NCBI GenBank assembly: GCA_023250205.1
Contig: JAHFBE010000001.1
Location: 66,428 to 130,427, forward strand
Direction of reading: 5' to 3'
Source of the DNA: Candidatus Melainabacteria bacterium
GTDB lineage: Bacteria; Cyanobacteriota; Vampirovibrionia; 2-02-FULL-35-15
Length of the DNA: 64,000 nt
Position 1 is the first letter of the stretch; each line of letters starts with the position of its first letter. Under the pieces are notes generated by a model, which ran no database searches, was not told the origin of the DNA, and saw only the letters and a list, made by a program, of their open reading frames with translations. Shown piece by piece: positions 1 through 64,000 of this stretch. A program made the position numbers and the translations under genes.

Positions 1-325
1 TAATTATTTTTTGTGCTTCTAAAAGTTCTCTTAATCCAATTTTTGATAACCCCCAGACACTCGGTATAGAAGTACATATGTTTCTTAGTCTTTCTACTGA
101 ACCACCTTCCTGATCAACAGAAATAAATGGCTTTATTGTAAAACATTTATTAATATCAACAATTAGTTTTTTTACTTGTTTTTTATCTTTTATATTACAT
201 TCAAAAAGAATTATTCCGCCAGGTTGGACTGTTTCCAAAAATTGTTTTGTCTTCTTTGTTAAGGTATAGCCCTCAAATCCCACAAAGAATAATTGTCCCA
301 GTTTTGTAGATAAATCTATAGTCAC
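1..325 (-). CDS. Partial (N-terminal part; gene continues beyond window start) glycoside hydrolase family 3 beta-N-acetylhexosaminidase-like protein (NagZ-like).
   Basis: Manual reverse-strand translation of 1..340 gives ...STKLGQLFFVGFEGYTLTKKTKQFLETVQPGGIILFECNIKDKKQV...KPFISVDQEGGSVERLRNI..., which matches the GH3 N-terminal hallmark (KLGQL..G..G, VDQEGG.V.R). No ATG; the likely GTG start is near 325. Not in the ORF track (truncated). Confidence 0.55.
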   Translation of the reverse strand, partial: MTIDLSTKLGQLFFVGFEGYTLTKKTKQFLETVQPGGIILFECNIKDKKQVKKLIVDINKCFTIKPFISVDQEGGSVERLRNICTSIPSVWGLSKIGLRELLEAQKII

Positions 326-360
326 AAAGAAAATGATAGCAAAGTATAAGATTCTATGTT

Positions 361-458
361 ATTGCGAGCCAAACGAAGTGAGGCGTGGCAATCCAAATCG
401 TTTTACACAAGTTAGAACGGGATTGCTTCGTCGCTAATGCTCCTCGCAATGACAAATT
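361..458. repeat. Two adjacent copies (opposite orientation) of the short imperfect palindromic element family (…ATTGCGAGCC…GGCAAT… / GATTGCTTCGTCG…CTCCTCGCAATGACA).
   Basis: Shares the ATTGC…GCAATGACA motif with the elements at 10338, 12062, 32104 and 56432. Intergenic, upstream of pdxJ. Confidence 0.6.
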
Positions 459-578
459 TGCAATAAAAAAAGAACCTTGCGGTTCCTTATATTTCTTCTT
501 TAATTTAACGTGAATATATTATTCCACGCCAGGTGGCCTTTATAACATGGGGTATACCTGAAAAAAATAAAGGATTGT

Positions 579-1325
579 TTAACTTGCCAGCAGTTTCATT
601 TCTCGAACAGCTTCTTTAATACCAACTATTACTGCCCTGCTAATAACAGAATGTCCTATATGAAGTTGTTCTATATCTGGCAGTTTTGCTATTGCTGCTG
701 TATTTTGATAATTCAACCCATGCCCTGCATTTATTTTTAAACCTATGCTTTTCCCAAATTCAATTGCTTCTTTTACTGTACTTAATTCTTTATCATTTGG
801 ATTTTCAGCATATGGTCCTGTATGAACTTCTATAAAATCAGCTCCTATTTCTTTTGCAATTTGTATTTGTTCTTTATCAGCATTTATAAAAATGCTTATT
901 GTTAAATTCTTTTTATGTAATTTTTCTAAGTATTCAGTTAAATATTTTTTTTGACCCGTTACATTTAACCCACCTTCAGTAGTTAATTCTTGTCTCTTTT
1001 CTGGCACAAGCGTAATAAGTCCAGGCTTTATTTTTGATACAATTTCAAGCATTTCATCTGTAGCTGCCATCTCCAAGGTAAAGAGAACAGAGTTACTAAT
1101 GTCATCCTGAGTTTTAGCAAAGGACTCAGAATGACATAGAAGCTGGCTAAGCAAAAGGACATCTCTATCATTTATATGTCTTCTATCTTCGCGCAGATGA
1201 ACAGTTATACCATCAGCTCCACCTTCAATTGCAAGCTTTGCTCCTAATATAGGATCGGGCTCTATAGTTTTTCTGGCTTCCCGTACAGTAGCAATATGAT
1301 CAATATTTATACATAGTTTTGGCAT
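579..1325 (-). CDS. pdxJ: Pyridoxine 5'-phosphate synthase PdxJ. The ORF-track start at 1364 overlaps tyrA; the likely true start is ATG at 1325 (MPKLCINIDH…).
   Basis: Motifs INIDHIATVREAR and GADGITVHLREDRRHINDRDV match the PdxJ signature. Carries a ~15-aa insertion relative to E. coli PdxJ, encoded by a palindromic element. Confidence 0.9.
   Translation of the reverse strand: MPKLCINIDHIATVREARKTIEPDPILGAKLAIEGGADGITVHLREDRRHINDRDVLLLSQLLCHSESFAKTQDDISNSVLFTLEMAATDEMLEIVSKIKPGLITLVPEKRQELTTEGGLNVTGQKKYLTEYLEKLHKKNLTISIFINADKEQIQIAKEIGADFIEVHTGPYAENPNDKELSTVKEAIEFGKSIGLKINAGHGLNYQNTAAIAKLPDIEQLHIGHSVISRAVIVGIKEAVREMKLLAS
1100..1136. repeat. 37-nt imperfect palindrome TGTCATCCTGAGT…ACTCAGAATGACA embedded in-frame in pdxJ. 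It encodes CHSESFAKTQDD on the minus strand.
   Basis: Inverted termini TGTCAT/ATGACA are shared with the intergenic element family. Sits exactly where this PdxJ is ~15 aa longer than E. coli PdxJ (between RDV and LEMA). Confidence 0.6.
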
Positions 1326-1358
1326 ATAGAAATTATAGCGATAATCTCTGTAGAAACA

Positions 1359-2312
1359 TTGCATACAACGTATCTACAGAATATAATGTTTCAGATGACA
1401 TTCAAAAATAATATAAAAAATATAGCAATAATCGGACTTGGTTTAATTGGTGGATCACTTGCAAAAGCTTTAAAAGGAAAAGGCTTCTCAATTACAGGAA
1501 TCACAAAGAGTCCTAAAACAATAAGACTAGCACTTAAAGAAAAAGCTATTTCAAGAGGTTTTACAAAGTTAAGTTCAAAGGCATTAGAAAATATAGATAT
1601 TGTTTTTATTTGTACTCCACTACCTCTGATAAAAGATTATTTAAATAAAATTTCAAAGTTAAATTTAAAAAATAGGATTATTATTACTGATGTTGGAAGT
1701 ACAAAGTCAGAGATTTGCAAATATGCAAAGAAAATTTTCTCCACTCAATACTCCATACCCCATACTCAATACTCATTCATAGGCGGTCATCCAATGGCAG
1801 GTACTGAAAAATCAGGATTCACTGCATCAGAAAAAGATTTATTTAAAAATCGTGCCTGGATACTAACTCCTACAAAAAAAGACAATTCCACCCTTAATAA
1901 ACTCAAAACAATAATTAACAAAGTGGGCGGGATTCCAATAATAACCACACCTGAAGAACATGATCGAGCAGTAGCACTTGTTAGTCACTTACCTCTACTT
2001 GCATCAATAGGACTTTGTCAGATTACAAAAGAATCTAATTTTAATAAATTAGCATCAATAATTGCTTCTAGCGGATTTAGAGATACCACAAGAATTGCTG
2101 GAGGGAATTCAGAAATGAATTCTAATCTTTTACTTTCAAATTCAATTGAGCTACAAAAATTGTTACCCGTATATTTAAAAGGATTAAATAATCTCCTTAA
2201 AATGGCAAAAACAAAATCAACAAATTTGTATAAGAAATTAAATATTGTAAGTGATTGGAGGAACCAGCTTTACAATTCAAGAGGGAAAAACAATCTTTTA
2301 AAAACATGGTAG
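1359..2312 (+). CDS. tyrA: Prephenate/arogenate dehydrogenase (TyrA family). The true start is probably an internal Met (MFQMTFKNN… near 1388).
   Basis: Rossmann motif IAIIGLGLIGGSLA and GGHPMAGTEKSG. The ORF-track start overlaps the divergent pdxJ. Confidence 0.8.
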   Translation: MHTTYLQNIMFQMTFKNNIKNIAIIGLGLIGGSLAKALKGKGFSITGITKSPKTIRLALKEKAISRGFTKLSSKALENIDIVFICTPLPLIKDYLNKISKLNLKNRIIITDVGSTKSEICKYAKKIFSTQYSIPHTQYSFIGGHPMAGTEKSGFTASEKDLFKNRAWILTPTKKDNSTLNKLKTIINKVGGIPIITTPEEHDRAVALVSHLPLLASIGLCQITKESNFNKLASIIASSGFRDTTRIAGGNSEMNSNLLLSNSIELQKLLPVYLKGLNNLLKMAKTKSTNLYKKLNIVSDWRNQLYNSRGKNNLLKTW

Positions 2313-2849
2313 ATCACCTATCCTTCCTTTGCTAGAAACTTCACAACAAGATTCTTGATTAAAGTTTTGTATTATTTCATTTAAACTTTCTAACGAATCA
2401 ACAACTGCTCTGCTTGGAATAACGAGGTTTGGCGGTATAGAAATGTTTTTTATAATCACATTATCTTCAATTAAACAATTTCTTCCAATATTAGAGCCTA
2501 CAATCATTGTTTTATTACCAATAAACGTTTCATCAGAAATCAATGAAGGACCATATATTTCAACATAACTTGATATAAAGACTTTGTTACCTATAAATAT
2601 ATTTTTAGTTCTTCCTGGAGAAGATTCATCTGCAAGTATTAAAATTTTTTCTCTAATGTTAGTATCTTTGCCTATTACGATTATTGAACCACTTTTAGAG
2701 ATGATCATGCTTTTACCTATATTTGTATTTCCTCCAACAAAAATTTCTCCAATAATTTCAGCCTCTGAATTACAATAAACATTTGATGCAAAATGTGGTT
2801 TACCCTTTCTAGGCAAAAAGGTCTTCCTAAGAATCGACCAATGATTCAT
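2298..2849 (-). CDS. Hexapeptide-repeat (left-handed beta-helix) acyl/acetyltransferase.
   Basis: Repeated [LIV]-G-x-x-x-x hexapeptide pattern (IGNKVFI, IGNKTMI, IGRNCLI, VIGKDTNI). Confidence 0.6.
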   Translation of the reverse strand: MNHWSILRKTFLPRKGKPHFASNVYCNSEAEIIGEIFVGGNTNIGKSMIISKSGSIIVIGKDTNIREKILILADESSPGRTKNIFIGNKVFISSYVEIYGPSLISDETFIGNKTMIVGSNIGRNCLIEDNVIIKNISIPPNLVIPSRAVVDSLESLNEIIQNFNQESCCEVSSKGRIGDLPCF

Positions 2850-3050
2850 AATAATGTCCTTTTAAATAATTCTGATAAAGCAAAAGCTAACTAAACTGGG
2901 AGTCTTATTGTCCTGTTCACCTAACTAATCTTTTTCTTATTTAGTACTTTTTATTATTGTAGATTATTTAACCTAATTTGTCTAGATGCATTGTAAAGAT
3001 TTTCCATTAAGTTTTCTTTCATAGACCTTACCTAGTTTAAGAAGAATGGT

Positions 3051-3677
3051 TTATTCACTTACCATTTGGTTAATTCTATGTTTTTTTAATTTGTAAGATA
3101 CCGGATTTGCAATTAAAATTGCACTGCTTTCCATAATAGTTTCAATTGCAATCAAATTGTTAGCTTTTAGAGTTTTTCCGGTAGCAACCAAGTCAATAAT
3201 TGCATCACTTAAACCAAGTATTGGAGCCAATTCTACAGAACCATACAATTTTATTATTTCTGCAGACAATCCCTTCTTATGGATGTAATCATTTGCTAGT
3301 TTTGTAAATTTCGTAGCAATCTTTGCATTTGCAGGAAGAGCCTCGGATTTTTTATACTTTGAATTCTTTTTTACAGCTACAACCAGTTTACATTTACCAA
3401 AATGTAGATCTTTTAATTTTGCCACATCTGGAACCAGTTCTCCTAAAAGATCAGAACCTACAACCCCTATATCAGCACTTCCATGTTCAACGTAAACACT
3501 GACATCAGTAGGTCTCACAAGAATCCCTTTAACATTATTTTTTCTGTCATAAAAAACCAGATCCCTTGAACTCTCAGATTCAAAATTTATTCCTAAAGAA
3601 GATAAATACTTATACGTTCCTTCATGTAAGAAACCTTTTGGAATAGCAATTGTTAATTCTTCCTGATTCTTTTTCAT
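3051..3677 (-). CDS. hisG: ATP phosphoribosyltransferase, short form (HisG_S).
   Basis: 208 aa. Motifs LTIAIPKG, VRPTDVSVYVEHGSADIGVVGSD and LVATGKTLKAN. Translationally coupled to the upstream hisZ. Confidence 0.9.
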   Translation of the reverse strand: MKKNQEELTIAIPKGFLHEGTYKYLSSLGINFESESSRDLVFYDRKNNVKGILVRPTDVSVYVEHGSADIGVVGSDLLGELVPDVAKLKDLHFGKCKLVVAVKKNSKYKKSEALPANAKIATKFTKLANDYIHKKGLSAEIIKLYGSVELAPILGLSDAIIDLVATGKTLKANNLIAIETIMESSAILIANPVSYKLKKHRINQMVSE

Positions 3678-4750
3678 AATTTTAGTGTTGCACTCTTATT
3701 CTTCTTATGAGATGTGCTTATAGCTAAGAACGTTTTCTTTACATCTTTTCCAGGAGAAAAAAGTTCTGGCAATTTACTCTTGTCAAATTTTTTACCTTGT
3801 AATTCAAGTGCTAATAGCAAATCTTCAAGGCAAAGAGAAAATCCGACAGCTGGAACATCCAGACCAAACTTGTTAATCAACTGATCATATCTACCGCCAG
3901 AACCAAGTGCCCTTCCAAGATAGGGAGTAATTGCTTCAAAATAAATTCCAGTATAGTAATCTACATCACTTGTCAAACTCAGATCAATTTGTATACTCTG
4001 ACTAAATAAATTATTTATCTTTTCAAAGAAAGAAATAACTTTACCAAGTCTCTTTTTTAATTTGGGATGCTGTTTTATATGAGCGATGGATTCCTTTGTA
4101 TTATTAGCTTTTATTAATCCATTCCAAAACGCTTTATCAGCCTTTGACAGTTTGGATTTATTTATAATAGACTTGAACAAAATTAAATCTTTCTTTGAAA
4201 GTGCTCTATATAGCTCACTTGCAACAACACCAAAGTATTTAAACAATTCATTCCAGAAACTTGTATGATTAACTGATAAAAGACATTTTTTTAATCCGAG
4301 TTTTTCAAGACTTTCAATTAGAATCTTTAAGCATTCCAGATCTGAAGCCCCCTCTTTCGCTCCAATTAGCTCAATGCCAATCTGATACAGCTCTCTTTCA
4401 TTTGTAGTTTTTCTAGCATGATACCTGAAGACTTTTCCAACATAGTAAAACCGAAAAGGAAGTTTTTCTCCTTTCAATCTTTCTGCAGTAACTCTTGCTA
4501 TCGGTGTAGTTAAATCAGCTCTTAAAGCAAGCAAATCACCATGTTGCCCAATAAGCTTAAAAGCAATGTCAGAAAGCTTTTTACTGCTCTGAGTTAAGGT
4601 ATCCCAGTTTATTAATATTGGAGTCTGAATGGGCTGATAGCCCCATAATTCAAAGACTTTTACAAGAGACTTCCTAACAAATTCCTGCTTTGCAACTTCA
4701 TCTGGCAACCAGTCTCTTGAGCCCTTTGGATTTCTTAGAAACTTTTTCAT
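3674..4750 (-). CDS. hisZ: ATP phosphoribosyltransferase regulatory subunit HisZ (HisRS-like).
   Basis: Class II aaRS-like core (RFYYVGKVFRYH, ELYQIGIELIG, GGRYDQL). Overlaps hisG by 4 nt. Confidence 0.85.
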   Translation of the reverse strand: MKKFLRNPKGSRDWLPDEVAKQEFVRKSLVKVFELWGYQPIQTPILINWDTLTQSSKKLSDIAFKLIGQHGDLLALRADLTTPIARVTAERLKGEKLPFRFYYVGKVFRYHARKTTNERELYQIGIELIGAKEGASDLECLKILIESLEKLGLKKCLLSVNHTSFWNELFKYFGVVASELYRALSKKDLILFKSIINKSKLSKADKAFWNGLIKANNTKESIAHIKQHPKLKKRLGKVISFFEKINNLFSQSIQIDLSLTSDVDYYTGIYFEAITPYLGRALGSGGRYDQLINKFGLDVPAVGFSLCLEDLLLALELQGKKFDKSKLPELFSPGKDVKKTFLAISTSHKKNKSATLKL

Positions 4751-4759
4751 TTATTTTAA

Positions 4760-5641
4760 TTATCTATTTCCGTTTACAGGTATTGGTTTCGGGGATTCTT
4801 TCAGTAAATCTCCGATTGATAATATAGCATTTTTAGCTCCGGTTATCACAGGGATTTCTCCTTCCCTTTGTTCAAGTTGTTCCAGGAATTCAAGCTCAGC
4901 AATTCTAGGATCAGCCTGAATTGCTTGTCCTTTTACAGCAAGAGCTTTTGCATCACCTTCACCTTCTATTATTCTTCTTTCTTTATCTCTCTCTGCTGTT
5001 TTTTTAATCCAGTTTTGTCTTTGAGATTCCTGAAGAGCAATTTGTTTTCTTTCAACTGCTTCCGCAAATCCCTGAGAAAAAACAATTCCTCTTATCAAAA
5101 ATTCATCCAGGACTACACCACTTTTTAAGAACGAACTTCGGAGAGATTTCTGAGCATCCTGCGCAAGCCCCATTCTCCCTGAAGTGTAGACTGTCTCTAT
5201 CGGATATTTTGCAACAATGTTTCTAAGAATGCTTCTTGTCTGTGGAACAATCAACTTATCCACATAATCTTTTCCCAAATCCTGGTGCAACGCCCAACAC
5301 TTTTCCTGATCTAAATGAGCAATAACTGTTGCATCAATATCAATCTGCTGTCCATCATTTGTCTGGCACTTTATGGGAGCTCCAACACCTCCTATTTCAT
5401 ATCCATCAGTAAAACTATAAGGGATTTTTCTTACCTCATAGTTTGTAACTGTTTCAATAACAGGAATTACAATATTGATTCCTTCATTTAAAACTCTTTT
5501 CTCAACACCACCAAACAAATTAAAAACTACTCCAACATGCCCCGCAGGAACAACTTTTATCATTCCTCCACCAAAGACAAGAAGACCAACTATTATTGCG
5601 GTAAGTCCAATTGCTATAGAATTTTCTCTACTTTTATTCAT
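4760..5641 (-). CDS. SPFH/band-7 (prohibitin/HflC-like) membrane protein.
   Basis: N-terminal TM segment then an SPFH domain (VVPAGHVGVVFNLFGGV…). K/E-rich coiled-coil C-terminus. Confidence 0.8.
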   Translation of the reverse strand: MNKSRENSIAIGLTAIIVGLLVFGGGMIKVVPAGHVGVVFNLFGGVEKRVLNEGINIVIPVIETVTNYEVRKIPYSFTDGYEIGGVGAPIKCQTNDGQQIDIDATVIAHLDQEKCWALHQDLGKDYVDKLIVPQTRSILRNIVAKYPIETVYTSGRMGLAQDAQKSLRSSFLKSGVVLDEFLIRGIVFSQGFAEAVERKQIALQESQRQNWIKKTAERDKERRIIEGEGDAKALAVKGQAIQADPRIAELEFLEQLEQREGEIPVITGAKNAILSIGDLLKESPKPIPVNGNR

Positions 5642-6506
5642 TGTTTAAAATTAATTTTGCTCTCTTCCCATATACTTGTGCTCGCCTATATTTTACATAT
5701 TCAGGATTTGCCCTTAATGCATTTACTCTTAAGCCAATTGCTTTTGCCTCTCCTTCTGCCTGTAAAATTTTTGCATCACGTTTTGCCCTTTCACTAGCTA
5801 GAACATATTCCATTTTTAGGTATTCCTGGAGAGCTTGTTGCTTTCTATCAATAGAATCCTGAAACTCTTTAGAAAATCTCACATTTCTAATCAAAACTTC
5901 TTCTACATCTATAAAATATTTTTTTGCAAGATCATTTTGTAGCTCCTGTTGAATTTGATTTTGGATCTCCTGCCTTTTCATGCTATAAACATCTTCAACA
6001 GGATATTCTGCTAGAACTTCTCTTAAAACTGATCTTGATTTTGGGAATAATACTTTATAAGCATAATAAGGCCCGACAAACTTATGAAGCTTCCATATCT
6101 CAAATGGATTTGGTCTTGCTCTCACAGAAAGCTCCACATCAACCCTTTGTCCATCAGAAGTTAGTGAATGAATTTCTGAACCAATAACTTTTCCCTGTTT
6201 GCCTTGTTCAGAAGTAAAGTTATAAGTAGCCTGTTTTATATCATAGATTGTTGCTGACTGAATAAACGGGACAATTATATGGATCCCTTCTCCAAGAATT
6301 CTTTTTTCTACTCCTCCAAATATATTAAAAATAACTGCTCTTTCACCAGCATCTACTCTTACAACTGAACCACTTAAAAACAATAAAATTAAAGCAACAA
6401 AAATGAAGTATCCCCAAAATTGCTTTAACCAAATTAAAAGACTATCCAAGTCCTGTATCCTCTTAGGATTTGGTGAAAAAAAGTCTGGGATTTCAATCTC
6501 AGGCAT
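5634..6506 (-). CDS. SPFH/band-7 (prohibitin/HflK-like) membrane protein, paralog of the adjacent gene.
   Basis: TM segment plus SPFH motif (VRVDAGERAVIFNIFGGV). Overlaps the downstream paralog by 8 nt (operon). Confidence 0.8.
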   Translation of the reverse strand: MPEIEIPDFFSPNPKRIQDLDSLLIWLKQFWGYFIFVALILLFLSGSVVRVDAGERAVIFNIFGGVEKRILGEGIHIIVPFIQSATIYDIKQATYNFTSEQGKQGKVIGSEIHSLTSDGQRVDVELSVRARPNPFEIWKLHKFVGPYYAYKVLFPKSRSVLREVLAEYPVEDVYSMKRQEIQNQIQQELQNDLAKKYFIDVEEVLIRNVRFSKEFQDSIDRKQQALQEYLKMEYVLASERAKRDAKILQAEGEAKAIGLRVNALRANPEYVKYRRAQVYGKRAKLILNNE

Positions 6507-6621
6507 AACTAAGTCCTAAAATAGCATATATGTCCAACTTAAGATAATACCAGACAAAAGAAATGTTTAACATTGGTACTTTTTACCGGGAATTCATCTC
6601 TATCCCGGGAATAATAACGAT

Positions 6622-7827
6622 ATGGCAAGGAATAAAAACAAAGAATTAATTAGACAAATTGGGATTAATCCTGACAAGCCAGATTCCTTTCAATCTTCTA
6701 ATGAACCATTAATGAATAATTTATTTCTTTGGTCTCAGGAAAAAATAGAATTTCAGGATTTAATTCAAAGTTTTTTTGGAGTTAAGGTACGTACTAAACT
6801 TGTTGCTATTTTACTTGATTTAGATGTTAATAACTGGATCGGAATTGGTGCTTCATGGCAACACAACAATCAAAATGGTCAAATCAGAATTGATTCAAAG
6901 CTAACTGAATTCCTTCTAAACAATGCCTTTGGAGAATCAACTACAAACTATCCTTTCAATATAAAAAAGCTTACTCAGCTTGAGTTGAATATTTTACAAA
7001 CATTCTTAGGACAAATCGAAAATAGGATGAAAGAATTTTGGGAAGTAGATGCTAAACATCCACACTTAATGGATCTTATATATCTAGTCTGGCTAGTTGA
7101 GTCAGATGAAGGAGAACTTGGAAGGATTTGTTTTGGAATACCAGCGACTTTTAAACCTAAGAAATCCACAAATAAGGAAAATGTAGATTTTTCTGAACAG
7201 ATCGACCTTAGAAAACTAGCTAATACGGGTATAAAAGTACCGATAGAACTTCAAGTTGGTACTACGAGACTCTCATTTAAAGAAATTAGATCCTTAGAAT
7301 TAGATGATCTAGTTATATTTGAAGATAGTGATATTTCAAGATTTTATTGGCACTTAGGGGAAATAGGCCTCGTCTTACCAGAAGAAGATCACCCGATATT
7401 TTTAAAAGAAGTAAATAATATTGAAGAATTGGCAGATGAAATGATAAAAACAACAAAAAATCACGATGAAGATCCACTATCAAGTTTACCTTTAGAACTT
7501 TCTGCAGAATTTCAGAAAGTTTTCATTCCACTAAAACAAGTTTTAGAACTTAAGTCCGGTGGAGTTCTCCCTCTTGGCTCTGTATTAGATTCAGAACTTA
7601 TTTTAACAGCACAGGGTAAGCCCGTAGCAAAAGGAGAATTGGTAATTGTAGGGAACCAATTTGGCATGAGAATTACTGACCTATTAATTTCCACTAAAAA
7701 ATCTTCTAAGGGTTCAGGAGTTGAGATAGAAGATTTAATAACCGAACCACCAGGCAAGCAAGATAAGCCCAGAGGAGAAAAAGGCGGAAGCTTTGAGGAT
7801 GAATTAAAAGATCTTGAGGAGATGTAA
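6622..7827 (+). CDS. Flagellar motor switch protein, FliM/FliN-like with a C-terminal SpoA domain.
   Basis: The C-terminal ~80 aa (LKSGGVLPLGSVLDSELILTAQGKPVAKGELVIVGNQFGMRITDLL) fit the SpoA/FliN fold. Immediately upstream of fliO/P/Q/R. Confidence 0.5.
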   Translation: MARNKNKELIRQIGINPDKPDSFQSSNEPLMNNLFLWSQEKIEFQDLIQSFFGVKVRTKLVAILLDLDVNNWIGIGASWQHNNQNGQIRIDSKLTEFLLNNAFGESTTNYPFNIKKLTQLELNILQTFLGQIENRMKEFWEVDAKHPHLMDLIYLVWLVESDEGELGRICFGIPATFKPKKSTNKENVDFSEQIDLRKLANTGIKVPIELQVGTTRLSFKEIRSLELDDLVIFEDSDISRFYWHLGEIGLVLPEEDHPIFLKEVNNIEELADEMIKTTKNHDEDPLSSLPLELSAEFQKVFIPLKQVLELKSGGVLPLGSVLDSELILTAQGKPVAKGELVIVGNQFGMRITDLLISTKKSSKGSGVEIEDLITEPPGKQDKPRGEKGGSFEDELKDLEEM

Positions 7828-8108
7828 TGGAAGATCTACTCAATATCCTAATAAAACTTGCTGTGATTTTCACAGGGTGTGGTTTTAGTTCTCTACTCGC
7901 ATATTGGGCTGCACGTGAAGCAAAATCAATTCCTACATTGATTTTAGAATCCGAGCAAAAATTTGACAAAGGAAAGATTTTATTTACTAAGAAAGAAAAA
8001 GTAAGTTCTGAGTCAGGATTTTATGAAATTTTTATTCCTGGGAATAGTAAGAACAGAGGTTTAAGAATATTTTCTTGTCACAGAGGAATGAAGATTCTAA
8101 CTAAATAA
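7827..8108 (+). CDS. FliO-like small single-TM flagellar export protein.
   Basis: 93 aa with one N-terminal TM helix. Sits between the FliN-like gene and fliP, the canonical fliO position. Start overlaps the upstream stop. Confidence 0.45.
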   Translation: MEDLLNILIKLAVIFTGCGFSSLLAYWAAREAKSIPTLILESEQKFDKGKILFTKKEKVSSESGFYEIFIPGNSKNRGLRIFSCHRGMKILTK

Positions 8109-8121
8109 AAGGTTAGTCACA

Positions 8122-8772
8122 ATGAATTGGGAAAATGCACTGCCAGACTTAGAACCATCACTACAAATCGTTGTTTTAATGGTCTTGTTATCAATGCTTC
8201 CACTCATGATAGTAACAATGACTCCGTTTTTAAGAATAAGCATCATTTTGGGATTACTAAGAACTTCATTAGGAACACAGCAAATCCCTCCAAACATGGT
8301 AGTCATTGGAATGGCAATAATCTTAACCAGCTATATTATGGGACCTACTTTAAATGAAATTAATGAAAAAGCTTTAATACCTTTAAGCAATCAGAGAATC
8401 ACTGTCCCACAAGCTGTAGGAGAGGCATACAAACCTCTACGAAGATTCATGCTTAAACAAACTGAGACAAAAGATCTTGCTTTTTTCTATAGATTAAGCA
8501 ATACTCCTAACCCTAAAAGCCCTGATGAAGTCGAGTTTAGACCGCTAATTTCAGCATTTTTATTAAGTGAGCTTAGAACATCATTTCAAATTGGATTTTT
8601 AATATTTATTCCATTTCTTGTAATAGATTTAATCATTGCTAACATTCTTCTTGCACTGGGTATGATAATGCTATCCCCAACAATTGTTTCATTACCATTC
8701 AAGCTATTAATTTTTGTTGCGGTTGATGGTTGGTCACTGATTATAAAAGGATTAGTGCAAAGTTTTAATTAA
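8122..8772 (+). CDS. fliP: Flagellar biosynthesis protein FliP (SctR family).
   Basis: Highly conserved FliP motifs (TMTPFLRISIILGLLR, GTQQIPPNMV, LSPTIVSLPFKLLIFV). Confidence 0.92.
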   Translation: MNWENALPDLEPSLQIVVLMVLLSMLPLMIVTMTPFLRISIILGLLRTSLGTQQIPPNMVVIGMAIILTSYIMGPTLNEINEKALIPLSNQRITVPQAVGEAYKPLRRFMLKQTETKDLAFFYRLSNTPNPKSPDEVEFRPLISAFLLSELRTSFQIGFLIFIPFLVIDLIIANILLALGMIMLSPTIVSLPFKLLIFVAVDGWSLIIKGLVQSFN

Positions 8773-8807
8773 TCCTGTTATAAACTTCAAAAAGGAGAGC
8801 TAGGGAA

Positions 8808-9563
8808 TTGGATTGGATGCCACAAGCAGTAAAAGATGGGATAATTGTGGTTCTAATTATTTCAGGTCCACTTGTAGCAGCAGCAGCATTAATCGGGCTT
8901 GTTGTTGGTATCTTACAGGCAGCCACACAAGTTCAAGAACAAACACTAGGATCTGCATTAAAAATTATTGGAGTATTTGCACTTATTATTATTGGTGGAT
9001 TCTGGATGTTTCAATACTTGAATCAATATACTTCAAGAACTCTTTCCACCGCCTTTACTATTGTTCCTAACCGAACACAAAAAGTAGTTCCTAAGAATTC
9101 TAAGGAAGGTGGGGATTTTGGAAATCAATTTAATAACAATAATTTCAATATTGAACCTCCTGAAAAAATCAAATCCAACCTCCCGGAAGGAGGGAGCATT
9201 CCTTCAAGCATTGAGTATCCAGGCAAACCTTCTACTCCTAAAATACCACCATCTGCAAGTAAGATTCTCCCGCCTTCAACTCCAAATATACCTTCACAAC
9301 CTATAGCAATGCCAAATATTCCTATTTCAGACTTTCAAGAACCTATTTCATTTCCTACAATGGAACAACAGTCTGATGAAAGCAATATTCAAATGCAAAC
9401 AGACGATTTTCCCCCACTGAACCTGGTCCCTGGAGATCCTATAAAAAAACAAATCACCAACCCGGATTTAACACAAAGAGAAGAAATTTTTTCAAATAAC
9501 AATACAAAAGAAAAAGCTATAGATGACACAGGAAACCAAGCCATAGAAAGTTGGCTGGAATAA
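8808..9563 (+). CDS. fliQ: Flagellar biosynthesis protein FliQ (SctS family) fused to a ~165-aa Pro-rich C-terminal extension.
   Basis: The first ~88 aa are canonical FliQ (two TMs, GLVVGILQAATQVQEQTL). The ORF then continues through a low-complexity P/S/N-rich tail. Confidence 0.8.
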   Translation: MDWMPQAVKDGIIVVLIISGPLVAAAALIGLVVGILQAATQVQEQTLGSALKIIGVFALIIIGGFWMFQYLNQYTSRTLSTAFTIVPNRTQKVVPKNSKEGGDFGNQFNNNNFNIEPPEKIKSNLPEGGSIPSSIEYPGKPSTPKIPPSASKILPPSTPNIPSQPIAMPNIPISDFQEPISFPTMEQQSDESNIQMQTDDFPPLNLVPGDPIKKQITNPDLTQREEIFSNNNTKEKAIDDTGNQAIESWLE

Positions 9564-9566
9564 ACC

Positions 9567-10337
9567 ATGTTTGATTTTTTATTAACTCAAACAAAAATCC
9601 TTCAGCAACTTGGTGGATTGTGGATTATGACACTCCTTGTTTTTTCACGAACCATTGCTTTTGCCAGCACCGCACCCTTAATGGGGCACAAGAGCATTCC
9701 TGCAATGATCAGAATTGCATTCTCAATCTCAATGACACTAATCATGCTGCCAAATTTAAATGTGCCTGATGCTCATCCAAAAGATTTTGAGCTCGTTTAT
9801 TTAATTGTTATCAATGTTATGATTGGGCTTTTTATAGGCTGGGTATCACATCTTGTCCTTGAGATTGGCAAAGCAGCAGGAGAAATGGTTGATATGCAAA
9901 TGGGATTAAATGCAGCCACAATATTTGATCCAGGGACACAAACTCAATCAACAATTATAGGAAAATTTTTTGATAGCCTTACATTAGTACTTTTTATCTC
10001 AATTGGCGGAATGGAAAAAGTTATTGAGGGATTATATAGAAGTTATAATGCTTTCCCTTTATTAAGCTATCATCTCAACATCAGCTTTGATAAATTATTA
10101 AAGGCCACTTCTGATGTTATTGCTATAGGATTTTTAATCGTCTCTCCTATAGTAGTTACAATCCTTGCAATTGATTTAATCTTAGGATTGATGTCCAGAG
10201 CCGCTCCGCAAATAAATGCATTTCAAATTAGCTTTTCAATAAAGCCTACTATTGGAGTTGTTCTTTTAGTGCTTCTTCTGCCAGCTCTGTTTCAGGTTTT
10301 AGCCAGTCTGTTCAGTAACCCAAACAGGTTTTTCTAA
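9567..10337 (+). CDS. fliR: Flagellar biosynthesis protein FliR (SctT family).
   Basis: 256 aa polytopic membrane protein with FliR-like motifs (GEMVDMQMGLNAA, RAAPQINAF). Directly follows fliQ. Confidence 0.85.
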   Translation: MFDFLLTQTKILQQLGGLWIMTLLVFSRTIAFASTAPLMGHKSIPAMIRIAFSISMTLIMLPNLNVPDAHPKDFELVYLIVINVMIGLFIGWVSHLVLEIGKAAGEMVDMQMGLNAATIFDPGTQTQSTIIGKFFDSLTLVLFISIGGMEKVIEGLYRSYNAFPLLSYHLNISFDKLLKATSDVIAIGFLIVSPIVVTILAIDLILGLMSRAAPQINAFQISFSIKPTIGVVLLVLLLPALFQVLASLFSNPNRFF

Positions 10338-10377
10338 TGTCATTGCTTCGCCTCACGTTGTTCGGCTCGCAATGACA
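10338..10377. repeat. 40-nt palindromic element TGTCATTGCTTCGCCTCACGTTGTTCGGCTCGCAATGACA.
   Basis: Near-perfect inverted termini TGTCATTGC/GCAATGACA. Begins 1 nt after the fliR stop. Confidence 0.75.
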
Positions 10378-10401
10378 TAAAACCTACGCTATAATCTTCT
10401 T

Positions 10402-10833
10402 ATGAAGCTGACTACTAAAGGACAATATGCTATTCAAGCAATGATTGACATTTCCATTCATTGTGCAAAATCAAAAGATCCTATTTCATTGCGTGAAATA
10501 GCAAATAACCAGAACATTCCTCTTCCATTCCTAGAACAAATTGCAATAAAATTAAGGCGTGCAGGCTTAATAAAAAGTACTAGAGGTCCTTCGGGAGGGT
10601 ACATTTTATCAAGGGACAAAAAACAAATATCTCTTGCCAGTATTATGGAAGCTGTAGAAGGACCAATTAACATTGCTCCAAATACCGGCAAAGATTATGA
10701 TGTAACTGTCCAACTCTGGCAAAAATTAAACAGGAGTATCCTTACTATTTTAAAATCAATAACATTAGAAGACCTATACTACGACTCAATAAGTTTTAAG
10801 GCTTCAAAAGACAACCAGGTTTATGTCCAATAA
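10402..10833 (+). CDS. Rrf2-family transcriptional regulator (IscR-like).
   Basis: The N-terminal wHTH matches Rrf2 (GQYAIQAMIDI…SLREIANNQNIPLPFLEQIAIKLRRAGLIKSTRGPSGGY). Precedes and overlaps the cysteine desulfurase. Confidence 0.85.
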   Translation: MKLTTKGQYAIQAMIDISIHCAKSKDPISLREIANNQNIPLPFLEQIAIKLRRAGLIKSTRGPSGGYILSRDKKQISLASIMEAVEGPINIAPNTGKDYDVTVQLWQKLNRSILTILKSITLEDLYYDSISFKASKDNQVYVQ

Positions 10834-12115
10834 CAAAAAAACAATATACGCAGATAATAGTGCAACCACAAAAGTAAGAGATGAAGTTGCAGAAGTCATG
10901 CTTACAGTTTTAAAAGAAGATTATGGAAATCCATCAAGCATACATCAATATGGGAGAAAGGCTAAATCCTGTTTAGAAGAAGCCCGAAACAACATCTCCT
11001 CATTACTCAACTCAGATGAAAAACAAATACTTTTTACAAGCGGTGGAACAGAGTCAAATAATCTAGTAATTTTTGGCATTTCCAAAATGTGGGAAGAAGG
11101 TGCTTTTAAAGCAAAAGAGAAACATATTATGACCACAAAAACAGAACATCCATCTATTAAAGAACCTCTTGAATATCTTGAAAACAAAGGCTGGAACATT
11201 ACCTGGCTTAATGTTAATAATGAAGGGTTTATTGATCTGGAAGAACTGAAGGCTAAGATCTCTTCAAAAACGTTGCTTGTATCAATAATTCATGCAAACA
11301 ATGAAATTGGGACCATTCAAGATTTAAAAACAATTTCAAAGATATGCAAAGAAAATAATGTTTTTTTTCACACCGATGCAGTTCAATCATTCGGAAAACT
11401 TCCCTTTGATTTAAGTACCTTAAATATTGACTTCATGTCAATATCAGGTCACAAAATTTATGGACCAAAAGGAACAGGCGTTTTATATATAAAATCTATA
11501 AATAATTTACCACCTATTTTTATTGGCGGTGGACAAGAAAGAAACCTCAGATCAGGCACTGAGAATCTGGCTGGCATAGTTGGATTTGGTACAGCTGCAA
11601 AATTACTAAATAAAGAGATTATCCCAAATGCACAAAAGCTACGAAAGCTACAAATTGAATTGATGGAAAAATTTTCTAATCTGAATAATATATTAATTAC
11701 AGGTCCAGGACTTGAGAAAGTAAGACAAAATATTCCTATTGAAACTTTTTCTTTCAGACTTCCTGGACACATTAGCATTTGCTGTAAAGGCATTGAAGGA
11801 GAAAGTCTGGTTTTACAACTAGACTTAAATGGAATTGCTGTAAGCTCTGGCTCTGCATGTTCAAGCAATGATTCTTCTGATAGTAAATCTGTAATAAGAC
11901 CTTCACATGTTTTACAAGCATGTGACATTCCTAAAGACTATATAAAAGGATCGTTGAGAATTACCCTTGGAAAAGACAACTCCAAAGAAGAGATTTTACA
12001 AATATTCGAAACAACTCACAATATTATCGAGAATATAAGAAAGAAGAATGCGAATTCTTTACGTCATTGCGAAGAGACACAAAGTGCCGACGAAGCAATC
12101 TCCGAACGTTTATGA
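10823..12115 (+). CDS. Cysteine desulfurase (NifS/IscS family). The C-terminal ~18 aa and the stop codon are supplied by a palindromic element.
   Basis: PLP motif SISGHKIYGPKGTGVLYI plus class V aminotransferase features. The tail …SLRHCEETQSADEAISERL* is encoded by repeat 12062..12156. Confidence 0.88.
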   Translation: MSNNKKTIYADNSATTKVRDEVAEVMLTVLKEDYGNPSSIHQYGRKAKSCLEEARNNISSLLNSDEKQILFTSGGTESNNLVIFGISKMWEEGAFKAKEKHIMTTKTEHPSIKEPLEYLENKGWNITWLNVNNEGFIDLEELKAKISSKTLLVSIIHANNEIGTIQDLKTISKICKENNVFFHTDAVQSFGKLPFDLSTLNIDFMSISGHKIYGPKGTGVLYIKSINNLPPIFIGGGQERNLRSGTENLAGIVGFGTAAKLLNKEIIPNAQKLRKLQIELMEKFSNLNNILITGPGLEKVRQNIPIETFSFRLPGHISICCKGIEGESLVLQLDLNGIAVSSGSACSSNDSSDSKSVIRPSHVLQACDIPKDYIKGSLRITLGKDNSKEEILQIFETTHNIIENIRKKNANSLRHCEETQSADEAISERL

Positions 12116-12156
12116 GATTGCTTCGTCGGTTCTGAAGAACCTCCTCGCAATGACAT
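12062..12156. repeat. Composite of two palindromic-element copies (GTCATTGCGAAG…CGAAGCAATC + GATTGCTTCGTCG…CTCCTCGCAATGACAT) between convergent genes.
   Basis: Same ATTGC…GCAATGACA family. Overlaps the 3' end of the cysteine desulfurase ORF. Possible bidirectional terminator. Confidence 0.7.
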
Positions 12157-12157
12157 G

Positions 12158-13009
12158 TCAAGAAGAAATCTTCCTCATAATCTCTTCATATTTTTCTCTA
12201 TGACCAGTTTTTATTGAGAGTTCAAGTGCTCCGGTTAAATCTCCCCACTCTAGCAACTTATCAATTTTCTTGACAGCTTCCTCTTCGTGTAAAGATTCCA
12301 TTTCAAGCTTTTCTTTATGTACTCCTTTGCTAATTTTTAAATCTTTATTTAGAGTTAAAGGAATCAGGCTCCCTTCTCCAATAGTTAATTCTGGTTGTTT
12401 ACGAAAAGCTCTTTCTATAAACGAAAGTCCAATCCCATCAAAACCACCCCAAAAAAAATCTTTAATTCCATTTTGATATGCCGACAATAATCCACTTGCA
12501 AGAAATCCAGCCCCATATCCAATTCCTAATGTTAGAGGTCCACTTGCCGTAGTTAAAGCGGTAACAGATCTTACTGTACTAGCCAGATCACTATTCACAT
12601 GAGGAGGGTAAGCAGACTTAAAATTTGGTGAGCTTGCTGATAATGAAATTTCTCGTCCATCATTTAGATAAAGTTTATCAGTTAAGAATTCAAGAGCCCC
12701 TGCTCTAGATGCTCTTCCAGATTCTGATACTTTTGACACAGAACCTGTAATGAGGAGGTTAGGAGTTTCCTTATCAACTACATTGAATAAGACTTTGCTA
12801 CCTTGCTCAGATTCATTTGAAGATACATCGCTTTTTAAAGCGACATTTATAGTTGTCCCTTTTTTAATAACATCATAAGATTCCAACAAATCAGGCTGGA
12901 CTCTGTATACATCTAAATCTGAGATTTCATTTGCACTAACTGAGGCAACATTGGCACAAAAAAACATAATCAACGTTAAACAAACAGTAAATTTAAAAAT
13001 CCTTACCAT
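12158..13009 (-). CDS. Secreted hypothetical protein (signal peptide), co-oriented with the Wza/Wzc-like genes.
   Basis: N-terminal signal peptide (…ANVASVSA). No recognisable motif. Operonic with the polysaccharide export genes upstream. Confidence 0.45.
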   Translation of the reverse strand: MVRIFKFTVCLTLIMFFCANVASVSANEISDLDVYRVQPDLLESYDVIKKGTTINVALKSDVSSNESEQGSKVLFNVVDKETPNLLITGSVSKVSESGRASRAGALEFLTDKLYLNDGREISLSASSPNFKSAYPPHVNSDLASTVRSVTALTTASGPLTLGIGYGAGFLASGLLSAYQNGIKDFFWGGFDGIGLSFIERAFRKQPELTIGEGSLIPLTLNKDLKISKGVHKEKLEMESLHEEEAVKKIDKLLEWGDLTGALELSIKTGHREKYEEIMRKISS

Positions 13010-14272
13010 TTATTCACCATCTGAGGATCGGTTGGCTTGAATAACAGTAACCCCGGAACCTCCGCCACCCAGCAAAGAACTATTAGTACCACTTCTTAAA
13101 CCTTTACTTTGATGACTAATTCTCCTAAACATATGATCTTGAAGAATGAAAGTACCAACATTTTGCCCGACTACATAAACAAGGGAAGAACCTACTGTGT
13201 GCAAGAAATTTCTAACTGCTTTTCCATGTGAAGCTCTTACCTCTATTCTATCGTTAGGTCTTAGAGCAATTTGATCAAGCTTAGTCCCACTTTGAAGCAG
13301 GTTATCAAGATTATATTCTTTCCACCTATAAACTCCTTTATCATCAAATCGTGCAATTCTTACTTTTTTAGTAGTGCCAACTACATCTGTGCCGCCAGCA
13401 CTTCCAATTGCATCAAATATAGTTGCATCATTTGGTAGTGTGAAATTCCCTGACATTACAACATCACCAACTACATTTACAGCAACTTCCTGATAAGCAA
13501 GCCTTCCAAGCAAGACGACATTCCCTTGTGCTTGATCTTCAATTTTGTCAGTTGATAAAACAAAAACCGCATCTCCCGGTTGTAAATTTACATCTTCAAA
13601 AGCTCTATCTCCAGTTACTAGAGCTTTTAAATCTACGATTCTCTTTTCAGAATTACTTCCTCTTGTTACAGTTATTGCTCTTATATCTGCCCTTGGTTTT
13701 AATCCACCTGCAAGCTGAATAACCTGTGTAAGAGAAAGTTCAAAAGTATTTGTTGTCGTAGCACTTGTCTTTCCATCTTCAGCCTGAGTCGTTGATGTTT
13801 CAACTTTGTACACCCCAGGGTTTACAATCTCACCACCTATATAAATGTTTATTGGTCTGTATCTGCTTAACTGTACAAATACAAGTGGGTTTTTTAATGT
13901 TTTTCCAAATAATTCCCTAATTTCATCAGACAACTCATTAACTGTATATCCAGCAGCAAGCAAGCTGTACTGCGTACCATCTGGCAATGGAATAGAAATA
14001 TATCCATCAGAAGAAACAACCAAATCATATCTTTCAACCTGACCAAATAACTCTCTTAGAGTTCGATCAACAATAGATAGTTGATCTCCCGGTCCAACAA
14101 TATATGGTGGAGTTAGTGTAACTTTCATTTTCACTTGCTTCGGCACCACATCAATTAAAGATTCTGATTCCTGAGCAAAGCTTAAATTACAAAGAATATT
14201 TTGAATCAAAAAAGAAACAATAAGAATTATATGAAATACTTTTTTCCAATCTTTGTATTTTTTATTCTTCAT
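13010..14272 (-). CDS. Polysaccharide export protein, Wza/OPX family.
   Basis: Signal peptide. PES motif (PYIVGPGDQLSI) and repeated SLBB-like segments. Confidence 0.75.
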   Translation of the reverse strand: MKNKKYKDWKKVFHIILIVSFLIQNILCNLSFAQESESLIDVVPKQVKMKVTLTPPYIVGPGDQLSIVDRTLRELFGQVERYDLVVSSDGYISIPLPDGTQYSLLAAGYTVNELSDEIRELFGKTLKNPLVFVQLSRYRPINIYIGGEIVNPGVYKVETSTTQAEDGKTSATTTNTFELSLTQVIQLAGGLKPRADIRAITVTRGSNSEKRIVDLKALVTGDRAFEDVNLQPGDAVFVLSTDKIEDQAQGNVVLLGRLAYQEVAVNVVGDVVMSGNFTLPNDATIFDAIGSAGGTDVVGTTKKVRIARFDDKGVYRWKEYNLDNLLQSGTKLDQIALRPNDRIEVRASHGKAVRNFLHTVGSSLVYVVGQNVGTFILQDHMFRRISHQSKGLRSGTNSSLLGGGGSGVTVIQANRSSDGE

Positions 14273-14283
14273 ATGATTCCTTG

Positions 14284-16401
14284 CTATGCTGCAGATTGTG
14301 AGATGTATCTGTCAGGATCACCATAACCGTAATAACCATACCCACTCAATACACTATTTGGAACACCATTTAGTATTACCCCCGTAGCAGTTACATTTGT
14401 TTTCTTTAAAAGATCAATAGATACCAGAAGTTCTTTTCTGGAAGTTTTGTTATATCTTGAAATCAACGCAACAACATCTGCATAACGTGCCAGTAGTAGT
14501 GCATCAGAGAAATAACCTAGTGGCGGAGTATCAATTATAACCAAATCATAAATATGCTGAGATGTTTCAAGTAATTCTCTCATTTTATCTGATTCAAGCA
14601 ATTGAACAGGGTTTGGAGGGATGTCACCACCTGGCAAATAATCAAAACCAATAATTCCTAGTATACTCTTCTGAACAACATCATAAAAATCAATTTCATT
14701 AATTAAAGTGTTACTTATCCCTACCGCATCTTTTGGTCTTGCCAGATACTTATATAATGAAGGATTTCTAATATCAGCATCTATTAATAAAACCCTCTTC
14801 CCACTTTGAGCATAGGTAATTGCAAGATTTACTGATACCGTAGATTTACCTTCTCCTTGAGTTGAACTTGTTACAAGTAACAGTTTTTTATTACCTGTTA
14901 ATGAAAGGAAAGAGAGATTAGTTCGTAACGCATGAATAGCTTCCGTAAAATCAGAACGTGGTTCCTGATAAACTACAGGCAAATCACTTATATATGTACT
15001 TGGGAGCTGTCCTAAGAATGGACAACCAAGATTTTTTGGTAAAGTATCAACACTCTTTATTACATCATCAAAATATTCGACCAAATATATTACAAGAGCA
15101 GCAAGGCATAACCCAATAATAAAACTAGTAAACAGTGTTCTTGAAACATCAGGCCATTTAGGCTTTGTTTCTAACGATGGTGGATCTATGAGTCTAATGT
15201 TTGTAATATGTGAAGCTATTACTCCCTTCATTCTTGATTCAATTAATTTACCTTCAATTTCTTCCAGTCTTTTTTCAGCGACTTCATTTTGTCTTAGTAA
15301 TTGATTATAAATATATTTTTCATTAGGTAATTTATCTAACTTTCTTTGAAGATCATCAATTGCTCCCTGAACAACAATCAATTGTTGTTCAGCAGCAAGC
15401 TCAGCAGTTTTTGTCTGAAGCAAGGTTTTTGTAAGTTCTGCTCTAAATGGATCTGCCGCGAAATTAAAAGTATCAGGGGATACTTCTTTTCCAACTAATT
15501 CATTTAATCTTTCTGCTATTAATTTCTTATCACCTTCAATTTGTTGATTCACTTCTTCCAACTGATAGTGTCCGGGCTTAACTTTTGTTTGTAGTTTGAC
15601 CAACTGTGCTTGTTTTTCATACAAATCTTTTCTTAAAGCTCCAAGAAATGGATCCTGATTAACTGTTGTATCAAGAATAGCTTCATCTAAACCTGACATT
15701 AACTGTTTTGCTGCTTGTTCAGAAGCAGATTTTGCTTTTACATAGTCAGTATCAATTGAAAGTTTAAGACTCTTTAAAGAATAAGCAGTTCTTATTAATT
15801 CATTATTAGATTCAAGTCCAACATTTTTACTTCTCTGTTCAAACTCCCTCAATCGTTTACTTGCATCCAGAGCTTCTCTTTCCGCTCTATTTCTTTCTTT
15901 TTTTAAAAACCTTATGGCACTTGCTGTATCACTTGCTTTTAATTCTATAGTTTTTTCTATGTAACTATCTGTTATTGCTTGTAGGATATCTTTTGCTTTT
16001 TTAGGATCTGGGTCTTGATATCTTAACTCCACAATATCAACGTTTCTATCTGCAGACACTGTAAGATTTCCACTAAGGCTTAAGTAGCTTAAATATTGTC
16101 CTTTTTGCGGTCCTTTCTTATAACGTAAATTAAACCTACGAATAACTTTTTCTAATATTGTTGATGACCTCATAATTTCAATTTGAGTCTGGATCGGATC
16201 ACTCAATCTTGCAATTGATTTAAATGGTTGAATTGAATCACTATTATCAAACCCAAGATCTTTTGCTTCAATAAGTAACCTATCTCTACTTTCATATATT
16301 GGAGTGACCGTAAGAGCATAAATCAAAGCTATAGTTGGTACTAAAAAAATAATTAGCAGGCCCAATCTTAAATGGATTCTAATTGCTTCGTAAAAATTCA
16401 A
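14284..16401 (-). CDS. Polysaccharide co-polymerase / BY-kinase (Wzc-like tyrosine autokinase).
   Basis: N-terminal Wzz-like TM plus periplasmic coiled-coil domain. C-terminal Walker A (GEGKST, LLIDADIRNPS). Terminal Tyr cluster GYGYYGYGDPDRY. Confidence 0.85.
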   Translation of the reverse strand: MNFYEAIRIHLRLGLLIIFLVPTIALIYALTVTPIYESRDRLLIEAKDLGFDNSDSIQPFKSIARLSDPIQTQIEIMRSSTILEKVIRRFNLRYKKGPQKGQYLSYLSLSGNLTVSADRNVDIVELRYQDPDPKKAKDILQAITDSYIEKTIELKASDTASAIRFLKKERNRAEREALDASKRLREFEQRSKNVGLESNNELIRTAYSLKSLKLSIDTDYVKAKSASEQAAKQLMSGLDEAILDTTVNQDPFLGALRKDLYEKQAQLVKLQTKVKPGHYQLEEVNQQIEGDKKLIAERLNELVGKEVSPDTFNFAADPFRAELTKTLLQTKTAELAAEQQLIVVQGAIDDLQRKLDKLPNEKYIYNQLLRQNEVAEKRLEEIEGKLIESRMKGVIASHITNIRLIDPPSLETKPKWPDVSRTLFTSFIIGLCLAALVIYLVEYFDDVIKSVDTLPKNLGCPFLGQLPSTYISDLPVVYQEPRSDFTEAIHALRTNLSFLSLTGNKKLLLVTSSTQGEGKSTVSVNLAITYAQSGKRVLLIDADIRNPSLYKYLARPKDAVGISNTLINEIDFYDVVQKSILGIIGFDYLPGGDIPPNPVQLLESDKMRELLETSQHIYDLVIIDTPPLGYFSDALLLARYADVVALISRYNKTSRKELLVSIDLLKKTNVTATGVILNGVPNSVLSGYGYYGYGDPDRYISQSAA

Positions 16402-16558
16402 ATTTCAACCCCTGTCATCTAAATATTCACAAATAAAAAACTGTTCTAATGTATAGTTACCCCCTGTCCTCTAGGGTTAAACTGTTATAGATTAAACATA
16501 TGAAATAAAATTTACAGTTAATCCGAATCAATTAGCAGGATAGCCCTATTCAAATTAT

Positions 16559-17572
16559 TTACTGAACCAAGCCAAAAGAAGTTGCAAGCAGAGCCTGATC
16601 ATCTAAAACAATATTTCCCGGTCCTGCTCCTACAGTTAAACCACTCCACATATTATCTATATACTTTGGTATAACAGTTGCAGCAATATGGTAATCATTT
16701 CCTATCTTATAAACATCATCAATTGTAATTCCTACAAATCCTTGAACAGTAACATTATTTGTAAACCCTTGATCTAGTGTAATAATTGGAGAAACAAATG
16801 TTTTCCCTTCAAAGTAAGTAGAGTCAAGCTGATTATAAACACTAGTTAAATTACCATTACTAATTTGAAAATGTTCCCCAACCATTAATGCTGGAGGTGA
16901 AACTCCTATAGATTGATTTTGGAAATAATCAATTATTTCTTTAATATCACTTGCATTTGCATTGTCCGAATTAAAAGAAGTAAAGTATGAGTTTGCAATT
17001 CCAGATTGAACTAAGTCAATCATATTATTATTATTATTTGCAATTGAAAGCAAAGAGCTATTCAATGCTAATGGAAACCCTCCTCCAGGAGCCATATTTC
17101 CTGCTATTTGCTTTGCAGCTACTGCACTTTCTGATATCTGGATATTATCAATCATAAAAACAATTGCAAGAAATGGGACTGATTTATAGGAGTAATAAAC
17201 TCTTATTGCATTTGTAGAAGGACTTACTTCATTTTCAACAAAAGTCATTCCATTAAAATCATAGCTACCAACCTGAATAGAAACATCAGGATTATCCAGA
17301 GTCAAAGTACTATATGAAGGTAAAAGCATTGAGAGATTATCATTTAGATATTGAAGTGCTGTATTTTTTGCATTATTAATATCTGTCGAATTACTTAATT
17401 GAGACACTCCTGCAATACTTGCAAAATCAACAGCATTTTTTATTCTTGTTCTCAACGAATAAGATTGACTGACATCAATAACAAGACTTCCCAAACCAAG
17501 TATTGAAGTTAACAAAATAGCAAAAAATGCCACCGCAAGACCTCGTTCATTTCTATTGATAATGTTAAACAT
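16559..17572 (-). CDS. TadG-like putative pilus-assembly/pseudopilin protein (copy 1).
   Basis: N-terminal TM (GLAVAFFAILLTSILG). Pairs with the overlapping TadE-like gene. Paralog of 21082..22068. Confidence 0.65.
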   Translation of the reverse strand: MFNIINRNERGLAVAFFAILLTSILGLGSLVIDVSQSYSLRTRIKNAVDFASIAGVSQLSNSTDINNAKNTALQYLNDNLSMLLPSYSTLTLDNPDVSIQVGSYDFNGMTFVENEVSPSTNAIRVYYSYKSVPFLAIVFMIDNIQISESAVAAKQIAGNMAPGGGFPLALNSSLLSIANNNNNMIDLVQSGIANSYFTSFNSDNANASDIKEIIDYFQNQSIGVSPPALMVGEHFQISNGNLTSVYNQLDSTYFEGKTFVSPIITLDQGFTNNVTVQGFVGITIDDVYKIGNDYHIAATVIPKYIDNMWSGLTVGAGPGNIVLDDQALLATSFGLVQ

Positions 17573-17999
17573 GTGAGACCTCAGATCTTGCTATAGAACT
17601 GCTTCTTACAACTGGACTCCAGGATTGATTTGAATTAAGTAAGCCAAATGGATTGATAATTGGAGTGTAATTATATTGAACCTGTACTGTAATTGTTGAA
17701 CCAACATTCTTCTGCGCTCCGGGAGCAGGTGTAATAATCAAAACAAATTTTGAAACATCAGGCAAGAGCTCACTTGCACCTGATACATCAATTAACTCCT
17801 GCTGAGTATAAACCGATGTTACAGATGCATACCTTGCAGTAGTTCTGGATATTTGATTAAGGGTATTTGTTAAATATAGAACATTTCCAAATTCAACTAT
17901 AAAAAAAGTTACACTAAGAAGTATAGGTATTAAAATAGCAGACTCAACCATTACACTTCCTGTAAAAGATCTATTAAAATAGTTTTTATATATCATCAT
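17565..17999 (-). CDS. TadE-like minor pilin/pseudopilin (copy 1).
   Basis: TadE N-terminal signature (GSVMVESAILIPILLSVTFFIVEFGNVLY). Paralog of 20654..21082. Confidence 0.75.
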   Translation of the reverse strand: MMIYKNYFNRSFTGSVMVESAILIPILLSVTFFIVEFGNVLYLTNTLNQISRTTARYASVTSVYTQQELIDVSGASELLPDVSKFVLIITPAPGAQKNVGSTITVQVQYNYTPIINPFGLLNSNQSWSPVVRSSSIARSEVSHV

Positions 18000-18319
18000 G
18001 ACAATGTTAGAGCTTATACTCCAGCTTTCTATCTAATAAGAATTCTATATAAATTAAGAGCTTTATAGTTTACGATCAGGATTATCTCTAGCCATTTCAG
18101 CGCTATCCCAGACTATGTTCATAAGATCACAAGTTTAAAGAATTATTCTGAGTATATTAATAATGAAAAGTAAAGTAAAACTTTGATAAGAAATAAACTT
18201 TAACTTTTTATTTATGCTGGTTACCCCTGATTATCTAATAACAAGGGTTAACAATAGGTATATTTGCTCTATCAATTGGGTATGTAAAAATCATGTGTTA
18301 ATTATAGGGAGGTAACTAT

Positions 18320-18481
18320 ATGAACAAATTAGTCCAATTTATAAAAGATGAAGAAGGTGCATCAATGGCCGAATACGCTCTTCTTCTGGGATTAATTACA
18401 GTGGCAATTGCTACAGTAATTACTGCATTTGGATCAAAGCTCAGCACCGTTGTTACAAACGCTACCGGCGTTTTAAAATAA
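18320..18481 (+). CDS. flp: Flp/Fap pilin (53 aa), copy 1 of 3.
   Basis: Manual translation: MNKLVQFIKDEEGASMAEYALLLGLITVAIATVITAFGSKLSTVVTNATGVLK, with the Flp motif G/(A/S)-EY processing site. RBS GGGAGG. Below the ORF-track size cutoff. Confidence 0.85.
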   Translation: MNKLVQFIKDEEGASMAEYALLLGLITVAIATVITAFGSKLSTVVTNATGVLK

Positions 18482-18612
18482 TCTTAGTTAGGCACAAGAA
18501 ATTCTTAATTTTGTTCATTTGAACATCTCCAGAATAATTGTGCCTTTTCTATTTAATACTAATATTTAATAGAGATATCTCTATTGCCTTAATACTATTA
18601 AGGTGTGGCATC

Positions 18613-18647
18613 AGCTAAACAAATCATTACTTAAGTATGATTTAGCT
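18613..18647 (+). promoter_or_regulatory. Stable hairpin (AGCTAAACAAATCAT…ATGATTTAGCT) immediately upstream of the flp2 RBS. Two further palindromes lie at 18569..18584 and 18587..18603.
   Basis: Inverted repeats read directly in the flp1-flp2 intergenic region. Possible processing/attenuation structure. Confidence 0.35.
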
Positions 18648-18662
18648 TAGGAGGCTACACTT

Positions 18663-18824
18663 ATGAATATCGTTAAATTGTTGCTCCAGGATGATGAAGG
18701 GGCTTCAATGGCAGAATATGCTCTTCTTCTTGGATTAATTACTGTTGCTATCGCTACAGTAGTTACAGCATTTGGATCTAAACTTGGTACAGTTATTACA
18801 AGCGCTACAAATGTACTTAACTAA
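18663..18824 (+). CDS. flp: Flp pilin (53 aa), copy 2 of 3.
   Basis: MNIVKLLLQDDEGASMAEYALLLGLITVAIATVVTAFGSKLGTVITSATNVLN. RBS TAGGAGG. Confidence 0.85.
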   Translation: MNIVKLLLQDDEGASMAEYALLLGLITVAIATVVTAFGSKLGTVITSATNVLN

Positions 18825-18921
18825 GAACTGTTAAATTAAATAAACATAATAAGCTATTCATGGATTAGTACATTCTTCTACAGGGTAAATAAAATTTATC
18901 TAAAAATTGTAGGAGAATCTT

Positions 18922-19083
18922 ATGAGTAGCTTATTAAATTTTATAAAAGATGAAGAAGGTGCATCAATGGCTGAATACGCTCTTCTTCTGGGAATAGTAA
19001 CTGTAGCAATAGTCACTGTACTAACAGCTTTTGGTTCTAAAGTTAGCACAAGCATTACCAATGCAACAGATGCCATTAAATAA
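18922..19083 (+). CDS. flp: Flp pilin (53 aa), copy 3 of 3.
   Basis: MSSLLNFIKDEEGASMAEYALLLGIVTVAIVTVLTAFGSKVSTSITNATDAIK. RBS AGGAGA. Confidence 0.85.
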   Translation: MSSLLNFIKDEEGASMAEYALLLGIVTVAIVTVLTAFGSKVSTSITNATDAIK

Positions 19084-19122
19084 GCATCTTATTAATTAAA
19101 AAAATGCTAGAGAAATTGCAAA

Positions 19123-19632
19123 ATGATAAACATTGGGGTTGATAATTTATTTCTTTTATTAATAACACTTACAGGTGCAACATATGATTGGAAAGCAAGA
19201 AGAATCCCAAACTGGCTTACATTTGGTGGACTAGCAATAATTCTTTCATTCAATACTTTTCATTTTGGGACTGAAGGCTTTATAAATTCTTTATTAGGTT
19301 TTGTATCTGGCATTGGGCTTTTACTCATCCCATATTTACTTGGTGGAATGGGGGCAGGTGATGTAAAACTTCTTGGAACTGTTGGTGCAATAGCCGGATA
19401 TAAAGGAATTGTTGTTATCTTTTTTTACACTGCAATCAGCGGATTGATTATTGGCATTATTTGGCTAATTTTTACCCCTGATCGTCTTAAATTTCTGATA
19501 ACAACAGGACAAATATTACCAACTGTAGATAAAAAACAAAAAGTCCCCTATGGTATTGCTATCCTAATGGGAACAATTCTATATATAATGTTTGGAGTGA
19601 ATAATATTTTTAACATAATCACATGGCAGTAA
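19123..19632 (+). CDS. cpaA: Prepilin peptidase CpaA/TadV (A24 family).
   Basis: Catalytic Asp motifs in context (TYDWKARRIPN, GGMGAGDVKLL). Polytopic membrane protein. Confidence 0.85.
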   Translation: MINIGVDNLFLLLITLTGATYDWKARRIPNWLTFGGLAIILSFNTFHFGTEGFINSLLGFVSGIGLLLIPYLLGGMGAGDVKLLGTVGAIAGYKGIVVIFFYTAISGLIIGIIWLIFTPDRLKFLITTGQILPTVDKKQKVPYGIAILMGTILYIMFGVNNIFNIITWQ

Positions 19633-20495
19633 ATCCACAATCATTTACCCCAAAAACAAAGAACAAATTAAGTTCTCTAATTGTAATGATTATTATTGCA
19701 ATTTTCTTAGGCTTAATCGCTGCTGTTGGTATTTGGCAATATTTAAATAAAACTCAACAACAGGTAAAAGAGTTTACTGTTACAAGAGCAGTAGTAGTAG
19801 CAAGTAAAGAAATTCCGGCTGGAAAAAGTATTGAGGAAACTGATCTTGCTATAAAACAATTACCCGCTAAAACAATTCCAAAAGACTATCCAAGTTCAAT
19901 TGATTCTATAAAAGGACGACTTGCAAAGCATACAATTGGACCTGAAGAAGTAATCACAGAGAGTAGATTGGTTGGTCAGGGTGCTGCTGGAGGCTTACCA
20001 GTAGTGATTCCTGCTGGTAAAAGAGCAATCACCATACGTGTAAATGAAGTAGTTGGAGTAGGTGGTTTCATTAATCCTGGTGATTTTGTTGATATCCTTG
20101 CAACTTTAAAGAAAAGCGATGAGCTAACCCTCTCAAAAACCATTTTGCAAAATGTTCAGGTTATTGCCGTAGGAGATAAAATATTCGATCCAAGCACTTA
20201 TTCAAATCCTCAGCCTAAAATCGTTTCTCAAGTAACATTTGCTCTATCACCAAAAGACTCTGAGAGACTAGCCCTGGCATCAGAAACCGGTCAGATTCAT
20301 CTGGTTTTAAGACCACACAGCGAAAAAGAATTGACTACTACTACAGGAGCTAACCTGGAAGATATTTATGGCTACATAGCTTCTGGAAATCAAGCCATAA
20401 ATATACCAATAATTCCAACTACAAGTGGTTCAAATATTGATAGGAATTCTATTGAAATTATTTTAGGTGACCAAAAAACTTATTATTATTATTAA
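19623..20495 (+). CDS. cpaB: Flp pilus assembly protein CpaB (SAF domain).
   Basis: N-terminal TM then an SAF/RcpC-like region. Position after cpaA. Confidence 0.75.
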   Translation: MAVNPQSFTPKTKNKLSSLIVMIIIAIFLGLIAAVGIWQYLNKTQQQVKEFTVTRAVVVASKEIPAGKSIEETDLAIKQLPAKTIPKDYPSSIDSIKGRLAKHTIGPEEVITESRLVGQGAAGGLPVVIPAGKRAITIRVNEVVGVGGFINPGDFVDILATLKKSDELTLSKTILQNVQVIAVGDKIFDPSTYSNPQPKIVSQVTFALSPKDSERLALASETGQIHLVLRPHSEKELTTTTGANLEDIYGYIASGNQAINIPIIPTTSGSNIDRNSIEIILGDQKTYYYY

Positions 20496-20653
20496 TTCTT
20501 CTTTTTCTTATAACAATTCATACTAACCTTATATGTATTCTTAATCACTAAATCAACTTATTAATTTAGTTAATATTAGGGTACATTATAAATAATATAG
20601 ATCTTAAAGAAAGTTAGTAAAAAACTGTTTTTTGATCTTAAGAGAGGCACTAT

Positions 20654-21082
20654 ATGTTTTTGCGAATAATTTCTAATCGTTCACATAAAGGAAGTGTAAT
20701 GGCTGAAGCAGCTTTAACTATTCCACTCTTGCTGGGTATTACTTTTATAATTATTGAGTTTGGTAATGTTTTATACTTGACAAACACATTAAATCAAATC
20801 TCAAGATCGGCAGCTAGGTCTGCCTCTGTAACACCCTCCTATACACAACAAGGATTAATTGATGCCTCCAGAGCCTCCGCTCTACTTCCTGACATTTCAA
20901 AATTAACTCTCAATGTAACTCCAGCTCCCGGGGCTGTAAGAAGTATTGGAGCAACCATAACAGTAACAGCACAATATAGTTATATACCTCTTATTAATCC
21001 ATTTGGATTTTTTAATTCAAATCAAACTTGGGCACCTACAATTAGAGGTATTTCTGCTGCCAGATCGGAGGTCTCAAGCTAA
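20654..21082 (+). CDS. TadE-like pseudopilin (copy 2).
   Basis: GSVMAEAALTIPLLLGITFIIIEFGNVLYLTNTLNQISR. ~60% identical to copy 1. Confidence 0.75.
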   Translation: MFLRIISNRSHKGSVMAEAALTIPLLLGITFIIIEFGNVLYLTNTLNQISRSAARSASVTPSYTQQGLIDASRASALLPDISKLTLNVTPAPGAVRSIGATITVTAQYSYIPLINPFGFFNSNQTWAPTIRGISAARSEVSS

Positions 21083-22068
21083 TGATACGAAATAATAAAG
21101 GAGTAGTAGCTGCGTTGCTTGTACTAATGATTCCTGTTGTTCTTGGAATGGGAGGTTATGTAACAGATTTATCGATTCAATATTTAAATAGGACTAGAAT
21201 AGAAAATGCAATTGATTTTTCTGCTCTTGCTGGCATTTCTCAATTAGCAAATCAATCTAATGTAAGCAATGCTAAGCAAGCTGCACTTAACTATTTAAAT
21301 ACTAATTTAACAGCTTCATTGTCATCGTTTGCTTCTTTATCTTTAAACAGTCCAGGACTTTCAATTCAAGCAGGTGTTTACGACTTTATTAATATGTCTT
21401 TTACTTTAGATGAACAAAATCCTAATATAAATGCACTTAAGATTTCTTATACCTATAACTCACCAACATTTCTTTCTCAAATATTTATGATAAATAGTGT
21501 AAATGTAACTGAAAGTGCTACAGCTGCAAAACAGCCTGCTGGCTGTGCTTCACCGGGAACAGGTTTTCCAATTACAATAGATGTCTCTTCTCTAGATACT
21601 GCTGCACAAAATAATAATATGCTTAATCTAAGTATAATGAATCAAAGTTATTGGACTCAATTTACCAATATTAATCCCAGTACTACTGATATTAATAATA
21701 TAATTGATTACTTTCAATCTGGTAATGGGACAAAACCTCCCGGTGTTAGCGTAAACGATAATATTAGAATAAACGATGGAAATATGAATGCTGTATTTAT
21801 GACTCTGGATCCTGCTGTTTTAGTGGGAATGAACTATATATTCTCTGTAGTTACTGTAAATTCGTCTACCGATGCAACTATTAATGCTTTTGTAACAGCA
21901 ACAATTAATAATATTGTTAGCAGCATGGGTCAACAATATGTAACTATAACAATAGTGCCAGGAAACATAGATAATGCCTTTGGTGGGCTGCAAATATGTT
22001 CAGGTCAAGCTAATGTAAGTTCAAGCAATCAGTTTCTATTATCAGATGCCTTTGGAATAGTCCAATAA
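21082..22068 (+). CDS. TadG-like protein (copy 2).
   Basis: N-terminal TM. Collinear similarity to 16559..17572 (…IENAIDFSALAGISQLAN…, C-terminal …SDAFGIVQ). Confidence 0.65.
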   Translation: MIRNNKGVVAALLVLMIPVVLGMGGYVTDLSIQYLNRTRIENAIDFSALAGISQLANQSNVSNAKQAALNYLNTNLTASLSSFASLSLNSPGLSIQAGVYDFINMSFTLDEQNPNINALKISYTYNSPTFLSQIFMINSVNVTESATAAKQPAGCASPGTGFPITIDVSSLDTAAQNNNMLNLSIMNQSYWTQFTNINPSTTDINNIIDYFQSGNGTKPPGVSVNDNIRINDGNMNAVFMTLDPAVLVGMNYIFSVVTVNSSTDATINAFVTATINNIVSSMGQQYVTITIVPGNIDNAFGGLQICSGQANVSSSNQFLLSDAFGIVQ

Positions 22069-22192
22069 ATAAAAATGAGTAGGCTTAGCCCTATTTCTAG
22101 GTCTACAACTTTATAGGGGAAACAATAAAAATTATTTCCTAAGATGAGTATAATTCTTAATAGAACTACCCTAAAGAAGTGGAGAGGAAGAT

Positions 22193-22429
22193 ATGAAAAA
22201 AATCTTTTCTAAAAATTTTCTTATAATTAGCTTAATTTTATCGCTTTTGTCATTTAATAATTTTGCACTTGCTGAGTGCATTACTGTGGGAAAACCAGTT
22301 GGGGCAGAATGTCATTTTGAAGACTGCGAATGTGCAACAGATGTTTGCCTAAATGGATTATGTGTAGAATGTGCAGATGACACTGATTGCCAAGATAGCA
22401 AACAATGTGTTGCTAATAAATGCGAGTAA
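22193..22429 (+). CDS. Small secreted cysteine-rich peptide (signal peptide + 51-aa mature region with 10 Cys).
   Basis: Strong RBS (GGAGAGGAAG). Signal peptide MKKIFSKNFLIISLILSLLSFNNFALA. Mature ECITVGKPVGAECHFEDCECATDVCLNGLCVECADDTDCQDSKQCVANKCE. Confidence 0.55.
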   Translation: MKKIFSKNFLIISLILSLLSFNNFALAECITVGKPVGAECHFEDCECATDVCLNGLCVECADDTDCQDSKQCVANKCE

Positions 22430-22434
22430 GCCTT

Positions 22435-24855
22435 CTAATTTAATTTTTTATTTTCCCTAGTCAATCTCATGGCTTCTTTAGCCTGAGAATATTTTTGCAT
22501 TTCTTTTTGCCAAGTTTGTTTTAGAGATTCCTGATATTGTGACAATTCAATTTGCTTCTTCTTTTCACTTTCTATTTTTCTTGTAAGCTTCTCTTTTTTT
22601 CTTTCTTCTTTTAGCTTTCTTTTTTCTTCATTACTAATTCTAGCTTTGCCTTGCCAGAAGAAATTTTTACTTTGTTTCATTTGATCATTCTTTTTTGAAT
22701 CATCTGAGTTTTCTATACTTTCTTTAAAATCCTTCTCAAGCTTTTTGTCTTCAAATCCATTTTTAGCTCTTTTTTGAAGCTCCAACCACTTAGAATTATC
22801 AGGCTTATTTGATACTTCTGACAATTCTTTTATAGGACTTTCTTTCGGGACTACCTCTTCAATCTGCTTTATTTCTTTTTGCTTCAATTGTTCTGAAAGC
22901 TTATTTAACTTATTTTCATTTAAAGATTTTTTATCACTCTCATCTAACAATGGATTATTATATTTTCCAGCATCAATTGGTTCTTTATTATCAGGACCTT
23001 GCTCATCCATCATATCTATCTGTGGTTTAAGCGGTGGCACTTGATTAAACTCATTATATGGAATCTCTGGATTTTTAAACTGAGCTATTTTATTTGGATC
23101 AGTTGCCCTAACAATCACTGGAGAAACAACTACCAAAAGCTCTGTCTGACCTTTTGTAAAAGACTTACTTCTAAATAATGTCCCTAGAATGGGTGCATCT
23201 CCAATACCAGGGACTTTTCTTAGACTTCTTGTATTATCTTCTCTAAGTAAACCACTAATGGCAAAAGCTTGTCCTGAATAAAGTTCAACCTGAGTTTGTG
23301 TTCTTCTTGTTCTAAATGCAGGTGGTCTTACAGAAGTTGATCCGGGAGGAACGACTAAATTTGAGAGCTCCGTATCTATATCCCTGATTTCAGGAATTAA
23401 TTGTAAAAATATTTTATCGTCACTAGTTAGTGTAGGTAATAACGAAAATTTGATTCCAAAAGGTTCATAAGTTACATCCTGACTTGCACCACCAGCAGTA
23501 AAAACAGATCTTAAAATTGGGACTTCGCCACCTGCTAGAAAAGAAGCTGGCTCTCCATTTGCAATTACAAGATTTGGCTCTGCCAGTGTTTTAATTTCTC
23601 CTCTTTGTTGCAATGCCTGTATAATTGCACCAATACCATTTTTAGGATTAAAAATTACTCCTGTAACTCCCTGACCAATCTCTTGAGAAAGGAATGAACC
23701 ATGACCAGCTCCATTTGCAAAAGAAAATTCAGAGCCTGTCTGTGCGCTTCCCGCCATAAATGACATCAATCCTACAATTGAACCTATACCACCAACAGTT
23801 TGACTTATTCCATTTCCACCAACAAAAGTACCAGCACCAAGAGTATTACCACCAGCAATTGTATTAAAGCCTAGATTTCTTGCAGCAGATCTATTGATTT
23901 CATAGAACCTTATAGCCACAGATATTTGAGCAGGATTGTCAACAGTTAGAAAACTTATAACTGAACCTCTTTGAGTAGTAGCAATTACCCCTCTGCTTAG
24001 ATTTGCATATCTATTAGAAGTAAATCTTAAAGGATCTCGTGCACCAAATGCAGTCGCTGAGCCTTGAGAACTCCCAGACTGAGAGTCTGAATTACTATAA
24101 ATATCATATCTACCGGAAAGTCCATCTACAATTTGACCTCCGGGTTGACTTATAATTTTTATTCCCTGATCACCAACATATGCTCCTGCAACCTGAAGAG
24201 CCCTTGCAATTATTTCTGCATTTGAAACTGCCCCTTTTAAAACAATCTTTCCAGTGGTAGCATTTGAACCTGCGCTTGAAGGACCAGTTGCTGGTTGACC
24301 ACTCGGTGATGGTTGGCTAGCTGCATTTGGATCTGGAGAAGCTGCCCCTCCTTGTGAAGCTGGATTTGAAGCTAAGGTACCACTTGGTGGAATGTATTCA
24401 ACTATAATGTTTTTGTCTAACTCACGCAATTGTTTAGTCAACAACTCAATATCAGGCCATACTGAAACATCAAACCTGCTTGGTTTGTCATTCCCTTTTT
24501 CCCAAATCAATACAGTACTGGTGCCAAGTTGCTTAGCTCTAGAAAATATTTCCTTTTCATTGAGGATCTGGATATCAACAATTGACGGATCACTTACAGC
24601 AACTCTTGAAACAGGCTTATCACTAAAAACAACTTCACCCTTACCTAAAATTATTTTCTTATCCTGTGTTTTATCTTGATAAAAATCAGCTTCTAAAAAA
24701 TAAACTTTGGAATTTGCAGGAAGCAAAAAATTTAAGATCGTTAAAACTACTAAAAGATATGATTTGATTAAAAGTTTTATTGAGGCGGAAGTATTAGTTT
24801 TCATAATCACGATAACGATTAGAGAACCAGCATTTAAAGAATTTGTTCCATACAA
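22435..24855 (-). CDS. cpaC: Tad secretin CpaC/RcpA with a Ser/Pro/Gly-rich linker and a ~230-aa K/E-rich coiled-coil C-terminal extension.
   Basis: Secretin core (GEIKTLAEPNLVIANGEPASFLAGGEVPI, LLVVVSPVIV). Long low-complexity SPSGQPATGPSS region. Charged C-terminal tail. Confidence 0.8.
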   Translation of the reverse strand: MYGTNSLNAGSLIVIVIMKTNTSASIKLLIKSYLLVVLTILNFLLPANSKVYFLEADFYQDKTQDKKIILGKGEVVFSDKPVSRVAVSDPSIVDIQILNEKEIFSRAKQLGTSTVLIWEKGNDKPSRFDVSVWPDIELLTKQLRELDKNIIVEYIPPSGTLASNPASQGGAASPDPNAASQPSPSGQPATGPSSAGSNATTGKIVLKGAVSNAEIIARALQVAGAYVGDQGIKIISQPGGQIVDGLSGRYDIYSNSDSQSGSSQGSATAFGARDPLRFTSNRYANLSRGVIATTQRGSVISFLTVDNPAQISVAIRFYEINRSAARNLGFNTIAGGNTLGAGTFVGGNGISQTVGGIGSIVGLMSFMAGSAQTGSEFSFANGAGHGSFLSQEIGQGVTGVIFNPKNGIGAIIQALQQRGEIKTLAEPNLVIANGEPASFLAGGEVPILRSVFTAGGASQDVTYEPFGIKFSLLPTLTSDDKIFLQLIPEIRDIDTELSNLVVPPGSTSVRPPAFRTRRTQTQVELYSGQAFAISGLLREDNTRSLRKVPGIGDAPILGTLFRSKSFTKGQTELLVVVSPVIVRATDPNKIAQFKNPEIPYNEFNQVPPLKPQIDMMDEQGPDNKEPIDAGKYNNPLLDESDKKSLNENKLNKLSEQLKQKEIKQIEEVVPKESPIKELSEVSNKPDNSKWLELQKRAKNGFEDKKLEKDFKESIENSDDSKKNDQMKQSKNFFWQGKARISNEEKRKLKEERKKEKLTRKIESEKKKQIELSQYQESLKQTWQKEMQKYSQAKEAMRLTRENKKLN

Positions 24856-24913
24856 AAGAATCAGTTATCTTGCTCAAGATAAGACTATTCTTAATCTCTA
24901 ATCGTGATATTCA

Positions 24914-25879
24914 CTATGACATTTTTCCCAGTGTTGAAACTAATTTAACAATTGGTGGACCCATTGTAACGGCCATTATCACGGGAAATATAAAAATTGC
25001 AAGTGGAATCATCATTTTAATAGTCATTTGAGCAGCTTTTTCTTCTGCTTTTTGTTTTCTACGTACTCTTAAAAATTCAGCTTGGTTTCTAAGTACTGTA
25101 CCTACACTTGCCCCAACTTTTTCAGATTGAACAATTACCCTTGCAAGATTTTTTAATTCCTCCGAATTTGCTCTTTCTCCAAAGTTTGCCCAGCATATTG
25201 CTCTTTCTTGTCCCAAGCTTAATTCTCGGTTAGTTAAAATTATTTCTTCAGTAAGTTCTTTACCCTTTGAACCAAGATTTGAAGCTACTCTTAAAAGTGC
25301 TTGATCAATTCCCATACCAGCCTCCGTACATATAACCAGCAAATCAAGTGCATCAGGTAATACTTTATCAATACTCTGCTGTCTCTCACCAGCAATTTTG
25401 TCAACAAACATATTTGTACCTATAAAGCCAATTGCCCCCGTAACAAAAGCAAGTCCAAAAGCAGCCTGTATATCTTTACCAAGAATCGAGCAAGCAAATA
25501 GAACCCCACCAGCAAGTGAAACAGCAACAGCAGACTTTATTGCATAAAAGAACTGTAATGATTTTTTACTCCTAAATCCAGCTCTGATTAATAGTTTTCT
25601 CATCTGAGATTGTTTGTTATATGGAACCTTTTCAGCCATCCAGTTTCCAACCTGTTCTCCCAATGGAAGTAAAACTCTTCTTGCAAATGTTTCATCCTTA
25701 TCTGGACTCTGCTGAGCTCCGTACAAACCAGTACTTCTTTCTGAAAGCCAGAATTTTAATCTTTTATTTATTTCTTTTGACTGCGAAGAAATCTCTTTCA
25801 TTCTATAGGCAATAAGCAAAAGGAGGAAAATCAATCCAAATGTACATAAACTAATTAATATAAATGCAAAGGAACTCAT
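24914..25879 (-). CDS. tadC: TadC (GspF-like inner-membrane platform protein).
   Basis: T2SS-F-like domain, polytopic. Position downstream of tadB. Confidence 0.8.
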   Translation of the reverse strand: MSSFAFILISLCTFGLIFLLLLIAYRMKEISSQSKEINKRLKFWLSERSTGLYGAQQSPDKDETFARRVLLPLGEQVGNWMAEKVPYNKQSQMRKLLIRAGFRSKKSLQFFYAIKSAVAVSLAGGVLFACSILGKDIQAAFGLAFVTGAIGFIGTNMFVDKIAGERQQSIDKVLPDALDLLVICTEAGMGIDQALLRVASNLGSKGKELTEEIILTNRELSLGQERAICWANFGERANSEELKNLARVIVQSEKVGASVGTVLRNQAEFLRVRRKQKAEEKAAQMTIKMMIPLAIFIFPVIMAVTMGPPIVKLVSTLGKMS

Positions 25880-25881
25880 TG

Positions 25882-26877
25882 TTATACCTCAAGTTTTGTA
25901 ATTTTCTGAATGACTAAATAACCAAAAGTCATTGAAATTGCACATCCAATTAAAATAATTTTTCCAATGGGATCAGTAGCAAACGAATTGTATACAGCTG
26001 GAGCCAATAGATTCAATACAATATATAAGCCAATCGGAAGAACTAATAATAAAACTGCAGATGCCTGATTTTCTGCTGTTAAAGCTTTAATCATTCCTTT
26101 TAGTCTGAATCTTTCTCTCACTGTATTTCCTATACTTGAAGTCAGTTCAGCCAGATTTCCACCAAGCTCCCTATTTATAATTATTCCAGTACATAAGATC
26201 TGGACATCCATAGTGTTTACTCTTCTTGAAAGATTGTTTAAAGCTTCACTTATCGGGAGTCCAAGATTAATTTCAATAATAACTTTTCCAAATTCTTCAC
26301 CAATTGGTCCAGGGAATTCTTCGGCTAAATGCTTTAGAGCAGCCTGAACATCCAATCCTGCACGAACATCACTACTAATCAAATCCAGTGCTTGAGGGAG
26401 TTGCTGAACAAATGCAGCTGTCCGCCTTTCTTTTAAGAACGTGAGTAAAATATACGGAACTATAGCTATACCAAATCCCACAAATGGAATATGAAAGAAT
26501 ATATTCACAAGCATAAATCCAGTTAATCCAAGGAATACAGTAAAAAGTAAAAATTCCCCTGCTTTTATTTTTAAGCCGCTTTGTTCTATAAGATTAATCA
26601 ATGACCTTGCGTTTTCTTTCAGGAATTTTAAGAAAATAGTATTTAACCATGGAATAGAGCTTATTCTCAGATCTCTCCTTAAATCAGATTCTTCGCCATC
26701 TTGACTAAGATTAGACTTTTCTTCAGCAAAAAAATGGTCTGTGCTATCAAGCGCTCGTTCCAATCTTTTATTCTGATGTTTTTTTTCTTGAGCATTCTGC
26801 CATATAAAAAAAGCAGACATGCAAAGCAATATTACTGCAATAAAACCAATTACAGAAAAGAACAAAGGTGCAAGCAT
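25882..26877 (-). CDS. tadB: TadB (GspF-like inner-membrane platform protein).
   Basis: T2SS-F-like domain. Follows cpaF. Confidence 0.8.
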   Translation of the reverse strand: MLAPLFFSVIGFIAVILLCMSAFFIWQNAQEKKHQNKRLERALDSTDHFFAEEKSNLSQDGEESDLRRDLRISSIPWLNTIFLKFLKENARSLINLIEQSGLKIKAGEFLLFTVFLGLTGFMLVNIFFHIPFVGFGIAIVPYILLTFLKERRTAAFVQQLPQALDLISSDVRAGLDVQAALKHLAEEFPGPIGEEFGKVIIEINLGLPISEALNNLSRRVNTMDVQILCTGIIINRELGGNLAELTSSIGNTVRERFRLKGMIKALTAENQASAVLLLVLPIGLYIVLNLLAPAVYNSFATDPIGKIILIGCAISMTFGYLVIQKITKLEV

Positions 26878-26880
26878 AAT

Positions 26881-28275
26881 TTATAAGGTCACATTAAACA
26901 TTTCTGCAGGTAATTTATAACCCATCGCTTCTAGCTTCTTTGAAAATAGTGGCCTTACCCCCGATGGTTTAAATATACCCTTTACCTTACCATTTTCGTC
27001 TATCCCTTTTTGTTCAAATACAAACACATCCTGAGTAGTGATAACACCATTTTCCAGCCCTGTTACCTCAGCAATTTGGGTAACCCTTCGTGAACCATCT
27101 GAAGCTCTATTTAACTGACAAATTAAACTTACCGCTGAAGCAATTTGTTCTCTTATAGCTTTTTGCGGAAGTTCAATCCCTGACATAAGACACATTGTTT
27201 CAAGTCTGCTAAAAGCATCTCTTGCAGTATTAGCATGTAATGTCCCCATACTGCCATCATGACCTGTGTTCATTGCTTGTAATAGATCAAGCGCTTCTCC
27301 AGATCTAATTTCTCCAAGAATTATTCTTTCCGGTCTCATACGTAAAGCATTTTTTACAAGATCCCTCTGAGAAATCTCGCCTTTTCCTTCAAGATTAGGT
27401 GGTCTTGTTTCAAGTCTAACGACATGGTCTCTTTGAAGCTGCAATTCAGCTGCATCTTCTATAGTTACAACTCTTTCCTGATCCGGAATATACCTGGAAA
27501 GAGCATTTAAAAAAGTAGTCTTACCAGAACCAGTACCACCAGAAACTATTATATTCATCCTACAAATCACACAGAGCTTCAATATGTCACACATTGCCTG
27601 AGTCATTGCTCCAAATTTAACAAGATCATCAAGGATGAATTTTTTCTCTGAGAATTTTCTTATTGAAAGGGAAGCTCCATCTATAGCAAGAGGTAAAATA
27701 ATTGCATTAACACGTGAACCATCTTTTAATCTTGCATCTACCATAGGAGAAGATTCATCCACTCTTCTACCAACACCGCTTGTAATGCGTGTTATAACTC
27801 TCATCAGATGACTCTCATCATCAAAAATAATATCAGTTTTTTCTAAGACCCCTTTTCTTTCAACATAAACATGATTTGGACCATTTACCAAAATATCATT
27901 AACAGCCGAGTCTCTCAACAAAGGCTCAATTGGACCCAGTCCCAAGATATCATCAATTAGTTCTTCTATTAATTGCTTTCTGTCATTAGTCCCTAGAGGT
28001 ACACCATCTTCTCTAAGGAGTGCTTCAATAAGATTTACAATTTGTTGTTTAGTAGAATCATCATTTATATCTTCACCTAGTTTTCCAGTATCAAGCTCTT
28101 CAAGAAGTTTCGAATGCAATTTTTTCTTTAAATCTTTATACGAGTTATTTGTCTTTGAGCTCGTAGCTGCAGTAGGCTTATGTTGGGCTGTCTTTAATTC
28201 TTCTTGAGAAGCAGATGGTCCGCCATCCTTCTTTGTAAAAAAATTCTTTGTAAAATGTTGATTTGGTTGACTCAT
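26881..28275 (-). CDS. cpaF: CpaF/TadA secretion ATPase.
   Basis: Walker A (IIVSGGTGSGKTT), Walker B/Asp box and His box (GHDGSMGTLHANTARDA). Confidence 0.92.
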   Translation of the reverse strand: MSQPNQHFTKNFFTKKDGGPSASQEELKTAQHKPTAATSSKTNNSYKDLKKKLHSKLLEELDTGKLGEDINDDSTKQQIVNLIEALLREDGVPLGTNDRKQLIEELIDDILGLGPIEPLLRDSAVNDILVNGPNHVYVERKGVLEKTDIIFDDESHLMRVITRITSGVGRRVDESSPMVDARLKDGSRVNAIILPLAIDGASLSIRKFSEKKFILDDLVKFGAMTQAMCDILKLCVICRMNIIVSGGTGSGKTTFLNALSRYIPDQERVVTIEDAAELQLQRDHVVRLETRPPNLEGKGEISQRDLVKNALRMRPERIILGEIRSGEALDLLQAMNTGHDGSMGTLHANTARDAFSRLETMCLMSGIELPQKAIREQIASAVSLICQLNRASDGSRRVTQIAEVTGLENGVITTQDVFVFEQKGIDENGKVKGIFKPSGVRPLFSKKLEAMGYKLPAEMFNVTL

Positions 28276-28292
28276 AGATTTATCTGCTCAAT

Positions 28293-29513
28293 TTAAAACC
28301 AGCTAAGCAATCCTTTTTTCTTCGCTTTAGTATCATCCACAACTAAATTCTTTTCTTTGACACCTTTATCTTCTTGAGCCTGTGGCAAATCTGTCTTTGT
28401 AAACTTGCTTGCAAGAATATTATAAGAAGTAGCTAATGGGGAATTTGGTGAGACTTCTAAAAGTGGTCTTCCATAGTTTGCTGACTCAACACACAATTCC
28501 CAATCGTTTGGAAGAGAATGAAATATCTGATGATTAATCTGTTTTTGAATAAGCTCTGGTTCCAAACTTCCTATATACCAGTCCTGCCTATTGATTATTG
28601 GTTTAATTCTATGTTCTTGCACTCCTACCTCTTTTAAGGTATTTATAAAGAATCTGTTATCTCTAATCGCCAGAAGATCAAAGGTTGTCAACATAAGAAT
28701 ATCTGTTGCTCTTTGAATAAATAACATCGTAGTTTCATCAAGTAAATGTGTTGAAGTATCTATTACGATGTAATCATAAATTTCACTTGCAATATCAATA
28801 ACCTTACCAAGAGTTTCCAGATTTACATCATGTAAATCATTTGTTTTCATTAATCCACCGATTACAGAAAGATTTTTTCCAACCATGCTTACTGCATTAG
28901 TAAGATATTGCTCATCCAAGCTGTGACCCTGCCTGCAAATATCTGCCAGAGTACACTTAGGAATTACATTAAGCAAAACTGTTACATGGTTTGAGAAACC
29001 AGCTCCATCAATAAGCAATGTTTTCTTTCCATATACATTTGCAAGTGAATAACTTAAATTTACTGCAGCGGTACTTACACCTGTACCACCCTTATAACTT
29101 GTAAATGTAATAATTTTTGAAGTTCTTCTATTTATAGCATTTGTGCTAGGAGCAGTGTGCAATCGATCTAAGCTAGAAATTAATTCTGATCTCTTAAATG
29201 GTTTCACAAGAAATCCTATTGCTCCAAGTCTAATTCCTTCAATTGCAAGATCTGCATCTTTTTTATCAGATACTATTAAAAAATGTTTACCAACAAGATT
29301 TGGAGTAACTAAAGCTACTGTTTGAAATGAGTTTTCATGATTACCAGTAAAGTCAAATATAATTAATTCTGCTTCTTTTACTAAAGTCGGATCTTCCGCA
29401 ATTTTTGAATCTGTCGCTAAAGATATTTCTACCGGGCCTTCCCAGACATCAGCAAATGTATCTTTCCAATATTTATCAGAAGTTTCTTGAGTTATTATTG
29501 TAACTTTAAGCAT
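28293..29513 (-). CDS. tadZ: TadZ/CpaE: N-terminal receiver-like domain plus a MinD/ParA-like ATPase.
   Basis: Deviant Walker A in a ParA-like domain (SYKGGTGVSTAAVNLSYSLA). REC-like N-terminal ~120 aa. Adjacent to cpaF. Confidence 0.8.
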   Translation of the reverse strand: MLKVTIITQETSDKYWKDTFADVWEGPVEISLATDSKIAEDPTLVKEAELIIFDFTGNHENSFQTVALVTPNLVGKHFLIVSDKKDADLAIEGIRLGAIGFLVKPFKRSELISSLDRLHTAPSTNAINRRTSKIITFTSYKGGTGVSTAAVNLSYSLANVYGKKTLLIDGAGFSNHVTVLLNVIPKCTLADICRQGHSLDEQYLTNAVSMVGKNLSVIGGLMKTNDLHDVNLETLGKVIDIASEIYDYIVIDTSTHLLDETTMLFIQRATDILMLTTFDLLAIRDNRFFINTLKEVGVQEHRIKPIINRQDWYIGSLEPELIQKQINHQIFHSLPNDWELCVESANYGRPLLEVSPNSPLATSYNILASKFTKTDLPQAQEDKGVKEKNLVVDDTKAKKKGLLSWF

Positions 29514-29704
29514 GTGATATCGGTATAGCGATCCTTTGTTTCCCTAGTGATTATGTGCCCTGATACAATATTCGACAAACTACACTTATCGAGTAGATGT
29601 GATTTAATTCACAGGTATATGTTTAAATTTGAAACAACCATAATAAGAATTGATTTTACTTTTTTAACTTTATCTAGTAATAGCCCCATATATACAGTTT
29701 TTTT

Positions 29705-30829
29705 GTGACACCTAAGGGGAAACCCTACGTCAATGTTTTTATGAAAATTTTACTAACAATATTTTTTTTATTGCTCTGTAACTGTTCAACCTACTCTTTA
29801 GCAAATGAAAAAGAAACTTCTAATTCTGAAAAAGGGCTAATCCATGGATATATTACAAATAAAATATATAAACCAATAAATCTAAAAGTCTTTCAAATTG
29901 ACAAAGATTCAATTTACCAAGCAGAAGAAAATTTAGAAGATAATTCATATATCCCTTTTTTAGATTTAAAGGTTACTACAGAAGTTGATTCAGATTACTC
30001 AATTACAACAGATGAGAACAATATCTTCATTCCCAAAGGAACAAAATTAGCTGGATACATTAGTGAAATTCAATCTCCAAAAACCTTTGACAGAAGCGGC
30101 TATTTTAAAATTGCACTCAATAAAGCAATTTGCCCTGATGGAGAAAATATCTACTTAAAATCCAATCTATCATCCAGATCTGAGACTAAAGTTTATCGCC
30201 CATTAAGACACTTTGGCAAAGCCACCTTAGGTCTAGCTGGTGGAGCACTTGCTGGAACTCTTTTTTCATATCAATTAGGTGGGTTAGGATTAGCGGTTGC
30301 TTCTCATGGATACTCACTTGCTATAGGAGCTGGTGCTGGTGGATTCTTAGGAACCCTTGGTGGTATTGCCGCAAAAGGAAACAATTCTAAGATTGAACCT
30401 GGAAGTAAACTTGTTATTTTGCCTGTTGATGATATTAGTTTAAATGAACTAAGCCAGGTTACATGTAAAAGTGTTGATATATCAAAGAATGAAGAAGAAC
30501 TTTCAGACAACGTTAAACTTGAGATTGTCTCAGTAAAGGAAAAGAAAGACTTGCTTGGCGAATCTATCTTAAAAATAAAAATTAAATTTACGAATAATTC
30601 GAACAAGCCTTACAAGCTAAACAATTTTTTCCTAAAAGATTCTCAAGGGAACGAATACACAACTTCTTTTTCCGATATAAACAGCGATATCTTTTTAAAA
30701 TTTCCATCCAATCAAACAACAGATGCATTAATTGAATTTTTAGTAGATCATCCAAAAGCTAGTCACTGGCTTCTTTTAAAAGATCAAAATTATAATGAAA
30801 TTCTTGGCATGTGGAAGGTGAAAGGTTAA
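29705..30829 (+). CDS. Secreted protein with a central glycine-zipper segment, divergently transcribed from tadZ.
   Basis: Signal peptide. Gly-zipper GLAGGALAGTLFSYQLGGLGLAVASHGYSLAIGAGAGGFLGTLGGIAAKG. Confidence 0.45.
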   Translation: MTPKGKPYVNVFMKILLTIFFLLLCNCSTYSLANEKETSNSEKGLIHGYITNKIYKPINLKVFQIDKDSIYQAEENLEDNSYIPFLDLKVTTEVDSDYSITTDENNIFIPKGTKLAGYISEIQSPKTFDRSGYFKIALNKAICPDGENIYLKSNLSSRSETKVYRPLRHFGKATLGLAGGALAGTLFSYQLGGLGLAVASHGYSLAIGAGAGGFLGTLGGIAAKGNNSKIEPGSKLVILPVDDISLNELSQVTCKSVDISKNEEELSDNVKLEIVSVKEKKDLLGESILKIKIKFTNNSNKPYKLNNFFLKDSQGNEYTTSFSDINSDIFLKFPSNQTTDALIEFLVDHPKASHWLLLKDQNYNEILGMWKVKG

Positions 30830-30836
30830 ATAATAA

Positions 30837-32087
30837 TTAGTTTTTTATAGAAACTTTTTTATCCAGACAGGCTATTCCAGGCAAAGTCTTTCCTTCTATA
30901 AATTCAATAGATGCACCACCACCAGTGCTTACATGAGAGAACATATCAAAAGACAGCTTTAAATCTTCAATAGCAGACACAGAGTCTCCACCACCAACAA
31001 CAGTAGTAGATCTTTTCTTTGTAGCATCTACTAATGCTTCTGCAACAGCTTTTGTCCCACCCATAAATTGATGATCTTCAAACATGCCCATAGGTCCATT
31101 CCAAAATAATGTCTTAGACTGGCTTATCATTTTGACAAATTTTTCACATGTTTTAGGTCCAATATCCAATCCTATATATCCATCTGGTATTTTATCAATT
31201 GGATGAATATACAACTCTTTATTAGCCTTTTTTGCTTCAAAATCTTCTTTTTTTACACACACCATATCTTCAGGCAAAACTACAGCTACTGCATATTCTT
31301 CTTTAAGAGCATCGATTTCTTTAATTATTGGAATAAATTTTTCCTCAAAGAGTGAATCTCCTATTTTTCCACCAGTAGCCTTTACAAAGGTAAAAGCCAT
31401 TGCCCCACCTACTAACAAAGTATCTACTTTAAGAATTAATTGTTTAATAACTTCTATTTTAGAAGAGATTTTGCTCCCGCCAAGAATAGTAGTAAATGGT
31501 CTGACCGGAGTTGTTAAAACTTTAGACAGAGAATCAACTTCTTTTTGTAACAATAATCCTGCGAGACAAGGACTTAAATAAGCACAAACCCCAGCTGTAC
31601 TTGCATGTGCTCTATGGCTTGTACCAAATGCATCATTAACATAAATTTCAAAAGGCTTTGCAAGATTTCTTGCAAAATCAGGATCATTTTTTTCTTCTTC
31701 TTTATAAAATCTTATGTTTTCTAACAAACAAACCTCTCCTGCTTTCAAATTGTTTATTACAGTTTGAATCTCAGGCCCAATTGAATCATTTAACTTAATA
31801 ACTTTTTTACCAAGCAATTGTGATAGTCTCTCAGAAACAGGATCCATCTTTAGATCACTATCAAACCCCTTGGGTCTACCAAGATGAGATACAAGAGTGA
31901 TTTTTGCTTTAGCTGAGATTAAATATTGTATTGTTGGTAATGAGGCTCTTATCCTTAAATCATTTGTGATTATAATCTTATTATCTTTTTTTTCAGTAGG
32001 AACGTTAAAATCAACCCTTACAAGAACCTTCTTATTCTCTAGGTTTAATTGAGGGATATCTTTAATTGTTAGCTGTTCCATAGTCAT
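30837..32087 (-). CDS. pgk: Phosphoglycerate kinase.
   Basis: Motif VLVRVDFNVP… plus full-length PGK architecture (416 aa). Confidence 0.95.
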   Translation of the reverse strand: MTMEQLTIKDIPQLNLENKKVLVRVDFNVPTEKKDNKIIITNDLRIRASLPTIQYLISAKAKITLVSHLGRPKGFDSDLKMDPVSERLSQLLGKKVIKLNDSIGPEIQTVINNLKAGEVCLLENIRFYKEEEKNDPDFARNLAKPFEIYVNDAFGTSHRAHASTAGVCAYLSPCLAGLLLQKEVDSLSKVLTTPVRPFTTILGGSKISSKIEVIKQLILKVDTLLVGGAMAFTFVKATGGKIGDSLFEEKFIPIIKEIDALKEEYAVAVVLPEDMVCVKKEDFEAKKANKELYIHPIDKIPDGYIGLDIGPKTCEKFVKMISQSKTLFWNGPMGMFEDHQFMGGTKAVAEALVDATKKRSTTVVGGGDSVSAIEDLKLSFDMFSHVSTGGGASIEFIEGKTLPGIACLDKKVSIKN

Positions 32088-32103
32088 CTATTTTACCTGA
32101 AAA

Positions 32104-32190
32104 TGTCATTGCAAGGAGCCCATTCGCTTCGTCAGCTTTTTCCACCAAGGGTGGACCCGTCCTTCGGCGGGCAAGCCTCCTCACCATGCA
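32104..32190. repeat. Degenerate copy of the palindromic element (TGTCATTGCAAGGAGCC…) with internal hairpins (CCACCAAGGGTGG).
   Basis: Left terminus matches the family. Right terminus is degenerate. Intergenic between pgk and a hypothetical gene. Confidence 0.5.
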
Positions 32191-32196
32191 GTATAA

Positions 32197-32601
32197 TTGT
32201 ATCTTAGTAATCATATGGAAAACAGTATAAAAGTAGACCTAGAAGGTAACCTATATTTCCAAGAGGAAAAGCTTACACATGACAAAATAATTGAGTTTTT
32301 TAAAAAGCTTGATCTTGAAAAGATAGATGACAAGACATACCAATTAAAATGGCAAAACAATAATCAAACACAAAGAATAAATGTAATTCCCGAAGACACT
32401 ATCTTTGTAATTAAAGATGTTGTTAAAGAAAATAATGAAATCAAATTAGTTATAAATGATGAAACTATGGAAAAATTGGAGACATCAACACTTGATTTTC
32501 AAGGAAACATACCTTATGCAATGGTAAAAAGAGGAAGAATTAAAGCCAGATTCAATAGGCATGCTGCATTTAAACTTGGAGAAGCTATTCTTGGTTCATA
32601 A
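32197..32601 (+). CDS. Hypothetical protein.
   Basis: ORF only. No motif recognised. Confidence 0.35.
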   Translation: MYLSNHMENSIKVDLEGNLYFQEEKLTHDKIIEFFKKLDLEKIDDKTYQLKWQNNNQTQRINVIPEDTIFVIKDVVKENNEIKLVINDETMEKLETSTLDFQGNIPYAMVKRGRIKARFNRHAAFKLGEAILGS

Positions 32602-32602
32602 A

Positions 32603-33451
32603 TTAATTAATCCAGCGAGGATAACTCCCTAACCATCTATAGAAACTAAACTCATGAGCTACTTCACTTAATGCTTTTTTTAAAGAGGCATCTTCTCTAT
32701 GTGCTTCTAAATCTACATAAAAAATATACTCTCCAAGCGCTTTTCTAGATGGACGTGATTCGATTCTAGATAAGTTTACTTTTTCTTTTGAAAAAGAATT
32801 TAAAACCCCAACAAGAGTACCGGGCTTATCATAAGGCACTCCAAACGCAATTGTAGTTTTATCTTTGCCACTTGAAGGTAGTGTTTCAGTTCCAATTACT
32901 ACAAATCTTGTAAAATTTTCTTTTTCATCATTAATTCCCACTTCTATTACAGGAACCTTATATATTTCTGCGGCCATTTTTGGACCTATTGCTGCTAATC
33001 CATTACTTGACTCACTTACCAGTTTTACAGCCAGAGAATTACTTGTAGTAGGTTCAAGAGCTGCATCTGGCAAAAATCTTTTCAAATAACTTTGACACTG
33101 ACTTAAAGCCTGCATATGAGCAATAACCTTTTTAACATCATTTAATTTATTTGTTTTTGAAATAAGGCAATGCTCTATCGGAATAATTACTTCATAATTA
33201 ATAGTAACTTTTTGTGAGACACGAATTAAAGCATCAAGTGTTTCTCCTACTGAACCCTCAATAGAATTTTCAATCGGGACAACACCACTTGAAATTTTTC
33301 CTGTACTTACCGCATCTACAATTTGACTGATTGTCTGAAATGAAGCTATTTCAACAGTATGTTTTTTTATCTTTTCAACAAAAAGATTTAAAGCCTGATG
33401 CGTAAATGAACCTTCAGGTCCAAGATATCCTATTATATTGTTTCCGTTCAC
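32603..33451 (-). CDS. pheA: Prephenate dehydratase (PDT + ACT domain).
   Basis: N-terminal IGYLGPEGSFTHQAL, the TRF motif region (ENFTRFVVIG) and a C-terminal ACT domain. Confidence 0.9.
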   Translation of the reverse strand: MNGNNIIGYLGPEGSFTHQALNLFVEKIKKHTVEIASFQTISQIVDAVSTGKISSGVVPIENSIEGSVGETLDALIRVSQKVTINYEVIIPIEHCLISKTNKLNDVKKVIAHMQALSQCQSYLKRFLPDAALEPTTSNSLAVKLVSESSNGLAAIGPKMAAEIYKVPVIEVGINDEKENFTRFVVIGTETLPSSGKDKTTIAFGVPYDKPGTLVGVLNSFSKEKVNLSRIESRPSRKALGEYIFYVDLEAHREDASLKKALSEVAHEFSFYRWLGSYPRWIN

Positions 33452-33476
33452 AGAAATATTTTATCAATAAAAGATC

Positions 33477-34163
33477 TTAGCCACCCAAACGATATCCAAA
33501 TCCTCTAACCGTTTGTAAAATCTTTGGTCTTGCTGGATCTTCTTCTATTTTTTGACGTAACCAACAAATATGAACATCTACTGTCTTAGTATCTCCGTCA
33601 TAATCTAAACCCCAAACTCTTTCAATAAGATCATCTCTGGAGTAAACTCTTCTTGGATTATTCATAAAGATCTCCAGGAGAGCATATTCTCTTGGAGAAA
33701 GAGAAAGTTCTTTATCTGCAAGCCATACTCTATGAGATGCTGTGTCCATAATAATGTCGCCAAATCTTAATCTCTTTCCAGGAGTTTGCGAAACTTGTTG
33801 AGCACGTCTTAATACTGAACTAATTCTTGCAAGCAACTCTTCCCACGTAAAAGGTTTGGTTACATAATCATCTGCACCTGCTGTAAGTCCTTCAACAATA
33901 TCTTCTTTCGCAGTTCTTCCTGTAAGCATTATGACTGGAGTAAAATCCTGTTCTTCCCGAATTTGTCTTAGTATTTCTACTCCTTGTAAGTCTGGCAATG
34001 TCCAATCTAAAATTACTAAATCTGGCTGTTCTCTTCTAAAAGCTTCAAGCGCTGTTTTTCCATCATATGCTGTTATAGTGTCATATCCTTTTTGCTTTAA
34101 GTTATATGCAACTGGATCGATGAGATTTACTTCATCATCAACTAACAAAATTTTGTTTGGCAT
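33477..34163 (-). CDS. OmpR-family two-component response regulator (RpaB-like).
   Basis: REC domain (LLVDDE…, DLVILDWTLPD) plus a winged-helix output (…VRGFGYRLG). Confidence 0.9.
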   Translation of the reverse strand: MPNKILLVDDEVNLIDPVAYNLKQKGYDTITAYDGKTALEAFRREQPDLVILDWTLPDLQGVEILRQIREEQDFTPVIMLTGRTAKEDIVEGLTAGADDYVTKPFTWEELLARISSVLRRAQQVSQTPGKRLRFGDIIMDTASHRVWLADKELSLSPREYALLEIFMNNPRRVYSRDDLIERVWGLDYDGDTKTVDVHICWLRQKIEEDPARPKILQTVRGFGYRLGG

Positions 34164-34268
34164 TTTTGTCCCCTTTTTAATATGTCATTAAGAAAAGTCA
34201 TTATAAGATTAACTTACCATAATCTAGATTAAGATAAACCTACCTTAATAGTATTTCTTAACTTTAGC

Positions 34269-35282
34269 TTAGTCAATTGGAAGGTGAATAATAAAGCTAG
34301 AGCCTTTTCCAAGCTCAGATTTGACTTCTATCTTTCCACCATGCAAGTCAATAACATTCTTAACAATTGATAGTCCTAACCCCGAGCTCCCTTTTGCCCG
34401 CGTGCGATCAACCCTATAAAACCTCTCAAAAATCTTTGTAATTTCATTTGGGGATATCCCTATCCCCGTATCATCAATTTGAAAACTTCCAGCTTCCGGG
34501 CCGGGCCTAATAAATATACTTGAACCTTCAGGACTGTATTTAATCGCATTTTCAATTAAGTTCTGAATCACATGATCAATTTGCTCTGCATCTGCAAATA
34601 TTTCATAACCATCGGAAAGTTCATTTGTAATTTTTGTTCTGTTTTTATCAGCTATTGGTTGAAGGAGTTTAATCGCATCATCTGCTTTAGATTTTAAATT
34701 TATCTTCTTCTTTGCCTGTGATAGTTTCCCTGACTTAATCTTACTTATATTTAAAAGAGCATTGACAAGCTTGGTTAATCTGTCTACTTCTCCATTTATC
34801 TGTTCCAAGAATTTTTGAGAGATTTCAGGATCGTTCTTTGCCCCAAGCAACAGACTTTCAGTGAGTGTTTTAATATTTGTTATTGGTCTTCTTAATTCAT
34901 GACTCATTTCACCAACTGTTTCCTGAAAAGTTTCAAATGCAAGAAGAAGAATATTTCCATCTGAAGCAATTGTTTTCTTTAATTTAATTGGCTTTGAAAG
35001 TCCCACTAAATCTCTTTCAAGCATATCTCCAACATTTAAAAGCTCATCTATCTGATTTCTAACTGTTGGAATGTTTTCCTTTTTTAAATCTTCATTTGTT
35101 GTTTCTAAGAGATTAAGAACTTGTTGATTCCAGGAAAGCAATTTTTTCTCTGGATTATAAAGTAATAATCCAACCGCAAATTCATCAACGTAATTTTTCA
35201 ACATTTCAAATGTTTCTTGTGTCTCTGGCATTTTTTTATTTTTTATTCTATTGAACAGACGAACTTTATACAAAAAGGTCAT
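34269..35282 (-). CDS. Cytoplasmic sensor histidine kinase (HisKA + HATPase_c).
   Basis: H-box (MSHELRRPITNI), N-box and G-boxes (DTGIGI, GSSGLGLSIV). No TM segments. Confidence 0.85.
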   Translation of the reverse strand: MTFLYKVRLFNRIKNKKMPETQETFEMLKNYVDEFAVGLLLYNPEKKLLSWNQQVLNLLETTNEDLKKENIPTVRNQIDELLNVGDMLERDLVGLSKPIKLKKTIASDGNILLLAFETFQETVGEMSHELRRPITNIKTLTESLLLGAKNDPEISQKFLEQINGEVDRLTKLVNALLNISKIKSGKLSQAKKKINLKSKADDAIKLLQPIADKNRTKITNELSDGYEIFADAEQIDHVIQNLIENAIKYSPEGSSIFIRPGPEAGSFQIDDTGIGISPNEITKIFERFYRVDRTRAKGSSGLGLSIVKNVIDLHGGKIEVKSELGKGSSFIIHLPID

Positions 35283-35355
35283 CGAATATATAAAATTCTT
35301 ATTCCCTATATTTATAAAGATAAAAAATCAATTTTATATATCTTTCTATAAAATT

Positions 35356-37788
35356 TTAACCTGCCGTTACGTATGCCTCTGTTTTTTCGGAAATTAACTG
35401 TTTTAATTCAGGATAACTTTCTAAAGTAGGATCTTCTTTAATAATATAAATTGCTTTTTTTCTCGCTAAATCAAGAATTTCAGCATCAAGTATCAAATCC
35501 ACCAGCTTTAAATCAGGTAAACCGCTTTGTCTTGTCCCCAAGAATTCCCCGGGGCCCCGAATTTTTAAATCTTCTTGAGATATAACAAATCCATCATTTG
35601 TTTTGGTCATTATATTTAATCTCTGCATAGCTTCTTCAGAATAACTCTGAGGGGCTAAAAGACAATAAGCCTGTTCTCCTCCTCTTCCAACTCTTCCTCT
35701 TAACTGGTGCAACTGAGACAATCCAAATCTTTCAGCATTTTCAATCATCATTACAGTAGCATTAGAGACATCAACTCCAACTTCAATAACGGTTGTAGTA
35801 ACAAGAATGTTTATTTGATTAGCTACAAATTCCTTCATAATTTTATCTTTTTCATTTGAAGGCAACTCACCATGCATTAGTCCAAGTTTCAAATCTTTAA
35901 ATACTGCTTTTGATAAATCTTCAAATTCTATAGTTGCTGCTTTAGCAGATAATTTTTCAGATTCATCAATTAGTGGAAAAACAATATATCCCTGCCTTCC
36001 TTTTGCAACTTCGCCACAGATCAAATCAAATGCTTTTTGTCTATGTGAAGGTTGGACTATTGAAGTTTTAATAGGAATACGTCCCTTGGGGAGTTCATCT
36101 ATTTCAGAAAGTTCCAGATCCCCATGAATAGCTAAAGCTAAAGTTCTAGGAATTGGAGTAGCAGTCATAAACAATCTCTCAACATTCTTTCCTTTTTGTA
36201 AGAGTAAATCTCTTTGTTTTACTCCAAACCGATGTTGTTCATCTATAACAACCAATCCCAGATTTGCAAACGAAACATCATCTTGAATTAAAGAATGCGT
36301 TCCTACAACTATTTTAATTTGACCATTTGACAGTCCTTGATATATTTCTTTTTTAGTTTTACTTGGTGTGCTTCCCGTTAACAACGCCACTTCTATTCCT
36401 AACGGATTTAAGTATTCCTGAAATTTTCTAGCATGCTGAGTAACAAGGATTTCGGTTGGAGCCATAAGAGCCGTTTGATAACCATTTTCTACTGCAAATA
36501 ACAAAGCCATCAAAGCAACTATTGTTTTACCACTCCCCACATCACCCTGTAAAAGTCTATGCATTGGTTTTGTGCTCATTAAATCAGACTTAATATCATT
36601 GAATACTCTCTTTTGAGCATCTGTTAATTCAAAAGGCAAAGAGTCAATTAGTTTTTTTAGCAACCCACCTTCTTTTTCTTTTAAACCCAATCCTGTTCTG
36701 TTTCTGTCAACTAATCTTCTTCGAAATGCCAGCTGCAATTGCATTAGAAAGAATTCTTCAAACACTATTCTATTTCTAGCCAAATCATACAACTCCTGAC
36801 TTTCCGGGAAGTGAATTTGAGATAAGCTTGTTTTTAAATCTATTAGTTTTTCCTCTTTTATAATTTTTTTTGGCAAAGACTCCTGTATTAAATTTCCATA
36901 TACCTTCAATGCATTTGATGTTATTTTTCTGACAAATTCCTGAGTAATGCCTTCAGTAAGTGCATACATGGGCACAATACGTGAAGTATTTAAACTGTCC
37001 TTATCTAAATCATCCGTATTTAGGACTTCAATAGTTGCATTGGAAAGAGCAAAAGATCTCGAATATTTATCAAATGAGACTGTACCCGAACAAATAACCG
37101 GTGCACCTATTGGATACTGTTTTTTATACTGACTTTGAATTATTTTCCCCATCCGCCCTGCAATAAACTTTGTAATATTAATTTTTCCTGTTCCATCCTC
37201 AATTGTTATTGTAAAAACAGTTAAATCTTTTCTTTTTGGTGGACTGTAGGTTTTTATTGACTTAATAGTCCCACAAACTGTTACACTATCATCCATCTTT
37301 AAGTCTCTTATGGGGAGCTGTTTCTGGTAATCAATATAGGTTCTAGGATAATACTGGAAGAGATCGCTGACCGAAAAAACACCAAGTCTATTTAAGACCT
37401 GAGACATTTTAGGTCCTACTCCTTTTACATACTTAACATCAATTTTCCTTAGATTCTTTTCAAATGATTTTTTTGGTTCTACAATTTTCTTTTCCATCTC
37501 AAGTATTGATTTTTTACTTTTCTCAGAGATCTCTTTTAAGATTTCCTGGGCTTTATGAATGGTATACATCCTGGAAGTTATATCCTGAACAGGGTAAGCA
37601 TAAAAAAGTCCAATGAGGGATTTAAGCTGTTCCTTATCTCGAACAATTGTTGAAAGTGATTTTGCATTTTGAATTATAAAATTTGAGAATGTGGATTGCT
37701 TGCCTTTCGCATTTATATAATGCTGGTCAATCTCATAGATAATTGCGCTTTGTAAAGTTTTTAATTTTTCCTGAATCTCTGAAATCAT
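35356..37788 (-). CDS. recG: ATP-dependent DNA helicase RecG.
   Basis: Helicase motifs (GDVGSGKT, DEQHRFG, QLRGRVGRG) and a wedge domain. 810 aa. Confidence 0.95.
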   Translation of the reverse strand: MISEIQEKLKTLQSAIIYEIDQHYINAKGKQSTFSNFIIQNAKSLSTIVRDKEQLKSLIGLFYAYPVQDITSRMYTIHKAQEILKEISEKSKKSILEMEKKIVEPKKSFEKNLRKIDVKYVKGVGPKMSQVLNRLGVFSVSDLFQYYPRTYIDYQKQLPIRDLKMDDSVTVCGTIKSIKTYSPPKRKDLTVFTITIEDGTGKINITKFIAGRMGKIIQSQYKKQYPIGAPVICSGTVSFDKYSRSFALSNATIEVLNTDDLDKDSLNTSRIVPMYALTEGITQEFVRKITSNALKVYGNLIQESLPKKIIKEEKLIDLKTSLSQIHFPESQELYDLARNRIVFEEFFLMQLQLAFRRRLVDRNRTGLGLKEKEGGLLKKLIDSLPFELTDAQKRVFNDIKSDLMSTKPMHRLLQGDVGSGKTIVALMALLFAVENGYQTALMAPTEILVTQHARKFQEYLNPLGIEVALLTGSTPSKTKKEIYQGLSNGQIKIVVGTHSLIQDDVSFANLGLVVIDEQHRFGVKQRDLLLQKGKNVERLFMTATPIPRTLALAIHGDLELSEIDELPKGRIPIKTSIVQPSHRQKAFDLICGEVAKGRQGYIVFPLIDESEKLSAKAATIEFEDLSKAVFKDLKLGLMHGELPSNEKDKIMKEFVANQINILVTTTVIEVGVDVSNATVMMIENAERFGLSQLHQLRGRVGRGGEQAYCLLAPQSYSEEAMQRLNIMTKTNDGFVISQEDLKIRGPGEFLGTRQSGLPDLKLVDLILDAEILDLARKKAIYIIKEDPTLESYPELKQLISEKTEAYVTAG

Positions 37789-38132
37789 TTTTTCTCACCG
37801 ACCAAATAAACAACTTCTTCTTTTTCTTTGTTTTTTGATTCGTGAATAGTAAAAGCTGGTAAGTAAAGTTTTTCACCAAATGAAATCGCATATTCATTTT
37901 TATCAACTATAAACGTCATCGTTCCATTAATAATACAAATACATTCATCATAGTCATGGTGATGTGGAGAATAATACGCTCCTGGAGAATCTGTCCATTC
38001 ATATGAGCAATAACCTTCTTCTAAAAGCTCTTTTTCTAATTCCTTTTTTGTCTTTCCTTTAACAGAAGTCACTTTAATTTGTTTACTTATATCCATAATG
38101 TGCAGAATACTTTGATAAGCAAAAACATACAA
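37785..38132 (-). CDS. Small cupin-domain protein.
   Basis: 115 aa with the spaced-His cupin pattern (PHHHDYDE…H). Overlaps the recG start. Confidence 0.5.
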   Translation of the reverse strand: MYVFAYQSILHIMDISKQIKVTSVKGKTKKELEKELLEEGYCSYEWTDSPGAYYSPHHHDYDECICIINGTMTFIVDKNEYAISFGEKLYLPAFTIHESKNKEKEEVVYLVGEKK

Positions 38133-38403
38133 GGAATATTATACTGAGGACTCCACTACCCAAAATACAAGAATTGAAACCTCTACAAAACAACTTGATA
38201 TTATTAATTATTTTTAATATTTCACAACTTATTCTTCTTAACTTAGTCTTATTCAAAGAATATTTTAACTGTGCTTAATATAAAGGGAATAAAAGTATAG
38301 GGTTGGCTTTAAGGGATTAATGATTTATCTCTAATTTATTCTTTTTGGATTATTCTTCCAAAGATTAGAGAAATTCCTAGCTCGGCCCATTACAAATCGC
38401 TAA

Positions 38404-41400
38404 ATGAATAGATTCAACAAAATAAAATTTGTTAAAGTTGTCCTCAGCCTTTTTGCTGTCTTCTTATTTAATTTGCCGACTCTGGCAGCATTCAATGTTA
38501 ATTACAATAATCTCTTCAAATTACCTGGTAATATAATCTCTGATTCACCAAGCATAGAGAATGCTCTCTCTGAATCTACGGATGAATCCCAAACACCTCA
38601 AGAACCTGAAGAATCAACTTCTATCGAAACTCCATCTCTCAGCTTACCTTCTATTCCAACTCAAACAATTAATCATAATCAAAAAATATTAGACTCCTTC
38701 TCCTGTAATCCATCTGATAAACCTAATTCAATCATCAACTTCACCAATAAATCTTTCAACGTTACGAACATAACTCCTTCTGCAATTAACACTGCTGATT
38801 TAAATAATGACAACTTCCTAGATTTAATTATTCTTGATTCTTCAAAAAAATATATTACTGTTGTTCTCGGTACTTCTGATGGAGCTTTTAACAATAATAG
38901 ATCAATAAACACTGATAACTCTCACAACAAGATTTATGTAAAAGATTTAAACAATGATAATTTATTAGATATCATCTTACTCAGTAAAGAAAACGACACT
39001 GTAACCATACTCCTCAATCAAGGTAACAATTCGTTCTCAGATGCGCTTCACTTTAATACTGGAACCAGTCCCACAGCTCTAACTGTTGGTGATTTCAATA
39101 ATAACGGTACTTCTGATATCTTAGTTATTAATAGTGGGGATTCTAAGGCTTCTCTAGTTTTAGATTTAAACAATCCGGTAAAAAGCATTGATTTAGATTC
39201 TGATTCAGCTCCTACCTCTCTCACTTCTCTTGATTTTAATAACGATGGCAATCTTGATCTTGCTGCTACATCAAATAACAACAACGTTACTTTGTTTACT
39301 GGCAATGGGGATGGTTCTTTTGCTAGTAGTAATGTTATTTCCCTTAACTCTAAACCTATTTCTATTTCTACCGCTGATTTAAATAACGATAGTGTCTTAG
39401 ATTTAATAGCTTCTGTTTCAAGTACAGACTCAAATAACATTGCAGTTTCTTTAGGTAAGAGTGATGGGACCTTCGGGAATGTTCACTACTTCCCTGTTGC
39501 TGGATTAGCTACTGATTTTACTTTTGCTAATCTCAACGGTGACTGTAATTTAGATATTATTACTGCTAATAATTCTGACAACTTCTCTATTCTTCGTGGA
39601 AATGGCAATGGTTCTTTTGCTCCTTCTATTGAATTTCCTCTTTCTTCCTCTTCGGTTAATAGGGGAGATCTTAATAAGGATGGATTAGATGATCTCGTTT
39701 TTATTACTTCAGATAGTAAAGTCCAACTATTAATTAATGGTAAATCTGATTCTGATTTAGCTACTTTAGAACCTACTTGTAAAGATGGCGATGCTTATTG
39801 TGGTGATGGTTTTGAACTAAATTGCATTGATAGCACTAATAGTATTGGTTGTGACCCTGACACTGGCAAACCTGGTTGTTATGATCTAAACCTCTCTACC
39901 TTCGATAAAACTCTTATAAATACACCTACTTGTATCCCTAAAGATAAATCTTCTTTCCTCACTCGTACTTTCATGGCTAACAAATCCACAATATCCCAGA
40001 AGTTTTCTTTCTCTGTATCTGATACTAATAGAGCTTATTGCCAGGATGGAATGACTCTTTGTGCTAACACTGCTCTCTCCCCTACATGTGAAGCTGGTGC
40101 TATTAGACTTTGCACTGCTACTAACAATGATTCTGAACCTATTTGTTTAAACTCTTCTAACAGAAGAGTTACTATTGCTCGATGTGGCAGTGTTTCTTCC
40201 TCTTCATTACCTACCTGTGTTGATAGTATGTCCATCTGTAATAATGGTGGTACTTTTAAATGCGATGAAACTTCTGACTTGAAACTCTGCCCTTCTACTA
40301 ATAATGATTCTGAACCTCTTTGTTTAAATTCTGCTCTCCACAGAATTAGAGCAGGACTTTGCTTCCTTCAAGCTTCTTCATCAAGCTCTTCTTCTGGTGG
40401 AAGCTCATCAAGCAGTGGAACACAGTGCACACCAACAATAACAATCAGAGCTGAAACTCTTCCTTCTGCAAGAAGAGGTACTTTAGCTGTCTGGAATCCA
40501 TCTACAAATAAAGCTTATATCTTTGGTGGAGGATATGTTAATAACTGGTTTACTGATATCGTCGAATATGACCCGGCTACTTCTATGGTTACTGTACGCC
40601 CAGAAGTCCTTCCACAAATATTAGCCTCAGGTAACTCAGCTGTCTGGAATCCTGTTACTAATAAAGCTTATATCTTTGGAGCAATTAATAGTGATACTAC
40701 TCTTTGTAGAATTATTGAATATGATCCAGCTACTTCTACCATTTCTTATCGCCCTGAAGCTCTTCCTTTAATATCCTCGACTTCTGCCGTTTGGAACACT
40801 GCTACTAATAAAGCTTATATATTCGGTGGAAATGGCAGCAATATAATCATTGAATATGACCCCGCTACTTCAATGGTTACTACTCGCCCTGAAACTCTTC
40901 CTGATTCAGTATCCTACAGTCAGACCTCTGCTGCCTGGAATCCTATTACTAATAAAGCTTATATCTTTGGCGGAAATGGATCTCCTGGATTTAGTAATAA
41001 AATTATTGAATACGATCCAGCTACTTCTATGGCTATTATAAAATCTGAAACTCTTTTTTCAGCCAGAGGCCTCACTTCTGCTGTTTGGAATTCAAATACA
41101 AATAAAATTTATATTTTTGGCGGAGTTAATAGTAGCACCCAATTAAATGAAATCATTGAATATGACCCAGCTACTTCTATGGTTACAACCAGACCTGAAA
41201 CTTTTCCTACCGGGAGACATTGGACTTCTGCCATTTTGAATCCTACTACTAATAAAGCTTATATCTTTGGGGGCAGCGATAATATGGTTGGCGAGATTAA
41301 TCAAATTGTTGAATATACTGCTTGTGCAGGTTCAACAACTAGCTCTTCAAGCAGCTCTTCATCAAGTTCCTCTTCTGGAAATATTCCTTGCTCAAGCGGA

Positions 41401-44400
41401 GCAAGCTGCTATTTGAATGGTGGCACTGGAACAAGTGGTCAACAGTGTCCATCAGCTAGCTTAGCAGTTTGTTCAGATGGCATGACTCCACAAGCAACAG
41501 GAGCTTCCTGCTATGTAAACGGCTGTATGGGTTCTTGCTATACTCTATGCCCTTCATCAAGCTCTTCTTCAACGACTTCTTCATCTAGCTCATCTTCATC
41601 AAGCTCTTCTTCAGGAGGTTTGCCACCACCACCGCCACAAGCCACAAGCAATGTTTGCATTCCTTCTTTCACAAATACAACCACACCAAATTCTATTGTC
41701 CCAGTCAGTTTCGCAGAATTCACATATAACAACGATTACGATTTAACTGGCGACAGCATTAACGATTTAATTCAGTCACAAAACACCACCAACACTTTTG
41801 GAAGAGTAAGCAACATATCAAAGTTATTTTATAGCTCTGACTACATCTTCTTTACTCCAGGGGATTTTAATAATGATAGTAAAACTGACATTGCTGTAAG
41901 TTATAGCGAAATTAACTTATCTCCTCAAAGCATGCTTTCAACATTCTTAGCTCCTACTTTCAATGAAACTTCAATGATTAATACTGTTGGGACCTTGCAA
42001 CTAACATCAGGAGACTACAACAAAGATGGTTACATAGATATTGCATTGTTAAAATATAATGGTATTTCAATAGTTCCAGGGACAGGAACTGGATTATTAA
42101 CTGGAGCCGAAGTTGCAATTCCTAACACTCCAAACAATGACAACAACTATGCTCCAGTAATCATCACCACAAACTTAAATAGCGACAATAAACCAGATCT
42201 AATTGTATTTTCAGATGGAGTGATTACAAGCTTAATTAACACTGGCAATAATTCTTTTAGCTTTAGCAAAACCCAATTCAATATTAACAATGAAGTTGAT
42301 ATTCCTCCTATAGTTAAAGACTTTAATGGTGACAACATTCCTGATATTGCACTGATATTACAGAGCTCAAGTTTCCAAAAATATCTTTCAATACTTAGAG
42401 GAAATGGCGATGGTACTTTTACTAAAATTATTGATTACTCAGTACTGTATGATCCAGGAGCCGGTGGATTAGGATCAATTACAACAGGTGATTTCAATTC
42501 TGACAATAAAGCAGATCTTTTAATTGCAAGTAAATATGATACTGCTACAGTTCTCACTGGTAACGGAGATTGTACATTTGCAAAAGCATTAGATTTTAAT
42601 ACTGGCGAAGTTAATACAACTATCGTTATTCAATCCACTGATTTCAACAGCGATGGAAAGCTTGACTTTATCATTCAAGATCAATATAAATCTAATTACT
42701 ATAAATTTACAAATAATAGTACCTGCATGACTGGCTCTTCTTCTAGTAGCTCTTCTTCTAGTAGCTCTTCTTCTAGTAGCTCTTCTTCTAGTAGCTCTTC
42801 TTCTAGTAGCTCTTCTTCTAGTAGCTCTTCTTCTAGTAGCTCTTCTTCTAGTAGCTCTTCTTCTAGTGGAAGCTCATCAAGCAGTGGAACACAGTGCACA
42901 TCATCAATATCAGTCAGACCTGAAACATTTCCATCAGGCTTTGGCACTTCTGCTATCTGGAATAGCACTAACAACAAAGCTTATACCTTTGGTGGACACA
43001 ATGGCGCTAACCAACTATCTACAATTATTGAATATGATAATTTTATGATAACTACACCAGCCGTTCTTCCAGTAGTAAGAAGCGATTCCTCAGCTGTCTA
43101 TGTCCCAAGTACAAATAAAGCTTATATCTTTGGTGGTTACAATTCACTAAATGCTACAAACAATCTCCTTAATTCAATTACTGAATATAATTTTGCTACT
43201 TCTGCAGCATCCACAAGACCTGAAGTCCTTCCTTCTGGAAGAAGCGGTACATGTGCTGTTTTAAACCCTACTACAAATAAGATATATATCTTTGGCGGAT
43301 ATATAATAAACAGCTCCAGTAATGTTATTGGGTTAAATCAAATACTTGAATATGATCCTATTACTTCCATGCTAGTTGTAAGACCTGAAACTCTTCCTGC
43401 TGGATTAAACAATGCTTCTGCTGTTTGGAATCCACTCACAAATAAAGCTTATATACTTGGTGGAACTGTATCTGGCGTAGGAGATTCAAATCAAATACTT
43501 GAATATGATCCTGCTATTTCTATGGTTACAGTAAGAACTGAAACTCTCCCTGCTTCAATGAATTATAGTTACACTTCGGCGGTTTGGAACAGTACTGCAA
43601 ACAAAGTTTATCTCTTTGCTGGACAAGGAAATGGATATTCAAACGAAGTCATTGAATACGATCCTGCCACTTCTACAGTCTCTACTAATAATGCAACTTT
43701 TCCTACTTCAAGAAGTTTTACTTCTGCTGTATGGAATCCAATTACAAACAAAGCTTATATCTTTGGTGGAGCAAACTCCATGGTCCTAAATGAAATTGTT
43801 GAGTTTAATCCTTGTAGTGGTTCTGCCTCATCAACTTCCTCAAGCTCATCAAGTAGTTCTTCTTCCTCAAGTGGTTCTGCACCATTACTACCAGTAGTAT
43901 CCAGTCTATCTCCAAACTCTGGCATGGCTGGGAATAGCATTAATATCAACGGAAGCAACTTCACTGGTGCTACTACCGTAAGATTCGGAAGTACAAATGC
44001 AAGCTTCCAGATTTCTTCTTCTCAACTAATTTCTACTACTATTCCTGCCGGCTCTGGAGCCGTAGATGTTTTAGTTACCACTTCTGCCGGCACCTCAGCA
44101 AATACAGCAAATGATAATTTTACTTACTTAACTTCTTCTAGCAGTTCATCATCAGGTGGAACAGTTAGCTGCAACGGTACAAGCATTAATGAGTTTACTA
44201 TTCCTACCGGAAACAGTCTGCCTAGATACATTAAAAAAGGACCAGATGGAAATCTTTGGTTTACTGAAACTATCGGAAATAAAATTGGAAGAATTACTCC
44301 TACTGGCAGCATTACAGAGTTTTCTGTTCCAAGCGGTCCATCTGGAATTACTAACGGACCTGATGGTAATCTTTGGTTTAACACTGCAAGCAGCATTGGA

Positions 44401-47400
44401 AAAATCTCTACTACTGGTACAGTAACTTCATATACCGTTCCTAATTCCAACAATAGTTTATACGACATTACTGATGGACCTGATGGTAATCTTTGGTTTG
44501 CTGAACAATTGGGAAATAAAATTAGGAAAATTACTACTGCTGGAATAATCACTGAATATTCTGTTCCCACTGCTAGCAGTGAACCTTCAGGCATTACTAA
44601 AGGACCTGATGGCAATCTTTGGTTTGTCGAACGCATGGGAAATAAAGTTGGAAAAATTACAACTGCTGGAGTAATCACTGAATATCTAATTCCAACTGCT
44701 ACTAGTAGGCCATTTCTTATTACTAACGGACCTGATGGCAATCTTTGGTTTGCAGAATCAAATGCAAATAAAATAGGAAAAATTACAACTGCTGGAGTAA
44801 TTACTGAATATACAGTTCCTACCTCTAATTGTGCTCCATTTGCTATTACTGCAGGACCGGATGGAAACATCTGGTTTACTGAAGAAACTGGAAATAAAAT
44901 TGGAAAAATTACTCCTTCAGGGATAATTACAGAATATCCAGTTCCTACACCAAGTGCAGATTTATTTGGCATTACCACTGGTCCAGATGGGAATATCTGG
45001 TTTACTGAATCAATTGGAAATAAGATTGGAAAAATCACTTGTTCGTCAAATTCATCAAGTAGCTCATCATCTGGTGGAAGCAGTGGTGGAAACGCTTGCT
45101 GTAGGAGCGGTTGTCAACTACATAACTTTGGTACTGCTGGTACTCAATGCAATGGAACACGAGAGCAAGCAAGTGGATCTTCTTTTAACTGCATTCTACC
45201 ATTATGTCCAGCCCCAGGCTGTGACTATGGATGCTGCTGCCCATCTACTTCTTCAAGCTCTTCTTCAAGTGGTTCAACAGGTATCTGCCAAGCAGGAAGA
45301 TACTCTAATACAGCTTTAAATTGGAATGATGCAAATTCTTTTTGTCAACAAGGTAATGGCAGTCTTCCTACTGCTTATGATTTCCCAATAAATGCTCCAA
45401 CTGGAAGATATTACTGGTCCAGTTCATGTTCTAGTAATTACTGTACTTTTGCATCTCCTGAAGGAAATTACGCTTCCTCAGCTCAAACAACCAGTAACCC
45501 TGGAAATATTTATGCATTTTGTTTATGCAACTCATCGGGCTCATTACCTTCAAGCAGTTCTTCTTCTGGTGGTGGAACACAGTGCACACCAACAGTAACA
45601 GTCAGACCAGAGACATTTCCATCAGGCTTTGCTACTTCTGCTATTTGGAATAGTACTAACAACAAAGCTTATACTTTTGGTGGACATAATGGTAATCAAC
45701 TATCTAGAATTATTGAATATGATAATTTTATGGTAGTAACTTTACCAGCAATCCTCCCTTCAATAAGAAGTGATACTTCAGCTGCCTATGTCCCAAGCAT
45801 AAATAAAGCCTATATCTTCGGTGGTTACAATTCACTAAATGCTACAAACAATCTTCTTAATTCAATTATTGAATATAATTTTGCAACTTCTATAGTAACA
45901 ACAAGATCTGAAGCTCTTCCTTCCGGAAGAAGTGGCACTTGTGCAGTTTTAAATCCTACTACTAATAAGATTTATATCTTTGGTGGATATAATGGAGATA
46001 CTCAGCTATCTCAAATACTTGAATACGATCCTATTACTTCCATGCTCATTGTAAGACCGGAGACTCTTCCTTATGGATTAAATAATGCTTCTGCTGTATG
46101 GAATCCAATTACAAACAAAGCTTATATTTTTGGTGGACTTGCATCTGATATAGGATATTCAAATCGAATACTTGAATACGATCCTGCTACTTCTATGGTA
46201 ACTGTAAGAACTGAAACTCTTCCTAGTGCAATAAGTTATACCTCGGCAGTCTGGAATAGTACTACTAACAAAGTTTATCTCTTTGCTGGACAGGACTCAA
46301 ATGAAATCTTAAATAAAATCATTGAATACGATCCTACGACTTCTATGGTAACTGTAAGAACTGAAACTTTCCCTACTGTAAGAGGTTTTACTTCTGCTAT
46401 TTGGAATCCTATTACAAACAAAGCTTATATTTTTGGTGGAACAAATAATTCCGGTATCTTATATCAAATTGTTGAGTTTAATCCTTGTAGTGGTTCTACC
46501 TCTTCAACTACTTCCAGCAGTTCTTCCTCTAGCAGTTCTTCCTCTAGCAGTTCTTCATCCTCTTCTTCAAGTGGACAACAAGCATGTACACCAGCTCAAT
46601 GGGCATCTAGCGCATCTGCAAATAATTCTTACTCATCCTATCCCGCTTCTAATATAATTGGTGCCCCTCAATGTACTGGTTGCAATATCTGCTCTTCTCC
46701 AGATCCAACTAGCTCTGTCTGGCTAAATGAAATTGCTAATCAGGCAGCTATTGTTGAAGTTACTTTTCCTTCCCCCGCTATTGCTGACTCCATTCTAATC
46801 AGAGAAGCTTATTATCCTGGCTTTGTTAAATCTATTACTCTTAAAGATCAAAATGATAACCAAATTGGAAATATTATAAATGTAAATGATACTTCTTCTT
46901 GCCCCGATAATTATAACCTCATTATTCCTTTTCCCAGAACTTCTGCTCTGGTAGCTAAAGTCCTAATTAATACTCTTCCACAATCTTCTTATTCAGTAAT
47001 TGATGCTGTTCAACTTCGCTGCTCTGGTGTAACTTCTTCCAGTAGCTCTTCTTCTTCAAGTTCATCAAGCAGCTCATCATCAAGCGGAAGTTGTACTGTT
47101 GGAATGATTACTGAATTTACTGTTCCAACTTCTAATAGCTCACCGTGGGATATCACCACTGGTCCAGATGGTAACCTCTGGTTCACAGAACAGCAAAGAA
47201 ATAAGATAGGTAAGATTACAACAAATGGTGCTATTACTGAGTTTGACATACCTGGCTCACCCTCTAATATAACAGCAGGAGCAGATGGCAATCTTTGGTT
47301 TACAGAAGGTTCTAGAAATAAAATTGGAAAAATTTTAATTGATGGTACTGTAACTGAATTTACTATTCCAATTGCCAGTGTTAATCCACATGGAATTACG

Positions 47401-50400
47401 CTGGGACCAGATGGAAATCTCTGGTTTACAGGACCAGGTTATGGAGCCGGAGGTGAAAAAAATATATTAGGAAGCATTACGACCAATGGAAATATTATTT
47501 TATTTACTACCCCTACTCTTAACAGTGGTCCATACAACATTACAAAAGGACCAGATGGAAATCTCTGGTTTACTGAATACTATGCTAACAAAATAGGCAA
47601 GATATCAACCGCTGGCATTATTACTGAATTCTCAATTCCAACACCTAATAGTTATCCACAGAATATTACTACAGGTCCAGACGGTAATTTATGGTTTACA
47701 GAAGTTGGCGGAGATAAAATAGGTAGAATTACCATTGGTGGCTCCATCAGTGAATTCACTATACCTACTGCTAATAGTGATCCAAATGGCATTACCAAAG
47801 GACCTGATGGAAACCTCTGGTTTACAGAACCCACTGCTAACAAAATAGCCTGGATTACAACAAATGGATCTTTTAACGAATTTTCTCTCCCAATATCTAG
47901 CAGTGCTCCATGGAAAATTACCACAGGACCAGATGGCAATCTCTGGTTTACAGAGTGGTATGGAAATAAAATTGGTAGGATTACAAGCTGTTCTTTAACT
48001 ACCACATCATCAAGCAGTTCATCATCAGGTTCAGGATGTAATTTAGCAGGAGCAGGAATAAGCTGCAGTGGGGCTCTAACTGTAGATAGTGCTCCTTCTT
48101 ATTGTAGTTTTATAGGAAATTATTGTAATCACAATTATTGGTGCTGTACCAGTTCTTCAAGCAGTTCTTCATCTGGCAGCACCAATTCTTGTTCTGATTC
48201 TGACGGTGGAAATAACAGAAATATACTTGGTACAGTTACTTACATGTTAAACGGTCAGTCAGGCAGTTCTACAGATTATTGTAATAATGGTACTAATACA
48301 AGCTGTAGTGGAACTAGTTGTACTCAAGTTGAATTCTTCTGCAGTGGGACGACTGTGGCTTCTTCTGTGACGGCATGTTCTAACTGTAATAATGGTATCT
48401 GTGTATCTTCTTCAAGCGGGTCCACACTACCAGCAGTTTCCAGTCTCTCTCCAAACTCTGGCATGTCAGGAAGCACTATTAACATTAATGGAAGTAATTT
48501 TACCGGTGCTACCACTGTAATGTTTGGAAGTACTAACGCAGGCTTTGTGCTCTCTTCTTCACAATTAATTTCTGCAACTGTCCCCGCCGGCTCTGGAACT
48601 GTAGATGTTTTAGTTACCACTTCTGCCGGAACCTCAGCAAATACAGCAAATGATAATTTTACTTACTTAACTTCTTCTAGCAGTTCATCATCTTCTTCTT
48701 CAAGCTCCTCTAGCGGAAGTGCAACTTGCTCTCCAAGCATAACAACTAAATCAGAAGTACTTCCATCTATAAGACGACTTACTTCTGCTGTATGGAATTC
48801 AAGCACTAATAAAGCTTATATTTTTGGTGGAGATAATGGTAGTAGTTCTGCAACCAACCAAATACTTGAATATAATCCAAGCACATCCGCAGTTTCTGCT
48901 AGACCTGAAACTCTTCCTACTGGAAGACAATACACCTCAGCAATATTTAACACCCTAACAAACAAAGCCTATATCTTTGGAGGAGCATCTACGGCGGGTT
49001 ATTTAAATGAAATACTTGAGTACGACTTGAACACCTTTATGATTGTTAATAAAGGAACTCTTCCTGCTGCAAGATTAGGTACCTCAGCAATTTGGAATCC
49101 TAACACTAATAAAGCCTATATCTTTGGTGGATTTGAAGAAACAGGTAGTTCAATAAGCCAAATCGTCGAATATAATTTAAATACCTTTACTACGAGCATA
49201 AGACCTGAAACATTGCCTTCAGCCAGAATGTACACTTCAGCAGTTTTTAACCCAAAAACAAATAAAGCTTATATCTTTGGTGGTTTCAGCAATAGTACAA
49301 GCATTAATGAAATCATTGAGTACGATCTGGCAACTTTTATGATTACTACAAAATCAGAAAGACTTCCACAAACAATTTATGGTTCTTCTGCAGTCTGGAA
49401 TTCCACAACAGATAAAGCTTATGTTGTTGGAGGTTTCAGTCAAACAGCCCCTGTCAATCAAATTTTTGAATATAATCCAACTGCAGGTACTGCTATTGGA
49501 AGGCAAGAGTTACTTCCACCAACACTACATTTTGCATCTGCTGTCTGGAATTCTTCAAACAATAAAGCTTATATTTTTGGAGGACAAAGCAACAATGTTT
49601 CCACAAATCAAATTCTTGAATTTAATCCTTGTATTTCAAGTTCCTCATCAGGACTTACTTGTACCACAAGTGCTAATTGTCCAATTGGTACTTGTACAAA
49701 TGGAATGACTTATCAAAGATATAATTGTACAAATGGACAGTGCATACAAATAAATTATGTAACAGATCCTTGCTCTTCATCAAGCAGTTCATCTTCTTCA
49801 GGAAATATTCTTTGTTCAAGTGGTGGAAGCTGCTATTTAAATGGTGGCACAGGTACAAGTGGACAACAATGTCCATCAGCAAGTTTGGCTTATTGTTCAA
49901 ACGGTACGACCCCTACACCAACAGGAGCTTCCTGCACTATAAGTGGCTGTATGGGTTCCTGTTATACTTCATGCCCTTCTAGCAGTTCATCTTCTTCGGG
50001 AATTAGTACTTGTACCACAAGTACTAATTGTCCACTTGGTACTTGTCCAAATGGAATGACTTATCAAAGATACAGTTGTATAAATGGACAGTGCATACAG
50101 GCAAATTACTTAGTAGATCCATGCTCCTCTTCCGGCTCTTCTGGCAGTAACACTTGCGTCTCTGGAACATTTAGTGATTTCAGTTACTCATCATTAGGAA
50201 ACTGGGATGGTGGTTCATATGACATTGTATATGGACCTGACGGTAATTTTTGGTTTACTGACATCTATAATAATCGAATAGGAAGAATGACACCTGCTGG
50301 AATCGTTGATTTCTTTACTGTTACAACTACTAATAGTCAGCCAAGGTACATAACTAGAGGCTCTGATGGCAATCTCTGGTTTACTGAAACCACTGCAAAC

Positions 50401-53400
50401 AAAATAGGAAGGATTACTCCAGCCGGTGTGATTACTGAATTTGCAGTTCCAACAAGTAACAGTGGGCTACGTGATATTACTGCTGGACCAGACTGTAATT
50501 TATGGTTCACCGAATTTAATACAGATAAAATTGGAAGAATTACACCTTCTGGAGCAATTTCTGAATTTATTATTCCTATAAGTAGAGGTCCATTAGAAAT
50601 TACTGCTGGTTCAGATGGAAATCTTTGGTTTACTGAAAATACCGGAAATAAAATAGGTAGGATTACTACAAATGGCATACTAACTGAATTTAGTACTCCT
50701 GCTGGTGCAACCGCTCCACCACAAGGCATTACCAAAGGACCAGATGGAAATATCTGGTTTACTGAAAATCCAGGATACTTTATAACTGGTCAGGGAAAGA
50801 TAGGAAGAATCACTCCATCTGGATCAATTTCTGAGTTTAATATTCCTCTGGCAAACATTACAGCACGACCACTTGGAATTGCCACAGGCACTGATGGAAA
50901 TTTATGGTTTGGCGAGGACAGCGGCAAGTTTGGAAAAGTTACTACAAACGGTACAGTAACCTTATTTAATGCTCCTGATTATAATGTAGGTATTACTTCT
51001 GATGCACCTAGTAGCATTGCCACCGGACCAAATGGAAATCTCTGGTTTACTATCTATGGGGCAAATAAGATAGGAAGATATAATTTATGTAATTCCCCAT
51101 CTCCTTCTTTAAGTAATGCTTGTACCCCAAGCAGTACTTCCACTAGCTCATCATCAGGTGGTTCTAATAACTGTGAAATTGAATTTGGAGATGAAAATAT
51201 TGTTAAATACAAAGTTCCAAATGGCAATCCTATAAACATTACAAAAGGTCCAGATTCAAATCTTTGGTTTACTGAAAATCCACTTTACTCTGCTACTAAC
51301 ATGACAGGAAAGATCGGTAAAATCAATGTTGTTGGTTCAATAACTGAGTATAGTACTTCAACACAAACCGCCACCTATAACATAAACAACGGACCTAATG
51401 GCTTCCTCTGGTTTCTATCATCTGCACTAAGTAGAGCAACCACAAATGGAAGCATTACTGAATTCACTAACAATAACTTGCAAGTTGCAACAATCACTGA
51501 TGGTCCTGATGGAAATTTATGGGCAATTGGTTATGATATCTCAGGTCAGTCCTCATACAACAAAATATATAAAGTAAGTCCAGCCACTGGAAATATAATA
51601 GCTGGATATGGTGGTACTACTGATTACAACATAAGATCCTACACTTCTATAACTAAAGGTGTTGACAACAATATATGGTTTACTGAGTATCACGAGTCAT
51701 ATAGTGCAGGTTCATATAATCCTGTTAAAAGATCCATAGTAGGAAAAATTACAACTGCTGGTGAAATTACAGAGTATGCAATTCCTACAGCCGACAGAAA
51801 TATAACTGGCATTTATGCAAGATCCGATGGAAGTCTCTGGTATATTCTGCCAGTAGAAAATAAAATTGGAAGATTTGCTACTAATGGTGTTGTAAATGAA
51901 TTTAATCTTCCTTCAGGTATTTATCAACCAAAAAAACTTACAACAGGACCAGATGGAAATATTTGGTACTCACGATATACTACAGTGGGTAAAATTACCC
52001 CCGATGGAATGATAACTGAATTCTCTCTTCCACAGGGGATGTATGCAACTGATCTTATTACTGGCTTTGATGGAAACTTATGGATTGTAGATAGTTCCGG
52101 TTATATTGCTAAAGTCATTTCCTGCTTTGGTAGCTCTATCTGTGTAGAGAGTTTCTCAAACTATTCTTATGGCTCTACAAACTTTGGATGGAGCATAGAT
52201 CCTAGTGTTGCAGGTTATAATCCAAGAGTAGTACAAATTACTAATTATTATGGGAACTCCGGAAATTCTATTGAACTTAGACCATCTACAACATATAATG
52301 ATCCCGCCGTTATAAGAAAAACAATTCCAGCAGTCAGATATGGTTCATTCAAATTTGACGCACTACCAAATCAAACAACTGGAAACCTTTGTTTAGTGCT
52401 TGGTTCTCAACCAGGAAGCGATAGTTCCTCAATTACAACATGCTTTAGAAATAATGGTCGCTTAGAATATTTATCAGGTTCATCATACCTCCCAATTGGT
52501 TCTACATACAGTGGAATCTATTCAAGCAACACCTGGTACAACATAGAAGTAAAATGGTTTAACGGTAATTTTGATTTTTATGTAAACGGTTCAAAACTAA
52601 ACCCTTCACCTCTTCCTTACTCAGGATTCCAGGATTATCCAATCAACAGTGTTGTTTTAAGAGCAGAAAATTCAGGAGCCTTCTATATAGATAATGTTGT
52701 TGATCCTTATTGTTTTGCTACTTCAACAACATCATCTTCCACATCATCAAGTTCGTCTTCAAGCTCATCATCAGGAGGATATTGTCCACAATGCCAATCT
52801 ACCTGCCCTACCAGCTGTCCTTCTGGAACTATAAATTGTAACGGTTCGTTCTTTTCAGATATTTGTGACTATCAGTCACGGTGGTGTGGATGCACACCAA
52901 GCTCTTCTACATCTACTTCAGGTACTCCTGTTCAGGGATTCTGTGATTCTTTAGGACAGCCTTATTGCAATGATAATATGTCAGTCCCTACCTGTCCTTC
53001 AGGACAGCCTTGTATTAGATGTCTTGGTGGTGGTGCTGCTGGATGTTTTGCAAGTATAACTAGTAGTTTTGCTGAAGAAATTATTTGTGCTCCATATGGC
53101 TCTACTGCTCCAATTTGCATGGCGACTTCTACTTCTTCTAGCAGTGGTGGTGGAGCTCAAGGATTTTGTGATGGTAATGGTCAACCATATTGTACTAATG
53201 GACAAGTACCAACGTGTCCTTATAACAAACCTTGTATTAAATGTCTAGCCAACGGTGCTGCTGATTGCTACGGTGATATTAATGATTATAACGGTGTTTC
53301 CATTACCTGTTCACCATCAGGCACTACCGCTCCAATTTGCATGGCGACTTCTACTTCTTCAACATCTTCTACAACAGGTGGTCAAGGTTTCTGTGATGGT

Positions 53401-53787
53401 AATGGTCAACCATATTGTGACAATGGACAAATACCTACTTGCCCTTATGACAAGCCTTGTATTAAATGTCTAGCAAATGGTTCTGCTGATTGTTACAACG
53501 GTCTAAATGATTATAATGGTGTTTCTGTTACTTGTTCTCCATCAGGGAACACCGCACCAGTTTGCACGGCTACTTCTACATCTTCCACTTCTTCAAGTAC
53601 TGGTGGATCAAATCTCCCAACATGCAGTTCTAACTCATGTAATTTTGGAGGCAGTCCAACATGTCAGTCTGGAACCACAAATTGCTCTTTTGGATTAACA
53701 CCTACCTGTGAATATTACTTTGGTGAATGCAGAGCTATTTGCAGAGGAGAAAATGGATATGATCCTGATGGAGCTTATTGTAATTAA
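38404..53787 (+). CDS. Giant secreted multi-propeller surface protein (5127 aa). Contains two FG-GAP-like propellers, four Kelch-like propellers, four Vgb/NHL-like propellers, two IPT/TIG domains and Cys-rich modules.
   Basis: Single uninterrupted ORF with a signal peptide. Repeats DLNNDNxLDLI (FG-GAP), TSAVWNxxTNKAYIFGG (Kelch-like), GPDGNLWFTE…NKIGKIT…ITEY (Vgb lyase-like), LSPNSGMxG…NGSNFTGATTV (IPT/TIG) and poly-Ser linkers. Confidence 0.85.
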   Translation: MNRFNKIKFVKVVLSLFAVFLFNLPTLAAFNVNYNNLFKLPGNIISDSPSIENALSESTDESQTPQEPEESTSIETPSLSLPSIPTQTINHNQKILDSFSCNPSDKPNSIINFTNKSFNVTNITPSAINTADLNNDNFLDLIILDSSKKYITVVLGTSDGAFNNNRSINTDNSHNKIYVKDLNNDNLLDIILLSKENDTVTILLNQGNNSFSDALHFNTGTSPTALTVGDFNNNGTSDILVINSGDSKASLVLDLNNPVKSIDLDSDSAPTSLTSLDFNNDGNLDLAATSNNNNVTLFTGNGDGSFASSNVISLNSKPISISTADLNNDSVLDLIASVSSTDSNNIAVSLGKSDGTFGNVHYFPVAGLATDFTFANLNGDCNLDIITANNSDNFSILRGNGNGSFAPSIEFPLSSSSVNRGDLNKDGLDDLVFITSDSKVQLLINGKSDSDLATLEPTCKDGDAYCGDGFELNCIDSTNSIGCDPDTGKPGCYDLNLSTFDKTLINTPTCIPKDKSSFLTRTFMANKSTISQKFSFSVSDTNRAYCQDGMTLCANTALSPTCEAGAIRLCTATNNDSEPICLNSSNRRVTIARCGSVSSSSLPTCVDSMSICNNGGTFKCDETSDLKLCPSTNNDSEPLCLNSALHRIRAGLCFLQASSSSSSSGGSSSSSGTQCTPTITIRAETLPSARRGTLAVWNPSTNKAYIFGGGYVNNWFTDIVEYDPATSMVTVRPEVLPQILASGNSAVWNPVTNKAYIFGAINSDTTLCRIIEYDPATSTISYRPEALPLISSTSAVWNTATNKAYIFGGNGSNIIIEYDPATSMVTTRPETLPDSVSYSQTSAAWNPITNKAYIFGGNGSPGFSNKIIEYDPATSMAIIKSETLFSARGLTSAVWNSNTNKIYIFGGVNSSTQLNEIIEYDPATSMVTTRPETFPTGRHWTSAILNPTTNKAYIFGGSDNMVGEINQIVEYTACAGSTTSSSSSSSSSSSSGNIPCSSGASCYLNGGTGTSGQQCPSASLAVCSDGMTPQATGASCYVNGCMGSCYTLCPSSSSSSTTSSSSSSSSSSSSGGLPPPPPQATSNVCIPSFTNTTTPNSIVPVSFAEFTYNNDYDLTGDSINDLIQSQNTTNTFGRVSNISKLFYSSDYIFFTPGDFNNDSKTDIAVSYSEINLSPQSMLSTFLAPTFNETSMINTVGTLQLTSGDYNKDGYIDIALLKYNGISIVPGTGTGLLTGAEVAIPNTPNNDNNYAPVIITTNLNSDNKPDLIVFSDGVITSLINTGNNSFSFSKTQFNINNEVDIPPIVKDFNGDNIPDIALILQSSSFQKYLSILRGNGDGTFTKIIDYSVLYDPGAGGLGSITTGDFNSDNKADLLIASKYDTATVLTGNGDCTFAKALDFNTGEVNTTIVIQSTDFNSDGKLDFIIQDQYKSNYYKFTNNSTCMTGSSSSSSSSSSSSSSSSSSSSSSSSSSSSSSSSSSSSSSSSSSSSGSSSSSGTQCTSSISVRPETFPSGFGTSAIWNSTNNKAYTFGGHNGANQLSTIIEYDNFMITTPAVLPVVRSDSSAVYVPSTNKAYIFGGYNSLNATNNLLNSITEYNFATSAASTRPEVLPSGRSGTCAVLNPTTNKIYIFGGYIINSSSNVIGLNQILEYDPITSMLVVRPETLPAGLNNASAVWNPLTNKAYILGGTVSGVGDSNQILEYDPAISMVTVRTETLPASMNYSYTSAVWNSTANKVYLFAGQGNGYSNEVIEYDPATSTVSTNNATFPTSRSFTSAVWNPITNKAYIFGGANSMVLNEIVEFNPCSGSASSTSSSSSSSSSSSSGSAPLLPVVSSLSPNSGMAGNSININGSNFTGATTVRFGSTNASFQISSSQLISTTIPAGSGAVDVLVTTSAGTSANTANDNFTYLTSSSSSSSGGTVSCNGTSINEFTIPTGNSLPRYIKKGPDGNLWFTETIGNKIGRITPTGSITEFSVPSGPSGITNGPDGNLWFNTASSIGKISTTGTVTSYTVPNSNNSLYDITDGPDGNLWFAEQLGNKIRKITTAGIITEYSVPTASSEPSGITKGPDGNLWFVERMGNKVGKITTAGVITEYLIPTATSRPFLITNGPDGNLWFAESNANKIGKITTAGVITEYTVPTSNCAPFAITAGPDGNIWFTEETGNKIGKITPSGIITEYPVPTPSADLFGITTGPDGNIWFTESIGNKIGKITCSSNSSSSSSSGGSSGGNACCRSGCQLHNFGTAGTQCNGTREQASGSSFNCILPLCPAPGCDYGCCCPSTSSSSSSSGSTGICQAGRYSNTALNWNDANSFCQQGNGSLPTAYDFPINAPTGRYYWSSSCSSNYCTFASPEGNYASSAQTTSNPGNIYAFCLCNSSGSLPSSSSSSGGGTQCTPTVTVRPETFPSGFATSAIWNSTNNKAYTFGGHNGNQLSRIIEYDNFMVVTLPAILPSIRSDTSAAYVPSINKAYIFGGYNSLNATNNLLNSIIEYNFATSIVTTRSEALPSGRSGTCAVLNPTTNKIYIFGGYNGDTQLSQILEYDPITSMLIVRPETLPYGLNNASAVWNPITNKAYIFGGLASDIGYSNRILEYDPATSMVTVRTETLPSAISYTSAVWNSTTNKVYLFAGQDSNEILNKIIEYDPTTSMVTVRTETFPTVRGFTSAIWNPITNKAYIFGGTNNSGILYQIVEFNPCSGSTSSTTSSSSSSSSSSSSSSSSSSSSGQQACTPAQWASSASANNSYSSYPASNIIGAPQCTGCNICSSPDPTSSVWLNEIANQAAIVEVTFPSPAIADSILIREAYYPGFVKSITLKDQNDNQIGNIINVNDTSSCPDNYNLIIPFPRTSALVAKVLINTLPQSSYSVIDAVQLRCSGVTSSSSSSSSSSSSSSSSSGSCTVGMITEFTVPTSNSSPWDITTGPDGNLWFTEQQRNKIGKITTNGAITEFDIPGSPSNITAGADGNLWFTEGSRNKIGKILIDGTVTEFTIPIASVNPHGITLGPDGNLWFTGPGYGAGGEKNILGSITTNGNIILFTTPTLNSGPYNITKGPDGNLWFTEYYANKIGKISTAGIITEFSIPTPNSYPQNITTGPDGNLWFTEVGGDKIGRITIGGSISEFTIPTANSDPNGITKGPDGNLWFTEPTANKIAWITTNGSFNEFSLPISSSAPWKITTGPDGNLWFTEWYGNKIGRITSCSLTTTSSSSSSSGSGCNLAGAGISCSGALTVDSAPSYCSFIGNYCNHNYWCCTSSSSSSSSGSTNSCSDSDGGNNRNILGTVTYMLNGQSGSSTDYCNNGTNTSCSGTSCTQVEFFCSGTTVASSVTACSNCNNGICVSSSSGSTLPAVSSLSPNSGMSGSTININGSNFTGATTVMFGSTNAGFVLSSSQLISATVPAGSGTVDVLVTTSAGTSANTANDNFTYLTSSSSSSSSSSSSSSGSATCSPSITTKSEVLPSIRRLTSAVWNSSTNKAYIFGGDNGSSSATNQILEYNPSTSAVSARPETLPTGRQYTSAIFNTLTNKAYIFGGASTAGYLNEILEYDLNTFMIVNKGTLPAARLGTSAIWNPNTNKAYIFGGFEETGSSISQIVEYNLNTFTTSIRPETLPSARMYTSAVFNPKTNKAYIFGGFSNSTSINEIIEYDLATFMITTKSERLPQTIYGSSAVWNSTTDKAYVVGGFSQTAPVNQIFEYNPTAGTAIGRQELLPPTLHFASAVWNSSNNKAYIFGGQSNNVSTNQILEFNPCISSSSSGLTCTTSANCPIGTCTNGMTYQRYNCTNGQCIQINYVTDPCSSSSSSSSSGNILCSSGGSCYLNGGTGTSGQQCPSASLAYCSNGTTPTPTGASCTISGCMGSCYTSCPSSSSSSSGISTCTTSTNCPLGTCPNGMTYQRYSCINGQCIQANYLVDPCSSSGSSGSNTCVSGTFSDFSYSSLGNWDGGSYDIVYGPDGNFWFTDIYNNRIGRMTPAGIVDFFTVTTTNSQPRYITRGSDGNLWFTETTANKIGRITPAGVITEFAVPTSNSGLRDITAGPDCNLWFTEFNTDKIGRITPSGAISEFIIPISRGPLEITAGSDGNLWFTENTGNKIGRITTNGILTEFSTPAGATAPPQGITKGPDGNIWFTENPGYFITGQGKIGRITPSGSISEFNIPLANITARPLGIATGTDGNLWFGEDSGKFGKVTTNGTVTLFNAPDYNVGITSDAPSSIATGPNGNLWFTIYGANKIGRYNLCNSPSPSLSNACTPSSTSTSSSSGGSNNCEIEFGDENIVKYKVPNGNPINITKGPDSNLWFTENPLYSATNMTGKIGKINVVGSITEYSTSTQTATYNINNGPNGFLWFLSSALSRATTNGSITEFTNNNLQVATITDGPDGNLWAIGYDISGQSSYNKIYKVSPATGNIIAGYGGTTDYNIRSYTSITKGVDNNIWFTEYHESYSAGSYNPVKRSIVGKITTAGEITEYAIPTADRNITGIYARSDGSLWYILPVENKIGRFATNGVVNEFNLPSGIYQPKKLTTGPDGNIWYSRYTTVGKITPDGMITEFSLPQGMYATDLITGFDGNLWIVDSSGYIAKVISCFGSSICVESFSNYSYGSTNFGWSIDPSVAGYNPRVVQITNYYGNSGNSIELRPSTTYNDPAVIRKTIPAVRYGSFKFDALPNQTTGNLCLVLGSQPGSDSSSITTCFRNNGRLEYLSGSSYLPIGSTYSGIYSSNTWYNIEVKWFNGNFDFYVNGSKLNPSPLPYSGFQDYPINSVVLRAENSGAFYIDNVVDPYCFATSTTSSSTSSSSSSSSSSGGYCPQCQSTCPTSCPSGTINCNGSFFSDICDYQSRWCGCTPSSSTSTSGTPVQGFCDSLGQPYCNDNMSVPTCPSGQPCIRCLGGGAAGCFASITSSFAEEIICAPYGSTAPICMATSTSSSSGGGAQGFCDGNGQPYCTNGQVPTCPYNKPCIKCLANGAADCYGDINDYNGVSITCSPSGTTAPICMATSTSSTSSTTGGQGFCDGNGQPYCDNGQIPTCPYDKPCIKCLANGSADCYNGLNDYNGVSVTCSPSGNTAPVCTATSTSSTSSSTGGSNLPTCSSNSCNFGGSPTCQSGTTNCSFGLTPTCEYYFGECRAICRGENGYDPDGAYCN
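42736..42867 (+). repeat. 15-bp tandem repeat (TCTTCTTCTAGTAGC) × ~8.8, encoding an in-frame poly-Ser linker inside the giant gene.
   Basis: Perfect tandem copies read directly. Confidence 0.9.
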
Positions 53788-53900
53788 AATACCAGTTTCC
53801 ATATTATTAAAAGCATCATTGTTTATTCTATCTATTCCTATAAAAGAACATTTTACAGTCTATGTCCTTAATAACCCCTTCCTGATAAACTATTACACAA

Positions 53901-54824
53901 ATGGCAATGATAGTTGAAACAAATTTTTTTGGAGATTTTGAACAGGCAGACGACCCCAAAGTTTTAATTATTCCAGCACCTTATGAATACACTACTCCAT
54001 ATATTAAAGGAACAAAAAATGCTCCTCAGGCTATATTAAATGCAAGCAAACATTTAGCTGCCTTTGACGAAGAACTCTGGGTAGATATTGCAAAAATTGG
54101 AATAAATACTTCTAGCTTTACTGCTTGTGAATTTGTCAGCAATAAATCAAAGCAACCATTTTTTGAAATTGAACAGGCTGTAAGAGATGCTGTTATCAAC
54201 GGCTCTATGCCTGTTATTTTAGGTGGAGAGCACTCTATAACCATTGGCTCAATGAAAGCAATTTACGATCTTTTTCCTGATGTATCTATTTTACATTTTG
54301 GCGCAAGGTGTAACCTAAAGCATACTGTAATGGAAAACAGATACAGCGCTGAGTGTACCTTCAGAAGAATAAATGAAACAATGCCTGAAATAAAAATTAC
54401 GCAGGTTGGAATCAGATCACTTTCTGGGGAAGAAGCAGACTGGCTTGAAACAAATAACCCAAATATTGAAATCTACTTTGGAAGGGATAAAAATCGCTGG
54501 AATATTGCTGATATTCTTACAAATCTTTCAAAGAATGTTTATTTGAGTTTTAATTTTAATGCTTTAGATCCATCTGTAATGCCTTCTACATCTATTCCAG
54601 AGCCAGCTGGATTTAACTTTGAACAAGCTTGCGACATAATAAAAAATGTTTGTGCATTTAAAGAAATCGTAGGAATGGATTTTGTAGATCTTGCCCCCAC
54701 ACCAAATTTAAACTCACAGGATTTCACTGCAGCAAAACTAATTTACAAAGCAATTGGCTATTCTTTTGCAAGAGAATTAGGTGCCTTTGAGGAAGAACCA
54801 TCATCTGAGCTAGTTCAATCATAA
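53901..54824 (+). CDS. Arginase/agmatinase (ureohydrolase) family protein with divergent metal-binding motifs.
   Basis: Family-like GGEHS (canonical GGDHS) and an S-x-D-x-D-like SFNFNALDPS. The DAHxD motif is not conserved. Confidence 0.5.
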   Translation: MAMIVETNFFGDFEQADDPKVLIIPAPYEYTTPYIKGTKNAPQAILNASKHLAAFDEELWVDIAKIGINTSSFTACEFVSNKSKQPFFEIEQAVRDAVINGSMPVILGGEHSITIGSMKAIYDLFPDVSILHFGARCNLKHTVMENRYSAECTFRRINETMPEIKITQVGIRSLSGEEADWLETNNPNIEIYFGRDKNRWNIADILTNLSKNVYLSFNFNALDPSVMPSTSIPEPAGFNFEQACDIIKNVCAFKEIVGMDFVDLAPTPNLNSQDFTAAKLIYKAIGYSFARELGAFEEEPSSELVQS

Positions 54825-54833
54825 TAAATACAT

Positions 54834-55124
54834 TTATCTTGGTGGTGGTGATAAAACTTGATTTAAAAGGGTTAAATTTTCTGTAAATTGTCTTATATCT
54901 CCACCTCTATCTATAGCAGTAGGAATATAAATATCCCTTGTTAAGCCTCTTTCCCCTGTAAATTGGGTTATATGATCTGGAGTAAGACCTAGTTTCGGTA
55001 ATCGATTTATTTGTCCTAAAGTATTAGTCCTCTCTACATCATTTGTAGAGTTTATATAGCCAGATACTAATCTTCCTCTTTGGTATTGAACTGCTAATCT
55101 TACCTGCCCTGCTATGTCAACCAT
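54834..55124 (-). CDS. Hypothetical protein (96 aa).
   Basis: ORF only. Confidence 0.25.
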   Translation of the reverse strand: MVDIAGQVRLAVQYQRGRLVSGYINSTNDVERTNTLGQINRLPKLGLTPDHITQFTGERGLTRDIYIPTAIDRGGDIRQFTENLTLLNQVLSPPPR

Positions 55125-55233
55125 AAATTTTAATTTCTCCTTTGCTCTTTTCCAAATAATACAAAGGTTATTCCAAAAGAAATTGACATTAAATCAAAGC
55201 GTTTTCCTCTTTTCTAGGAAAGATTAGATAACT

Positions 55234-56031
55234 TCAAAGACAACCATGTTTTTTTTGTATATATTCTACAGTTTCTGAATATAAGGTTGTAACTAAATCC
55301 TCGTTACCATCTGTAAGAGACTTTACAAGGTCTGCTAAAACCTTATTTCTTTCTACAGCTTTTTGTACATCTTCCTTATATAAAGATTGTGGTTTTACAG
55401 TTCCCTCTAAACGCGTCAAAAATTCACGAATAAAATCAGCTAATTCTTGCTTACTTAATGGATTGGTTCGCATTTGATAATTATCATTATCAGGATCTCC
55501 CATTAAACTTTTAGCAGTTTCAAAAATCGCATAACGATATGTTTCATCAAAAAATTCTTTATCTTTCTTTTTATCCCCTGTTCTATATAGAGCCAATCTT
55601 TCATCCTTATAAACAATTTCTGCAATAATTGCAGGACTCTTTAAAGCCATTGGATCCCATTCGTTATCCAGAATTGCCTTATATAAGGACTGTGCCTCTA
55701 CAGAAAAAATCTCATCTGCTCCAGCCTCTTGCAGATTTGTTGACTGTTTTATACCAAGAACGGCTCTGTATAAATTTTCTGCTAATCCCCTATCTCCATG
55801 TGTAATTCCAGCTGTAGTAGCCTGTAATTCTCTAGTACTACTAACTAATTCAGCAATTTCTTTAGGAGTACTGATCGGATGTCCGGTTTCTTTAGCAACT
55901 ATCTGTAATTCATTTCTAAAATAATCAACTGCACTTAAGCTAATATTTGATGGAACAGTTTTTATCACCACCATAGTAAACAATCCTTTCCTAAAATCTA
56001 TTGAAGCTATACTCACAAATATATGCCTCAA
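55234..56031 (-). CDS. Hypothetical protein (265 aa).
   Basis: ORF only. No recognisable motif. Confidence 0.4.
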   Translation of the reverse strand: MRHIFVSIASIDFRKGLFTMVVIKTVPSNISLSAVDYFRNELQIVAKETGHPISTPKEIAELVSSTRELQATTAGITHGDRGLAENLYRAVLGIKQSTNLQEAGADEIFSVEAQSLYKAILDNEWDPMALKSPAIIAEIVYKDERLALYRTGDKKKDKEFFDETYRYAIFETAKSLMGDPDNDNYQMRTNPLSKQELADFIREFLTRLEGTVKPQSLYKEDVQKAVERNKVLADLVKSLTDGNEDLVTTLYSETVEYIQKKHGCL

Positions 56032-56061
56032 AGTTATCTTTTATATAAATTAGGATTTATA

Positions 56062-56835
56062 CTAACACACGTATTTCAAGGTTGCAAATTTTTCAGCCAA
56101 TGAATTTAGTGACTCAAAACTCAGTTTCTTAACCAAAGGTATTTTCATAAGGCATTTAACCTTTGTAAGTTTAGAAATTACATCTGGAGCAGTTTTTATA
56201 ACTGGATCATTAAGGGTTTCATCATAAGCAGAAACTATAAACCCTAAAATATTTAAGTCCTTTTGCTTTGCAAATTCAATGGTTAAGACCGAATGGTTAA
56301 TCGTTCCCAGTGACGAACGCGAAACAATAATCACAGGATAGTTTAGATCTTTAATCAGATCAGCTACCAAATAGGTGTCATTGTGAGGAGATGCACTAGC
56401 ACCGATGCGACAATCTCTTAACGTTTTTGAGATTGCTTCGTCGTCCGCCATAAGCGGACTCCTCGCAATGACGTGATCAGTAATCGGTACTGCCACTCCA
56501 CCAATTCCTTCCACAATTACACAATCAAATTCTTTTTCTAAGTTTCTAATATCTAAAATAATTTTTTCTAAATCAATCTTTTTATTTTCATGTTCAGCTG
56601 AAATTATCGGTGCCGCAGGGAGAGAAAAACTATATGTATTAAAAATAGGAATTTTATTTCCTGTTAACTCTTTCAAAAAATCTGTATCTTTCGGAAAACC
56701 TGTCTGAATCGGCTTTGAAATACAAACTTTTTTACCTTCATTATGAAGTGAAATAGCAAGCAATGCACTAAAAATACTTTTACCAACACCAGTATCAGTA
56801 CCCGTTATAAAAATGTTTTTTAAACTGCTTATCAC
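56062..56835 (-). CDS. bioD: Dethiobiotin synthetase BioD. Likely starts at GTG 56835. Contains an in-frame palindromic-element insertion.
   Basis: P-loop (I)FITGTDTGVGKS and downstream BioD motifs (PVIIVSRSSLGTINHSVLT). The ORF-track start at 56889 runs through the ftsZ terminator hairpin. The GTG at 56835 with RBS AGGAGAG gives a canonical N-terminus. Confidence 0.85.
   Translation of the reverse strand: MISSLKNIFITGTDTGVGKSIFSALLAISLHNEGKKVCISKPIQTGFPKDTDFLKELTGNKIPIFNTYSFSLPAAPIISAEHENKKIDLEKIILDIRNLEKEFDCVIVEGIGGVAVPITDHVIARSPLMADDEAISKTLRDCRIGASASPHNDTYLVADLIKDLNYPVIIVSRSSLGTINHSVLTIEFAKQKDLNILGFIVSAYDETLNDPVIKTAPDVISKLTKVKCLMKIPLVKKLSFESLNSLAEKFATLKYVC
56432..56474. repeat. Palindromic element copy (GATTGCTTCGTCGTCCGCCATAAGCGGACTCCTCGCAATGACG) inside the bioD coding sequence, translated in-frame.
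   Basis: Same family as 421..458 and 12116..12156. Coincides with the extra residues …SPLMADDEAISKTLRDC… relative to typical BioD. Confidence 0.65.
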
Positions 56836-56842
56836 TTCTCTC

Positions 56843-56875
56843 CTAAAAATAAGGGCGAGGATAAACCTCGCCCTT
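56843..56875 (-). terminator. Rho-independent terminator downstream of ftsZ (10-bp perfect stem AAGGGCGAGG/CCTCGCCCTT followed by a T-run on the minus strand).
   Basis: Hairpin and T-tract read directly. Confidence 0.65.
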
Positions 56876-56898
56876 AAATTCCCTGTCAACCTAAAAGG

Positions 56899-58056
56899 TT
56901 ACTTCCTGCTTCTTAAAAACTCAGGAATATCAAGAATATCTGAAGCCATTCTTTTTACTTTGTCATCAACAATTGTTTTTGACTTAGTTTCAGTTTTTTC
57001 TTCTTTTTTGTCAGCTACTGCAACAGAACCAAAATATTCTTTAGTGAATTCTTTTGATTGTACTGACTGTTTCTCAGATGCTTGTGGCACCATTGCAAAG
57101 CCTGTAGCAATAACTGTTATTTGAACTTCACTTTGGAATTTTGGATCAATTACTGCACCAATAATAATATTGGCATCATCCTGAGCTAATTCATATACAA
57201 GTCCTGCTGACTCATGTACTTCATGAAGCGTTAGATCTGGACCACCAGTTACATTAAATATAATTCCGGAAGCACCATTAATAGTAGTCTTGAGCAATGG
57301 ACTTTCAATTGCTTTTCTTGCAGCTTCTATAGCTCTTCCTTCTCCAGTTGCTCTACCAATTCCCATAAGAGCTGAACCTGCTGAACTCATAATGTTTTTA
57401 ACATCCGCAAAGTCAACATTTATTAGTCCAGGAATAGTGATGATATCTGAGATTCCTTGAACTCCTTGGAGCAATACATCATCTGCTTGTTTAAATGCAT
57501 CATGAACTGTAGTTCTTCTTTCAATTACTTGAAGAAGTTTGTCGTTAGGAATAGTAATTAATGCATCTACTTTTTGTTTGAGAGCTTCAATACCTTGCTC
57601 TGCTTGATTAATTCTTCTTCTTCCTTCAAAAGTAAATGGTTCAGTACAAACTCCAACTGTTAAAGCACCTAAATCTTTTGCTACTTCAGCAATAATTGAT
57701 GCTGCGCCAGTTCCAGTTCCTCCACCCATTCCGCAGGTAATAAAAACCATGTCAGAATTTTCAATTGCAACAGCAATTTCATCACGACTTTCTTCTGCAG
57801 CCTTTAGTCCTATTGTAGGATTGCCACCAGCTCCAAGTCCTTTTGTTAACTTGGTTCCAATTTGAATTTTATTTGGTGCTTGGCATAATTGTAATGCTTG
57901 AGCATCTGTGTTTACTGCCCAAAACTCTACATTAGTTAAGGATGCTTCAATCATCCTATTTACTGCGTTACAACCTGCACCTCCAACACCAAATACTTTT
58001 ATTTTTGCTAGTGAAATATCTAAATTTGAATTTGAATCAAAAGTTTGTTCTTTCAT
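56899..58056 (-). CDS. ftsZ: Cell division protein FtsZ.
   Basis: Tubulin signature [11 protein letters not shown]-terminal [15 protein letters not shown] and a C-terminal conserved peptide DIPEFLR. Confidence 0.97.
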
Positions 58057-58368
58057 TTTCTTTATCTTTCCTTTTTTTACAATTCCTACCTATGCTAGAC
58101 CTATCTTAGATATGCTATGACCCCCATAAAGAAAATGCAAGTATCTCTTTGGCATATGTTTTCAGATAAATGATCTTTGATTTGATTTTAAAAAATGAAT
58201 TTGGCCTTTAAACTCATATTTATCGCCCCTTTCCAGTCATTTAAAATAAATTTGTCAGACTAAAAAATGTTCCCACAAACTTTACGTTTAGTTATTATTT
58301 CTTTAAACGGTTGATGTAATTACACACCTTGACAACTTGAACAATAATAGTACTTAAAATATGTTTAA

Positions 58369-59400
58369 TTAGTATTCTTCTTCTTCATCTTGAATCTTTA
58401 ATAAGTCCTGCTTTTCTCTTTTTCTTGATTTAGCTCTTTTTTCTTGCTCAATTTTCGGAATATTTATTCCCTTTAAACTTCCTTTTCCACCAACTGATTT
58501 AGCCTTTGATTCCTGCTTTGTTCCATATATTATTTCCCCTTCTGCTTCTGAAAGGATTTTAATATAGCTGTCATATCTTAGTTCTGAGACTTCTCCAATT
58601 TTAATCATTTCTTCCATAGAACATCCATCTTCTCCTCTATGAAGACAATCTGAATAGTTACATTTTAAATTTGAAAACTCTTTAAAAGTGCTTTCAATCT
58701 TACTTAAATCCAGCCCACCAAAACTAAATTGTGCAAATCCGGGAGTATCAGCTAAAAATCCTTCTTTTTTATCTAATCCAATTAATTGAACATTTCGAGT
58801 AATATGTTTCCCTTGTTTTATTGAACTTAGATCTCCAATTAAAACAGCTGCATCAGGAATAACTGCTTTTATTAGACTTGATTTTCCTACCCCCGAAGGT
58901 CCTGTAAAAACCGAGGTTTTATTTCTCAGATTCTCTACAAACTTATCCAGTCCTTCCTTTGTAAGAGCAGAAACATATAAGACTTCAAATTCTGATTTTT
59001 TATAAACATCATCTAAATTAATCCTTCCTAAGTCAATTTTATTTATACAAATCAAACATTTTTCTCTTGGCATTTCATAGCTTATAAATGACAAATAACG
59101 ATCCAGATTATACTGATCAAAATCTGGTTCAATACTGGAAAAGACAATAACTACCTGATCAATGTTTGCAACTGGAGGCTTATTGATTTTGTTTTTTCTC
59201 TCTTTTATATTTACAATAACTCCTTGAGCAGGTCCTGTAGTTTCAATTTCAACATTATCCCCCGCAAAAAGATACTTTCCTTCTTTAAGCAAACGACCTC
59301 GCGCAAAGCACTCCCAGATTTTATTTTCATTATCCACCACATAGTAAAAGTTGGCTAATATTTTCGTGATTTTACCTTCTATATTCATTATTTTCGCCAT
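58369..59400 (-). CDS. rsgA: Ribosome small-subunit-dependent GTPase RsgA/YjeQ, with a K/E-rich C-terminal tail.
   Basis: Circularly permuted GTPase (NKIDL… then GPSGVGKSSL) and a Zn-finger (C-x-C-x-H-x5-C: CNYSDCLHRGEDGC). Confidence 0.88.
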   Translation of the reverse strand: MAKIMNIEGKITKILANFYYVVDNENKIWECFARGRLLKEGKYLFAGDNVEIETTGPAQGVIVNIKERKNKINKPPVANIDQVVIVFSSIEPDFDQYNLDRYLSFISYEMPREKCLICINKIDLGRINLDDVYKKSEFEVLYVSALTKEGLDKFVENLRNKTSVFTGPSGVGKSSLIKAVIPDAAVLIGDLSSIKQGKHITRNVQLIGLDKKEGFLADTPGFAQFSFGGLDLSKIESTFKEFSNLKCNYSDCLHRGEDGCSMEEMIKIGEVSELRYDSYIKILSEAEGEIIYGTKQESKAKSVGGKGSLKGINIPKIEQEKRAKSRKREKQDLLKIQDEEEEY

Positions 59401-60080
59401 CTGGTACTTGATTTACCTTGTGCCTGTTCACTATCAATAACTTGAGCAAGTTCCGGTTTTTCCTGAATAAAAACTTCCGTAAGAAAAAAAGAGAAAAATG
59501 GTAAAACAGGAACTAACAATAATGCAAACAATAAATCATAGCCAATCATGCTGAAAGACAAATACCAGCTTATATCTAACAGATTGATTTTAAAAATTAA
59601 AAGATAAAGAATTCCAAAAAGATGTGTTGCAATTATTGGTATAAAAGCCGCAAGAAGCTTTTTATCCATTTGAAAAAACCACCCACTTAAAAAAGCATTC
59701 AAAGGTAAGGAAATCAAATAGCCAAAAGTTGGTTCTTTATAATAATCAATACCACCGCCACCAGCAAAAGCAGGAAAACCTAAAAACCCAATTAAAAGAT
59801 ATGCCGCTAAAGTTAAGGCTCCTACCCTTGGTCCAAGTAAAACACCACACGACCAAGCAATAATCACTTGCAAATTATATGTTTGCATTTCAAAACCAAA
59901 ACGTGGGCAAAAACTAAGTAAAAAATCAACCAAACTATGCTCCAGGTCTTTTTTAGGGAAATTTATACTAATGAAAGGGATTTGTATAAGTATAAAATTG
60001 CTTAAATATATTAAGAAAATAAAGGCAATAATCACTAGCCAACGATATTGATATACAACCTTATATCTCATATTTTTCAA
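59388..60080 (-). CDS. bioY: Biotin transporter BioY (ECF S component).
   Basis: BioY-like motifs (LLGPRVGALTLAAYLLIGFLGFPAFAGGGG, PTFGYLISLPLNAFLSGW). Polytopic. Confidence 0.75.
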   Translation of the reverse strand: MKNMRYKVVYQYRWLVIIAFIFLIYLSNFILIQIPFISINFPKKDLEHSLVDFLLSFCPRFGFEMQTYNLQVIIAWSCGVLLGPRVGALTLAAYLLIGFLGFPAFAGGGGIDYYKEPTFGYLISLPLNAFLSGWFFQMDKKLLAAFIPIIATHLFGILYLLIFKINLLDISWYLSFSMIGYDLLFALLLVPVLPFFSFFLTEVFIQEKPELAQVIDSEQAQGKSSTRWRK

Positions 60081-60178
60081 TTATCACATAACTTAGCCCT
60101 AAGCTATAAGCCGTAAGTTTTAAGCTTTAAGCCTAAAAACAGAAAATTCCTTAAAATGCTTATAACTTATAGCTTATA

Positions 60179-60196
60179 ACTGTTCCATGGAACTAT
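60179..60196. promoter_or_regulatory. Palindrome ACTGTTCCATGGAACTAT (perfect 12-bp core GTTCCATGGAAC) in the divergent bioY promoter region, next to clustered ATAAGC/GCTTAT repeats (60097..60180).
   Basis: Read directly. Candidate operator. Location suggests biotin (BirA-type) or other repressor control. Confidence 0.3.
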
Positions 60197-60241
60197 CTTT
60201 ACAAACTTTAAATCTGATAACATAAAGCAAAGAATAAAACC

Positions 60242-61024
60242 ATGGATGATGTTATAAGTTCACCTCTAACTAAAGCTGAAATAAAACCTGCGGTCAGAAA
60301 AAATGTTATTCCAATAACATCAATCTCTGATCTTGGTAGCATCGTCGCAGAAATTCAAAATCAACTTGGTGCATTAATTACAAAGCTTGATAATGATGTA
60401 AGTCCTGAGTTTAAAGCTTTAATGGAAGGATATGTTAATAAAGCAAATGAAACAGAAGGGCTCAAAGTTAATTTAGAAAACACTTCTACAAAATATGAAG
60501 AGTTAAAAGCAGAAATAAACAAACTTAGAGAAACTAACAGAAACCTAATCCATGAACTACAAAACACAAGAGAGTCACTAAGAAATCTTGAATCTGATTT
60601 AAATAATTTTCAGGATATTTCAAAGAGAAATGAAGATGGCTACAAAGATAAAATCAAGAATCTTACAAAACAAAATCAGGAATATGAAAGTAAAGTAAAA
60701 GCTTTAGAGTCAAAAATTACTGAATTAAAAGAAAACCAGGAAAATGTTAAGAGTGAATACGCTGATCAAAATTTCAAATACAGGCAGAATGAACAAGAAC
60801 TTGTTATTGAAAGAGAAAAATTTAAGAAACAATTAGAAGAATATGAGATTTTACTAGATGAGCAAAAGGAACAAATTGAGTTTAAGACCAAAGAGGCTGA
60901 GTACAAAGATGCTCTTCTAAATCAGTTAATTAAGAAAACTACTACTGACCGAATAGTAAATCAAGAAATTGAAGATAACAAAGAAAAGCAAAAAGCCAAG
61001 AGAAAAATTTGGTTTTTTAAGTAA
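60242..61024 (+). CDS. Coiled-coil protein (K/E-rich, 260 aa).
   Basis: Heptad-like charged composition throughout. No enzymatic motif. Confidence 0.5.
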   Translation: MDDVISSPLTKAEIKPAVRKNVIPITSISDLGSIVAEIQNQLGALITKLDNDVSPEFKALMEGYVNKANETEGLKVNLENTSTKYEELKAEINKLRETNRNLIHELQNTRESLRNLESDLNNFQDISKRNEDGYKDKIKNLTKQNQEYESKVKALESKITELKENQENVKSEYADQNFKYRQNEQELVIEREKFKKQLEEYEILLDEQKEQIEFKTKEAEYKDALLNQLIKKTTTDRIVNQEIEDNKEKQKAKRKIWFFK

Positions 61025-61244
61025 AAAACTTGCCTTTTTATAAAAGAACCTTAATTTATCTTTAACAATAGAAGAAATATCTGGTATTGCTATCAAATTT
61101 TTCTCCTTAACCTCTTTTTATATATCAGACAGACTTACAAACTGTGCATAGGCAGTTTTTAAGAATGTTTTCTAACCCAGCAAAACTGGTCTTAGAAATA
61201 GTGTGTGAACAAAAGATTTTGAATATAAAAAACGGAGATATTAG

Positions 61245-62189
61245 ATGAAAACTTTAAATAAAACTGTTAATAATGAAATTCTAGAAGTAGATAAACTAAC
61301 TGATGAAGAGGGATCCTTTGAAGAAGAAAAAGCACTTGATAAAAGCTATGCAGAATCTCCAGTCACAGATGATCTCGTAAAAATTTATCTTAAAGAAATT
61401 GGAAAGATGTCTGTTTTAGCTCCTCACAAAGAGCTTGACTTAGCAAGAAGAAGTCAACGTGGTGAGTTAAAAGCTAAACAAGAATTAGTCAGGCATAACT
61501 TGAGATTAGTGGTTTCTATTGCAAAGAAATACTTAAACAGAGGAATGTCTTTTCTTGACCTTATTCAGGAAGGAAATATGGGATTAATGAAAGCTGTAGA
61601 TAAATTTGATCCTGAACGAGGATTTAAGTTCTCCACTTATGCCACCTGGTGGGTAAGACAAGGAATAACAAGATCTCTATCAGATAAATCCAGAACAATT
61701 AGAATACCTGTTCACATGGTTGAATTAATTAGCAAGTTTAAAAAAGCAAAGAAAAAGCTCAGTGAAAAGACAAACTACACACCAACTGATGAAGAGCTTG
61801 CAAATGAGCTAAATCTCGATGTAAGTAGAATCAAAGAAATTGCTCAAATTATGGAATTACCAATTTCCCTGCACTCCCCTGTAAATTCAGAGGAAGAAGG
61901 AGATCTTGAAGATTTCATAACAGATGAAGACTCCTCTCCGGAATTTGCCACCAATGGCATTTTGCTTGGAATTAATATCAATAAGGCTCTTGGCTGTTTA
62001 ACATTGAAAGAAGCGGCTGTAATAAGGTTTAGATTTGGTCTGGATTGTGGTCAGGAAAGGACCCTTGAAGAGGTTGGGAAAATCCTGGGCGTAACCAGAG
62101 AAAGAGTCAGGCAACTTGAAAGTCGAGCATTGAAAAAGCTCCGCCAGCCCGGTGCATGCGAAGTTCTTAGAGATTATTTCGCTGCTTAA
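61245..62189 (+). CDS. RNA polymerase sigma-70 family factor (group 1/2-like, lacking region 1.1).
   Basis: Region 2 ([37 protein letters not shown]), region 3 and region 4 ([28 protein letters not shown]). Confidence 0.93.
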
Positions 62190-62209
62190 CTGAATCTTAA
62201 TTTATCCTG

Positions 62210-62246
62210 CAGGGGCATGCTAAAGCATGCCCCTGTTTGTTTGTTT
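62210..62246 (+). terminator. Rho-independent terminator after the sigma factor gene (CAGGGGCATGC-TAAA-GCATGCCCCTG + TTTGTTTGTTT).
   Basis: 11-bp perfect stem plus a T-rich tail read directly. Confidence 0.75.
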
Positions 62247-62380
62247 GACCTACACCATTCGAATTATCTATTGCCTAAAAAGCGCTTTCCCTAAGGGTTT
62301 TACAGGGGTTTATTAACAGAATCTAATATACCCCTAGGGTTAACTATTAGATGAATCCCGCTTAATTTCACAAGTAATAC

Positions 62381-63418
62381 GTGGAAGCTCTAATCCCAGC
62401 AAGTGCAAAATTCATTTCAATCCACTGCTTACAAAAAGTGAAATTAAACATAATGATTCATCGATTCTTTATTCAATTTATAGATGTTTGCTCATTACTT
62501 TGCCAATTCATTAGGCATAATAATATTTGCTATGTAAAATCATCCGTTAGAAATCATACAAACCATTCAAAAAAAATAATTTATATAATTGCCATCTTAT
62601 CTCTTTGCATCAGCTTAAAAGCATATGCACAAGAACCATCTCTCAACAATACATCTGTAACAGTAACCGATGATAACAATGGTAAAGAAGAAACTATTCA
62701 AGTAACCGGTCAGCAACAAGAACAAGTTGACAAAGGAACATTCCAACAAGCAGCAAAAGTTAAACACAGTCTAGCTTTTGATGTTCTGGGAAGAGAGCTT
62801 ACAAAAAGAGAGAAAGAAGCTTATGGGGACAATCTATCCAAACATGATTTAAAAAATATCCTTGCTGGAGAACAAAGATTAGCAATTGTAAGAGCTCTTA
62901 TAACTGTAGGCGAGGAAAGCTCAACAAAACAAGTATTAAACATTTATATTGTTTCAGAATTAAAAACCTACAGTGAACTTGTTGAATTCTTTACAGGACT
63001 TAAAGAAAAATATGGTTCAGTAAAAGTAGGCATAGAATCCGAGTATGTGTACAATATTACAGATAACGATCAAGCCTTCAAGAAAGCAGCTTCAAGAGCG
63101 TATGAAACAGTATTTGGCATACCTGAAGATAAACAAGAAAACAAAGAACAAATCGCTACTTTCTTAACACAAAGCAAAGCTACAACATATTCAAGAATGG
63201 TTCAAGCATTGTTGCAAACACTTACTCCAGATTTAAAGAAACAATTACTCTTTAACGCACTGGATCAAATTGGCAGACCTGACTTAAAAACAAATGATAA
63301 CTTTGTTAATAAATTGATGGAACAGGAATTTACCTATGAGCATTTAATGGAATTATTTAAAGAGCTTCAGGGTAGCGCTCCTGCTCAAGCAGTAAAAGAA
63401 AAAGCTTCTAAGAATTAA
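62381..63418 (+). CDS. Hypothetical secreted protein. The true start is probably downstream of the ORF-track start (internal signal-peptide-like segment KKIIYIIAILSLCISLKAYAQ).
   Basis: ORF with a hydrophobic h-region followed by AYA-Q. No recognisable domains. Confidence 0.45.
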   Translation: MEALIPASAKFISIHCLQKVKLNIMIHRFFIQFIDVCSLLCQFIRHNNICYVKSSVRNHTNHSKKIIYIIAILSLCISLKAYAQEPSLNNTSVTVTDDNNGKEETIQVTGQQQEQVDKGTFQQAAKVKHSLAFDVLGRELTKREKEAYGDNLSKHDLKNILAGEQRLAIVRALITVGEESSTKQVLNIYIVSELKTYSELVEFFTGLKEKYGSVKVGIESEYVYNITDNDQAFKKAASRAYETVFGIPEDKQENKEQIATFLTQSKATTYSRMVQALLQTLTPDLKKQLLFNALDQIGRPDLKTNDNFVNKLMEQEFTYEHLMELFKELQGSAPAQAVKEKASKN

Positions 63419-63547
63419 ATAGTGCCAACCCTTAGCAGAAACTCTACTATAATTTAATTACAAATAAAATTAACAAGGGTATAAACATTACCTTCTTTTA
63501 ATGTTTTTCCTGTATTCTAGTATCATTCACAAGTTACCTAGCCCAAA

Positions 63548-63575
63548 CCCCGCCGCCCAGCGGGGTTTTTATTTT
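63548..63575 (+). terminator. Rho-independent terminator (CCCCGC-CGCCCA-GCGGGG + TTTTTATTTT).
   Basis: GC stem and T-run read directly. Lies ~130 nt after the stop of 62381..63418. Confidence 0.6.
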
Positions 63576-64000
63576 CTAAACGCCTCGTAACTTCTACGAA
63601 GATTCCTCGGCTATTAGATATCTCGTTTCATGCGCTCGGATTTTTACATTAGAAAATCCTCGCTTAAAAATTCTGCTATAACATTATCCTTGGATAAAAG
63701 ACAAGCTTGTGGCTTCCGTCGATCAATTTTTCTCGTTTTACCGGATTTACCTGCCTCAGGCAGGATAAATCCTTTAACTGCAATTACGATAGCATTAATT
63801 CCCAATGAAAACACCCTGCATCCTGCAGGGTGTTTCTGGCTTTAAGGTAAACAGGAGGGTAGGGTAACTTATTCCTTAAAACCCTAATTGCATTTTGCCA
63901 TAAGCATTTGCCTGGATATAATACACCATGAATAAGCCTCCAGCAGTGAACTATGTCACAAGCTAATTCTTGATTATTTGCTTTGCAGCTTCATATCCTT

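Follow-up and report, generated by a model that had tools for sequence, protein, structure and literature searches.

The question posed by this locus is whether a reading frame of 15.4 kb in a bacterial genome is truly one gene and, if it is, whether its product works as an enzyme, as part of the cell envelope or as a binding protein. The window (the entire stretch of DNA analysed, 64 kb in length) comes from a member of Candidatus Melainabacteria, the non-photosynthetic and almost entirely uncultured sister group of Cyanobacteria, and the FtsZ of the host is 84–87% identical to those of three Melainabacteria MAGs. Because the host carries a Tad secretin, a Wza-type polysaccharide exporter and flagellar export genes, its gene content points to a diderm, motile cell. 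As claimed in the initial annotation, a single ORF (nt 38404–53787, on the (+) strand, as are all features described below) runs uninterrupted from an ATG start codon and specifies a protein of 5127 aa.

Continuity and setting of the gene

The codon usage of the gene is native (GC3 of 0.22, compared with 0.212 ± 0.031 in the neighbouring genes). The contig derives from a short-read MEGAHIT assembly (ENA ERZ27276474, k141_1672991, 135.9 kb), and such a source leaves room for an artefact in which assembly across a poly-Ser repeat joined at least two related genes in frame, or in which repeats were collapsed. The sole assembly-sensitive spot is the longest poly-Ser linker (nt 42730–42891, aa 1443–1496), which contains about nine copies of a 15-nt tandem repeat (nt 42734–42867). 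At 134 nt, this tract nearly matches the k-mer length of 141, paralogues of the gene are present in the same sample, and an independently assembled contig from a second sample (ERZ27280021), covering about 3598 aa of the gene, ends near nt 42990, just downstream of the repeat (~120 nt away), so that the junction across it is backed by a single assembly. Against a fusion or collapse, the second contig encodes the C-terminal part of the protein, and the 3294 aa that were compared are 100% identical. Exact dispersed repeats in the DNA of the gene extend to 62 nt at most, paralogous domains reach at most 81% DNA identity (the most similar internal repeat), and an island of paralogues contains no DNA match of at least 85% to the gene. 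The part that follows the repeat has neither a start codon nor a leader of its own, and must therefore continue a gene that does have a leader; the N-terminal order of leader, FG-GAP propeller and modules M0 and M1 (described below) is independently present in the related protein P0125 and locus L088. Further ORFs of more than 3000 aa also exist among the relatives. Given the identical second assembly, the shortness of the dispersed repeats and a GC3 like that of the neighbours, an assembly chimera is very unlikely, and an artefactual origin of the frame by either route can be given scarcely any weight.

A Tad pilus locus lies about 9 kb from the gene, with housekeeping genes between, and a Wza/Wzc exopolysaccharide export pair is found in the same window. 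In the genomes of the nearest species, the arginase and cupin/RecG genes adjoin (at the syntenic locus L006 they are ~90 bp apart and the giant gene is absent), so that the gene is lineage-specific. None of the modules that it shares with its paralogues was found in loci L005–L007 of these species.

Propellers, IPT domains and their relatives

Poly-Ser/Thr/Gly linkers divide the protein into 26 segments, and the domain boundaries first proposed agree with this segmentation to within a few codons. The proposal of about ten β-propellers of three types has likewise stood up: profile searches support every class, and motif-based blade counts give ten propellers, two of the FG-GAP type with seven blades, four of the Kelch type with six and four Vgb-like ones with about seven. 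Both FG-GAP domains (nt 38701–39774, aa 100–457; nt 41620–42729, aa 1073–1442) show seven blades with DxNxDGxxD motifs, from which calcium-type loops are predicted; the first is matched in seven stretches by Pfam FG-GAP_3 (PF13517, 179 bits; cut-off 26.9), and PF01839 scores 84.6 bits. Six blades are present in each of the four Kelch domains (nt 40423–41328, aa 674–975; nt 42892–43827, aa 1497–1808; nt 45580–46488, aa 2393–2695; nt 48721–49635, aa 3440–3744), and the matching profiles are Kelch_KLHDC2_KLHL20_DRC7 (PF24681, 188 and 222 bits; cut-off 50) and PF24981 (147 and 155 bits). The Vgb_lyase profile (PF24684; cut-off 50) scores 345 bits in the first half of the protein and 770 bits in the second. 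Vgb-like domains 1–3 (nt 44164–45051, aa 1921–2216; nt 47092–47997, aa 2897–3198; nt 50149–51129, aa 3916–4242) have seven blades each, and in the divergent domain 4 (nt 51166–52128, aa 4255–4575) five blades fit the motif. Two IPT/TIG domains were also correctly recognised at the outset; the first (nt 43879–44130, aa 1826–1909) matches Pfam TIG (PF01833) with 46.1 bits against a cut-off of 20.9 (E = 4.9e-12), and the second (nt 48427–48669, aa 3342–3422) is 86% identical to it.

Repetition is evident at two levels. Blade-to-blade identity within the Kelch and Vgb-like propellers is 47–62% (mean of 62% in Kelch 1), and among solved structures Kelch 1 is best matched by designed, symmetric six-blade Kelch proteins (SAKe6). 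In addition, whole propellers have been duplicated, Kelch 2 and Kelch 3 sharing 80% identity in protein and 81% in DNA. Highly repetitive FG-GAP and Kelch propellers have been reported in bacteria (Pereira & Lupas 2022, PMC9218822) and resemble those described here in their blade identity, but they are single propellers, whereas the present protein carries ten, of three lineages, in one chain.

The closest relatives of the propeller regions are multi-domain proteins of the Vgb_lyase family (PF24684; P0001–P0120, 500–1550 aa, labelled 'streptogramin lyase' at JGI), which have the same seven-bladed propeller (45–60% identity), built from GPDGNLWFTE...NKIGRIT blades. The environmental proteins often contain two to four propellers in tandem, and combine them with IPT/TIG (P0008, P0011, P0013), FG-GAP (P0034, P0071, P0114), LamG (P0116), Ig-like or fn3 domains. 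They are, however, 4–10 times shorter and cover about one third of a Kelch-IPT-Vgb query. Among the best 120 of the 2580 homologues of this query, none has Kelch, and hence none has it together with Vgb_lyase, and the leader, M1 and the other Cys modules are absent from these 120; only 2 proteins in 5.8e9 matched the latter elements. To combine these propeller types with IPT domains was originally described as highly unusual; the architecture is indeed rare but not unique, as Kelch, Vgb and FG-GAP are also combined in proteins P0123 and P0124 of the gene's own small, lineage-specific family.

Catalysis, binding and lectin-like modules

Vgb-like propeller 1 aligns collinearly with the structure of Staphylococcus aureus Vgb (PDB 2z2n, E = 6.8e-75), and all four propellers resemble Vgb (PDB 2z2n, 2z2o, 2qc5) in fold and, strongly, in sequence. 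Taken with the JGI label of the homologues and a weak Pfam match to the sialic acid epimerase NanM (46.1 bits; cut-off 45), this similarity might suggest a giant extracellular degradative protein, with lyase or lactonase activity of the Vgb-like domains towards cyclic depsipeptides or polysaccharides and oxidase or epimerase activity of the Kelch domains. The Mg2+-binding/catalytic residues of S. aureus Vgb, His228, Glu268, His270 and Glu284 (a list that reportedly goes back to Korczynska et al. 2007), are replaced in the alignment by F/D/F/S, and the four Vgb-like domains contain 0, 1, 0 and 1 His, respectively, out of 13 in the whole protein of 5127 aa. Vgb is a single-domain cytoplasmic enzyme with its Mg2+ site in blades 6 and 7, whereas its counterparts here are modules of a predicted secreted chain. 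A copper site of the galactose oxidase or glyoxal oxidase type has two His and two Tyr ligands, and each Kelch domain possesses one His (aa 939, 1532, 2428 and 3709), so that an enzyme of this type was rejected. Identity with the streptogramin B lyases Vgb(A) and Vgb(B) was rejected as well; the NCBIfam models NF000022 (260 and 554 bits) and NF000096 (281 and 504 bits) stay below their 600-bit cut-off, even though each score is a sum over 3 and 7 stretches, respectively. Glycoside hydrolase, polysaccharide lyase and peptidase domains were found nowhere in the protein (Pfam, NCBIfam). Cyanobacterial CylK and BrtB contain Vgb-fold propellers that are enzymes (PMC8916777, PMC7081238), and the active site of Vgb has been located in blades 6 and 7 (PMC8916777). 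In the present protein, the absence of the catalytic His of Vgb and of the Kelch copper ligands makes an array of enzymes highly doubtful; the propellers would instead be binding scaffolds, and 'Vgb-lyase-like', the term first applied to them, is apt for the fold and not for an activity. The family also counsels caution towards the label 'streptogramin lyase', which thousands of multi-domain proteins from the environment carry and which probably marks a fold used for binding rather than resistance enzymes.

A binding role receives further support from the domains between the propellers. The segment first listed as an unknown domain of ~155 aa is indeed a domain (M6, nt 46576–47031, aa 2725–2876), and modelling now assigns it a galactose-binding-like β-sandwich of the CBM32/F5-8 type C (discoidin)/PAPP-A type. 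Its AF2 model (pLDDT 88.8, pTM 0.87) returned 88 PDB matches at E ≤ 1e-3 in Foldseek, headed by PAPP-A (E = 3.6e-7, TM 0.67–0.75) and followed by many CBM32 lectin modules (overall E from 3.6e-7 to 5e-4, TM 0.55–0.75). No sequence-level match was found for this copy of M6, which differs from CBM32/discoidin domains by extra disulfides and a CxxCxxC loop, but a paralogous copy matches Pfam F5_F8_type_C at E = 6.8e-5. On the strength of the model, M6 is a putative sugar binder. Two further modules show marginal similarities. M5 (nt 45283–45549, aa 2294–2382) is a candidate CTLD-like module, with weak, sub-threshold profile matches (E = 1e-3 to 0.3) to OvsA/FGE, DEC-205, mannose receptor, snaclecs and intimin, almost all of the CTLD fold, and paralogous copies match FGE-sulfatase below threshold (E = 0.003, 17.8 bits; cut-off 23.3). 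M9 (nt 52129–52719, aa 4576–4772) is a candidate LamG/ConA-like jelly roll; Laminin_G_3 matches it at E = 0.047 and the copy in P0128 at E = 1.6e-5 (25.5 bits, below the cut-off of 27.6), and a sequence search of solved structures returned no match. Some of the paralogues carry Lcl_C. A target protein of a diversity-generating retroelement (CLec-fold variable region) was considered and rejected: the 64-kb window holds no second, template-like copy of M5 DNA, and no RT domain was detected among 30 flanking ORFs scanned against Pfam.

The protein contains ~150 cysteines, which are located in small disulfide-rich modules. Of these, M2 (nt 41380–41553, aa 993–1050) and M4 (nt 45091–45243, aa 2230–2280, 10 Cys in 51 aa) have no Pfam match, and M7 (aa 3212–3248) and M8 ('CxDSDGG...', aa 3261–3334) form a pair at nt 48037–48405. 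M2 recurs at nt 49804–49962 (81% identity) within a group ordered M3-M2-M3 (nt 49654–50124, aa 3751–3907). The C-terminal tail (nt 52780–53784) consists of M10 (aa 4793–4832), three M11 repeats of ~65 aa (aa 4842–5056) that are 50–57% identical among themselves, and M12 (aa 5070–5127); both these repeats and the duplicated Cys modules had been noticed in the initial annotation, and are real.

Taken together, the giant protein is, with moderate confidence, a Sec-exported, non-enzymatic and multivalent binding protein, which most likely binds sugars or cell surfaces. Ten rigid propellers, two IPT domains and lectin-type sandwiches (one CBM32-like module, with probable CTLD-like and LamG-like ones) are strung like beads on flexible poly-Ser linkers, and the chain would be stabilised by the disulfide-rich modules. 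After export and oxidative folding, such an array could display many independent ligand faces (propeller tops and lectin modules) and attach with high avidity to other cells, to particles or to the envelope of the producer itself, by binding glycans or surface polymers present there. The original suggestion of a giant adhesin or prey/host-binding protein is still something that we infer, and is now better grounded by the CBM32-like M6, the marginal CTLD and LamG signals and the lineage-specific presence of the gene. A structural part in the envelope or extracellular matrix (surface layer, sheath or biofilm scaffold), with the propellers and Cys modules serving rigidity and self-association, is rather unlikely, although matrix proteins and proteins associated with S-layers also typically contain highly repetitive, disulfide-rich modules joined by linkers, FG-GAP blades with calcium-type loops often stabilise assemblies, M1 occurs throughout the family and could be a self-assembly unit, and the exopolysaccharide export pair and Tad pilus locus lie within the window. 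A core envelope component should be conserved, yet the gene and its family modules are missing at the loci of the nearest species; SLH or other known envelope-attachment domains were not found (Pfam, NCBIfam), and the CBM32-like, CTLD-like and LamG-like modules suggest recognition of varied ligands.

Adhesins of the RTX and Bap/SiiE types consist mostly of Ig-like, cadherin-like or RTX repeats, and are exported or anchored by T1SS, sortase or T5SS. The protein described here resembles giant adhesins (RTX, Bap/SiiE-type Ig-repeat and cyanobacterial SwmB) in its size class, in having an export signal at the N-terminus and long arrays in which extracellular modules are repeated, and in a lineage-specific, rapidly evolving distribution. 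It is unlike them in that propellers of three classes, joined by poly-Ser linkers, make up most of the chain and in matching no export or anchor signal (Pfam, NCBIfam). Bacterial proteins of more than 5000 aa and giant surface adhesins are among the subjects surveyed in PMC11573180 and bioRxiv 10.1101/2023.11.21.568195.

Leader, M1 and the gene family

The N-terminal leader (nt 38404–38490, aa 1–29, MNRFNKIKFVKVVLSLFAVFLFNLPTLAA, the next residue being F) coincides with the sole hydrophobic segment of the protein (~aa 6–31) and looks cleavable, in agreement with the signal peptide originally proposed. It is followed by an acidic Ser/Thr/Pro-rich low-complexity spacer, seen in the translation and without Pfam match (nt 38491–38700, aa 30–99). 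The leader aligns with those of P0121, P0125 and loci L085, L087 and L088 (50–63% identity), and the motif ...FNLPTL..(F/L)(N/D)xNYxNLF is conserved across the family. Since several paralogue leaders have no obvious AxA cleavage site, it could also be an uncleaved membrane anchor. No Cys of a lipoprotein lipobox follows the leader, the C-terminus is Cys-rich, hydrophilic and free of known sorting motifs, and models for LPXTG, T1SS/RTX, autotransporter (T5SS), T9SS, PEP-CTERM and SLH signals gave no match in Pfam or NCBIfam, as the first reading of the sequence had indicated for the first four. Since the searches revealed no known signal for export across the outer membrane or for anchoring to it, surface exposure is an assumption; we likewise infer the extracellular location, what M1 does and how the protein crosses the outer membrane.

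The region at nt 39994–40374 (aa 531–657), first noted as Cys-rich, is so, but is more than filler. This module, M1, comprises 127 aa in two half-repeats of ~60 aa with 12 conserved Cys, of which 11 are invariant in a 10-sequence alignment (A4) and the twelfth is missing only from the truncated P0125. When 1.84 billion representative proteins were searched exhaustively, M1 was returned in 10, with nine credible members; it is 38–59% identical to nine other proteins and is also present in five JGI metagenome loci. No solved structure matched it. The fold is apparently new, and this could be a modelling artefact because the model rests on 10 related sequences only. Leader and M1 define a tiny, very rare and lineage-specific multigene family, described here for the first time, and might provide a function common to its members, such as sorting, docking or anchoring. 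A bolder proposal is that they form the address tag of a novel export and surface-docking route in Melainabacteria, carrying rapidly diversifying giant propeller/lectin proteins to the surface, where they would attach the cell to prey, hosts or particles. Such attachment would fit the lifestyle of Vampirovibrio, which is predatory or epibiotic, and M1 would in that case represent a novel disulfide-rich fold with a specific partner of its own, but this proposal is speculative and improbable on present evidence. As family-specific elements, M1 and the leader lend themselves to searches, modelling and expression.

The members of the family cluster in islands. Several exceed 3000 aa, the present protein being the largest complete member found, and one island, in MAG GCA_023250155.1, contains eight family genes. 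With 15 kb spent here and eight further genes in a genome that is either related or identical, one Melainabacteria lineage invests heavily in giant secreted proteins of a family that is all its own. The members share a repertoire of modules, including poly-Ser-linked propeller and lectin modules, that have been duplicated and shuffled among them, and the family illustrates, in nature, how propellers are still being amplified and domains shuffled. The giant protein shares M0 (nt 39766–39993, aa 455–530, without Pfam match) with P0125 and L088, M3 with P0121, L087 and L091, and M10 with P0121, and M8 recurs in loci L087, L088, L091 and L092.

The giant open reading frame and its assembly

The gene at window position 38404..53787 (+ strand) is an uninterrupted ORF of 5127 codons that begins with ATG. 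The public gene call is shorter (5107 aa) and starts at 38464, 20 codons downstream, but sequence comparison favours the ATG at 38404 because the full leader is conserved in two related proteins, P0121 and P0125. This leader is the sole hydrophobic segment of the protein, which is rich in Ser (15.8%), Thr (10.8%), Asn (9.3%) and Gly (9.2%) and contains 3.0% Cys (about 154 residues) and 0.3% His (13 residues). Cutting at Ser/Thr/Gly runs of at least six residues divides it into 26 segments, and the domain borders proposed in the initial annotation coincide with these linker-delimited segments to within a few codons.

The sequence comes from a contig that MEGAHIT assembled from short reads (ENA ERZ27276474, k141_1672991, 135.9 kb). 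A second, independently assembled sample (ERZ27280021, k141_566282) carries a 3598-aa partial call of the gene, and the protein is 100% identical between the two samples over the 3294 aa compared. The longest dispersed exact repeat within the ORF is 62 nt, and the most similar long internal repeat, Kelch propeller 2 versus Kelch propeller 3, is 81% identical over 1 kb, which is far too divergent to mislead an assembler at k = 141. A perfect 15-nt tandem repeat (window 42734..42867, unit GCTCTTCTTCTAGTA, about nine copies) encodes the longest poly-Ser linker; variation in length and breaks in assembly are likely here. The contig of the second sample stops about 120 nt downstream of it, and therefore continuity across the repeat, and its copy number, rest on one assembly. 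We nevertheless give very little credence to the idea that the ORF is an assembly chimera: the sequence 3' of the repeat possesses neither its own start codon nor its own leader, the N-terminal architecture of the protein recurs independently in P0125 and at another compared locus, L088, and further ORFs of the same family also exceed 3000 aa. Codon usage of the gene is native (GC3 0.22 vs 0.212 ± 0.031 in 30 neighbouring genes), and horizontal transfer from a compositionally different donor was rejected on this ground; the higher overall G+C is due to second codon positions and the Ser/Thr/Gly/Cys-rich composition.

Propellers and intervening modules

Pfam bore out each of the three propeller classes named in the initial annotation and, together with blade motifs, its count of about ten: there are ten propellers of three lineages. 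Scores on the giant protein were 345 bits (first half) and 770 bits (second half) for Vgb_lyase (cut-off 50), 188 and 222 bits for Kelch_KLHDC2_KLHL20_DRC7, 147 and 155 bits for Beta-prop_ATRN-LZTR1, 179 bits for FG-GAP_3 and 85 bits for FG-GAP, and the IPT/TIG segment, scanned by itself, gave an E-value of 4.9e-12. A motif-based blade list shows two FG-GAP propellers of seven blades each, with DxNxDGxxD loops, four Kelch propellers of six blades each, and four Vgb-like propellers, of which three have seven blades and the fourth, a divergent one, has five that match the motif.

The Vgb-like propellers strongly resemble the virginiamycin B lyase of S. aureus in sequence (2z2n, E 6.8e-75). The metal-binding and catalytic residues of Vgb, reported to be His228, Glu268, His270 and Glu284 (Korczynska et al. 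2007), correspond in a collinear alignment to Phe, Asp, Phe and Ser of the giant protein. The four domains contain 0, 1, 0 and 1 His, respectively, and the NCBIfam models for Vgb(A) and Vgb(B) stay below their 600-bit cut-off even with several domains summed. The Vgb active site is situated in blades 6 and 7 (PMC8916777). With the Vgb fold present, the catalytic positions replaced and the NCBIfam cut-off missed, the identification of these domains as streptogramin lyases was rejected. Judged against the ligand set of galactose-oxidase-type copper sites, such a site is excluded in the Kelch propellers because each of the four domains has one His; among solved structures, they are most closely related to designed six-blade Kelch proteins of perfect symmetry. 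FG-GAP propeller 1 had no sequence match among solved structures. That the protein is an array of enzymes is contradicted by the missing catalytic residues, and we regard this reading as improbable.

Blade-to-blade identity is 47–62% in the Kelch, 52–61% in the Vgb-like and 32–34% in the FG-GAP propellers, and whole domains are duplicated as well (80% identity between Kelch 2 and Kelch 3, 86% between IPT 1 and IPT 2). Blade amplification is still going on in bacterial propellers (PMC9218822), and the pattern seen here fits a continuing process of this kind.

None of the non-propeller modules of the giant protein (M0 to M12) scored above the Pfam threshold. One of them, M6, had been described as an unknown domain of ~155 aa. 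Predicted with confidence from a six-sequence alignment (pLDDT 88.8, pTM 0.87), its model is a galactose-binding-like, CBM32-type beta-sandwich, matching the corresponding domain of PAPP-A (E 3.6e-7, TM 0.67–0.75) and also many CBM32 and F5-8 type C lectin modules. When M6 and M9 were searched by sequence in PDB and Pfam, no useful match came up; a paralogous M6 copy matched Pfam F5_F8_type_C at E 6.8e-5. Profile matches of M5 were weak (E 1e-3 to 0.3), with nearly all of them to CTLD-fold proteins (FGE/OvsA, DEC-205, mannose receptor, snaclecs and intimin), and M5 may be CTLD-like, at a marginal level. Similarly, M9 may be LamG-like, again at a marginal level (Laminin_G_3, E 0.047; an M9 paralogue scored 25.5 bits against a cut-off of 27.6).

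A rare multigene family sharing a leader and the M1 module

The main new finding is a rare multigene family. When all non-propeller modules of the giant protein were concatenated and searched against 5.8 billion proteins, the only two matches were P0121 (1191 aa, with Kelch) and P0122 (1045 aa, with FG-GAP and Vgb). Both have in common with the giant protein the leader (...FLFNLPTFAA...) and M1, a 127-aa module with 12 conserved Cys (aa 531–657 of the giant protein). Searched exhaustively with HMMER, 1.84 billion representative proteins gave 10 matches to the M1 region in total, nine of them credible members (609 to 3783 aa); the other, P0130 (298 aa, E 8.7e-9), looks unrelated. A word-indexed profile search of 5.8e9 proteins with a five-sequence M1 alignment gave no hits and missed even P0121 and P0122, in which M1 is more than 50% identical. 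Since the exhaustive search retrieved 10 proteins, we take this to reflect a limit of the index, and an empty result from such a search is not reliable for short Cys-rich modules. Compared with solved structures, the M1 model gave no match. The exact sequences of four window proteins were absent from the clustered protein collection, and no paralogue of the giant gene was found elsewhere in the 64-kb window.

Among the family members, P0123 (2240 aa) and P0124 (2302 aa) likewise have all three propeller classes (Kelch, Vgb-like and FG-GAP), accompanied by M5/M6 or Lcl_C, and P0126 (3783 aa) has many Kelch propellers together with FG-GAP, Lcl_C, M5 and M6. The fragment P0125 looks like an orthologue of the giant protein because it shows the same N-terminal order (leader, FG-GAP, M0, M1) at 46% identity. 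In the shorter members, M1 directly follows the leader.

Eight consecutive family genes, specifying proteins of 2242, 3783, 1374, 2240, 609, 1045, 950 and 2982 aa, form an island (L087 2986..31352 and L085 1..23065; contig JAHFBG010000002.1 of the NCBI MAG GCA_023250155.1 and ENA ERZ27280021 k141_2089216), interspersed with an AbiEii toxin-like gene, a 209-aa ORF and an AAA_14/DUF4143 ATPase gene. The last island gene (2982 aa, L085 16227..>23065) carries a leader of the family type at 55% identity and a single M6 copy, with no M1 match; the roughly 5.8 kb between leader and M6 match none of the modules of the giant protein, and the gene has no recorded Pfam family. The island continues in ERZ27280021 (k141_2089216; 100% identical over a 3518-bp overlap), a sample that also contains the strain of the window. 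When the M1 profile was run over 241 million JGI metagenome records, five further loci came up, all of them family-gene clusters (G+C 35–36%), with open frames reaching at least 3213 to at least 3481 aa.

The individual folds of the giant protein are already known. Its architecture, M1 and the family correspond to no named family in Pfam, NCBIfam or PDB, and no description of them, nor any mention of the MAG and sample accessions, was found in the literature searched. The giant gene is real, rare and well delimited, and offers a testable family marker. Closest by sequence are thousands of environmental proteins of 500–1550 aa that carry tandem Vgb-fold propellers with IPT, FG-GAP, LamG, Ig-like or fn3 domains. 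Unlike the giant protein, the best 120 of these (P0001–P0120) contain no Kelch, and its leader and Cys modules occur in none of them. Many of the 120 are named 'streptogramin lyase' by their source, and a large share of the proteins so named may be binding modules and not resistance enzymes.

Locus, host and proposed function

Upstream of the giant gene, on the other strand, are the cupin and RecG genes, and other housekeeping genes around it encode an arginase-family protein, FtsZ, a CbiA-like ATPase, PGK, PheA and a two-component pair. The FtsZ is 84–87% identical to those of three Candidatus Melainabacteria MAGs from groundwater and does not exceed 68% identity to any other sequence from 185,579 species genomes. 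In L005 and L006, the two closest species genomes whose flank is long enough, the arginase gene adjoins RecG (RecG 72% and arginase 62% identical to the window copies); L006 also keeps the cupin gene (61% identical), with an arginase–cupin gap of about 90 bp. No family modules were found in L005–L007. Because the nearest genomes lack the giant gene between arginase and RecG, it represents a lineage-specific difference of one gene within a locus that is otherwise syntenic. At this position L005 (MAG RIFCSPHIGHO2_02_FULL_34_12) has an unrelated 410-aa ORF without a Pfam hit (13549..14781), and insertions may recur at this junction.

Some 9 kb upstream of the giant gene, with PGK, PheA, the two-component pair and RecG intervening, is a Tad/Flp pilus locus that looks complete (window 16559..29513). 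It specifies TadE/G-like proteins (16559..17572 and 21082..22068), RcpC/CpaB (19623..20495), an 806-aa secretin (22435..24855), two T2SSF TadB/C proteins, a T2SSE TadA/CpaF ATPase and a TadZ-like AAA_31 protein. Flagellar export/switch genes (FliN-like, FliQ-family) and genes for a Wza-like exporter and a Wzz/Wzc-type tyrosine-kinase-like protein are found at 6622..9563 and 13010..16401. The secretin and the Wza-type exporter belong to the outer membrane, and genes for flagellar export occur as well, so that the host is most likely a motile diderm; exopolysaccharide production is also suggested.

The giant protein consists of ten propellers without catalytic residues, about 150 Cys in conserved small modules, flexible Ser linkers, and one lectin-fold module plus two marginal ones, while its family has a patchy, lineage-specific distribution and shuffles modules within a small set of proteins. 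We consider it moderately probable that the protein would be exported by Sec, undergo oxidative folding outside the cytoplasm and function as a long protein that binds glycans or cell-surface polymers multivalently, with the leader and M1 serving a family-wide function such as sorting or docking. That it is instead a self-assembling matrix or envelope scaffold seems rather unlikely to us. Pfam and NCBIfam scans of the giant protein detected no LPXTG, T9SS, PEP-CTERM, SLH, autotransporter or RTX signals, in agreement with the earlier remark that no sorting or anchoring signal is obvious. The same databases returned no domains of Rhs/teneurin-type toxins, autotransporters or RTX adhesins, and these readings were rejected, as was that of a DGR target, for which no template repeat was found in the window. 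Huge repetitive surface proteins are a familiar theme, and the giant protein, the function of which we infer, is alike in kind to other giant modular surface proteins; it is unlike them in its three propeller lineages and poly-Ser linkers and in having no known export or anchor signal.

On either side of the giant gene, scans for promoters and terminators gave signals at chance level. Three long antisense ORFs occur within it, at 44124..45038 (–, 304 aa), 39048..39440 (–, 130 aa) and 50337..50735 (–, 132 aa), the longest of them opposite Vgb-like propeller 1. The repetitive, compositionally biased coding sequence most likely gives rise to them as by-products.
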